From Lytechinus pictus (Eukaryota): a stretch of 60,000 nt of DNA. The stretch spans positions 39,682,001 to 39,742,000 of the forward strand of contig NC_087251.1 of NCBI RefSeq assembly GCF_037042905.1. The letters run 5' to 3'. Numbering within the stretch: position 1 is the stretch's first letter; every line of letters starts with the position of its first letter. This document shows positions 1 to 60,000 of this stretch, piece by piece. Below the pieces are notes generated by a model that had not been told where the DNA came from, ran no database searches, and saw only the letters and a program-made list of their open reading frames with translations. The position numbers were made by a program, and so were the translations under genes.

Positions 1-1959
1 AAAGACACCTATTGTCATCCAAGTAGTCAATGACTAATCATACAAACCACATTCTTCATATCTTGAGATCCAGATCTATAATTCAAATTGAATGGTTTCA
101 ATAGAACTTGCAAAATTGTATCATGAATCAAACCTCTTTTCCCCCTTCATAGTGATCCTACGTGTATAGGTGACCAGAGTCAAACTTTTTATAAGGCATA
201 TATTCTTTTATTTTTTTCTTTTATTTATCTTGGGGTAAATATATATTTATAGTGGATTGAATAAAAGAAATCATTAAAACTTGAAAAATGTATCGTGTAT
301 CAATTTTTTTTAGTGCCTACCACATCATTACCGTTGGGCATATCTTTAAAGTTTAGCTTTGAGCTTTAGGGCTACACATAGGGGCCAAACTTTAATAATG
401 CCTGTCCTTTATTTTTGAGAAATATATATATATATCTTAGCTGATTGAATTTCTATGAAATGGATGCTTATCAAGGGCAGGTGTGTAATTGCTGATTCCA
501 GACAGAGGTGACTATTGACTGTCCATTCAATCTGAGAAACCACAGCAGCCATTCAGCATCAATGGCCCAAAGAATAGGTCTCCAATTTCACCCGTTCTTC
601 TTGGGATCGGTGGTCCGTGCGGAGGCCAGTCCACTCCCGTGTTGAGGCCAGCCATTGAAGGAACAATGCATTACTCATGCTCCTTTGTGCATTGGAGTGG
701 AGGATAAAGAAACTGTTGTATTCTTGAGATTTGGGAAATTATTAGAGTGAATCGGAGAAGGAAACAGGTAGCTAGCGTAAAAATGGAATGATTTGTTTGT
801 GGATGTCTTGATAGATCTTGGATTTAGAGAATGCCATGTATGTACAATCATGTAAGTATTCAAGAACCTACATTATCAATTTCTTGTCGATGTTGCTTGT
901 AACAGGAGCTCAGGGTATTTTCTCAAAAAATTTACCCCAAATGCTAATAACTTGGATGGTAACTTCCAAGGAAATAGAAATATTAGCATTGGAGGTTGAG
1001 TGATTTCTAGGAGGATATACATGTAAATGGAATTATCTGGTGGTCTGTCTCTGACAGATCACCTCTAAAATAATCAAAATATAGAATAAAAAATTATAGG
1101 CCTCCTGGTTGCACATACAGATGGCTTATGCCTTATCTTTATTTACTTACGCCTTTATCTTGCCAAAGCAATTATATAGATTGCCAGGATCAATGGCTCA
1201 TATCAGCATATGGTTTTTATGTCATAAACATTTCAAGATCATTAACAACTACATGTACATGTAAGAATGATAACATATCTTAAGTGTAAATCATAAAAGA
1301 TTTCTTCTAAAGTTTAGTTTAAACCATTTTCCAATGGAAAATGTACTTTACAAATATTGTTTAATCTGACCGTTCATGCAAATGCATAATGAAATAGGCC
1401 TACTTTGATTGTTTTATCTTTCAATATTTTGATGGGGTATAGATGTACTTTGACCTAAAGGCGACATAATTCTCCCCCCCCCCCAGTTTTCTTCCTCTTC
1501 TCTTCCTCCTTGTTTTTCTCCTCCACTCACTACTTGAAAAATAATGGAGGAGGTCACCCCCTTTCCCCCTGTACAGCACTACCCCTGTGTTATTGAGAGA
1601 AATAACTTGAAATTCGTTTAATTGATACATGCGTGTAATATTTTCAGAATCTATTAATTACCAGTGAAGCACTCCATTGGTATTGGCAAAATACACGAAC
1701 TGCACTGTGCAATGCCATCCATCCCATTCATGTGCAGATTAAGGTGTGAATTCTCCACTTTATTTAATTATGCCAAACCAATTAAACAGATTGCCAATAC
1801 CACAGGCAGATTGATATTCCACTTAAGGTAAACATTCTCCGAGAGTTATTCCACTTAAGGTAAACATACTCGGAGCAATAACTCTCAAATGTACATCTTC
1901 AGTCACGGTGAAGCAATAGGCTGTGTTCAAATTGTAATAACCAGATTGAAATTGTAATG

Positions 1960-2186
1960 ATAATATCAATAGACATTTATATTGCGCCGTCTACATGCAT
2001 CTAGAAATAATCTATTCCGAGGAGCATTGTTATTATTATTATTATCACCCCAGCTTTGGCTCAAGCTGCCTTTCAGTGCTCGGTAAATATAAAGGAATTA
2101 ATCCCGCTGGGTACCCATTCACCTCACCTGGGTTGAGTGCAGCACCATGTGGGTAAATTTCTTACTGAAGGAAAACACATCATGGC
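1960..2186 (-). mobile_element. CORE-type SINE fragment (5' truncated) with TAA-rich tail
   Basis: Minus strand reads ...CCTTCAGTAAGAAATTTACCCAC...CAACCCAGGTGAGGTGAATGGGTACC, which resembles the CORE-SINE domain; related copy at 43800-43985. Confidence 0.6.
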
Positions 2187-2642
2187 TCTTTATTGTAGTA
2201 TTAATTAGGCCTATTCTATATCCTGGATCTATCTATCTATCTATATAATCTATCTATCTATCTAGTTCTTGATTTAAAAAGTTAAATTCCTGGTGTTAAG
2301 AAAATCAATTTGTGTTGTTAATAACAAATGGCAATTCTTGATCTTGGTACCAAAAAAATAACATAATTTGCTAGTTTGCTATACATGTACGTACTTTGGC
2401 ACACATTGGCCAAAATGTTTAGGTGTGACATGCCCTTATCCAAACTTCCATTCATCAATACTCTCCGAGAGTATATTGATGAGAGAAGGCAATCTATTGA
2501 AATGAGTAGCCTTTGGGGCTTTGTCTCACACCAAGACTTCTATTCATTAGACTAAATGAAAAATGAGGAATGTTTCTTTAAACAGCAGCGTGTGCTCCTT
2601 CCGCGTTTCCATCCTTTTGTCGTAGCAAAGAGATACCTACCG

Positions 2643-2885
2643 CAAGGCTCCACACTAACTTTTTTTCTTGGTGGCCCGATCAGTCCACCAAAATCATCAA
2701 TTTCATATTTTTGGTGGCCCGCAAAGTGAATTTGGTGGCCCTAAAACAATAGGAAACATTACAATTTATCAAAACTTTGGTAGCCCGACTGGGCCACCAA
2801 GTGTTGGCTTTTACAGAATTTTGGTGTTCCGACTCTCATTTTTGGTTGCCCCGGGCCACCGGGCCACTGCTAATGTCGAGCCCTG
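2643..2885. mobile_element. Non-autonomous TIR element (hAT/P-like), 7-bp TSD
   Basis: Ends CAAGGCTCCACACTA / TAATGTCGAGCCCTG; CCTACCG duplicated at 2636-2642 and 2886-2892; repeated internal GGTGGCCC motifs. Confidence 0.7.
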
Positions 2886-2898
2886 CCTACCGTCTGTC

Positions 2899-3430
2899 GG
2901 TCTCATCCTTGCTTGCCGTTGTTCATCGCAATATGATAATTGCAGTATCTTCTCCTTGATCACACTGAAATGAAATTAGATGAAGGATCCCCCTGTATAT
3001 TATTCCCTGTTCGCCTTCCTCATTTCCCTGTTTTCTTAATTCTCGGTCAACATTCCTGTTTAAAGCCTATTTCAAGTTTAATGATACCTTCAGTCGATGT
3101 CATCCTCGCTTGCTATTTTCATCGAAATATGATTGTTGTTGTCTCTTCCTCTTTATAATACAAAAATAAAAAATATGGTTTCACCGTGTATTTCCCCTGT
3201 GTGCATTTCCCTGTTTGTCTGTTTTCTTTAACTCTCGGTCACAATTCCTGTTTAAATCCTATTACAGGTACCTACAGACTATCTCATCCTCGCTTGCTAT
3301 TTTCATTGCAATATGATTATTGTCTCTTCTTTTAATACAAAAATGAAATAAGATGGTTTCCCCGTGTTTATTATTCCCAGTTTGCTTACCCCCCCCCCTT
3401 TCCCTGTTTTTTTTAACTTGTCTCAATGTC
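2899..3430. repeat. Three diverged tandem copies of a ~190-200 bp unit
   Basis: TCATCCTCGCTTGCTATTTTCATCGCAATATGAT-like block at ~2900, ~3100 and ~3283, each followed by similar sequence. Confidence 0.75.
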
Positions 3431-3469
3431 CAGAAAGACATTAACCATTTTCTTAAATACAGAGTTAAT

Positions 3470-3850
3470 GTCCTTCCAGCTCCCTCTCTCTCTGTCTCAC
3501 CCCCTCTCCCTCTATCCAATTTCCACCTCTTCCTATCTCCCCCTCTCCTTGTTTCTCTACTCTTCGGAACCTCTTCCTTTCCTGTTTTCCCCTCTTGTCT
3601 CTTTCTCTCGCTTCGGTCAGTCTTCTTCTCTCTCTGTTTATCTTTCCACTTTGCTCTCCAAGTTTATCTATCAGTTTTTCCATCTTTTATTTTTTGCCCC
3701 TTATCTTTCTCCCTTCGGTCCTTATCCTCATCTCATTCTATTTTCTATTTTTGTTTTTCCTTATTTCCCACTTTCTTACTGCATCCCTCCCTCTCTCCCT
3801 CACTCACATCCTGTTTTTCCTTGATCTTTGCTACTTTCCAGTCTGCTAGT
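3470..3850. repeat. CT-rich low-complexity tract
   Basis: Polypyrimidine composition; accounts for the overlapping S/L/F/P-rich ORFs. Confidence 0.8.
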
Positions 3851-5020
3851 TTCTATTTGTTTTGCATGATTTCATTCTATCATGTCATGGTGGTAAATGT
3901 GTTTTCAAACTTCCCAGCTCAAATGCAAATTTGAATTTGAGCTCAACTTGTGCCAGCATCTTATATTTCCTCTACATATTGTACTTCTTTTGTTTTTGTA
4001 ACCTGGTTTCTTTTTTGATATGGCATTTAAAAAAAAGGGGGAACAAATATTGTATTTTGGGTGCACGCTTTGCATTAAATTGTGAAGGAAAATTAAGGAA
4101 TTTCATCAAAATTCTATACTTGGGAATTCAGAAAAAAATATCGCAATTCTGTAGTGCAAATATTATGACTCATGATTTGCTCTGGGTGAAATCTTAATAG
4201 TTTTGCATATGGTTATTCATTTTCTCTATCGCCCTTTATTGCATATAAAGATAACTCCTTTTTAGTTAGATGTCTGCATTAGGGTGTTGAACTAAAGAGT
4301 TGTGTTGTACATGTACTTCATATTTTGTATTTTATATAGTTTAAATTTTAATGTATTTGCTGCCATTGAAAAGTGTACGCAATTCAACCATTTGCCTGCC
4401 ACTTTCACTCTCCAGTCAATTAAGTTCAATTCCATTCAACTCATTGCCTTTCATGTATCTAATGGAATTGAATTAAACATAGTAATAATGGCATTAACAT
4501 GTACATGGCTCTGTGTTAACTACTCAGTTGTGATATTAAATGTAATCTAAACTGATGTTGAAAGCATAGAGGATAATCTACGTGGGGGAACTTAAGTCCC
4601 CTCCTGAATAATAGATACAAGAATATGAATGGATTATTGATTTGTCTTGCTGTAATGTGGATAGTGTAGTCTATTAAGTCTTTAAAAGAGACAGAGAAAA
4701 TGTTCGATTGATATTTGTGTTCTAGTCAAGGTTGTCTGAATTGTACCTTTAGAAAATAAATCAAATAATCAAAACCCCTTGCAATTTACAGAATTTCAAG
4801 GACAAACAATTCTTTTTGTAAAGAAAGGGCAGTTTGGCAATGGTAGAGCAATGTTCCTTTTTCTAGGATACTCGAGTTCAAACCAAGCTTATGTGCTCAA
4901 GTTTTGCTCATGTTTTTTTTTTTTAAGGCTGTGATTTTCCTTACCATACTCACTGAAAATGCTGTTTACATCAGGTTGCGACTAATTGTGACTTCTATGA
5001 ATGCCCTTAGCTCTACGTAT

Positions 5021-5175
5021 TGATGGTGGTGATGATGATGATGTTGATGATGATGATGATGATGATGATGATGTTGATGATGATGATAGTGATGATAATG
5101 ATTATGATGGTGATGATGATGATGATGATGATGAATGATAATAATGATAAGGTTGATAATGATAATGATAGTGAT
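5021..5175. repeat. (GAT)n microsatellite
   Basis: Directly visible trinucleotide run. Confidence 0.95.
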
Positions 5176-6308
5176 AGTTTATAGCTCCATGATTTAACAA
5201 TGCTTGAACCCATATTTCTGCATACAGGGTAGTCTAGTTCTAGACGATATTAAACGAATTTGTTTTCACCGATATATACGTTCTATTCCGTGCGTACGCC
5301 CCGCCGAGTGTGCGCGCAAAACCGAGAACCTGTACTCCGAGAAAAATATCGTCTAGAACAGTTGCTCAGCGGTGACGTCATAGGTCAAAGGTCAACGGAC
5401 GAGTGCTCATGAATATGCATGAGTTACTTGTCAATCTCGCTGCGCCGAACCGTTGTTTACGTTTTGCACTCGTTATTTGCATACATTGTGCACGTGGGAT
5501 TGATGTAGTATATCTATGCAGGGACGTGAGCGTCCGTGATCTATGTGATGTAAATACATGTACATGTATCATACGACAGTTTGAGATAGTTCATTACTTT
5601 TAAGGCTACAAATAGAAATTTCATTGTTGGGAAATTACTGTTACATGCATAATAGTTATTTCACTCTATGTGCATATCTTGGTTAAATCTGTGGGTATGA
5701 TGTTACCATCATGATATATGAAAGAATGTGCTAATGTACCAAATTTCAAACTTCAAAACAATACAGACTATAGTTTTTCCACTTTACTCAGATGGAATAA
5801 TTAATGTACATGTTTGAATAATATATTTTGTATTCTTCTTCATCTACACATGTAATTACATAAAGGCATTTTGTCTTAGTATGGGTATTGAAAATTCAGA
5901 CTCATACATGTAATTAAACTCTCATTCTTGTGAATGGATCACATCACGGTACATTTTACTGTGGGCACTTGTAAATATATCATTTTCAAAGTCTTCTTCA
6001 CATATTTCACTGTCAAAGACATGGGTGTCGATCAGGGGGGGGGGATGGGGGATATATCCCCCCCTAATATTTCAAGTGGGGGATGGCCTGTATTATCATC
6101 CCCCCCAATAATTTAGGGTAGAAAAATTATAATAATGATGATGAAAAATGAAAAAGTATGATCATGATAATTATAGTGATGATTATAGTATGCCATCAAT
6201 TAATCAGTTTGTTTCCGTCGCAATGTGTGTATATTGTTATTAAATAAAAACATTATTTTCCAGGACTTTAAAACAGATGGGTGGAGGTTCAAGATGACAA
6301 AACTTTAA

Positions 6309-6733
6309 GGCCCGAATTCACAAAGGTGGTTTTGAAAACCCACGGTTGAGTCCATGGTTTATGCAGATTTCGTGTATAAATTACGCTTATTTTACCGCGT
6401 ATGATGAAAAATGTCGAATGCTGATGCGCGCTTTTGCCACAGTGCGCCAAATTGATGCCTGTTGCCGTGGTTATCCACGCTGTTTTATTAATGAGTCAAC
6501 TGTTTTGAATAATGAGTCCACTCTTCAAACAGTGGACTCATGAATAAAATAGCGTATCTAACTATGGTAACAGGCGTCAATTTGGCGCACTGTGACATAA
6601 GCGCGCATCAGCATTGGACATATTTTTTACACGCGCCCGATACGCGGTAAAATAAGCGTAATTTATACAGGAAATCTGCATAAACCATGGACTCAACCGT
6701 GGGTTTTCAAAACTACCTTTGTGAATTCGGGCC
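6309..6733. mobile_element. Palindromic PIF/Harbinger-type MITE
   Basis: GGCCCGAATTCACAAAGG...CCTTTGTGAATTCGGGCC, near-complete hairpin, TAA TSD on both sides. Confidence 0.9.
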
Positions 6734-7864
6734 TAAATGTTTATGTAAGTTTTAACACATGACATAAAAGGACCCCGACGAACTAAAAACAACTTTTGTT
6801 GATAGGGTGTTCTATCCCACCAGGTAGTGGTGAATAAATACATTTTAATAAATCAATTAATTCAAAAGGGTGGAAAAATAAACGGGTGGAAAAATAAACG
6901 GGAGTAAAAGGGTGGCAAGATAAACAGGGAAAACCCCATGGACGTAAATCCCAGAGGGGTAAATTTTGAAAAAGTACAAATAACTTTTCTCAGATTTACC
7001 CCTCCCACATCCAAGTGCATGATGTTTGTTCCATTTAATCTACAACCCTTTTGAATATCACTTCCTTTTTGTTATGTAAAATAAGTAAATCGCCAGGGAT
7101 CGCCGCTCATAAAAAGTTATTTGCAATGAGGTCTGACATGAGGCGAAAGATTTTCGGACATTATTGAGACTACCTGAAATAGATGTTGTTCTATTTCACC
7201 CTTTTTCTTATTCATTCCCAGAAAATTCAGAGAAAAAGAAAAATACCTTTGCGTTTCTATAGAGTATAGGCTTATCACTTCATTTATTTGCCTGGTTATA
7301 CACACTTTACCGATGTATGTCATGTTAGTTATATATTAAGTTCGGCATTCAGTAAACCTTTGAACAAGAAAATATACCAAAAGCAAGATGTGCACAAAAC
7401 GAAAGTCACCCCTACTTGTATATCCAAATACCTTGACTTGAACCATGGACCTAGTAGGTCCATGCTTGAACGATAACTTTTGGTCAATAATATTTTGCAG
7501 GAGAGCATCGATGTCCTCATTATCTATCTATGTGGAAATGAGGTGCCTATAGTCATGAAAGAGTGAGCCCACATCAAATGCAAAAATTTCACTTTAAAAA
7601 AGTCATAATATATAGTCGTTTGGTGATCAGTATGGAACGCGGAAAGGCTAAAATTTGATCACTGTCACTTTTGATTTGATGGACCTCCGTACCAGCCATC
7701 ATCAAATCAAGTGCAGCCATCAGTAAATCAAAAGTGGCCATCATCATATCAATTTTCAGCATCATATCCCTCTGTACCAGCCATCATCAAATCAGTTTCT
7801 AACATCAAATCAATGTTGTCCTTTCGGCGTTCCTGATGTGCGCGCCAAAAGGACACCTGTAAGT

Positions 7865-9355
7865 TGATGGCAGCCACTTTTTATTTGATGACGGTTACTT
7901 TTGACTTGATGACGGCCACTTTTTATTTGATGACGGTTACTTTTGACTTGATGACGGCCACTTTTTACTTGCTTTTTATTTGATGACGGTTACTTTTGAC
8001 TTCATGACGGCCACTTTTGACTTGATGGCGGCTGCTTTTGATTCGATGATGGCTGCTTTTGATTTGATGATGGCTGCTTTTGATTCGATAGTGGCCACTT
8101 TTGATTTGATGATGGCTGCTTCTGATTTGATGATGGTTGCTTTTGATTCGATAGTGGCCACTTTTGAACTGATGATGGCCACTTTAGATTTGATGATGGT
8201 CACTTTCAATTTTTTTATCGCTTTTCATTTGATGGTCACTTTTTGTTTGATGATCACTTTTTATTTGATCACTTAATTTGATGGTCACTTTTTATTTGAT
8301 GGTCACTTTTTGTTTGATGGTCACTTTTTATTTGATCACTTAATTTGATGGTCACTTTTTATTTGATGGTCACTTTTTATTTGATGGTCACTTTTCATTT
8401 GATGGTCACTTTTCATTTGATGGTCGCTTTTAATTTGATGGGCACCTTTTATTTGATGATCACTTATTTGATGGTCACTTTTAATTTGATGGTCACTTTT
8501 AATTTGATGGTCACTTTTAATTTGATCATCAATTCTTATTTGATGGTCACTTTTAATTTGATCATCACTTTTTATCTGATCATCACTTCTTTGACAGTCA
8601 CTTTTTATTTGATGGTCACTTTTTATTTGATGCTCACTTTTCATTTGATGCTCACTTTTTATTTGATGGTCGCTTTTTATTTGATGGTCACTTTTTATTT
8701 GATGGTCACTTTTAATTTGATGGTCACTTTTTTGTTGGTCACTTTTTATTTGATGGTCACTTTTTATTTGTTGGTCACTTTTTATTTGATGGTCACTTTT
8801 TATTTGATGGTTACTTTATATTTGATGCTCATTTTTTATTTGATGATCACTTTTTATTAGATGATCACTTTTTATTTGATCATCACTTCTTTGACGGTCA
8901 CTTTTTATTTGATGGTCACTTTTTATTTGATGCTAACTTTTTATTTGATGATCACTTTTTATTAGATGATCACTTTTTATTTGATCATCACTTCTTTGAC
9001 GGTCACTTTTTATTTGATGGTCACTTTTTATTTGATGCTAACTTTTTATTTGATGCTCACTTTTAATTTGATGGTCGCTTTTTATTTGATGGTTATTTTT
9101 TATTTGATGGCTACTTTAAATTTGATGATCACTTTTTATTTGATGGTTACTTTTTATTTGATGCTCACTTTTCATTTTATGCTCATTTTTCATTTGATCG
9201 TCGCTTTTCATTTGATCATCACAATTTAAGTTGATGGTTTCGGCATTCCATACATGGTCGCTTTATATTTGATGGTCGCTTTTCATTTGATCGTCGCTTT
9301 TATTTGATCGGCACTTTTCATTTGGTCGTCGCTTTTCATTTGATCATCACTTTTT
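7865..9355 (+). repeat. Left-arm minisatellite: 21-bp units then 18-bp units (TTTTTATTTGATGGTCAC)
   Basis: Directly visible; source of the repetitive YLMVTF / IKSDHQ pseudo-ORFs. Confidence 0.95.
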
Positions 9356-11135
9356 ACAGTACGTGCGCATAAACGTGTCGCAGTGAGCATGCACTGAGCA
9401 AATCCTCATGTACCAGGCCCCCGAAGCTCCGCCATTTTGTCGGAGACATTTGGGCAAATCCTAAGCCCCCATTTGCATATGCATGAATAATTCATCAGTT
9501 CGCTGCTCCACACATCCCAATAGACTCTTTATATGACAAAGCAGAAAGTGGAGATCAGCGTCACGCATGCGCATTGAGCGAGGTCAACTTTGCGTTAATT
9601 ATTCATGAAATTTAATATATTCATCACGTGATTAATCTACTTCTTACTACTATTGACCAATCAGCGTTCTTCACTACAATGAGTCATCATGCATGCATCG
9701 TTTTTCAATCCGTGCATAGAATGCAGTTTACATGCAACGTACACTAGCACCGCAGCCTGACACTTTTCTTAATCTTGTTTAACCTGGAGATGGGGGAGGG
9801 GGGGGGGGTGAATCAGCCTGTTTTTATCTTCTTTTTAACATCGGTGTAAATGAAAGGGGAAGATATTTACGAACTAGTTTATATCACAATAACAATACGC
9901 CAATATAAATAATAACAATGTATTTCAGTTTGAACGTTTCACTTACTGGTTTTGTAATTTGGTTCTTTCATCTAAAAAAAAATACGACCTTTCTCTGCTG
10001 TTCTCCAGATCAGAATCACTAGAGGCATGTTTCACATCGCAGTGTAATCGTTAGTAATGATATATAGTAAAAACAAATTCTGAATCCAAAATTTCTTTAG
10101 AAAATAGGATTGGATTTAATTAGAACCTATTTATTTTCTGTAATTAATTAATAGTGTGTTTTTTACGCTAAGCTTTTCCAATTATTGATAATGATCATTT
10201 AATTTTTTTTTTGCAGGGGGGGGGGTAATCTAATTTCTTTGTGTTCACTCTTTTTAACAGCACAGATAAGTGACATGTCATTACCAAACTTCATCAGTTT
10301 CAGGCAGGGCGGATCTAGGATTTTTCCAAAGGGGGGCACATTTTCTCAAGGAAAAATTTGAAAAGCAAAAAAAAGGGGGGTCTTCACTTTCAGAAGGGGG
10401 ACACACTTTACATTACAATTTTTAATTGAGCCTGTCAAATTGGGGGGGGGGCGCACTGATCGGCTTTGCCCCCCCCCCCACACACACACACACACTCTGA
10501 TTGGCCTAATTTTTGTCTTTAAGTCATCTCTATTCATCTTATTCCTCTTCCCCACTCTTTATAAATTGTTTCTCCCTCATTTATCCCCGCCTCCTCTCAA
10601 AATAAATAAAGAATAAAATGGCCCTTTATGGTTTCTCCTTGTGGGTAAATTGTCAATTGGCTCTGTCCACTCTCTTGTGCACCCTATGCCCCTTCACATT
10701 ATTATTATAATATATTATCTATTCTTTTAATCTCTCTTCAGCTCTCTCTTTGCCATATCGCACTCTCATTATTAAACCACACACACAACTCTTTCTCTTA
10801 TATTTTCCACCTCTCAGCTCTTCTCGCAATTCATTAAAAAAAGAAAATACACTGGGTGATTCCAACTTTGGCGTTGGTGTTCGTAGCACAATTTAGTTCT
10901 TCCTTCCTCCAAAACCTAATGTGAGTTTACAAAAATAATCCAAATAACATTAATAGCTCAACATCAAGTGAGATGAATCTATGAATCAATTTGATTGTAA
11001 TTTTGGTGCTGTAATGATGATGTAAAACTTGTAAGACGCCACACCAAAAGTTCAACAGCAAACATGAAATCACCCATGTATCTTTCTCATTAAAAAAAAA
11101 TATATATTTAGAAATTCTCTATCACATCTACATAA

Positions 11136-11351
11136 CAGCCATGGATCAAACATTCTTTAAGGGGGGGGGGGGGGTCTTTTGCCCTCCACCTTAAAGGTCC
11201 TGGTTCTCAAAAGGATTGTTTTCTATTTTATTTTCAAATTTATTCATTTTTTAAAAATATCTTTATATATTATTTGTTATGTTTTTTAATGGGGGTGATT
11301 TTTACAGAGAAAACCTGCAACTACCACCCCTCCAACCTTGATCCATGGCTG
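11136..11351. mobile_element. Small hAT-like MITE in the foldback spacer
   Basis: 14-bp perfect TIR CAGCCATGGATCAA / TTGATCCATGGCTG; possible 5-bp TSD CATAA / CAAAA. Confidence 0.55.
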
Positions 11352-11970
11352 CAAAATGTAGGTCTCATTACTCTTAAATTTATGCTGCTTGTTCACTATT
11401 GCTCGTCCATTAATTCTACTAGTACTTCCAGTGTCTCCTGAAATAACTTGATTCACCTAAACTCTCAGCTAAAAAGAATTATAGAAGACTTGTTAATTCA
11501 GTGACAATGACAAAATTATTATTTCAATTCATTTTATTCCAAATACATAAATCAGGTAACAATTATTTTCCTCTTGAGTTTAAAGATCAAATTTTGATCA
11601 GAACTCGTTCCCATCTGAAAGAGACTACTGTCCTCACAAACACAGATGCAATGTCACATGCCCCCCCCCCCCCCGAATTCATTGATCATTATTTTTGTTA
11701 AACATTCTTCATTGCCAAAATTGTTACACAATTTCATGTACATATTGTATTGCTGAATTTTTATTTATCATTCCTGTTATGTCATTGTAATAAATTTATT
11801 ATTCTAAGTATTATTATTATAAACATTATCATTATCTACATCCATAATTGTAAAAACTACTGCTACAATCAGCAAGTATAATTACCCCTAAAATAACCGT
11901 ATCCCTCTTAAATTGTTTATGGGTTTTGTTTGGTCAGTAGTGTGGGGGGGGGGCGGTTACAACACTCTAT

Positions 11971-13165
11971 TGTAAATACATGCAGTAATTCAGTTTGATA
12001 TAGGATGTTTGGCATATTGTCAATGCATTATTCCCTAATTCTTCCTCCAGAAAATTATTATTGGAATTAAAAAGCAAACCCTTAATTTGGTCTTGTATTT
12101 CTTGAGTCTCTAAAACAGAGGATGTGAAGCAGAGTCATGTTCCATATCTGTTGAAAAAAAAAAAACGACAGAAATGTTAGCAATTCAATCAAGCCATCAT
12201 AAAAAAATTAAAAAAATTAAAAAATATGTATAAAAGTTTAATGAAACCACAAGCCGAATGAGTCACCTTTACAAAATCTGGTGTGGATTGAAGAATTCAT
12301 GAGTGGGTAGGAAGCAAATAAGTTGATTACATATGATTTTCCACTTGCTTAGCCTAGTATATTCTGATTTTCTTATTTAATTTTGACAAGCTAGATCTAC
12401 CGGTAGGTGATATTAATTGTCCCCTGAAAACATGACAGGTGAAAATTAAAATGGAGCCTGTCAATACGACTCCAGCCTAGTCTCTGAGCTGATTTTATTT
12501 TCATTTAGTCAATACAACTTATATCTTGGTCTACCATGTGAGCCCCCCCCCCCCCAAAAAAAAAAAGGACACCTCACAAAACCCCAATTTAATGTAAAAA
12601 TATGTCATGAACACATAATAATTATATAACACTAGAATCAGTATATTCTCCCAAATAATTTGATACCATATTCATATTTAGATAGTCAGTATGTATTTTT
12701 TGCAGAGATGTAGATTTTGATTTGCACCGAAATAAGGCATGGCTAAAATTAATGACTCCAGATGCCAATGATGCCAAAATCTATGAGTTAGCAAATTTTC
12801 AAAGAAATTGATTTGTGTATTGACACTAAAAAGAGTTATTATCTTGTAAATTATTGAACATGGGTATTGAAATTTGAAATGGATTTTAATATAACGCTTT
12901 TAGGACAATGAAATCATTGACATCTGGACTCATTTTTGGATAAAGTCATTTGGTCTGTAAATACATGAAGTCATTCAGTTTGATAGATAGGATGATTATT
13001 GTTTTTTTTTTACCTTTATGAATCAGGAGGGTCCTGCAGCTTAATTCGGTCTTGTAATCCTCGAGTCTCTAAAAGAGGATGTGAAGCAGCATCATGTTCT
13101 ATGTCTGTTGAATAGAACATACACACAGACAGAAATGTCAGCAATACAAGCTATTGTAAAAAAAA
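11971..13165. repeat. Diverged direct repeat (~11971-12200 vs ~12956-13165) in the foldback spacer
   Basis: Shared TGTAAATACATG.AGT.ATTCAGTTTGATA and GAGTCTCTAAAA..GAGGATGTGAAGCAG...CTGTTGAA...GACAGAAATGT blocks. Confidence 0.75.
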
Positions 13166-14847
13166 ATTAAAACACATAACACTTGGACTATAGCGTATAT
13201 ATCTAGATCTAATCACAGACTCTGGCGTACATAGATCTGGAACTAAATGTAAGTAGATCTAGATCTACATCAAAAGTAGATTTAAATTTCATTTTTGTTA
13301 AACCTACCATTCTGCGAAATTTCAATGTTATTGAATCATATTATCATACAAGTGTTAGATCTAAACTAAAGCTGTCTTGACCCAGGGTTTTTTTAATGGT
13401 TTCATGACATTTGCTCTGACGACAAATGCCCCGATGAAAAATCTACACGTTAGGCCAAACAAAAGCTAACCTCCAATAAATAAATCCTTAACTTAGACCC
13501 TGACTTAGTGACTGAAATAATACTAGGCCTAGCCCTAGGGCTAGGCCTATATAGATTATACAGGAGGTCGCTTTGTTGTAGCCTTGTAGGCCTAAGTAAG
13601 TTTAGTCTAGGTCTATAAACCTAAGCTAGAGAATAGATAGGATAAGAGGTAGAAAAGTTTTCTTTTAGCTTTAGCCAAGACCTGTAGGCCCTACTACTGT
13701 AGGCCTATTATTAACTTTCAAGTTTAGAAAAATAAAAATAAAACATGAAAAGAACTATAAATAAGTTTGGACTTTGCCTTTGGGAAATGAAACATCTTTA
13801 TAAAATTAAAAAATCAAGCATGTGAATTCAAAGAAGGGAACGGGTTAATGGAGTGAATGTCTTTCTATAGAGTCAATATGGATGCGCGATAGATCCCAGA
13901 CAACGTCTAGCCTAAACGTTAAAGGGACTATATCTAGTTCTTTCCTAACCCAGGGGTTGTTGTTGTTGTTCGGCACGCGGGCCGGAGCCCCGTGGGTTAG
14001 TTCTTTCCATGCGCTTATGCCTGCCGAGATCTCGGTAGGCGTCGAAATTTCAGAGAAATTAACTCTCGCCCAAAAGTCTGGCGTGATAATTAATACGAGG
14101 TCTCAAATGGTAGCAGATGGAGATTTACATGTAATCTAGCCTACATTTTTAGCTCACGACGATGGAAATAGTTTTGAGTTTTCGCAAGTCGTTTGCTTCC
14201 TAATTATTCACTTTTTATAAACACAAATTAATTCATGTTGTACCCAGACTTCTCAAGATCCATATAACATTAGATCTTTTGATTTATTTTTGTAAATGAA
14301 TTAAAATTCAGCGTTAATCTGACAGTACTCACCGAAAATCTTTCAAGGATATAATCTTCTTCTGTGTGGGTGACGTCATCTTTCAGCCTTTAATTAAGCG
14401 GAAGTGACGATGGGGTCAAATTATGACGTACGAATTTCAATAGAAAAATACATTATTCATAAGGTAAGGTCCAATCAAATCACAGTATCTTGCGAGTACG
14501 AAAAGAAAAAATAAATGATTCATTAGCAATATGCAAATGGGGCTTAGGATTCGGTTCAAATGTCTCCCAGGGGGTGTGGCCGAAAGTGGTAAAAAATACG
14601 CTTATCACCATGGAGCTTCTATGGAGTATCTGTACGTTATATGCAAATGTTATTTAAATGAGGCTTTTCCGCGGGTGCTACCTTTCAGTCTATACGTATT
14701 TATTTGTCTATGGTTCGAAGTGTACACAGCATATACATATGGTAGCACATCGAGCAGCACGCGCGCGTTCAACTGATACCAAGCTGCGCTATTTTATCCA
14801 TGGATCTGCTCAGTGCTCACTGCGACACGTTTATGCGCACGTACTCT

Positions 14848-16290
14848 GAAAAGCGACGACCAAATGAAAAGTGACGATCAAATAAAAAGCGACGATCAAA
14901 TGAAAAGTGACCATCAAATATAAATCGACCATGTATGGAATGCCGAAACCATCAACTGAAATTGTGATGATCAAATGAAAAGCGATGATCAAATGTACAG
15001 TGACCATCAAAGAAGAAGTGACGATCAAATAAAAAGTGTCCATCAAATAAAAAGTGAGCATCAAATAAAAAGTAACCATCAAATAAAAAATGAGCATCAA
15101 ATAAAAAGTGACCATCAAATAAAAAGCGACCATCAAGTAAAAATTGACCATCAAATAAAAAGTGACCATCAAATAAAAATCGATCATCAAATTAAAAGTG
15201 AGCATCAAATGAAAAATGAGCATAAAATGAAAAGTGAGCATCAAATAAAAAGTGACCATCAAATAAAAAGTGACCGTCAAAGAAGTGATGATCAGATAAA
15301 AAGTGATGATCAAATAAAAAGTGACCATCAAATTAAAAGTGACCATCAAATAAAAAGTGACCATCAAATAAAAATCGATCATCAAATTAAAAGTGAGCAT
15401 CAAATGAAAAATGAGCATAAAATGAAAAGTTAGCATCAAATAAAAAGTGACCATCAAATAAAAAGTGACCGTCAAAGAAGTGATGATCAGATAAAAAGTG
15501 ATGATCAAATAAAAAGTGACCATCAAATTAAAAGTGACCATCAAATAAAAAGTGAGCAACAAAAAAGCGACCATCAAATTAAAAGTGACCATCAAATAAA
15601 AACTGAGCATCAAATTAAAAATGACCATCAAATAAAAAGTGACCATCAAATTTAAAGTGACCATCAAATAAAAAGTGACCATTAAATAAAAAGCGACCAT
15701 CAAATTAAAAGTGACCATCAAATAAAAATTGATGATCAAATTAAAAGTGACCATCAAATTAAAAGTGACCATCAAATTAAAAGTGACCATCAAATAAGTG
15801 ATCATCAAATAAAAGGTGCCCATCAAATTAAAAGCGACCATCAAATGAAAAGTGACCATCAAATGAAAAGTGACCATCAAATAAAAAGTGACCATCAAAT
15901 AAAAAGTGACCATCAAATTAAGTGATCAAATAAAAAGTGACCATCAAACAAAAAGTGACCATCAAATGAAAAGCGATAAATAAATTGAAAGTGACCATCA
16001 TCAAATCTAAAGTGGCCATCATCAGTTCAAAAGTGGCCACTATCGAATCAAAAGCAACCATCATCAAATCAGAAGCAGCCATCATCAAATCAAAAGTGGC
16101 CACTATCGAATCAAAAGCAGCCATCATCAAATCAAAAGCAGCCATCATCGAATCAAAAGCAGCCGCCATCAAGTCAAAAGTGGCCGTCATGAAGTCAAAA
16201 GTAACCGTCATCAAATAAAGAGCAAGTAAAAAGTGGCCGTCATCAAGTCAAAAGTAACCGTCATCAAATAAAAAGTGGCTGCCATCAACT
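14848..16290 (-). repeat. Right-arm minisatellite, reverse complement of the left-arm array
   Basis: GTGACCATCAAATAAAAA 18-mers, then 21-mers; ORF 15918..16214(-) nearly identical to 7980..8276(+). Confidence 0.95.
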
Positions 16291-17870
16291 TACAGGTGTC
16301 CTTTTGGCGCGCACATCAGGAACGCCGAAAGGACAACATTGATTTGATGTTAGAAACTGATTTGATGATGGCTGGTACAGAGGGATATGATGCTGAAAAT
16401 TGATATGATGATGGCCACTTTTGATTTACTGATGGCTGCACTTGATTTGATGATGGCTGGTACGGAGGTCCATCAAATCAAAAGTGACAGTGATCAAATT
16501 TTAGCCTTTCCGCGTTCCATAGATCAGTAGCTCATATATGGTGCCTTTGTTGTATGCGGTTGGATGTAATTGATATTAAAACATTTTATCATGTGACCCC
16601 ATCAGATACCTCTCATGAAAATATTGAGGTTCAGTGAGCTCAATATAATATGATCATATTTTTACAAATGTTTTAATAAGTGAAATCAATTGATGGTTTC
16701 AGAAAGAATAATCATTCATTCTCTCTAAAGCGGATATGAGGATATGAACATCGGATGTTTTTTTTTTCATGTTATTCTTGTTATTGTTATGGACTTGAAT
16801 AACTAAACTTGATTATTTTTTTCTTATTTTGGCAAAAAGAAATATCTTTTGAGTTTGGAAAAGGATGGCAGTTTTACATTCTATATGAGCACACTCATGC
16901 GGTACGTAAATTTCATTGTAACACATAATGTATATTAGCTGATATTACACACTGATCATGCTGATGGTTCAAGAAAATGTTGGAGAAATATCATGACATG
17001 ACAGTTGAGTTTTGATTGTTTTAATGTTTGTTTTTGTTTCATGCACTTATAAAGTATTTAAAACATGTTAAAATCCAGGGTTAAAATCGTCTAAGGAATG
17101 ACGGTAAGCCCGATGGCACACGAGAAGCCACACAGTTTGTAATTTGTGCTAATCTTATATTTTTTGTCCGAATGTGCATTTTATCATCATGCATTAAGAA
17201 GAAAAAAGATATTGCCAGTCGGGTTAGATTTAAGAGAGAAGTTGTATACATTATGCTCAATAAACATATCACTTTGTACATGGTCCAGACATTTTTTGTC
17301 ATTTTTCTTTCGTATGGGTTTATAATAAGCTTACTTGTAACACAAATTGAATTAAAAAAAAAATTATATAAGTAAAGTACACTGCAACAATTAAGCAATT
17401 TCCAAGAACACCATGCATATCAACCACTCTCAAATGTCCTAACTTGTGATTTTAGTGGGGGTAATGTTGAAAGATCCCCATCCACAAGAACATTTGTGTC
17501 AATCACCCCCCCCCCAACCAAGAATACCGATCGACACCCATGGGCAGAGAGTATGACAAAAAGGGTTGAGAAGTACATGTACTTTGTACAGATTAGTACA
17601 GAGCTGTGAAAGGGATAAGGAAAACAGAATAAAAATCATTATTGATTTTTAAAAGTAGATTAATCTCACAAATGCGGATTTTGATGCGTGCATCAGATTT
17701 TGGAAGAAAATCTTTGCAATTGTCCTTGGAACTTTTAGTTTATTTATTTACTTTACATGGACATATAGATAATGCGTACAATTATTTTTTGTTGTTCAGC
17801 TACATTATTATCTAGCTACAGGTAGCCAGGAAATGATATTGCCAATGATGTACACGAAGCCTCTTCGATA

Positions 17871-18694
17871 AAGACCCTGACCGGTGTAAAAACAATCATA
17901 TATTAAAATAAAGGTAATGATTCTTCCAATAGTTAAAAATATTAAATAAAAATCAAAGAAACTACTCCTCCAAAGTACGCTTCGATTGAGCACCCCCATG
18001 TCGCCTGGAAATGATGACGTCACGTTGTGTCAGGAGGGTTGTGATTCTGTAGGTTTGTGTACAAAATCATTCGGTATTTTCTTCCATTTCCATGTTATGA
18101 ATCCATTTTTTTTTCGTTTTCAGATGAAAATGGCACTCAAAATTATTCACTGTTCAAATTGTTGTAAACCTACAACTATTCACTACCTTTTTTGTGATTT
18201 CTTTGTTTGGCTCTTATTGGGCCTAAATTGCTATGTCAGGAAAAGTTATTATACATAATCTAAATGCAGATAGAATTGAAATTTGCGCCAAGTAAGCAGG
18301 AAATAAATATGGCAAAAACTAGTTCAAAACTGTAGATTTCATAATTTCAAGCTTGTGGGTAAAAATATATGTGATATCCCTCTGTGATAGAAGTGAAGAG
18401 AATGAAATGCGTTATCTGGAAAGCAAAAAAATCACCCTGTTTTTCTGTGTACAAACCTATGGAATCACAACGCTTCTTACACAACGTGACGTCACGGTCT
18501 CGAGGCAGGTGAAAAGCACAATAAAGCCTATTTTCTAAGCGGGGTTCGAAGGCCGATAATTGGAATATTCTTAAGCAAATTACTCAGCTGGGAAGCGGTG
18601 AAAATTAATATAGCATACCTTGCTGTATTTAGTAGCTTATAAGCTTTCGATTGGTATATAATTTATAAATTTCATTTCGGGTCCGGTCTGGATC
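17871..18694. mobile_element. Degenerate DNA-transposon derivative (possibly Kolobok-like)
   Basis: Weak terminal symmetry AGACCCTGACCGG / CCGGTCTGGATCT; two internal TGACGTCAC motifs; TSD not intact. Confidence 0.3.
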
Positions 18695-18867
18695 TATAAA
18701 TAAACTTGAAGGCACATTTTCTCATTACCTTTGAAGTACAGTATTTATGAAATATATTTTTTGCAGCCATTATGAAAGAGCGTTATGTTCAGATCTACAT
18801 GTACCTTGCCAGTTAATTAAATTGCTAGTAACTATTCGTTTGCAGTGTAACTTTTACATGTAGTTTG

Positions 18868-20510
18868 CATAGGCGGATCCAGCTTTTGGCGAAAGGGGGG
18901 GGGGGCACCGCCAAGCGGCGCACATATTTTTGCACCATAAAAGAAAATGTTGAAAAAGGGGTAAAGTCTGACCCTGTCAAATGCTCTTTTCAAAATGTAG
19001 GATTCCCAGTCATGCCATTTTGCATGACCACACGCAGATAATATTTCCGGGGGGGGGGGGGGGGGGCAAAACTCGAACATATTTTTGAAAAATAAAAATA
19101 AAAACGATAGAGTAAACGGACCGAGCTGCTCATGCGGCGATTATTTTTTTTATAAAGTGTAATAAAAGTATTTGGTACACATCTCACATTTGCACATTTT
19201 TCATAGTTTTCATGAAATGTTAAGGGAAAAAATGTGTTTTCACAACAACTGATCGGGAATTTGCCCCCCCCCCTTCCCCCTTGCTGCGTACGACCATTCC
19301 CTGAAATCCACTTAAACATATATCATTACAACATAAAATATACATGAATTTAGACATATAATCTTTCTTAGACATATATAGAGAGAGATTGAAAAACTTA
19401 TTAAAGAAAGAAACAAGCAAAAAGTAACACAAATTATGCATGTTATGTGCGATTTCAAAATCTCGTGTCCCACTTGTGTATATTAATTGAGATGCAATTT
19501 TTTTTACTATATATACACAGGGGCGTCGATCCTTTTTTTCACATTGGGGGGGGGGGGGGCAAAATCATAAATCAACTTTCCAACGGCGCTCGATCACGCA
19601 AAACAAACAAACTCACACACACTCGTATATATATATATATATATATATATAGCTGAAATTTTTTAGTAAACTGACCTGAAAATAGGAAAAAGGTGCCTTT
19701 TAAAGACTGTTTGTAGTAACTCATGAGGAGAATACATATCTCACTACACAGATAATGCGAGTGCCGAGGGCGAGCTGAAATTTCTTTATATTCTGACCAG
19801 AAAGCTTGATATCCTCTGCATTTTGGTACCTATGATTAAGATGGGTATCTAAAAAAGAAAAAACATGCGAGCGCAAAGCGCGAGCTTAAAATTTCGATCT
19901 GACAAAAAAATGACAGTTTAATGGACGTTTTTAATAAAGAACAAGATTATATCCAACAAAAGATTATTGCAAATCGAAGCGGGACTTCTTTTGAGGTTTA
20001 GAACTGAGAACGGGACATTCTATTCACCTATTTAATCATGAAAAGTATGGGGTTTTGCTACAGAAATGGTGCGAGCGCGAAGCGCGTGCTGAAAATTTTT
20101 GTATTCCAATCTGAAAAGCGGACAATTTGAGCACGATTTTAAACAAAGAACGAGTCGTGTAGCTCAATATCGCTTGCTGATTTCTGTGTAACATTACCAT
20201 CTTATTTTATTTTTGTACATGCGGAATTATTGGAGGAGGGGGGGGGGGCAAAACGATATGTTTGCCCCCCCCCCCCCCAATTATTTCTATTGGTGGGGCG
20301 AAGGACTATCTTGGCCCCCTGACGAGCTTGAAAAAAAAGCCTTTTTTGCCCCCTGACGAGCTTGAAGACCTTTTTTTTGTTTTGCTTGTCAATTTTTTTT
20401 CCAGGTACGAAGTCCTTTATTTGTGATTGAAGACTTTTTTTTTGCTTGTCAATTTTTTTGGCGGACGGTTTTGCCCCCCCCCCCTGTGGAAAATTCCAGG
20501 TACGCCACTG
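18868..20510. mobile_element. Cluster of hAT-like non-autonomous fragments
   Basis: Several end-like motifs (CATAGGCGGATCC, CAGGGGCGTCGATCC, GGTACGCCACTG) with poly-G/poly-C subtermini and GCGAGCGCGAAGCGCG-type repeats; ends could not be paired. Confidence 0.45.
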
Positions 20511-20578
20511 TTTAAAGTGCTATACTGTACGTACAAATATGACCGACTTGTGAGTTTTGTTTTGGTCATGGTTCTTTA

Positions 20579-21750
20579 GGATTTTTTTGTTCCAGAGAGA
20601 GTTTACTCAGTCAACTTCAATAAATGCAAAAGGGAGACAATTACTGTATTCTTGTTCTACTGCAAATTCCAATTATTGTTTGGTCAGCCATATTATGAAA
20701 GAACAGTACATTTCAGATCAAACTTGCCAGTTAAAGGACAAGTCCACCCCAACAAACTGACTTGAATAGATAAAGAAAAATCAAACAAACATAACTCTGA
20801 AAATTTCATCAAAATTGGATGTAAAATAAGAAAGTTATAACAATTTCAAGTTTCGCTTAATTTTTCAAAACAGTTATATGCACATCTTAGTCAGCATGCA
20901 AATGAGGGGACCGATGACATCATTCACTTACTATTTCTTTTGTATTTTATTTTATGAAATATTTTGATTTTCTCGTCATTGTCTGTTAAAAAAGTTTCAT
21001 TCCTCCCTGAACACATGTAATTCCATTATTCTAACATTTTGTGGTTCGAGCAAAGGGGCACTAATATTATCGAATTCGTAAAAATTGAAATATTGTATTA
21101 TTCAAACAAAAACAAAAGAAATAGTGAGTGAGTGACATCATCGTCTCTCTCATTTGCATATCACCGAGTTGAGTATAGAACTGTTTTGTGAAAAATAAGC
21201 CAAATTTTAAAATGTCATAACTCTCTTATTTTACATCCGGTTTTGATGAAATTTTCACCATTATTCATGTTTGATTTGTCTCTATTTATTCAAATAATTT
21301 TTTCTGGGGTGGACTTGACCTTTAATGACTTTGACATTATTTTCCTGCTATATATTACTGTCATGCGAACAAAAGAAGCAATTCTGTGGAACAAGTTTAT
21401 GAGGAAATGTGTAAAATTGTCATTGTCATTTTACATGTGGAAATATAGAATTTCTTGCTTTTTAAGTGACTCCATTTAGGAAACTTGGGGCCATGTGACT
21501 TCAATTAAACTGGCATCATGAAGAAATTACATAATTAACCCAAATCAAGGGGAGTGTCAATTTTGAAGGATATAAAGTTGCTACCCTCTTTCCATATATA
21601 CCCAGTAGGTATATTCAAGAAGACATCGTGGCCTCGGAGGAAACTTTCGAGAGCTTTGTTCTGTTGGATCTTCAAAGTCGTTGTTCCCAACTGTTTGGAC
21701 ATATGCAGGATGGAATCTCTGATAGAATGACGTTAATTACCCGTCGCCAT
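20579..21750 (-). pseudogene. RecQ-like (SF2) helicase N-terminal remnant of the AcademH-like element
   Basis: From ATG 21750: MATGN*RHSIRDSILHMSKQLGTTTLKIQQNKALESFLRGHDVFLNIPTG, then after a 4-bp (TA)2 shift YGK (motif 0 plus Walker A). Decayed motif Ia-like VIVSLLHLL/VD*VNSLWNKKI at ~20579-20650. Confidence 0.8.
20735..21321. mobile_element. Kolobok-type MITE interrupting the helicase remnant
   Basis: TTAA TSD; TIR AGGACAAGTCCACCCC / GGGGTGGACTTGACCT; same family as 40857-41354. Confidence 0.85.
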
Positions 21751-22484
21751 CACACCATATATGAAAAAAACGAAGATATAAGTGATCAAGACTTGTCTGA
21801 TTTGGTAAACACGCAAGAAACTGAATTTGGAAACCGCGCGCTGTATAATTATGTATAGGCCTACAGTACACAATACAACCAGGGAGTTGGGAGTCTCCCT
21901 GATACAACATCACGGCAGACGGTACAGTACACAAGTCTATGGCTAATGTTGTGCTGCTTTGTGCGATCCGATTGATTATGTGTGTGTGTGTATTGTATAT
22001 GTAATCTATATACGATAGTCTACGCTCAAAAACCTTATTGTAGGTATCAGGGGAAACATACACGATCCGATTCATTTATGATGTTTTTGTGTGTTTAATT
22101 TGATTTCTTTTATAAATTATTTACAACAAAAAGTCCTTTCTTAGGTAATTAATATTCATTTTATCGGTAGATCACACCATATTTCTCAACCCAGTAATCT
22201 TCCCTGCTGTTAACAAAGACTAGCGGCTGAACGGGAGGCGTGTCCACTTTTAACGACTTTCCCTCAAAAATCTGAGGGAGTGACGTCACCGCTGAGCAAC
22301 TGTTCTAGACGATATTTTTCTCGGAGTACAGGTTTTCGGTTTTGCGCGCACACTCGGCTGGGCGTACGCACGGAATAGAACGTATATATCGGTGAAAACA
22401 AATTCGTTTAATATCGTCTAGAACTAGACTACATACAGGGAAGCATTGTCACGAAGTGCTTTGTCCATGACCTTCTCCAACTAA

Positions 22485-22928
22485 GACACCGTTCTCATTA
22501 CTGTCCTAAAACTAGGCTACTGGAAACTAGTTTAATGTGTGATGAGAACGGTCAAAGTGGTCTTGGAAGCGATCTTCCAAACCGGTTCAGAAAACCACCT
22601 CACGATGTAGTTTTGAAGATCGCTTTGCCTTGTTTAACTGGTTTTAGCGTGAGGACACGACCGTTCTTCGGGAAGCGATCTTCGCACATTTCGAGCGCGC
22701 TACTCCACAAACTGAATGTGGAATGCCTACGCTGCGGTTTCAAATTTCATGTGAAACATGTCACCTCTCTGAGAGTGTTCCCATAGCAACAAGATCGCTT
22801 TACGGGAAGTGATTTTTAAAACCTCTTTCGGGTGATCAAATGGGAACGCTAGCAAAGCGATCTTTCAAACTGGTTTCCTACCAGGTTTCCAGTAAACCAG
22901 TTTTAGAAAGTATAATGAGAACAGTGTC
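22485..22928. mobile_element. Harbinger-like MITE inserted in a smaller MITE
   Basis: TIR GACACCGTTCTCATTA / TAATGAGAACAGTGTC, flanks TAA / TAT; host MITE family (AGCCAATCAGA..CAAGGATTTCAGTAGCTT) recurs near 27850, 30620, 33016 and 42960. Confidence 0.75.
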
Positions 22929-24252
22929 TATTTTGCTCTCTCAGCCAATCACATTCAAGAATTTCCAGTAGCTTATAACATTTGTCAGTTAAAATCACCG
23001 TCTATTTGCTTCGTGAAACACCCCCCTGATCTCTCTCACTCTTTAGAATTTTGCTGAAATGAACGATTTGCTTGCAAGGATGAGCAACATCCATTCTACA
23101 TCTCAGTCGGTTTCTTTGTTGGGATTAGTCATATCGTATGAGAACACACCCATGCTTCATACGCACCGAAATTGCAGAACTTCAAGACATTATTTGCTGT
23201 CATAAAATTCTTCAGGTTGTCCTGCAATTTATTTCTTGTGGTTATTTGGTTTAATTTTGTTAATATTTGAAATATCATCAAAAAGGTTGTGCAATATGGA
23301 AGAAATCAAATTCACTTGAAATGTCACATTGATGGTGGTGTGGATAAAAGAGGGAATTACTTGTAATGCTCAGCTATGTTTTGCCTGAATTGAATAAATT
23401 CATCAGATTGCTGGACCAGAGATTATATATTTGAATGGTATAAGTTTGGAGAAAAAAGACAGATCTATTCCATATTCATCATTGCATATTATCACAAGTA
23501 TTAGAAGTCTTGAAAAATCTTTTCAAATGAGGCAGTTGTTGAAAAGGGAATTCTTGCTAAATCAAGTTATTTACGTCATTTAAGAAAAGGATTCAGCCTT
23601 ATCACTGTGATTAGTCCGTAAATCTTTTGTTAATTAAAAAATCAAGTTTTACTGATTGCAAGTGATATATTGTTTGTATGGAATAAAGCTTTTGACTTAT
23701 TAACTTGTTGCTATATAAAAAGTGATTTCAAAGGGTAAAAAGTATTTTTGCATAGGTATCTAGAGAACAACTGAGACAAACATGTAAAATATTAAATTTC
23801 CCCAAAAAAGTATTATCTCTTTTTTATGAGCATAGAATTCCCTGAAAAATCTTTGATCTCCATACATTTATGAGTAGTATATTTCAGTTGGTCACCTTTA
23901 CGAGAGCAGTGTCACCGTTTCCAATGAGCAAACACTAATACATTTTAGATTCATAGACTTTGGTTTTGTGATCATATTCTGTATACTTATCCAACCTTCA
24001 AGGCACTGAATTCATTGATAGTATGAAAGGATATAATTTCAGGTGATTCATTCTTCGTTTGTATTAATACCCGGAAGAAAATTCAAGAAACAAACCCGGC
24101 TTGTGTGATCTTTTCTTTTATTGGTGTGAAAAGGTATTCTAGTATAACATTTGCCATCTATAGTTTCCTGTGATTCGTGCAAATCTTGAAATTCGCCTTT
24201 AAGTCTGAGTTGAGAATGCAGGGATTCTTCTAGGGCAGCTGGGGTTGAAATG

Positions 24253-24655
24253 GTTTTTGTCTCCCCAGTCCGCCGTCCGTCCGTCACAAACATTATGACA
24301 CATAACTCTGCAAGCGTAAGTCATTTTTTAACCAAACTTGGATGGTAGATGTACTTAGGGGGCCTGCTTGTTATGCTGCAGTCAGAGGTCACATGTTAAG
24401 GTCGAAGGTCATTTTCAGGTCAACGTTAAAGTTTACATGGAAGATTCTATTATGACACATAACTCTGCAACTGTAAGTCACTTTTCAACAAATCTTGGAT
24501 GGTAGATGTACTTAGGGGACCTGCATGTTATGCTGCAGTCAGAGGTCACATGGTAAGGTCAAAGGTAATTTTAAGGTCAACGTTAAAGTTTACATGCAAG
24601 ACTCTCTTATGACACATAACTTTGCAACCGTACGTCACTTTCAAATCAAACTTGG
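24253..24655 (+). mobile_element. Truncated Helentron/HINE-like element with ~157-bp tandem units
   Basis: TTTTTGTCTC start, (CGTC)n microsatellite, ~2.3 copies of a unit shared with 44009-44360. Confidence 0.65.
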
Positions 24656-26312
24656 GTCTTTATCATTACTTTTTCTTATCCATTCTTTAGTCAATTAGGT
24701 TCAGTGAAAAGGTTTTCCTTTGTATCAACTTTTCATATGATTACATTTGCTTTCCAATTATATTTTTAAGTATGCATTTAGCGAATATGAAAGGTATCTA
24801 CTGCAATGCGTTCAAACGATCTGCCCCAATTTCTTTCTCCTTTACAATTCTCCCTTCTCTTCCTCTCTTTTGTATCCCTCATCCTCACTCTTTATCCCGT
24901 TTCTCATTCATTTCCGAGGATTCTCCAGCGATAACTAGTCCACATCTTCTCAATGCTTGCCCCACTTACATTTTCATTTCCATCCTATGCACCAGTCACA
25001 CCCACCAAGCCAACTCCAAACCGACAAATGATACGCCACTTGAAACAGTTGAATATCTTTTCGATCCGAGGTCGGGTTCGTTGGTGTGACTGTAGTATTA
25101 GTTTATCTTCCTCCTATCTTGTCTTTCTCCGGTATTGATCATTGTAGACTCTTGTTGCCATCTCTCATTACCCGTTCTCGTCATCCAATCTAGAACCTCA
25201 CACCCGTTCCTCTTAATCAACCCATCTTTGTCCTATGACTCATTCCTTCATCAGGACAGAGCAGCATCTGCTCGAAGTTGAATACAAGCTACATAGCCCA
25301 GATATTGTCACATAGGCCTGACTTGTCCACATATGCTACAGATATGTTGCAATTTCTGAACCATGGAGATAATGGCTCTACAATCCAAGGTCAATTTTTG
25401 CATATCTCTTGCAAAAAAGTGACCCTTCACCCATTAACCATTGTCTATTTGATTATAATGATAATAATTCTTATTTACCCAGGATAGCCACTTATGCTTT
25501 TATGAAGTATTATCCCAGTGCATCCTGCATAACATAGTGTTCATAACGTCAAGCAGTGACAAGAAAGTAGAAAGTTCCATTCGTAAGAGTGTGGTATGGC
25601 TCTGCCCGGGATCGGAAATCCACAACTGCCCGTTCATGAGGTGGCCACCCTCCAACAGATGAAATCAATGGATAAATGGGTTCATGGACTTCTTTTTCAG
25701 AGATATCTTCCACGCTCTGATGAAAATGGCAAGGGAGAATGGTTGCTCATGTCATGGAGGAAATCGCATGTCGGTACCTGTATGTACCTGTACGTCAGTA
25801 ACACATATTTTTGTTGGAATTGTTGATGGCCTGCCAAGAGAAGATAGTACATTCAGCTAGAGCTGGATCAATATTTGTTATCAAGTATTATTTTTCGTCA
25901 TTGCCCTTTGAAAAGCAGTCTACTGCTTATGCCTATATTGCCATATTTCATATTGCCATTGCCCATGCATCCATGCATGTGTTCATCCACTTTCTTCATA
26001 GATGGAAGTAGAAATATATTGCTAATCCCAAAAATGGAGAATTATATATCAAATTAAAGGGGAAAATAAGAACATGATGGTATACTTTATTAATCATGGA
26101 GACCGATGGAAGTCAGTTATTTGATAGTTTTAGAGTTCTTTCTGTGAACGCTTCGAACACGCAGAATTACGTCAGCGAAATTGGGTGTTTTTTTATGACG
26201 TGTATGTGTGTACGAGAGACGTCATCAAATTCGAGGCATATTTCGGAGAGGCATTTTAGCGCTTTATAACCGGTGATTTCCGTCCTTTGTACTTATTTTC
26301 AATTATTTTTAG

Positions 26313-26689
26313 ATGCCATGATGATAATCCCCACACCATTACCTTTCCATTGATATACAATAAGGCCATATTCATAATCTGTATATTTCTCCTCTAAAGC
26401 TCTGGCCCATTTTCCCCGCTTCCAAGACAAGTCACCAAATACCCCACGCTCAGAATCGACCTGTTCCCCCGCTCTTCCTCTTTCCTGCTTCCTCCCTCCG
26501 CCCAACATTAGCATTATACCAGCCAGCGCGGCAGCACAGCAGCCACCCAGACCTCTCCCATTCTTCAACCCCGCATCAGCAGCGCTAAGAGGAGCGCTAA
26601 CAGAGCTCTCAATTACACTAAAGAGGCAGCAGTGCTTTGATTACTCTATACCTAGGTGCCTAGATGACTGTATTATGCCAGCTAATATG
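26313..26689 (+). other. Candidate alternative 5' exon of the ASPP gene
   Basis: Polypyrimidine acceptor TTTTTAG at 26312; ATGCCAGCTAATATG|GTAAG donor at 26690, phase 0 compatible with exon 30937; CpG- and CRE-rich sequence upstream at 26150-26290. Confidence 0.4.
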
Positions 26690-28345
26690 GTAAGCTGAGA
26701 GTCGGGTTGCCAGATTTTTTTTTTCAAGGTGTGAGAAAGAAGAGAAAATTCAATTCGCCTAATCCTGCTAATGCTCTGATTTTCGCGTCGCTTGTCGGTG
26801 CTGTATTCTGGAATATAGGCCGCCGTATCTAGAAAGACTGTGCAGTGCAAGAATAGCCATTAGAAAGAAATATAAGCCATTTTAAACGTGAGATGTTGGA
26901 GTCATTTTCTCTCCCGTAAAGATACGGTGAAAGATTCAGGGATAGCATTGAAAATACAATGTACTGATTGATGTCATGTACAAAGGATATACTAGGACAA
27001 CTCGAGCTAGGATGTTTGATAATAGGCTGATAGAATGTAACCTCCTTTGCCTTGTCAATTCGAAATCAAGTGATATTATGTATCTTGCCTATCCTTACTT
27101 AGTCATGGTTGATGAAGCAGAAATGTACGTGTCAAGATTTTGTTTGGTTTGGTGATGTTCATTTCTATTATTGATGCTCATAAATAGCATTGCCAAGCCT
27201 CTTTTCCTTGAACCTTTGGCAGAGTTGGCTTCTATAGGTGTAACCAAGCTTTCTATCTACTCTATAATGACTGTATTTTGTTCCTTGATGATCAGAATAG
27301 TGTTTTCAGTTGTCTTATTCATATTCTTATTTTGATCTGTATAAATAATATGCTGCAAATCATTCTTGATCTTTGCAACAACGGTCGTTTTAACCATACT
27401 CTGATACATGTACTGTATAACCTAATGTGTGTGCAAATTAGTATCCTATGAAATCAAGTGATCAGAGAAAAAAATTACATGGGGGCGCACAGCCAATTGC
27501 ACCCCCCCCCCCCCAAAAAAAAAAAGGGGGGGGGAAATGCCACAAAGAGCCATGAAAATCCCCATTTTATATCCAGTAAAAAAAACTAAATTTTGACTGG
27601 TAAGCTCAAACAGAAGTCCTGAAAAAAATTTCTGCAAAGTGATGCTAAAATTGACTTTGTAGTGTACATTTCTTTTTCCAGTGGGAATAATGGCAGCAGT
27701 TGAGCTTTGTCAAAAAAAGTCCTAGATCCCTCGTAGAGTCAGGGTGATCCCGAAAAATTCATAAGATGTATGGGTAGTCGTCTTCTGCTGCCACTGCTAG
27801 GGGTCATATGGGGTCGTGAGGTGTCAGCTGTCTTCATTTGTTTACATGGGGGGAGCATCACATGAAACAAATAGTGATTTTTCACTGACTATTGTTATTA
27901 GCTACTGCATCTGATTGGCTAAGAGCAAATTTCTCAGTGAAAGTCACAGACAAGATGTTTCATGAAACACTCCCCCCGGGGGGGGGGGGGGTCTTGATTC
28001 TCCCGCATAGTATATCATATTTCAAACTTTGGGAGCTAGATGTAGAGGTAGTTCCTTTAAAAGTGTCTTTTGCAGCATTTCATGTTTGCCAAGATTGTGT
28101 CACTGAATGATGATAGGGGCATCATCACCTCTTGGTTGCATTAATTATTTTTATCAGTCTGAATATCGTTTGAGGTTGTGTGTATTATATACTACTAGCT
28201 TTGCTTCTTGCATTTAATAGTAGACCAAAAATTTCCAGAATTGTATATTGCTGCAAAGTTAAGATAAAACTACTGTAGTTTTGCTTTTTAGGCCTACTGG
28301 TACTCCTTTTTGTACTGTTTTTGCACTGTATATAGAGGCAGTCCA

Positions 28346-28620
28346 GGGCCCAGTCTTACAAAGAGTTGCAATTGATCCAATCAATCGCAACTATGGAAAG
28401 CCAGCAAAGTCAACATGTAAGATGCATGTTTGTTTTTAAAAAAATTCTAGATATGAATGTATATCCATAAATTCATTGATTTCTTTGACAATTTGGTGTG
28501 TTCTCCTACATTTACAAAGGACATTTTGCAAATTCCCTGAAGAAAAAATTATGACACTAATGGATTTCCATAGAGTTACGATTGATTGGATCAATTGTAA
28601 CTCTTTGTAAGACGGGGCCC
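28346..28620. mobile_element. Harbinger-type MITE
   Basis: TIR GGGCCCAGTCTTACAAAGAGTT / AACTCTTTGTAAGACGGGGCCC; partial copy at ~56460-56709. Confidence 0.75.
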
Positions 28621-29463
28621 TGATGATCATGAGATGATAAAGAATAGGTTATGAGGTAGGAATAGGTCTAAGTGCTTTGGCAAGTTGGCCTATTTGTGGA
28701 TGGCAGGCTCAGTTTCTCCTGTGATAATTAACTCAATAGAAATGAAAATAATTTTATGTTCCTCTTTCATTCTGTTCAGAATATATCCCCTTTTCATACT
28801 GTATATCCCAATCAAGTCAGCTTTTCCTTAAATGCCATCTTGTTCATATTCACAAAGTACATGCTTTATCAGATGTGATCTATGCGATGGTGCTTCTACT
28901 TTTATTTTACTTATAGTTACAGAATGTAATATTTCAAAATTGGATTACAAATTATGGATCTGTTAACTTATCATGGAGTTCATTGTATGTAGTAGTACCA
29001 GCAATAAACATCTGGAATTGATAATCCAATAGACTGTATGGTTTCACTCTTTAATGAGAAAGAATATGATTTACAAATTCAGTAATTCTTCAGTGCATAT
29101 TTCTTTGTGATATCTCTAGATGCATTTTAAATGAATATTGGTTGTACAAATGTGATTTGTTATTAAAGTTGTATACATTTACATAGTTGTACCAACTTTC
29201 TTACAAAAACATTCCACAATATTTGCAGATCTTTTAACCTGAAGGTAGTATTCATGAAATTTCTACTTTAAAGCACGGAAAAAAAATCAATCATAGAAAA
29301 CTATATTTTGTAACACAATTCCTATTTATGAAGGCCTGCCATAAATCTCAATGCATCATGTTTTTGAATGTGATGTAGATTTTACACCTCTTTCATTTAT
29401 TCCAGCAACAGCGAATCTGAAAAGACATCCTTATGTGTGCCTTTAAGATTTTGGTTTTCATTA

Positions 29464-29936
29464 GGTGGTTTCAAACCGCCTCGATCACAAGAATCCCCGT
29501 TAAATTACGAGAACATTTTTAGGCTTAAAAATACCCATTAATTATTCCTGCATTTACACCGCCCCGAAACGTACACTTTGGGATAAATTCCCGAAGTTTG
29601 GAGCATGCGCAGAATGGTCTAATAAGCAGGCAAGGCGTGAGATTCAAAATCACTAGCCCAACAGCCACCCACGGCGCCGCATCCAACGACACGCTGGGCT
29701 AAAAGTTCCCGTAATTTGCTTTCACATCGCCAAAATACCTGCGACCTTGGAAAAATCCCCGCGAAAGTTCTCGTAATTTTGCCAAGTACCTACTATTTAG
29801 CGGGTATTTTCTTTCGGGGAAATTACGCGTAGTTTGCTTTCACATTACCAAAATACCTGGTATTTTCTGATCGGGGTAAATTTCCCGATCAGAGAATACC
29901 TGGAACTGACAAACTTCGAGGCGGTCTGAAACCACC
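29464..29936. mobile_element. TIR MITE
   Basis: TIR GGTGGTTTCAAACCGCCTCGA / TCGAGGCGGTCTGAAACCACC flanked by TA. Confidence 0.8.
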
Positions 29937-30936
29937 TATTGATGACTGAATAAGAAATGACATGAATGCTGAACACATTTAAGAAGCGTTATGCTTTCTG
30001 GGTCAGAAAATTGTCTCATGAATGCTGCTGTATGCCACAGTCACATTAACGAAACTGACTCCAAACCAACCAGTGGTTTATCATTGGAAATAACATAATA
30101 GATTTGGTCTGTATTGGGTCGGTTTTGTTGGTGTGACTGCTGTAGTAGCATTTATATCAAAAGCCTCAAGAAGCCTGAAGACTGTGTATTTGGCCTCCAT
30201 GATAGGTCGTAAACATAAATGGTTTATTTTGTACTATTACTTTTGACCTTGTGGTTTGAAAGCAATTGTCAAAGACGTTGTCTGTACTCCAGATAGATGC
30301 CTGCAGGGGGAATCCAGTAAGTTGTAAAGGAGTTCAATGGCGGTGGCTACAAATCATTATGTGGCATGCATGCACACTGTGGATCGTTGGTGTAGATAAA
30401 GAGTGGATCACTCAAAACCATGGTCACTGCGCTGAACGGTGTTAACCTGCATCGCGTTTTAATGCAGAAGTAAGAACCTGCAGCTCACAAACTGATAATT
30501 TATCACTGTTATTTATTTGGACAGTTCATCATTGGGTGCTTGCATCTAGGAGCTTTGACATAATTTATCTAAGAATTTCGGAGAAGAGAAAGGTGTGTGA
30601 TTACCTCGTACAATATAATGGAAGTGTTTCACGAACCATCATGTCTGATTTTCACATAGAAAGCTTGCTCTCAACCAATCAGGTGCAAGTATTTCATTAG
30701 CTCCTAACATTTGACAGTGAAAATCACTAACAAATCTTTAAGAAACACTCCCAAGATGACAGCATACTAATGTTATATACTGTATAATATCGCCCCTCGC
30801 TTGGTGATTTTCAGCAAGTGATGCCAGTTTTCCTATTCATCTGATTGAGGATGATGGTATATCAGCTTTTTCGATTTCCTCTCAATCTTATTTTTGTTTT
30901 TCTTTCCGTTTCATTTTTCTTTCATGACTCATACAG

Positions 30937-31074
30937 GGAAGTACAGAGCTGAACCTGAATGAGCTTCGAGACATGGCTTCGCGTCAGCAACAGCAGATAG
31001 AGATGCAGCAACAGATGCTGGTTGCCAAGCAACAGAGACTTAAGTTCCTCAAGCAACAAGAGGTGAAGCATCAG
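30937..31074 (+). CDS. PPP1R13B: ASPP-family protein (ASPP1/2-like), coiled-coil exon
   Basis: AG/GT bounded, phase 0-0; [46 protein letters not shown] resembles the Gln-rich coiled coil of ASPP1/2. Confidence 0.92.
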
Positions 31075-34000
31075 GTGAGTCACAGCATCGTGGGTCAAAG
31101 GTCGTGTCATGGGGTCATAGGTAACCATGGATGCCCCCTCCCAATGAAAGCAGTGGTGTTGGTGTCTGATGATGTAATCAGATGTAATGGAAATAGAACA
31201 TCAGGGGCCCGGTTTCACGAACACTTACAACTATGATAACTTTGACATGATAGCAACTACTGTAGCCACATGGCTCAGGAGCCAATCAAAATCTAGGTTT
31301 CGGTGGTAGTAGTAGTAGTAGTAGTAGTAGCTTTGTATGAAACTGGCCCCAGTATTTCAGAGGCAAATTGTTATTTTTAGATTGACATAGATAGTTTCAT
31401 ATATGATTTATATCTGCAATTTTTTTTGCATTTTATTTTGCATTACTTTGCCATGTTGTCGGAGGGAACTGTGTAGCAAGTTATAATTAAAACTTGCAAT
31501 AATGGCAAAGCTATGTGGGAGAGCATGTAGGGGGAGGGGATCTCCCAATTTCTCTCTAGGCTTACCGTGTCCTATATTGGCCGGCTCCTCTTTGAAGTTC
31601 AGAAATAAATTACATGTCTCTATGTCAGGGTGGCCTTTTGTAGTTTGTAACTTGAGATGTAACAGGTTAATTGCGTATTATTATTATTTTCAGAAAATTG
31701 ATTGAAACAGGTCAGGCAAAGCATCCTGGGGCCTTATTCTTTGAATCTGACTATGTATGAAGTTTCAAGACTTTTAATAGAATGCATAATTCTATTCAAT
31801 GGAATGCCAAAGAAATTATGATTTTTTTTTCATTATTATCTTGAAAAACATGCCCACTTTTTCACAGAAATATCATCAAATCTCTCTTTGAAGCAATTTA
31901 GTTTCTCTCAACATCTGAGTCACAGAATTTAAATGACAATTCATTAAAAAAATAATAATTACATGTATGATATTGATGATTTTTGTTGTACATGTAGTCT
32001 TGATTCTGTTTTCATCAGGTCATTGATGCAAATCTGCTTTTTGCTGATCTTTTATACCTGAATAAACGTATTCTAATAAATAAATAGATAGATAAATATA
32101 TGGAATGCCTAAGAAATTCAATTATCTTGAAAACCTGCCTCAGTTATTCACTGATATGTCATGAAATCTCCAAGTCGGTCACAAATGTAGAATTGGAATT
32201 ATTAATTAGATAGATTTTCAACTGATTTTTCAGCCTCATTTAATAAGCATTGCTGACTCTGGAGAACTTCTTTGAAGCCTAATGGTCACTACTGGTCATT
32301 CCAGTAATTTATGTGACCTTATGTGCATCTACAGTACAAGCATGCATCAATCAGCCTTGACCACTCCACATGTGGTCATTGGTCAAGTGCATTCTGAGGA
32401 CACCAAGAAAGGCTTCTGTAAAACCATATGATCTACATGTACACCTGTTCCCAATCTGTATAATAGTTGTTATTGATAATTGATCTGAATTAATCCGTCA
32501 ATCGATCATACATTTCAGCCACACACATGTGTACCAATTATAGGATGTTTATAGGGCAAGTCTTTCCAGGCAGAAAGTTGATTTTTATAGAAATGCTTGT
32601 CGGAAAAAGCCATTTCTTTTGTATTTTATTGTATGAATTATTCAATAGTTGTCCTTAAAATAGTTTGCAGTTGATTTTTTGAAATATTTTTTAATAGTCC
32701 TGATGGAAAGGGTATTATGGTATTACATATTTTCTCGTAAATTCAGTCCTTTCCCTCTTTCTCTTTCTCTCATTTTCAACATTCATCTCAATCTTTCTCC
32801 AAATTCCCTTTACTACCATGACATGTCACTCTTGAGTGGGCATTTAATTTAATACTTTAATCGGCACATGTCTAAAGATTAAAGAGATGATAGGAAATGC
32901 TGATAAGAAATTTGATTTAATAATCCAAACCCCTCTCTAATCTGCCTCCTCGATCGATAAGGTCCTTGAGGTATCTTGACTTGATGTGGCCTGGCATTCT
33001 GGTAATGGGTGATGCGGGAGTGTTTCACGAAGCATCTTGTCAGTGATTTTCACTGATAAAGTAGCTCTCAGCCAATCAGATGCAAGGATTTCAGTAGCTT
33101 GTAACATTAATCAGTGATTTTGATTTGCTACTTGTTACCTGAAATGCTCCTGGGGTCTTGAGATGAAGGAGATTCCTACAGGGTACACCCTGATCTGTGA
33201 CTTGAACTAATGAATTTATTTGGCAAACTTATACAAAATAGATTTGGAGCTCTAATGACTTATGTTTTCTGTTTCAATAGTCAAGATATATAACAGTCAA
33301 GTTGATTTCTATACATTCAGATGAAAAGAAGAAAAGAAAAGATTCATGAGCACATCAGCAATGCTATAGAACATTAATAGTACATGTACATGTATGCATC
33401 CAAAGTGCTGAAAATTTTTCTTTTCATTTCTTGCTCTCTCAAGGTTCATTTATTTATTACCCTTCTCGAGCTCATAAATTCAAAGGTTTTTAGTTCTTAT
33501 TATTACACATGCTTAATGCAGTCAGTTCGTATTGCCGATGGCCTTGTCTTGTTCTCAGAAAAATATGAATATTGCAATTTCCTGTAAAATGTGTAAGGAT
33601 CCCCACGGCTGGTTGCACGCAAGGAGAGAAAAATCAATATGAGATGTGTCTTGTGTCATATTAGAGATTCGAAGAAAGAATATCTACATGTAGAGATATT
33701 TACTCTAGTCTGCTTTGCAAACCTTTCACTAGAGTTAAGGGGACTGAATGAGCAGCCTGTGATGACTTGTGTTCTGAAGAAATTGAAACAGTGAGTTTTC
33801 CATGTGCTAGTCTTGTGTGAAGACCCACTCGTTGATCATAGTTTCATCAGGGTCTGTGCCCGCAGACTACTTTTCTTTCCCCTTCTTTTTTCTTCCTTCT
33901 CTCACGTTGACATTCCCGTTCACATTTCATCCTAAACAGAAATTGTGGGGGGGGGTCTATATCATGGAAGTGATTATAAGGTTTTCATTTTCTTTATTCC

Positions 34001-37000
34001 TTCCATCCCCCCCCCCCATCTCTCAACTCCATCCTCGACTTTCCAATTTACCTCTTCCCTTTATTCATAAAATTTTTCCATCTTTCTCTTTTTTTAATAG
34101 TCATTATTTACCGATCTTCCTCAAGATTTTGGCGGGCCCAAATCTACCCAACTCAAGTATAGCACATTACCAGCATTTGGGCTTCTCACGGTCCCAGACA
34201 TTTGGTTTGCCTGTAACTCCCATCATAAACCGCACTCAGTGGATTTAGGGCGGGTGGAGGCTTATACCCTTTCCCTTCTCAGTTATAAGTTGGCCCTGGT
34301 CGAAGCTGAATCACCTCTTTGCCTGGCAAAAAAAAAATTATATTAGAAATTCTCAGTCATATTGCATTCATAGCTAAATTTTGGTTGGCCATAATGTCGT
34401 TTTGAATAGCCAAAGGGCTTTAGATTGGGAATGGATATTTGTTTCCCTCTTTGGGTAACTTCAAGTTCGGTTTTGGTGTTGGTGTAGGTGTTAGAAGCAC
34501 AATTTTGGTTTGCTTCCCCTAGCTTCATACCTATTCTGAGTTTATAAATATTACCCAGATCACATTCTTGACATCTCAACACCTAGTGAAATTCGTCCCT
34601 ATACCAGCTTCATTTTAAGTAGCTTTCTACTGTTTCTACAGGTGTTCCATTTTTCATTTATTTCTATCACTTACAATATTGATTTACTATGCTTATGTAT
34701 TTGATCTATTTTTTGTATATACATGTGTATTTCAAATATACATATTTTGTTGTTTTTTAATGGAAAAGAATAAATGAATTGAATTGAATTGAAAAAAATA
34801 TGATACTATGTTGACATTGAAATTGACTTAACACCAACACCAATAGGTCAACACCAAACTTGAAAATACCCATTGCCTCTGCATATAGATCTATCAATAG
34901 AACGGCTGAAGTATATCTTTAATTTTAATAATTCAGATCTGCGTCAGTGCACAGTATTTACCACTCGCCAGCAAAAAGCATATCTCCTTTTACAAATTGG
35001 ATTAGGCTATGAAGCCTGTGTTGCTTACATACAAATACAGGTGAAAATGGCGTGGTGCTGGGTTAAGTTATTAGCAATTATCTGGAATATTTCAGGAATT
35101 ATTACTGACCTTTAAAAATGGATACCTACATGTGATATAGTGTATAAGGGGTGGTTGTTTGCTGTGAAGCAGTTTTACCCCAAGAAAAAATATTGAGTAA
35201 TCATCGTTGGTAGATAAAAAGTCATGAAATTAGTGAATACAGTGAAAAACTATCCATCTGGTCACTTGATATTGAATTCAATAGCCATTTTTTCTTTAAT
35301 ATTTTTATGTGGGCTGCAGAAGACGCTTTTAAGTGATTATCAGATTTACATGAGATTATTAATTGTTCTAAAAAAAAGTTTATTTGTGACTATATAATTT
35401 AAACTTAAGAAAGATATGATATTTTGAGAAATTTACTAAGTTCTGTTTGTTATTTTTAAGTCCAAGGATAGATATTTTATTACCATTTTTGCAACTTGTA
35501 TCCATCTGATGTCAATCAACAAAAACAAGAAATACAATTTGCATTTTGATTTCCTTATTTGTAAGAGTATCCCATACTGATGTAGAAGTGAAAGAGGTGA
35601 AACAAATAAAGATAGGAATGAAAAATTTGAAATAAAATATTCCTTTCTGAATGGAATTTCAAAGTGCCAGCAGCTATTTGAACTCAAGTGAATAAAGAAC
35701 ATAAATACCAGCAATATAGTCATTAAGTATAATTTAGAGATGCTAGAACGGTATAACATTGTGAAAGCATTTGCATTTAACTCTTTTATAACTTGCTGTT
35801 GTATGTTGTATCAAGAGTAGCATAGCGACAGTGGCATGTTCCTGGCGGGCTTCTCACATTAGATTGAACGTACATAGCTTGAAATAAGATACATGTATGA
35901 TTATTATAATGGTATGGAAACTTAGTCTACCAAAGTTAATGTGAGCTAAAAATGTTATAAATTCTGTGAATTTTCCTCTGCTGTTGTAGAGTAATGAAGA
36001 TGAATTTGATTTTTATATGTCTTTTAGCTGTATTTTATAATCCCCTGCCCATGTTAATAGGGATCCAGGCCAGGGTCCTACAACATTGAGCTTAGTGATT
36101 GATTGGGGGGGGGGGTTGATTTTAATGATTGTGATTGATCATACACAGTAATCAATGCAATCAATTGTAAAAATGAGCCCCACGATCAATTGTTATGCTT
36201 TATGTTACAGGGCCTTGATGTTTGCAAGATGTACCACGGGCGTAGGGGGGGGGGTGGTAACTTTTTCGCACTTAGTTTACAAGCAAATGAAAGGGAGGGG
36301 GGAATAAAAAGAGCTCCTTAAAAGTGGAAAGGTGCCCCCTTTGCCGCCACCCCAGCCATATTTGTATGCACCGAATATGAAATAGTAAAACACCTCAATC
36401 TCACCGGCCTCAGCATGATGCTGTTGAAAGTAAGATTTGCCCATATTTTTGTCTGGGGAATGTTAGGTGTGGTGTCTGGGATAAATGGCACGTGCTGATT
36501 CAGTTTTATAACTCAATGGATTATTGAAGACTGTTTGTTGCAGAGATGTGTTTATAACTAGTTCTTCTATATATGCCCTTTCTTCTCATAGGACATTAGT
36601 ATTTTGTGTCTTACGGTCATATCAAATTTCAGGTCTCAAAATGTATTTATGATTTAATATATGATTTTTTTCCCTTTTCCATTCTTCATCAAACTATTAT
36701 GAAAATTCTTCTCCTGAGATATGTCTCCATGATTTGAAAGAAAGAGAATTTGTGGGTTTTTAGATTATTCTCCTTAATGAATTAGTTTTTCTGACAATCT
36801 TCCAGCACGCGCATGTTTGTGATTTTGATGATTAATTTGTGTCCACCATATTGTCTTTGTGCGTCACAAGATCATATTTGTAACTTTGGGTGACTTCATC
36901 TTGAAATGCAGCAAGACATTAATTCAATTATTTTACTCAATGGCAAGGCTTTTAATTATTTCCAGCCTGCCTGTGCTTACAATTTCACCTTTTTTTCTTA

Positions 37001-39196
37001 TTTGAAGTAAAATCAAACAAACAGAGGAATATGGAATCTGTTATTTTGAATGCAGCCTAGCATGGCCATCCACAATTGGATTTGGATACAAAGAAATCCA
37101 ATAGTGTATGGCCTTGTTAAGGGACCAATTATATTAAAGCATAGCAAGAAACAGAATGAATTAGTGCCAGAAAGACGTTTCAACATTAAAGTTTTAGATA
37201 CTTTGCATACTCCTATTTTGTGCGTACGTATTTGAGATGACTAATGTGGGTGACCCATGCCTTCCTTGTGAAAAGTAATTAAAGATAATCGTAGCAATCC
37301 TTTAACATTAAAATAATTGAAGCAATTCATTTCAAGAATTGCTGTAATAAAACTATATTTTTTAGTTTTATTGCAGCAATTGTTGAAATAATAGATGCAG
37401 GTTGAGAATATGTATTTTAGTGCATAAACAATTTCAAACATAAATAGTTTCTCCTGTGAGGAAAAAGCAAATTGTAATAAATTTGCACCGCATGTGTCAG
37501 GCATCCTTTGAGAGTTTGAGATGTGCTGTTGTACATGTGTTTATATAAACCTGTTCAAACACCATTATCTCTAATACTACTGTCACACTGACGAAACTAA
37601 CTCCAGTCTGACCAAATTTGTAACGTTATTACGAATGACATTCCATCGGTCAGTTTGGAGTGGGTTTCGTTGGTGTGGCTGCAGCATTAGGATTCCTTAA
37701 TTGGTCATCTGGACAAGGTGTGGCGATGACTAGAAAACAAACAATGAATGAGTCATGCATCATTAAGCTGGTCAATAATAATGACCTTGGCTATTCTTGA
37801 TGAAGGCAGAATTGTACATGTACGTATGGTCCATTGAAGGTACATGTACAACAGTTGCATTTCATTTGCTTCTGAGACAATTACTCCAGGCTATATTTTG
37901 TCAAAGATGTAGGGTTAGGGCAAGTAACTCCTTGGTTAGGGTAAGGGTTGCAGTAGGGTTTTATGTTAAGTTTAGAGTTAGGGTAGGGTGTGGTGTAGTG
38001 TTAGATCCAGGGTTGAAGTCAGTCATTCAATGCCATGGAACCTGAACAACACCTATCGGTGTCTCATGATTACACCGGTTATCCGTATCTATTTCCAGGG
38101 AATATCAAGTACCAAAGAAGACCTGTAATTTTGATACAATTCAAAATTAAAGAATTATTTATCTTTTACATGTTTATCAGTTTATCAATAAAACTATTTA
38201 ACTGGAATTTCTTTTATACCATTGCAAATTCATATTTATTGTATTCATGATCATTATTTCTCCCACTTGATGGATAATTTATTTGAAATATCAAAATGGA
38301 CTATCTGAATATATGACGTATTGAAATTGTTGTCAGAATTAATACTACAGTGGGAGATTTAGTGATACATACTGAATTCAAGACAATAGTAGCATACATT
38401 ATCGTTAGACAAACAGGTTAAGATTATGACTATAAATACTGCAGCCATTTGTATTAGAAGAAAACATTCAGATGCATTCCCATAATTGTTGCATGCATAG
38501 ATATTGTACTCAGAAATTATGCTCCTTGATGGAATCCCCTGAAATGACGATAAACTTTGTTGATTTTTAGTTATCCTTTGATAACCGAACTCTGTCATGT
38601 ATTGGTAATAAAAGTAACAGGAAATTTCAAACTGTAATACGCGGTGCAGTGATTGTAATAAAGACAGGAAGGTAATAAATCTACATGCATCTGTGCATAC
38701 TTTAACCTATTTCTGTCATTCGTATGTCAATGGCTATTTCGTGATGAAATACCTTCTGGGGATAATCCCCAGACATGATTTTGTCACTTTTTTTAAGCCT
38801 CCCATCTCTTATAAAAAAATCGCCTTCTGAAGTTTTTTTCCACAATAATCCATCATTCTCATGAGACTAATTTTATTTAACCATGTTCTGTAAAAGCTTT
38901 CCCTTTCTTTCCCTGAATTCAATATTATTTTTGCTGCTCAGTTTTATTATGGTTTTCAATTTTTATTGTTTTCATGTTATCCTTCACTTTTTTTATATAT
39001 TTATTTCAGTCTGGTTTTGTATTTATTCATTTATCTTTTGTCCGTTTTTGAAAACCTATCTGAGTCTTTCCGTCTTTACCGGTGTTGCCTTCAGTGTGAA
39101 TGCTCAGACCTACAATAAACTACTTGGGATAACCTCATCTCGCTATAACTCCGCAACAAACTTTTGCTCTCAAACCATAGTAATAGCAGCGGGACA

Positions 39197-39370
39197 GGGG
39201 CCGTTTCATAAAACTGAACATTCGTAAGTTAAGAGTGACTTTATGAACGAGTGCGATCCTTTTTTGTGGTAAATGATATTCACCATTAATTGTTGATTTG
39301 GTGTGTAAGAAAGGTTCACCAGTCATTCTTACTTAAAGTGGCTCTTAACTTACGAACAGCTTTATGAAAC
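39197..39370. mobile_element. Palindromic MITE (family shared with 58838-59008)
   Basis: GTTTCATAAA...TTCGTAAGTTAAGAG / CTCTTAACTTACGAACAGCTTTATGAAAC hairpin. Confidence 0.7.
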
Positions 39371-39412
39371 ATGTGATTGAATGTGTTTTTGTTGTTGTTA
39401 TTGTTCTTGCAG

Positions 39413-39542
39413 CAAGTTGCGATTGAGAACGAGAGGTTGAGAAGGCTAAGAGACAAAGTTGAACAACAAGAGATGAAGCTGCAGAAGCTGAGGGTAATGC
39501 AAGGTCAGGCAGACACTGCCAAGGTCACCAACACCAATCTTT
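39413..39542 (+). CDS. PPP1R13B: ASPP-family protein, coiled-coil exon
   Basis: AG/GT, phase 0-1; QVAIENERLRRLRDKVEQQEMKLQKLRVMQGQADTAKVTNTNL. Confidence 0.92.
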
Positions 39543-39650
39543 GTAAGTTGAACATTTTATATCATTCTTATACACATTATTCATAGTAATATGTTATTTA
39601 TCAAAATCGATTGAGCGTTATCCCAGAGTTTTGTTATTGGCTTCCATATT

Positions 39651-40072
39651 CAGGGTTCCCAGCCCATCAGGCAAAATTATTTTACTTTTTTCCAGTCAGG
39701 GAAAAATCAGGAAATTTGATAAAAAATACCTCAAATCGGGGGAAAATGCCTCAAATGAGGGAAAAGTCAGGAAATTTTGATCGAAAGCACGGTAGTCAGT
39801 CAGACTCTTATATTTTGTTGCATATCAAAACAACATCCATTGAATGACTAGTTATGGTGGTCATGGGGTATGGTGGATGGCTGTATGGGGAGGAGAGAGG
39901 CCATAACATGCATGTGTAATAGCACTAATTAGTTTTACATTATTGTTTTTATACTGAAAATACATGTAATTCACTGCAACAACTTAGAAAACATGCGAAA
40001 ACTGGGAATGGGTTTAAATGATTATCAGGAAAAATAAGGGAATTTTGTTTTCTTGAAAAGCTTAGAACCCTG
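39651..40072. mobile_element. hAT-like non-autonomous element with 5-bp TSD
   Basis: TIR CAGGGTTC / GAACCCTG; ATATT duplicated on both sides; subterminal TCAGG(G)AAA repeats. Confidence 0.7.
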
Positions 40073-40856
40073 ATATTGATTTGTAATTCTAGCGTAAGAA
40101 ATTTGATTGATTGCATTCTATTTTAGCTATCTTCGGATCTTAAAATGAGATTATATCTTTGATTGAAGATTTTTTTATATTACCCTCAGGCTAAGAGAAA
40201 GCATGCCACATAATACTGACAAAATTGGGGAGAGAGTCAATGATTTAGAGAAAATGTATTCTTAAATCAGTATATCATACCTCTGTCAAAGTTTTACTTT
40301 CTGAACAAAACATTTCTTTCAGTAGGCAATATTAAATCTTTATTTTTATTTGAGCTGTGTCATATTGAAATGAAAAGTCTTTTAAAACCCTTTCCAGTAG
40401 ATAGTGTAGTTCAAAAAAATTTCATATTAAGTGTGTATTAAAGATTAAAGATGTGTATTAAAAAAACATATTTCATTGGTCTTGAAAAGTTAACATCTAA
40501 GAAATACCTCCATGTTCATACCAATTTGAGGATTTAATAAGGGCTTGGCAAATACAAGGATCAATTTCTTACATTCCTATGAATGAAAAAGAATGGGACT
40601 TTGAAAGGCAATTTGTGCTGGCTTTACTTCTGTGATTGGGTATTTAAAGGAAGTGCATTGGTTTACCAAGAAATCACAGCTTCAATGCGATTGAGACATA
40701 GATCCTGGGTTAGAAATCCAATTGAGCAGATTCATGCATTATTCTATCACCGAAGCTTCTTCCAGATGTTACAGAATGCACCAGCACATGATTTTCTTCT
40801 CTGACCAAGTTGAACGGAGACATGGGGATTTGGTTTGCTGTATATTTTCATTTTAA

Positions 40857-41354
40857 AGGTCAAGTCCACCCGAGATAAAAGTTGATTTGAATAAAAAGGA
40901 AAAAAAAATCAAAGAAGCATAACACTGGAAATTTCATCAAAATCGAATGTGAAATAAGAAAAATATTGCATTTTAAAGTTTCACTTATTTTTCACAAAAC
41001 AGTTATATGCACAACTCGGTGATATGCAAATGAGAGACTTGATGATGTGCCTCGCTCACTATTTCTTTTGTTTTTTACTGTTTGAATTATATAATAAGTC
41101 AATTTTTACAGATTTTTTAACAAGGACCCTCTTGTTTCAACCACAAAATGTAATGAAATAAAAACAGAAATAGTGAGTGTCGTCAGTTTCCTCATTTGCA
41201 TACTGACCAGGATGTGAATATAAGTATTTTGTGAAATTAAACAAAACTTCAAATGCCTGTAATTTATAGTTTACTTCCGATTTTGATGAAATTTTCAGTG
41301 TTATGCTTTCTCTTTTTTATTCAAACCGACTTTTTGTTGGGGTGGATTTGTCCT
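40857..41354. mobile_element. Kolobok-type MITE
   Basis: TTAA TSD; AGGTCAAGTCCACCC / GGGTGGATTTGTCCT. Confidence 0.85.
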
Positions 41355-41475
41355 TTAAGATGGCTAACACCACCACCATCATCATCTTCATGCATACAAC
41401 CTCCTTATTTTTGTTTATTTCATATGTTGATTCTCTATTTTGCTCTCAACTGCTTTAATCTCACTCACTCACTCA

Positions 41476-41748
41476 CCTCCCCCCCTCCCCGATATGTTGT
41501 ATTTCCTTCCATCCTATGTCATCACACCTTGAGGGGAAACATCCTTCACGAGGTGTATTCCTTGTCCCCTTCTCTCTCTCCCTCTCTCTCTCTTTCCCTC
41601 TCACTCCATCTCTCTTTCGCTACTTCCCACTCTCCACCCCCTTCATCTCTCTCCCTCACCACCTCCCCCCCCTCCTTGGATATGTTGTATTTCCTTCCAT
41701 TCCATGTCATCACACCTTGAGGGGAAACATCCTTCATGAGGCGTATTC
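41476..41748. repeat. Local ~85-bp direct duplication separated by a CT tract
   Basis: GATATGTTGTATTTCCTTCCAT...TGTCATCACACCTTGAGGGGAAACATCCTTCA occurs twice. Confidence 0.85.
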
Positions 41749-43442
41749 CCCTTCTAGAGTGTCTGAATTATTAGGAAACCCTAGACCGTGCTGTGCTATG
41801 TAGTATGTGTGATTAATACTACGGTCACACCAACGAAACTGATTCCAAACCGACCGACGGCATGTCATCGGAAATAACAAAGTAACTTTGGTCGGTCCGG
41901 GAATCGTTTCATCAACATTTTCTTGTCTGATAAAGTTGTATCTGACAACCTTTCTTGATTTTGATTGGCTGAGAAGCACTGTTCTACTACTCTAACTGTC
42001 GGATTAAACAGAAATAGGCGGATAAAATATCTGTTGATGAAACATTCCTCTGGTGTTGCTTTCACGGTCGTGACTAGCTGATTTCAAGTACGGTGTTGAC
42101 CTTTTGGTGTTGGTGTCAGGTCAATTATTACAGGATTATAACACCAAACGTAAAATGAAGATGGTCCCGAAAAGTCACTCACTAGTTGTTGAGATGTCAA
42201 TAATGTGATCTGGATCAGTTTTACAAACTCTGAATAAGTTTTGGAGCTAAGGGAAGCAATCCAAATTTCAACACCAAGGCCAAGGCCAACACCGGACTTG
42301 AAATCACCCAATGTGGCAAATCTCTGATGCTCCTGTTACACCCACGAAGCCAACTCCAAGCAGACCAACGGTATATCACCGGAAATAGCGTAATAGCTTT
42401 GGTCTCTCTGGATTTGGTTTCGCCGATGCGACTGTGGCCTAAGTTCTGAATTTGCAAGCTCTATTGATGGAGCACTTGAATTACAAAACAAGGAAAGCAC
42501 CAGCTAGGTAGCAAGGGATGAGATACTGACTCCCTGTTGATACCTTCAGGGGGTTGGAGGTGGAGAAGGAAGGGACTCCCCCCCCCCCCCCTTGATGGAG
42601 TAGTTGTAGCAGTAGCATCAATCTTCATTATTAAACACAGTTGTGATAAGAGCATAATTACTGCCTCTCTTTTCCTTTTCTCTTGATGAAAGAGTTAAAT
42701 CTATCCGTATTTATACCTTTGGGGTATACTGTGACTAAAAATGCAGCCCCTCCCTCTTCTCCACCATGTTGCTTACACCGGTGCTTTTATTTTGCATCAC
42801 ATCTCAGGAACCCTGTCTATTGCCAATCAGTTTATCGCTGTGGTCACGTTTCTGTGGGTTTGGGGGGGGGGTTGAGCTGTATGAAAATAACAGCATTTCA
42901 TCTCATAACAACTTTGATGATATCTTGTTGTGCACTTCAAAGATATATCAATTTTCTAGTGCGTGTTTCATGGAGCATCTTTTCAGTGATTTTCACTCAA
43001 AAATTTCACCTGAGCCAATCAGAGGCAGGGATTTCAGTAGCTTATTTGGTGAAAAATCATTCTGTGTTTCATGAAATTCTCCTCTGTTTGTCTGATTCTG
43101 GCTTGCCAGAACAGCTGGACATTTCTAACTCCCTCTGTAGTATTCCAAGAAGGCACTATGATGCTCAGTTGCTCACAACGTGTGTTAACAGTGGAGCATT
43201 GCATGAAACTCTGGATCAAATGCAAATCAGTTTTATGTCCAATCACAAATTTGCAATTGATTGCTGATCTGCTTCCTGTATGAAGGCGTGTACAGTGTAA
43301 ACTGTCAATTGCAAAACTTGCAACAGAAATTTTCTGTTGATTGCAAATGTATTTGTGCGACATCCCCCGAAGGCTTCCAAAGACATTTCTGTTTCTCGCC
43401 CTGGATACTCTTCTACATGTCTTTTTCTCTCTCCCTTTCCAG

Positions 43443-43624
43443 CAGCTGAACTTGAGAACCTGCGATCGATGTTCAAGGAGAAAGAGCATGAGCTTGCCAA
43501 TGCGGTGGCCAAGGTGGACCAACTTACACATCAGCTGGAGAACATCAGGAGAGGAAACACAGGAAGCTCACTGCAGTCTTCAGCAGCCTCTCAGGAACTT
43601 GAGAGACTCCGGAGAGAGCTCTTA
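43443..43624 (+). CDS. PPP1R13B: ASPP-family protein, coiled-coil exon
   Basis: AG/GT, phase 1-0; (S)AELENLRSMFKEKEHELANAVAKVDQLTHQLENIRRG...ELERLRRELL. Confidence 0.92.
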
Positions 43625-43799
43625 GTGAGAACAAGCTATTTTCTATTTTACTAGTACATATTGACATTAACGATAATAATGATAATGATAATAATAGTGC
43701 ATGTTGTTCGGCCATCTCTATCACACATCTACCCAACCCTTGTCCTCTACGCTTCTTGTGTACATAACTGGAAAAAATGTTTATAAGACTACTACGAAC

Positions 43800-43985
43800 A
43801 ACTACAACAACAACTTAATTTATATAGCATTTTTCCATAGGATACAAAGCACAACTATTATTACTCTGGCTTTAGCTGGAGCTGCCGTTTCATCAGCAGC
43901 ACGCGGTGCATTCATGGAATTAGTTCTGCCAGGTATCGATTCACCTCCCCTGGGTTGAGTGCAGGCCAGTCTGGATAAATATTTA
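43800..43985 (-). mobile_element. CORE-type SINE fragment
   Basis: Homologous to 1960-2186 (TTCACCTC.CCTGGGTTGAGTGCAG). Confidence 0.55.
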
Positions 43986-44008
43986 TGTTTGTTCGTACCA
44001 GCTACCTT

Positions 44009-44360
44009 TTTGTCTCGCACACCAGAGGTGAAGGCGAGACTAACGGATCCAAATGTTGTCCGTCCGTCACAAACATAATGACACATAAGTCCAAAACCAT
44101 TAGTCACTTTTCAACCAAACTTGGAGGGTAGGTGTACTTAGGGGACCTGCGTGCTATGCTGCAGTCCGAGGTCACATGGTAAGGTCAAAGGTCATTTTCA
44201 GGTCAACATTAAAGTTCATGTGCAAGACTCTTATGACATGTTATTCCATCCCAGTTATTTTACAATGAACTTTGATACAATTCTGTTGCATGCCCTAGCA
44301 AATCACGATATTTCTGGTTACTTTCACAAGTGGGCGAGACACAACATCGCTTATGCCTTG
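44009..44360 (+). mobile_element. Helentron-associated (HINE/DINE-1-like) element
   Basis: Subterminal IR TGTCTCGCACAC / GTGGGCGAGACA, (GTCC)n microsatellite, CTTG|TT end in a T-run site. Confidence 0.7.
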
Positions 44361-45503
44361 TTGATGTTGTATCAGATACTTATCTCCATTAAGTTATTCT
44401 TATGAAATTCTAAGTCACGGTCGATTCAAAGTGAAAATATTGAACATTATAATAAATAACTAATAGAAGTTTCAAAGAATTGAATTCCCTTTGAGAAGTT
44501 TATTTTCAGTGTGAAGTGGAATATAATCTGTTTAAAAGGCTATTTTTCCAACCACTTTTCTTACAGTCACAATTTTTGCATGCTTATTTTGTTTAAAACT
44601 TGTCTTAAGGATTTTCATCTTGTAAAATGCAATTTGCCAGTCTGCTAGAAGTGTGGTATATAAACCCCTCAAAAAAAGTTTGGAAATCTGAGTTTGGCCA
44701 TTGAATTTTCCCAACTCCCAATTTTACACAATGCATATTTGATATCATTCGAAAGATTATTCAATTCTCTATAAATTGATACCATGCTTGTTATGATCAT
44801 GCCATCACAAAAAGAGCAGGATTCAAAAGTGTTGGATGAGATCTGAATCGTAAAGCTGCAAAACGAGCAGAAATAGTCATGAAGGGTCAATAAAGAACAT
44901 GATTCTTTTGTTTGTGTCAATAGAGATGAAAATCCATTCACATCAAGCCCCTGCTTCTTCATTTTTGATGTTATGTTGTGGTTTATGTAGTGATGGTTCT
45001 GTGAGATAACATGGTTTGAGTCGTGGTTTGAAATACCCATGCATGTTTGTTATGTGTTTGCTTGTGCAGAGGTGTGTTTGATTTCATGTTAATATTGATG
45101 TTAAGGTGCATGAAAACAAAAGAAACCGCTGATAAACATCACCACGGAAAAAGAGAACAGTGATTTTCAATATTGTGTCATTTTGCAACTTTTGAATTTC
45201 TACCTTGCCCCACATTTGAAGGCACTGCACCTCCGTGTGAACCATAATCATATCATGTAGGGTATCATTTTAAAGAGAAATAAATGATCTATTTATTGGT
45301 ATCAATAACACATTAATATTCACTAAAACCTAGGAGGGGTTATAGATCCATGTCAGATTTCCAAACTTTTTTTGAGGAGTTTATATATATATCAATGAAA
45401 ATCCCCTTTTGAAGGGAAGGGGAAAATTTCCTATTCAGTCTTTGATTTAATATTAAAGGAAAGCATCTTTTACCCTGTAGCTTTATTGTTTGTGTCTTTA
45501 CAG

Positions 45504-47540
45504 CATCGCAATCAGAAGAATGATCAACAGAGTAGGTTGGTAGAAAATCAGAGGAAGGTCCTCGGCCAGAGAAAGGGTGATGTGATCCTTATCGACAAGA
45601 GAATTGAAGAACTGACCGAGCTTCTCCGACAGAAAAGATCAATGCAGAACCAGCAGCGACAGTCCCCTGTTCCAGGCGGACAGAGATCAGCCCCGTCTAA
45701 CAATACCAACAACAATGCAACAACCAGGAGTTTACCCAATGGCAATGTAGGTCAGATGCGACCAGATGGACCTCAGGACTATGACAGGAGCAGCCCCCAG
45801 TCGGACAGTAGTGGTCAGTATCCCGGTCAGAGGCCACCGCTGGCACCTCGTCCAAACCGCCTTTACAATGGAACCAACGGTAGTGATGGTAATCGACAGA
45901 GGCCTGTGGTGCCGGGCAACAAACCAGTTCCTGCTCCAAAGCCATCCATTGTTAATCACCCAGGAGGGTTCAAACCTCGCACAGGATCATCAGTGCCGAT
46001 CACAGGACCTCAAGGAACTCCTCTGGTTCCTTCACAGACGCACCTAGATGCTGGGCAGAGGAAGCCTGAGGGAAACGTTGATGCTAGTGGGAGTGAGACT
46101 TCCTCTTTGACAGAGAACTCTAGTCTGGACAGTGTACCCAGCTCTACTAGCTATTCCCACCTGAGACAGAGTGGAAACCTTGCATCAAACAACAGGCCAG
46201 GTGCAGGATCTCCTAACCAAGGTGTTGGCAACCGTTGGCCAGGGCCAAACAGGCCAGGTTCTCCAAGTCAAGATAATAAAGATCTCCGGGTGCAAGTCCA
46301 GAGAAATCTTCCACTCTCCCAGAATGATCCTCGAGGAAATTACCTTTTTAACCGTCCTGCTGGCGACAGGTCTCCTATGTATAGTCCAAGTGGTCAACCC
46401 TCTTCTTCATCATGGGACACCACTGACCTTGATTCTACACAACTGCCACCTCCGGCTCAGCAAGGTGTCATGAGGCACCCTCCATCTCCGACGGGAAAGA
46501 AAGGCCCACCTCCACCTCCAAGAAATGAAAATACCAGGTTAACAAACTATGGTAATGTTACCCCATCCTCTAGTGCTCCGAGTTCCCCTTTCCAAGGTCC
46601 AAGCAAGTCAGTTTATGGCCAGGCTAACTCTTCTCATGGTCCAGATTCCACTCTTCCTCCCACTAGTGAAAGCACGGATTCCACCCGGCCTCATCACCAA
46701 CGATCACCGGCCACCGTTGGCATGTATGCCCCTCCACCCAATGCCCATGATCGCAACTACAACAGGCCAAGCTTTGAGCAAGGTTACCACAACCCACCCT
46801 ATTACCCAGGACGATCAATGAACTTCCACACCTCTGATCTCTTCCCAATCAGCGACATGCAGGGGTTGCCAGAGGAGTCTGAAGATGCACCTATCTCTCC
46901 CAACAGACCTGCAAGCCCTGTCAAGTTCCCAACACTCACCCTGCAGCGGTATATGGACCCCAAGAGGATTCACAACATGCCACGTCCCCTGAAGAAGCGT
47001 CTCTCCTACACTGAGAGCAAGGATGAGAACTTCTCTTTCCTGAATGCCGAGCTTCGCAACAAGCTTCCTTTCTACCAGCAGGACCCAAGTCTACCCCAAG
47101 CCAAGCCTGAAGGATTCCATGTTCCAAATCAGCCACAGCACTTCAAGCAGCAACCACCTGCCCCAGGAGGACCTGGATCCATCACCTTGGCTCCCATAGC
47201 TTCAGGTGAATCTGACAAATCCTCAGACACAACCCTTCCTGAGGACACCAAGACTGAACCCAAACCCTCTGGTGATGCCGACAAGAAAACCGATAATCAG
47301 AACAGCAAGTACCGAAACGATGCCATCATGAGCCACCAGCAGTATAGCAAGGCTCTGTCTCAAGTTGGTCGGTCACCGATCATCGAACAAACCAAGAAAC
47401 AAGTGAAGGGCATCAAAGGTATCCTGAAGAATCCGAAGAGCAAGAGCAAGGGTATCAGGGTTCGCTTTGATCCCTTAGCACTCCTCCTGGATGCATCTCT
47501 GGAGGGCGAGTTCAGCCTTGTCAGACGAATCATTCCAGAG
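45504..47540 (+). CDS. PPP1R13B: ASPP-family protein, 2037-bp exon: Pro/Ser-rich region, PP1-binding motifs, start of ankyrin repeats
   Basis: AG/GT, phase 0-0, 679 codons; ends ...GILK...RVRFDPLALLLDASLEGEFSLVRRIIPE. Confidence 0.95.
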
Positions 47541-48168
47541 GTAAGTGTTGATGACTTTTTAACCCTTGTAAAGAGGATCGTATATTTTATTAATGCTTTG
47601 CATATAGAGAAAAATAATATAAACTTATCATGGTTAATCAGAGAAAACATGCTTGAATATAAATTTTATACAACAGTCAACTTTGCATTTTCAGACAAAC
47701 CATTAAAGATTGAAAATAGAGCCCAAGATTTTGAAGATACTTAACTTTATTCAGAGTGTAAACAAGCTTAAAACAATCAACCTTAAAGAATATTTTTACA
47801 AACTCGATCGATGATATATATATATGATCGGTCAGCTTAGGGAGTTGTTATGTAATTTATCATTGTTAGTGAGAATCCCTGTAGAAATATATTTTCAGTG
47901 CTGACATTCAGTATGTTTGGATCACAAAGTTTTCTCTCTGATTTACCATTTTGAGGGTTTCTTGTGTGTGAAAGCATTTTTCAAATCAAGAATAGAAATG
48001 TCATTATTGGATAAAGTAATTGTCTGTCAAACATGTTAACATACTTCTGCTAAGTCAAATTTCTACTTCATCACACAATTTGAGTTGGGTAAATTCAATA
48101 GTTTACTTATGGATTATTATATGAGAAATGGTGGACAATCATCTATTCTTTTCTTTCTCATTTTCCAG

Positions 48169-48302
48169 GTGTCGAACCCCAGTGGTGCCAATGATGAAGG
48201 TATCACTGCACTCCACAATGCTATCTGTGCTAACCATTATGAGATTGTCAACTTCCTGATCCAGTATGGTGTGGATGTCAATTCTCCTGACAGCGATGGA
48301 TG
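48169..48302 (+). CDS. PPP1R13B: ASPP-family protein, ankyrin exon
   Basis: Phase 0-2; VSNPSGANDEGITALHNAICANHYEIVNFLIQYGVDVNSPDSDG(W). Confidence 0.96.
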
Positions 48303-48914
48303 GTAAAAACTGGTTTCCACTTTTCTATTAATGATCATCAATAGGCTTCCTTAGTTAACTTGTTGATGCCTTGATTTCATTACTGGGTTGTTATTGAATT
48401 TTCACATTTGACATCTGATCTTCTTTCTAAACACCTTGAAAGATATATAAATATTTTAGTGACCGAATACAGCAATTAACATAATTATCCTGCGTTCCTT
48501 GGTCTCGTTTGATCTAACATTCATTGCAGTTTGTGGGAGAGCAAAAATTTTGGCCTTTTTGGTGCTAATAATTAAAATATGAATTATCATCACCAATAAT
48601 TCCTTTTTAAATTTCTGAAAAAAATGATTCCTCCCTCTATACCTATGTATGTAAAAAAAATATCCTGCAGAATATATATATTTAAAAAAAACTTGTCAGT
48701 CATGGTAAACTATTGCATGGACAGTGATCCCAGAGGACTCTGAATTTCTAATGGTGTACAGCAGCCTATGATGGAGTGTTGCCACCCATCCCCTCTGTCG
48801 TGAGAAGAAATCGCTGTGCATGCACCATCGCGTATGAAAAAAAAGGTCCATAATAATCCGGAAAGATTATCCAAAATATTAACTGTCATTTTATATGTTA
48901 ATTCAACTTGGTAG

Positions 48915-49081
48915 GACTCCACTGCATTGTGCTGCCTCTTGCAATAACATCATCATGGTGCGCAACCTGGTAGAACATGGAGCGTGCCTCTATGCTACCA
49001 CCATCAGTGACAGGGAGACACCGGCCCAGAAGTGCGAGGAGGAGGAAGAGGGATTCCAAGGGTGCTCGGATTATCTCTTTG
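48915..49081 (+). CDS. PPP1R13B: ASPP-family protein, ankyrin exon
   Basis: Phase 2-1; [55 protein letters not shown]. Confidence 0.96.
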
Positions 49082-49660
49082 GTGAGTATTGTCCTACTGA
49101 GGATTCAATCATGGACAAACTCCTTTCCCTATCCCTCCCCTTACTATTACCTTTTACACTATAATTCTTATTCACTAGCAGACATCACCCGGTTTCTTTT
49201 TGTGCTGTTCAGCATTTTCATGGCAATATTTCAGTGGAGCATGATGACATAAATCCACACACCACATTCGACGTGATTTGGTTTATGGGTGCCCAAGGTA
49301 TAGCCAAATGAAAACCTCAAGTGAAAACATTGAATTCAGTGTAAATCGGCCTGGTTCATTGCTGTTTGTAACCTGGCCAATTTCAAAAAGCCTCATATGG
49401 TCACATCTTTGGCCCTCATGGACAAATTCCCATTTCCTTCCAAATGTGCGTTGTTTTTGTCATGTACCCCAAGATATGATATCAAATGGTATCATATGTT
49501 TGAAAGCAATCATGTGATAAAATTCTAGTTGTGTACATCCCATACAAACTGTAGGTAATTCTGTAACATGTACTTCTATATAAAGCTGTCCAAGAAATTT
49601 CACTCTTGATGGTTCATGAAACGGATCCCAAGGCTCATGACATTAACTCCTCCCTCACAG

Positions 49661-49860
49661 GAAAGCAAAATAAGATGGGCGTCGACCCCAACGTGGCAGT
49701 CTGCGCCGTCTACTCCTACTTGGCTGAGAAGGATGATGAAGTGAGCTTCCGTGATGGAGACGAGGTGTTCGTCTTGAAGAAGGGCGATGATAAGGAAGAG
49801 GAGTGGTGGTGGGCCAGGGTGAACGACAAGGAAGGCTACATTCCACGCAACCTCTTGGCG
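49661..49860 (+). CDS. PPP1R13B: ASPP-family protein, SH3 exon
   Basis: Phase 1-0; AVYSYLAEKDDEVSFRDGD...EEEWWWARVNDKEGYIPRNLLA. Confidence 0.96.
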
Positions 49861-49884
49861 GTAAGTTGGCAGGAGGGTTTCCAA

Positions 49885-50295
49885 AGGCCACCGCACGCAC
49901 ACCTTACGACTGTTTGCGATCCGATTTTGGAACAAATCGCATTTTGCTCATTTACTGAAAATGTGAATGGAACATGTCATTTTATTTGAGGTTAAAATTA
50001 ATTGAAAGAATACTAATATAACCATTTTGTAAGATTGTAAACCTTTATTTTGGAGTAAAGGCCAAATTGGTTTCAAATCGTAGCCAACTGCTATGATGTC
50101 ATAACGACTAGATATTAAATTTGCTTTTATTCTAAGAAGGATGATAGCATAGTCACAGATTTGAACATAGGTATTCGGACGATGATTTTGAACATTACAC
50201 AGTAAGATATTCCAAGTCTCAATATTAGCATCAAATTCTACTACGTTTTATTCCAAAGTTGAGTCGCAGACCAATCGTAAGGTGTGCGATCGCCT
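49885..50295. mobile_element. TIR MITE in the last ASPP intron
   Basis: AGGCCACC..GCACACCTTACGA / TCGTAAGGTGTGCGATCGCCT. Confidence 0.6.
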
Positions 50296-50664
50296 TAATG
50301 ATCAGAGAATTTCAAAATAAGTTTTTGAGGTAAAAAGGAAGATGCTAGATGTGGAATGAAATGAGAAGGGTAGAAACCACGTACAGTAGTTGCTTTTTAG
50401 GTGGAAAAGGGTTGTGTTTGATGGCATTTCTTTGTATTCCTCCCAGTTATTCTGAATTTGAATGAAGAATGTGAATTGTGACTAATTGATTTGCCATTTT
50501 TCTTCATGATCTGTCAACACATTCCTACGGTAAATATTAATTGTTTCCTATTTTGAAGTTTAAAAGGTTGGAAAAATGTATCATGTCTGTTCAGACAAGT
50601 TCTATCTAATTGGTTCCCTTCCACATCTATTTTACAACTATTTCTTTGTGTGTCTTTCCAACAG

Positions 50665-50697
50665 TCTTATCCTCGAGTGAAGCCTCTCTATAGATGA
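50665..50697 (+). CDS. PPP1R13B: ASPP-family protein, terminal coding exon
   Basis: CAG acceptor, then SYPRVKPLYR-TGA, resembling the YPRIKP C-terminus of ASPP1/2. Confidence 0.9.
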   Translation, partial: SYPRVKPLYR

Positions 50698-51174
50698 TAG
50701 CCTTTTATTCAAAGGTTTCAGTAGCCATGGACCAAGTAAGAACAGGACCTATGCAGAGTAGACCAGGACCTGCTTGGACCTGCTTCACAGAACATTGCTC
50801 ATTCTCATGTTGTATTACACAATCAATGGAAGGATTGTTGAAGGATTTAGACTAGTTCCTTTCCCAACTTTCCCCTCTTTGGCACAAAAGGCATTCCTGT
50901 CTGTTGACTGGTTGTCGACCTGGCTGTAAAAGTGATGGACACTGTTATAGAAATGTATCATACAAGTAAAAGATCAGTGACTTTATATAGTAGTTGTATT
51001 TATTATTTGTTTTGGACTTATTTTTATTCAGATTTATCATTTCCTGTTTCATTCATAGTCAATGTATGAATTTGAATGAATGTATCATTTATTATTATAT
51101 ACTATTATATATCTGTTATCAATATCTTGCACTCTGCACTGTGAAGATTTCAAGTGGTACATCTGTCAGAATTT

Positions 51175-51548
51175 GTTATTATTATTTGCTTGGGGTCACC
51201 TGTGCCAGGTAGGCAAAATACGAACTGAATCACTATGACCGCAGGTCTCCCCTCCCGATATAACTGATTGGGGGAGTGCAGGTGGACCACTACACCGAGG
51301 TTTCCCCCTTCTCTCATACGAATAGTGCAGTGGGTTCTTAACATGCAAAGGTGGCGACTCTTCTCTACACGGGACCTCCATTTAATGTCCTATCAGAGTG
51401 ACAGAGTGTTTTCCACTGTAGCATAGCCTGCATCTATGAAACATGGGAGAGACGTTTACACACAACACAGGCTTCAGTGGTCTGCCCAGGGTGGACTCGA
51501 ACCCACAACCTTTGGTTCAACAGGCAGACACTTTACCGACAGGACCAA
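51175..51548 (-). mobile_element. tRNA-derived SINE (Meta-domain-like)
   Basis: Minus-strand head with B-box GGTTCGAGTCC; central GGAGGTCCCGTGT...GCATGTTAAGAACCC; TAA-rich tail. Confidence 0.7.
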
Positions 51549-52193
51549 CCTAATTTATTTGAATCAAATTGATTTATAGTATCACTGTGGTAGATAAGAA
51601 GAAGTGTTCTGTTATTTGGTTTGGGTTACTGGTGATTATTTTCTCAATTAGTAATGTATTAAAAATAGCACAGAACTTGGAACCCAGTTCGCCTCCTCCC
51701 ATATAGGCCTATCCATTTTTTTCATATTCTTGATACCAACATGTATACCCTGCCATCAAATAAGTGGAAATTAAATTGTGAATTTTTGGTTTTAAAAATA
51801 TGAGCCCTTTGATTTCTTCTCTATTTTTAAGGCAGGACTGTCTGGAAGCTCACTAGAAAAATTTATATTTCTATTAACTATTCAATTCTTCAGTTATGAA
51901 CAAGAGGTTGTCCATAATCAAAATGCAATGGAATACCTTAAGATATAGAAAAATACAGAGCATATTTACTGTAGGTTCATGGTATTCAAAGTATGTGTTC
52001 TTATATGTGTTGTCAATGGAGTTGTTAAAGCTATCTTCATCTAAACGACAAACCGACGTACAGTTTTGTGCCCACCCAACAAGCGCAATTTTCCTGTGGC
52101 AATGAAAATGCTGACAATTTGGTATAAATAAGTTTCCACCACTATAAGCGTGATCATTCATGACAATTACTGAGCTACATAAATATTTTTTTG

Positions 52194-53064
52194 TTATATG
52201 CCCGTCCTATGGGAAGTATTATGGTATCACGCTCGGTGTCCTTCCGTTCGTCTCTCCATTAACTTTTCCTTGTAAACGCGATAAGGTCAGTTTAACTTAA
52301 CCTAAGCTCATATAACTTGGTGTGTATGATACTAGCATGGATCCCAGGGAGCCTATTGATTTTGGGGTCAAAGGTCAAGGTCACAGTGACATCTTTTCAT
52401 CTTACCCTTCTGCAGTCCTTGTAAGCATAACTACAGTTTAACTTAACCTACACTCATAGTATTTGGTGGTGTATGATACTAGCCTGGATTCAGGAAGCCT
52501 ATCAGTTATGAGATCAAAAGGTCAAAGTCACACTGACATGTTTTCATTTTACCTTTTCTGCAGTCCTTGTTAACGCAATAACTTCAGTTGAACTTAATCT
52601 AGGCTCATGTTATTTGGTGTGTATGATACTAGCATGAATCCCAGCAAGAGTATTGTTTTTGAGGTCAAAGGTCAAGGTCACATTGACATGTTTTCATCTT
52701 GCCCTTCTGCAGTCCTTGTAAACGCGATAACTTCAGTTTAACTTAATCTCGGCTCATGTTATTTGGTGTGTATGATACTAGCATGAATCCCAGCAAGCGT
52801 ATTGATTTTGAGGTCAAAGGTCAAGGTCACACTGACATGTTTTCATTTTACCCTTCTGCAGTCCTTGTAAATGGGATAACTTCAGTTTAACTTAATCTAG
52901 GCTCATATAATTTGGTGTATATGATACTAGCATAGATCTCAGGAATTCTATTGATTTTGAGGTCAGAAGGTCAAGTCGCCACCTTCCACTTTTCTTGCTT
53001 GACCAATAACTATATTCTGTGTTAGAGGCGGGCGTATTATGTGCTCGCCTTAGCGACACTCTTG
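52194..53064 (+). mobile_element. Helentron-associated element with ~5 tandem copies of a ~150-bp unit
   Basis: SubTIR TATATGCCCGTC / GGCGGGCGTATTA, 3' hairpin GTGCTCGCCTTAGCGACAC, CTTG|TT end; TATGATACTAGC recurs about every 150 bp. Confidence 0.8.
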
Positions 53065-55625
53065 TTTCCATTATTGCTACACATACTTTCAGTATAAAAT
53101 GAAAATGTTGAAATACTGGTAAAAATAATTTGCCACCATGAAAAAATTACTGAATATCTATATTGCTTGTTTCTACATGTATTATTTCTACACATATTTC
53201 CAATTTTAGAAATCAAAGATTTTGGTTGTGTCTTGTGCTTACACTGCATGAGACATCTGTTTATATTTCTCTTTTCTTTTCCTTTTCCAGTAATATAACT
53301 TGACAATGCTGTTCACATGGTATTCAGCTTGGTGCTAATATTTTATAGGGAGAGGATTTTATATTTTACACATAAAGCCACATTTTATAATACATTTATG
53401 TTTTTATATCTTTATCATTGGTTTTCATTACATATTTATCAATGCATTTCATTATGTGGACTTTAACAGTTGAATGAATGAACTTGAATTTTTGGAACAT
53501 CAATGAAATTCTGCTGAAGTTTTCTTTGATTAAAAAAAATCATTAAGTCTAATGTTTAATCCCGAGTATTCAAGATATATCAAGTATTCAGTAGGTAATC
53601 AGTCCTTTCATTATGAAGGAAAGTAATTGTACAGAATCTTGCACAATCTGTAAATTAATTTGCACTATGAACTTGTATTCGTTATATAATGGATGTTGAT
53701 GCGATGGATTCATTTTTTATTGTATTCATATATTTGATTAAGGTGGATTTTAGGAAGTGGTCCTGTTACGAGTACCGTATTCAGAAAGAGCTGCACAACG
53801 TGTACATACATAGAATGTTATTATGTTTTTGAGTAATTTGATGTACAGATCAATGTACCGTTAAGAATAATATTGTAATGAAACAGTTCCTTACAAGAAT
53901 AACTATTTGTTTTTGTGCTTTATTCCAACATTGTCTGATCTCTAGTAATAGTATGTGTTTTAAGAGAGAGAAATATGTACACAGGAATGATTCAATTACA
54001 ACTAAAATCAATTTTATGAGCTGAAATCAAATTTATGAGATTCGATTGGCCATCAGACTACAAAATTCATATCGGCTGTTAGTTTATCATAAATTTGATT
54101 TCAAATCATAAAATTAAGAATTAGGCCCAGTATTAACTGGGAAGAGAATATGAAAAATGTGGAGTGGATTCAGTTTGCAAGTGTGTACCAGAAATGAGAA
54201 TGGCATATGATGGAGTTGAGTGGAGGGATATTGCGATCAATGTGTGAACCAGGGGAGCGTTTCATCAATATTTTCATCCGAAAAGTTGTCAGATCTGACA
54301 TCTTTCCATGATTTTGATTGGCAGAGAGGCACTGTTCCTATGGTAACTGTCGGATAAAATGGGACTTGTCGGATAAAACGTCCGACAAGTCCTTTCATGA
54401 AACGCCCCCCTGGAGAAGAACTGTACTTCAATAGATATTTAATCTCTTGAAGCAGGAGTTCACAATCGATTGTATAAGTGATCAGTCTATTGCAACCCAT
54501 GAAGGAAATACAATTGGATTGGAAATATTAATTGTATCTCCCTATGTTCCTTGATATTTTACTCTAATAAGGTACTAAGCAATGACATCACATTACAATT
54601 TTAAATTTCAGCATTTTGGATAGCATGTCTCAATGGGGCAAGATGATAAACATCTTCAGCAAAAATTAGTTTGGAGGTGGTGGGGGGGGGGGGGTGTGGC
54701 TCCCAGGAAGTGCTTAGACCCAGAGCTGCCAACTTTAATTGTGAACAAGAGTGTCGCCAAGACGAACACATAATACGCCTGCCTGTATAAACACAGAAAA
54801 TGGAGTTATTGGTCAAGCAAGAAAAGTGGAAGGTGGTGACTCCACCTTTGACCTTCTGACCTCAAAATCAAAAGAATTCCTGGGATCTGTGCTACTAAAG
54901 GCAGAGCTGGTCTTGCGTAATATCAGCTGTTGTTTATGGTCTAACCCTCGGGCTTGCCTGATAAGAGGGATTATTGGGCGATACAGGGTTGATAGCGCTT
55001 GGAAATGAAATATCATGGATCCTCCCTCTTTGTCTCTCTCCTTTTACGTTTCTGTTCTTTGCATTTCCTCTTACTTTTCCTTCTTTTGTTTCTTAAAATA
55101 TTATTCTTCTTTCCCTCTTCGGCTTCTATCTTTCTTCCTTCCTTTGGCTTCTATCTTTCTTTAATTCTTTCTCTTTCTTTCATTTCTTTATACATTGCAT
55201 ATGCAGCGTTTTATTTCTCTTTAATAGTTTTCTTATTTCGGGGCCGATTTTCTTTGTTCGAAACTTAAACAGAATAACATTGGATTTCAAAATACAATAT
55301 GCCTTTGAAAACTTGATTAAATATCAAATACAATAATTTAATTCCGAAAGGTCTACTACAGACAGAGCTGCTCTTACGGTTTGCAATCCTCGGGCTTTCC
55401 TGCGGAGGAGAAATGTTACATGAGAGGGATTATTGGGCGATTCAGGGTTGATAGCGCTTGGGAATGAAATATCTTGGTTCCTCCATAGACCTACTAAAGT
55501 CCATGGTTCCTCCAATGCCCTGAGCTAGTGCAGTCGCCTCTCCGAGGGTTTGACGTAATGCTACAACATTCCGCGCTATATAAATGCCTTTTATTATTAT
55601 TGTTATTACAACATGTAAATATTAA

Positions 55626-56218
55626 AGGGATGGTCCAGGCTGGAGATATTTTATCTTAATAAATAGAGTAAAATTCACAGAGCAAAATGCTGGAAATTTC
55701 ATCAAAATCGGATAACAATAACGAAGTTATTGGATTTTAAAGATTTGGATTATTCGGGTGAAACAGTTCTAGGCATGTCTTCATGAATATTCATTAGGTG
55801 GGCTGATGATGTCATATCCCCAATTGTTCTTTTGTATTTTATCATATGAAATTAGGTTTATTCAAGAATGTTCTACCAAGAACTAAAACAATTGGATTGA
55901 CAACTGATTTAGTTTTTTATTGCCGCAACTTATTTCATCATAATGGAGACACATCATTCACACATGTATGAAAAATGAAACAATTATCATTTCATGTAAT
56001 AACATAAGAAAAACGAAAGTGGGGGTATGACATCATCAGCCCACCTAATGAATATTCATGACGATGTGCATATAACTGTTTAAAAAAAATATTGATAAAC
56101 TTAAAAATTCAATAAGTTCGTTATTTGTTATCCGATTTTGATGAAATTTTCAGCATTTTGCTCTGTGAATTTTACTCTATTTATTTAGATATAAATATTT
56201 TCAGCCCAGACCATCCCT
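55626..56218. mobile_element. Kolobok-type palindromic MITE
   Basis: TTAA TSD; AGGGATGGTCCAGGCTG / CAGCCCAGACCATCCCT; long internal symmetry. Confidence 0.85.
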
Positions 56219-56929
56219 TTAAAGTTCATTCCATTCTGGAGAATACACGGTCCTTGAGACATCTATATCCTACAGCATGTACAGCATCCAGATGAGAATA
56301 TAACCAATAATAATATAAAAACAAGTTTGTGATGAATTTACAATATAAAATATTTATTTAAAAAAATATTGGTTGTGGTCAGTGTTTTGAACAACATACA
56401 CATACGGTACAACAATGAACTTGATCGGTTGTCACAATTGATTGTAAACAGTGATTGTGATTGATCCGATCAATCACAACTATGGACAGCCAGCAACGTC
56501 AACATCTAACATGCATGCATGTTTCTTCAAAATATTTTCTATGATGTATATTCATACATTCATCGTTCTCTTGAAGATTCAGTGTGATTCTCTCTGTTTA
56601 CTATAAAGGAGATTGCGCAAATTTCCTGTAGAAAAAATTATGACACTGATGGATTTCCATAGAGTTACAATTGATTGGACCAATCGTAACTCTTTGTAAG
56701 ATGGGGCCCAGTGGTGGAGCGTTGGCAAAAATATAACGTTTTTTTATTCTCTGGGGCTACCGTACTTTACACAACTTACTGGCTAAATCTACAACATTGG
56801 ATGAGTTTTGACATTACAGTGAATGGAGATTTTCAGGGCTCTTTTTTTTCTTCATTTTCCAGGGCTCTTTTGATTATTTTGGGGCAAAATAGCCCGAGCC
56901 CTGTGTAATTTTTTTCCTCGGTGTTATAA

Positions 56930-57392
56930 TAATAATACTAATACATGAGATTTGTATAGTGCACTTTCCATCTTGATTAGATGCTCAAGGCGCTTCAGAG
57001 CAGAACAACAAAAACTATTTACATATAATACATATCTGAACAATAAGACAATGTCTATCAAAAAACACTCTTATACACGTATGTTTTCAGGTTGCCCTTG
57101 AAGGTGGTCACTGAAGTCTGGGTTTTCATACTCTGTTGGAGAGAATTCCACAGGCTAGGCCCTGCATGAGCAAAGGCCCCTTCCCCGCATGATTTCTTAG
57201 CAACTCGAATTTGTAAAAGATTAGATGATGAGGATTGTAAATTTCTTGAGGGTTGGTAATTATGCATCAAGACCTAATATTGCAACTGGGGGAAGTTCCA
57301 TTGACTATATGAAAAATCAAAAGGAGGATTTTAAAGACTATGCGTTCCTTCAGGGGCAACCAGTGAAAAGTTTTCAATATAGGGGTGATGTT
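56930..57392 (-). mobile_element. L2/CR1-group LINE 3' fragment (ORF2 C-terminus and tail)
   Basis: ITPILKTFHWLPLKERIVFKILLL...GEGAFAHAGPSLWNSL...SVTTFKGNLKTY, typical of the L2/CR1 ORF2 end; frameshifted. Confidence 0.85.
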
Positions 57393-57940
57393 ATTCATGA
57401 TTAATATGTTGGTATTCCATAAATATAACGGTGACATAGTAGAAGCAGGTGATTTAGTTTATTCTCTAGCTACATGGCAATGTGGTATCTCTTTTAAAAT
57501 GATTCTATCAAAGGCATGTTACAAGCTACTGTAATCCTGTCACTTGATTGGCTGGAGCAAATCTGTCAAAGAAATGTAGATTGTTAAGGATAGGATAAGG
57601 ACCTCAGCAATTCTCAACCGCGAATATCCAGTTCGCTGGTTGGCTTGACATGTACGTAATTCTCTAGTTTGTCCTGATGAAGACCTGTGCTTTCACTGCA
57701 TACATGGAGAGAGTAAATCCAAGTTGCTATCAAAAGTTCAGTTTCTTCCATCAGTTAAGAACTCAAATATCATATGCAGTTTTAGATAAGCCATCTCCTA
57801 AGCTCTGGTCTTGCATTCACTTTCCTCATGCATCTGTGCCTCAAATCACCGCGAGTGAAATGTAGTGACTTTGTTGATCCAGAGAGCCTAAAACACGCAG
57901 CATGTTTGCCTTTTTAAAAGGAATAGCTCGGCTAATTGCG

Positions 57941-58162
57941 TCATTGTGTCATATTCCTCGAACGTTCTAATTCCTCACAGCATTTTAAGAGGGCAGTTTG
58001 AACCTCCGAAGCACACTGTATTTGAGACTTGACTGTTGTGATATACTGGCCATACGTCAGAGCTTCCGTGGGCATCATATCTGGTTTATGCGAGTGGACA
58101 AGTGGAACAGGGGTGTATCGCGCCCCATCCAAGAACTGGGTGGTGCAATCATAGGCAAGACG
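57941..58162 (-). CDS. MED29: Mediator subunit 29 (intersex), terminal exon
   Basis: CAG acceptor, phase 0; RLAYDCTTQFLDGARYTPVPL...LTYGQYITTVKSQIQCASEVQTALLKC...TGA. Confidence 0.9.
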   Translation of the reverse strand, partial: RLAYDCTTQFLDGARYTPVPLVHSHKPDMMPTEALTYGQYITTVKSQIQCASEVQTALLKCCEELERSRNMTQ

Positions 58163-58733
58163 CTGACAACAGAAAATAGATAAATGAATCAGTCATATGG
58201 TTATTGCCTTATTGGATTCTGAAGTTTGCTTTAAAATTATCTAATCTTGGCCCATTTTCCATCATCTTATTGTAGGAATAATATCCTATATTATTTCAAC
58301 CCTTAGTTAACTGGTGGGGGTTGCTTTGAAAGTGTTGATTTAATTTAAACAGATATTATATCATTATAATCTTCACCAGTATTTGTGCATCATGAGTTGA
58401 AACTCTAATTGGGCTGTTTTAAATTGAATACCGGTATTGATTTCAGATGGTCAGTTTTGCTTTTCGCTACAAAATGTACACATAAAATGTTTCTGATTAA
58501 ATTTATCAGGATACATAAATATCCAACTACATTGTACACATAAACAGTATATTTCCTGAAAAGTAAACAAACAATATACTCTGCATAAGACAGCCTGCCA
58601 TAAATCGAATAATCGCCCAACTAGATGCATTATTTCAGACCAGAATATATATATGCAAAACACAACACATGTATTAATAATTTTGACTAAGTCAATTTTA
58701 GATTTCTCTGGTGCCAAGAGTTTTGACTTAATA

Positions 58734-59146
58734 CACTGCAAAAACTCCGGTATTGATTTAACACCAGCCCATAATCTATATCTGTCCACAACAGAGAAGT
58801 GTTAAACAACACCAGTTTTGTTTTGGTCTAACACCAGCAGGCCGTTTGATAAAGCTGTTCGTAAGTTAAGAGCGACTTTAAGAACGACTGGTGAACCTTT
58901 CTAACGCACTAAACCATCGCCAATGAATATACCGTTAACCACAAAAAAGGATCACCAGTCGTTCTTAAAGTCGCTCTTAACTTACGAACAGCTTTATGAA
59001 ACACCCACCAGATATGTGTTTATACAACACCAATTAGTATTAAAACATCGGTTTGATTCCACACTGGTGTTATTTCAATACTTCTCTGGTGTAGACATAT
59101 ATAGATTCCGGGCTGGTGTTAAATCAACACCGGAGTTTTGGCAGTG
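58734..59146. mobile_element. EnSpm/CACTA-like MITE (CACTG ends, TA TSD) with a nested MITE at 58838-59008 (CAG TSD)
   Basis: CACTGCAAAAACTCCGGT / ACCGGAGTTTTGGCAGTG; nested palindrome of the 39197 family. Confidence 0.8.
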
Positions 59147-59228
59147 TACGCTGAGTCACCTGTATATTAAACATATATATTTCATCAAATAAACAAGCCC
59201 TGCTTAATTATTTATCTCTTTTACTTAC

Positions 59229-59313
59229 AAGAGACAGCTCCAACTGATCACACAAAGAATAGAATTCCTCCAAGCTTTTGTCAAATCTTGCTGCAATATC
59301 ATCTGATGCTTTT
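59229..59313 (-). CDS. MED29: Mediator subunit 29, internal exon
   Basis: AG/GT, phase 2-0; KASDDIAARFDKSLEEFYSLCDQLELSL. Confidence 0.93.
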
Positions 59314-59792
59314 CTAAGTTAACAAGAGACATAAATCATGTGTAATAAGCATGTAATCAATACATAAAACAAGAAGCTGTTCCACAAAGGATTGCAATAT
59401 ATGACTCTCAGTGCTACGGTGAGTAGGACCTCTAAAGTTAACATAATGTAGAGTGCCAAAGATTAAATCAATAATGCAGTCTATTAGGTGACTACATTAT
59501 AATACACATCCATAGTTAAGAGACACAGTTACAATTTTTTGTTTTACTCTTTATTTCCAACATATTACTAACCCCAATGCAATTTTGATAAACAATTAAA
59601 GTAAGAAACAAATATACATCAGAATTATATACTTGAAACTCAGATGGATCATGAAATACTGTAGCTTGAAAATAAAATAATATCTCAAATGTTGGAAATG
59701 GAGAGGTCCACTGTGAAGCTGTTTGTAAATCATGGACTCCTCAAATGAAAGTATTTAACAGTTAATATAATAATCTGACTTTAATAACTTAC

Positions 59793-59851
59793 GTTGTGTT
59801 ATCAATTGTGGCAGAGTGACTGAAGGCTTGGGCAGCAATCTTCATAAGGTT
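59793..59851 (-). CDS. MED29: Mediator subunit 29, internal exon (earlier exon(s) beyond the window)
   Basis: AG/GT, phase 0-2; NLMKIAAQAFSHSATIDNT(T). Confidence 0.88.
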
Positions 59852-60000
59852 CTAAGAATGAAATAAATTTATCAACATTATTAAAACTCTATGATTGTTA
59901 TTTTCAGGTACGTGTAGGTTGCTTTAAATCAATGCTGTGGTTTTCATTTCAACAATAGAGGGACAATCTGCAACAAAGGGAAAGCATGAGAATTACTAAT

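Follow-up and report, generated by a model that had tools for sequence, protein, structure and literature searches.

Hitch-hiking of mobile elements inside others is already known from other animals. For instance, the Tol2 element (hAT) of medaka carries Angel, a TTAA-flanked palindromic MITE (available text of 10.64898/2026.01.12.699174). The Drosophila Ising TE is bounded by two separate FB elements and spans hundreds of kb, as described in the accessible part of PMC6431247. Pack-TIRs and Pack-MULEs are, in the available excerpt of PMC8277862, ascribed to gap filling in the single-copy cases and to later transposition in the multicopy ones. The nest described here is one well-bounded example of this known behaviour and is located in a 60-kb stretch of sea urchin DNA (the window).

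The outer shell of the nest (5230..22431; nested elements are, like the shell, given without strand unless stated) spans 17.2 kb and sits upstream of ASPP exons as found in a Lytechinus-like sea urchin. After removal of the recognised inserts, a backbone of ~2.8 kb remains, and the inserted elements amount to 14 kb. The initial annotation had proposed four levels, that is, an AcademH-like element containing a hAT-like element, a foldback and a MITE. The TIRs and boundaries bear out this geometry, but the list of inserts was incomplete, since at least seven more MITE-like ones are present.

The AcademH lineage of Academ DNA transposons reportedly goes back to Kojima in 2020, and its TIRs start with TAG. 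Its definition includes a TSD of 9 or 10 bp (PMC10045372). The shell carries such a TSD, of which the two copies (5221..5229 and 22432..22440, both on the plus strand) read CATACAGGG and agree at 9/9 positions (chance ~7e-6), a match which is weak alone (95% interval 0-34%). The left TIR (5230..5380, plus strand) is 151 bp long, starts with TAG and shows two mismatches to the right TIR (22281..22431, minus strand), which has the same length and spacing. This corresponds to 98.7% identity, so that both the perfect TSD and the ~99% identical TIRs of the initial annotation were recovered. The left TIR includes a 15-bp inverted pair and, at its inner end, the motif TGACGTCA, and contigs of the sequencing runs X1 (record 7) and X11 (record 13) lead from the interior into the right TIR. 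Long/short asymmetry of the ends is absent, with a score of 26 past position 151 against a shuffle mean of 28. An exact scan of metagenome contigs with 27 letters of the TIR and an Rfam search of 5000-23000 gave 0 matches each, and the Cys-rich ORF at 5409-5600 had no Atlas match at 0.9 or more.

From the right end, the 5′ stub of a RecQ-like SF2 helicase gene (21598..21750, minus strand; found by phmmer and profile search) points inward. Its homology is detectable over 21598-21732 only (minus strand, ~45 codons from the Q-motif to Walker A), with a stop at codon 6 after the likely ATG, and ceases just past the Walker A TGY. The top phmmer match is the RecQ-like XP_041453184.1 (67% over 42 aa), and 11 of the 13 phmmer hits match PF00270, nine of them at or above the gathering score. 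In the six-frame HMM search, two overlapping windows out of 3426 were significant for helicase (next best iE 0.61). Neither HMM search nor tblastn found further helicase exons, and a frameshift-tolerant search gave nothing else consistent with the stub. Three stray scores of 35-43 in that search (z >4, 8 shuffles; the stub scored 98-148) came from differing queries and strands and were judged to be due to chance. A word-based protein search with the stub returned 0/10 candidates and a PDB search a single irrelevant match (E 0.62). The helicase had initially been called heavily decayed, and the element old and defective. This is not supported, since the gene is truncated to a stub rather than decayed over its whole length, and the arm carrying it is among the least diverged parts of the nest.

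Among 80 helicase loci (layout scan of those >=3 kb), the combination of an inward helicase with TAG-starting TIRs is also found in locus L008 and in the L025 group. In L008, the termini are of the TAG type, the 103-bp TIRs are identical, the 9-bp TSD is perfect and a 5′ part of the helicase faces inward, while the L025 group, which is probably one locus, shows a TIR identity of 91-93% and a TSD of at best 6/9. In these relatives, TIR identity (100% in L008) tracks the state of the TSD. In L030, helicase and DUF6589 genes are arranged tail to tail; DUF6589 is linked to the Academ DDE transposase. Out of seven transposase-side ORFs from L030, L025 and L008, none matches the window below E 0.9, and blastn of the nest against the 80 loci gave 0 hits. 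The shell resembles L008, L025 and L030 in the 9-bp TSD, the RecQ-like helicase, the TAG-starting TIRs of 100-150 bp and the inward direction of the helicase, but differs in having no transposase, only ~45 helicase codons and 14 kb of inserted elements. Because the transposase is missing, the shell is classed as a non-autonomous AcademH derivative and not as an autonomous member.

Elements of the hAT type have an 8-bp TSD and short TIRs starting with CA. The hAT-like non-autonomous element (6020..17542) is ~2.2 kb long without its inserts and has exact 14-bp TIRs (CA..TG) and a TSD that matches at 6/8 positions, as initially annotated (chance of 6/8 or better ~0.006). Three further hAT-type inserts were located: a truncated MITE end in the middle of the foldback (approximately 10303..10480, plus strand; no partner end found), a MITE relic with approximate ends 18869..19297 and without a TSD (best 4/8), and a MITE at 19518..20510, of which the flanks TATATACA/TTTAAAGT form no TSD and the two ends may belong to different elements. 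It could be argued that the ends at 6020 and 17542, as well as those of the TSD-less MITEs, come from different copies of abundant families, in which case degenerate TSDs would be uninformative on age. The terminal motifs are common, a third end resembling the hAT-like termini lies at 19518, and a TSD is absent in three further inserts. Yet the 14-bp TIRs match exactly in the correct orientation and are, apart from 19518, the sole such pair in the 60 kb at <=2 mismatches, the 6/8 TSD has a low chance probability, and the perfect TSD of the foldback makes 6737-7630 and 16528-17542 contiguous before its insertion. Such mis-pairing is considered very improbable.

Within the hAT-like element is a non-autonomous foldback with long TIRs (7631..16521). 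According to PMC10045372, IS3EU/GingerRoot elements have TA..TA termini and a 6-bp TSD. The foldback ends in TATGG...CCATA and is flanked by the TSD GATCAG, perfect at 6/6 as the initial annotation had it; by these sequence features it fits IS3EU/GingerRoot. It differs in that no ORF of transposase length is present (the longest stop-free stretch of the 5.4-kb middle is 101 aa, and one such ORF has no Pfam hit) and in its arms (7631-9405 and 14802-16521, ~1.75 kb each), which are composed of 21-bp and 18-bp tandem units. The arms show two mismatches in the outer 800 columns against 79 in the inner 1066, and TIR identity is therefore not a clean clock. Over 192 letters, X11 record 9 shows no difference from the foldback end (0/192) and is then followed by 338 unlike letters; it could be another insertion site of the foldback or the left junction of the one studied here. 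The TU foldback elements of Strongylocentrotus, on which a literature search found nothing, have 8-bp TSDs; the foldback resembles them in that its arms are long, modular and made of tandem units and enclose a heterogeneous middle, but has a TSD of 6 bp. The Ising TE is comparable in such arms and in the movement of the DNA enclosed, but differs in its size and in the two distinct FB elements on its sides (PMC6431247).

The remaining passengers are MITE-like. The palindromic MITE at 6309..6733, in the hAT-like element, has a TAA TSD (3/3), from which it is presumably of the Harbinger type. Inside the foldback are a MITE with TA/TA flanks (10850..11078), 68% identical to a copy at 42079-42314, and the 216-bp MITE of the innermost level (11136..11351), with exact 14-bp TIRs and no recognisable TSD, its 8-bp flanks matching at 4/8 (chance of 4/8 or better 0.14). 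Kolobok elements have a TTAA TSD and RR..YY termini, as stated in PMC9587614. Both features are found in the palindromic MITE at 20735..21321 (TTAA at 4/4, AG..CT); an older Kolobok-type MITE at 17912..18730 has AG..CT termini and the degenerate flanks ATAA/TTGA, each one change off TTAA.

The initial annotation had viewed the shell as younger than some of its contents, a view that is supported for several of them by TSD state and divergence from contigs. The hAT TSD differs at 2/8 positions against 2/160 for the Academ TIR plus TSD (Fisher p=0.011, post hoc). A run search with 16330-24200 listed 20 runs, 11 of them with a part and 0 with half of it; the best share was 0.26, and small shares are no evidence. 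The contig comparison covers the matches listed (32 of 120,839 piece rows, 15 of 834 joints and 24 of 5,442 loose ends). Three X1 contigs over 21298-22385 show 12 differing letters in ~946 (1.3%) and 8 gap letters. Against X1 contigs, the hAT interior, which is matched in 4/4 runs compared, differs at 39/748 letters (5.2%), the older Kolobok MITE at 19/776 and the 19518 MITE at 12/196; divergence from a family contig is an upper bound only on insertion age, and the Academ arm is not significantly less divergent than the older Kolobok MITE (p=0.07). In X11 record 13, 16/457 letters of the Academ arm are changed, with 22 gap letters in addition, so that the apparent youth of the arm does not hold equally for every sample. 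From these sequence comparisons, the shell looks younger than several of its contents.

The same data bear on a second explanation, namely that an old insertion gained its inserts one by one at the site and that conversion between its ends later homogenised the TIRs. Even with 10% decay, a 9-bp TSD may stay perfect (0/9, interval up to 34%), the foldback arms are an example of identity that is uneven along a TIR, and the 1.3% of X1 could be an allelic difference at the same locus. However, the arm outside the TIR (21326-22280) is also ~99% identical to X1 contigs and cannot be refreshed by end-to-end conversion, and in L008 and the L025 group a higher TIR identity comes with a better preserved TSD. 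The equal length of the two Academ ends could be due to one end having been overwritten, but L008 likewise has ends that are equal and identical, with a perfect TSD, and no special cause is therefore required. This pile-up in situ is regarded as unlikely.

One contig connects a passenger directly with the Academ arm. X1 record 5 holds the right junction (21321/21326) of the 20735-21321 MITE. Its first 28 letters lie in the MITE end (24 letters of TIR, then TTAA), and it has two differences overall; an empty site would give 14/24 differing letters at that end. The passenger is therefore probably shared with another copy, although 28 letters on the MITE side are below the bridging bar of 31. Among the matches listed, no record spans 17542, 16521/16522 into the hAT-like element, or 22431.

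Depth along the nest was uneven. In X3 and X6, the bins 17645-17907 and 19223-19485 have 100-1000 times the depth of the helicase arm, a hint that these spacers do not belong to the Academ backbone but are host DNA or other repeats. Three further observations on depth are not used as evidence, as contigs indicate presence only and depth is not copy number. In X1, depth in these bins is only ~2, which would speak against spacers common to sibling copies. On the flank 23431-24200, X1 and X11 have depth 0, with 5-7 and 13-14, respectively, on the helicase arm; this would fit a multicopy family. X3 and X6 show 7-27 on the helicase arm against 33-76 on the flank, which would oppose a fixed insertion in that organism.

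In a third explanation, a short young AcademH derivative, consisting of TIRs, helicase stub and a built-in Kolobok-type MITE, gained old repeat-rich DNA by template switching during break repair, at this site or just before its last jump, so that the cargo is old host DNA and not Academ body. Consistent with this, the helicase arm has ~99% identity with X1 contigs while the interior, in the manner of the flanks, is composed of a mosaic of aged repeats, the spacer bins track high-copy repeats in X3, X6 and X11 and not the helicase arm, and no helicase or transposase remnants were found in the spacers. As in Pack-TIRs and Pack-MULEs, the TIRs of a single element enclose internal DNA of foreign origin in the shell. 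The survey of these elements (PMC8277862) required a unique parental copy and has fillers <5 kb, whereas the shell is filled with a repeat mosaic and the window contains no parental copy of it. Moreover, by the 6/8 hAT TSD, 5381-6019 and the sequence from 17551 on were originally continuous, and 5381-6019, 17551-17911 and 18731-18868 share a richness in ACATGT (8 in 1.58 kb over five spacers, against 0.5-1.6 per kb in the flanks). Under capture, the left breakpoint would therefore fall within ~640 bp of the left TIR. Capture by gap repair is judged rather unlikely.

The preferred reading, to which about an even chance is given, is that the element came with old cargo (~8.3 kb) and the foldback arrived last. 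The shell would have arisen by deletion from an AcademH DNA transposon; it would have kept both TIRs and the first ~45 helicase codons, have lost the transposase, and be able to move only with enzymes from an autonomous relative, that is, in trans. Passengers would already have been in its lineage at the last jump: the TTAA-flanked MITE (20735-21321) was very likely aboard, and the hAT-like element and the other aged MITEs probably were. The loaded unit of 8.3 kb would then have landed at this site, producing the 9-bp TSD, and the IS3EU-like foldback would later have entered the hAT-like passenger with its own old MITE relics in the middle. The few mismatches of the outer TIRs (2/151) and TSD (0/9), against 2/8 in the hAT TSD, the changed ATAA/TTGA flanks and the lack of a TSD in three more inserts, argue for this reading, as do the X1 divergences, the junction in X1 record 5, the layout common to L008 and L030, and the intact TSD, near-identical outer arm columns and X11 match of the foldback. 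With the foldback last, the loaded unit suffices and no move of the whole 17 kb is needed; with older passengers inside, nesting depth would not be insertion order. TIRs are not reset by cut-and-paste, and a long-lived loaded lineage would thus need selection or conversion to retain 98.7% identity.

As a vehicle for other superfamilies, the shell would have a close precedent by analogy in Tol2/Angel, where a DNA transposon likewise has a built-in TTAA-flanked palindromic MITE of another family; Tol2 is autonomous with one passenger (10.64898/2026.01.12.699174), whereas the non-autonomous shell may have at least five. No titles on Academ elements with other transposons aboard were found in the literature search, which is no proof of absence in print. 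It is a tentative and rather doubtful extension that non-autonomous AcademH elements in sea urchins are long-lived freight carriers, of which one lineage gathered hAT, Kolobok and Harbinger-type passengers over a long time while its 151-bp ends stayed matched, and spread as a loaded unit of 8-17 kb to several sites, the IS3EU-like foldback doing likewise with its own cargo, so that whole blocks of old repeats were multiplied with no need of transposases of their own. Should siblings of the loaded unit exist, dead MITEs would have been amplified as passengers. This would bias the copy counts of families as well as age estimates for repeats, and the usual rule that an insertion is younger than the element around it would break at two levels of the nest. 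Such siblings would also provide a natural estimate of the cargo that the little-studied Academ machinery can move.

The four-level nest described in the initial annotation is real, with boundaries found at 5230-22431, 6020-17542, 7631-16521 and 11136-11351. The outer element (5230-22431) has, as had been claimed, a perfect 9-bp TSD and TIRs about 99% alike (151 bp each, with 2 differences between the pair). The hAT-like element (6020-17542) carries exact 14-bp TIRs and, again as claimed, a TSD matching at 6/8 positions, a match with a chance of about 0.006; a mis-pairing of hAT ends is highly improbable. The foldback (7631-16521) shows the perfect TSD attributed to it (6/6) and arms of ~1.75 kb built of 21-bp and 18-bp units, and the MITE at 11136-11351 has exact 14-bp TIRs without a TSD (4/8). 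Beyond these levels, seven MITE-like inserts were found, at 6309-6733 (TAA 3/3), about 10303-10480 (single end), 10850-11078 (TA/TA), 17912-18730 (ATAA/TTGA), about 18869-19297 and 19518-20510 (both without TSD), and 20735-21321 (TTAA 4/4). TTAA-flanked AG..CT MITEs fit the Kolobok class (PMC9587614). More copies of the 20735 family lie at 40857-41354 and 55651-56191 (69-80% identity). Two shell spacers, 18733-18812 and 20638-20730, show weak direct similarity up to just before the TTAA (score 57, shuffle mean 33.5), and the 20735 MITE is located in one of them. Without its inserts, the shell measures about 2.8 kb.

A 46-residue frame at 21595-21732 (minus strand) gave 13 protein matches, 11 of them in the DEAD-box family, the best being a RecQ-like protein of L. 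variegatus (67%). Longer helicase relatives match this stub alone (two overlapping significant windows out of 3426), and a frameshift-tolerant search for more helicase showed nothing consistent beyond it. Since the stub has a stop at codon 6 and similarity stops after the Walker A TGY, the helicase is truncated to a 5′ stub and not, as initially described, heavily decayed over its length.

Relatives of this helicase were found at 80 metagenome loci, and those of 3 kb or more were scanned for ends. In L008, a 5′ helicase part lies between identical 103-bp TIRs with TAG termini, and the 9-bp TSD is perfect. The group L025, L027, L028 and L059, which is probably a single locus, also has TAG termini, with TIRs at 91-93% and no TSD. 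The two ends of the window's shell are of equal length, as are those of L008. In L030, helicase and DUF6589 genes are arranged tail to tail. None of the seven transposase-side ORFs of L030, L025 and L008 matches the window. AcademH TSDs are 9 or 10 bp long (PMC10045372). The 9-bp TSD, the stub, the layout of the relatives and the lack of a transposase match together mark the shell, at the sequence level, as a putative non-autonomous AcademH-type derivative. L030 itself (1-5791) is apparently a near-complete AcademH-type element, its contig carrying an inverted end of 189 bp on either side. A TGACGTCA motif is located toward the inner part of three otherwise unrelated TIR types (window 5230-5380 and 22281-22431; L008 1639-1741; L025 1938-2035). 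Within the window TIR there is, in addition, an inverted pair of 15 bp whose members are separated by 107 bp.

The proposal that the shell is younger than its contents was upheld in part. In a comparison picked after the fact, the hAT TSD has 2/8 mismatches against 2/160 in the Academ TIR plus TSD (p=0.011; p=0.0002 with the 17912 MITE added). Contigs of four sequencing runs (X1, X3, X6 and X11) were compared with 16330-24200, 32 of 120,839 piece rows being considered. Among the matches listed, three X1 contigs over 21298-22385 differ at 12 of about 946 letters (1.3%), against 39/748 in the hAT interior (p=2e-6), 19/776 in the 17912 MITE (p=0.07) and 12/196 in the 19518 MITE. On the contrary, an X11 contig on the same helicase arm has, among the matches listed, 16/457 differences plus 22 gap letters, which counts against a young shell. 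Distance to a family contig is an upper bound only on insertion age.

The foldback arms (7631-9405 and 14802-16521) differ at 2 of the outer 800 columns and at 79 of the inner 1066, an inner count also raised by tandem slippage; the sharp inward fall of identity may stem from homogenisation biased toward the ends or from slippage of the arrays. TIRs are not reset by cut-and-paste transposition. For this reason, and because of the uneven foldback arms, TIR identity is an imperfect clock. It would nonetheless be difficult for 2.8 kb to have taken up five or six inserts, four of which show a damaged TSD or none, within the time of ~1% change.

One internal junction is probably shared with siblings, other copies of the shell. 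The interior is joined to the right TIR in X1 record 7 and X11 record 13, so the helicase arm is part of the family. X1 record 5 begins within the right end of the 20735 MITE, at a depth of 28 letters, and shows 2 differences overall; an empty site would differ at 14/24 letters. This indicates that the MITE also lies inside an Academ arm in another sample, with an overlap below the 31-letter bar for bridging. No contig among the matches listed on 16330-24200 spans 17542 or 22431. In X3 and X6, spacer bins 17645-17907 and 19223-19485 reach 100-1000x the depth of the helicase arm, which hints at other repeats. The right flank is present in X6 at about 93% identity, and the X6 organism is therefore a close relative having the same locus.

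Old cargo in a young shell is probable, being the core common to two readings. In the first, which we hold at about even chances, a non-autonomous AcademH lineage would have been mobilised in trans with passengers already aboard, and a loaded unit of about 8.3 kb would have landed at the present site. The foldback, whose own middle would have brought old MITE relics, would be the final insertion, as its intact TSD and its 0/192 differences to an X11 contig among the matches listed suggest; its age and that of the shell are statistically inseparable (0.04-1.2% vs 0.2-4.7%). In the second, somewhat unlikely, a short young element would have taken up old genomic DNA through gap repair, by which single-copy Pack-TIRs mainly arise in animals (PMC8277862). 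An in-situ pile-up, with the TIRs converted against each other, is unlikely. The foldback shares TA..TA termini and a 6-bp TSD with IS3EU/GingerRoot, for which PMC10045372 gives these marks. Its middle contains a diverged direct repeat (11971-12213 and 12956-13172, 79-90%).

The window is sea-urchin DNA. The exons of an ASPP-like gene with ankyrin repeats plus SH3 extend from 30931 to about 50694 (+ strand), and its protein is 92% identical to one of Lytechinus variegatus (BLASTP). Residues 1-114 of the long isoform were not found within the window, hence the nest probably sits in a long early intron; the upstream intron would be longer than 30 kb. An old Kolobok-type palindromic element (22484-22929), deep in all four runs compared, lies 43 bp beyond the right TSD. 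At 24292-24655 and 52267-52975, units of 157 bp and 149 bp with abundant AGGTCA motifs are repeated in tandem.

No literature title on cargo in Academ elements was found, the original AcademH paper being outside that scope. Cargo carriage by a DNA transposon is already known in kind: the TTAA-flanked MITE Angel is an integral passenger of Tol2 (10.64898/2026.01.12.699174), comparable to the 20735 MITE in the shell, and Drosophila has composites bounded by foldbacks (PMC6431247).
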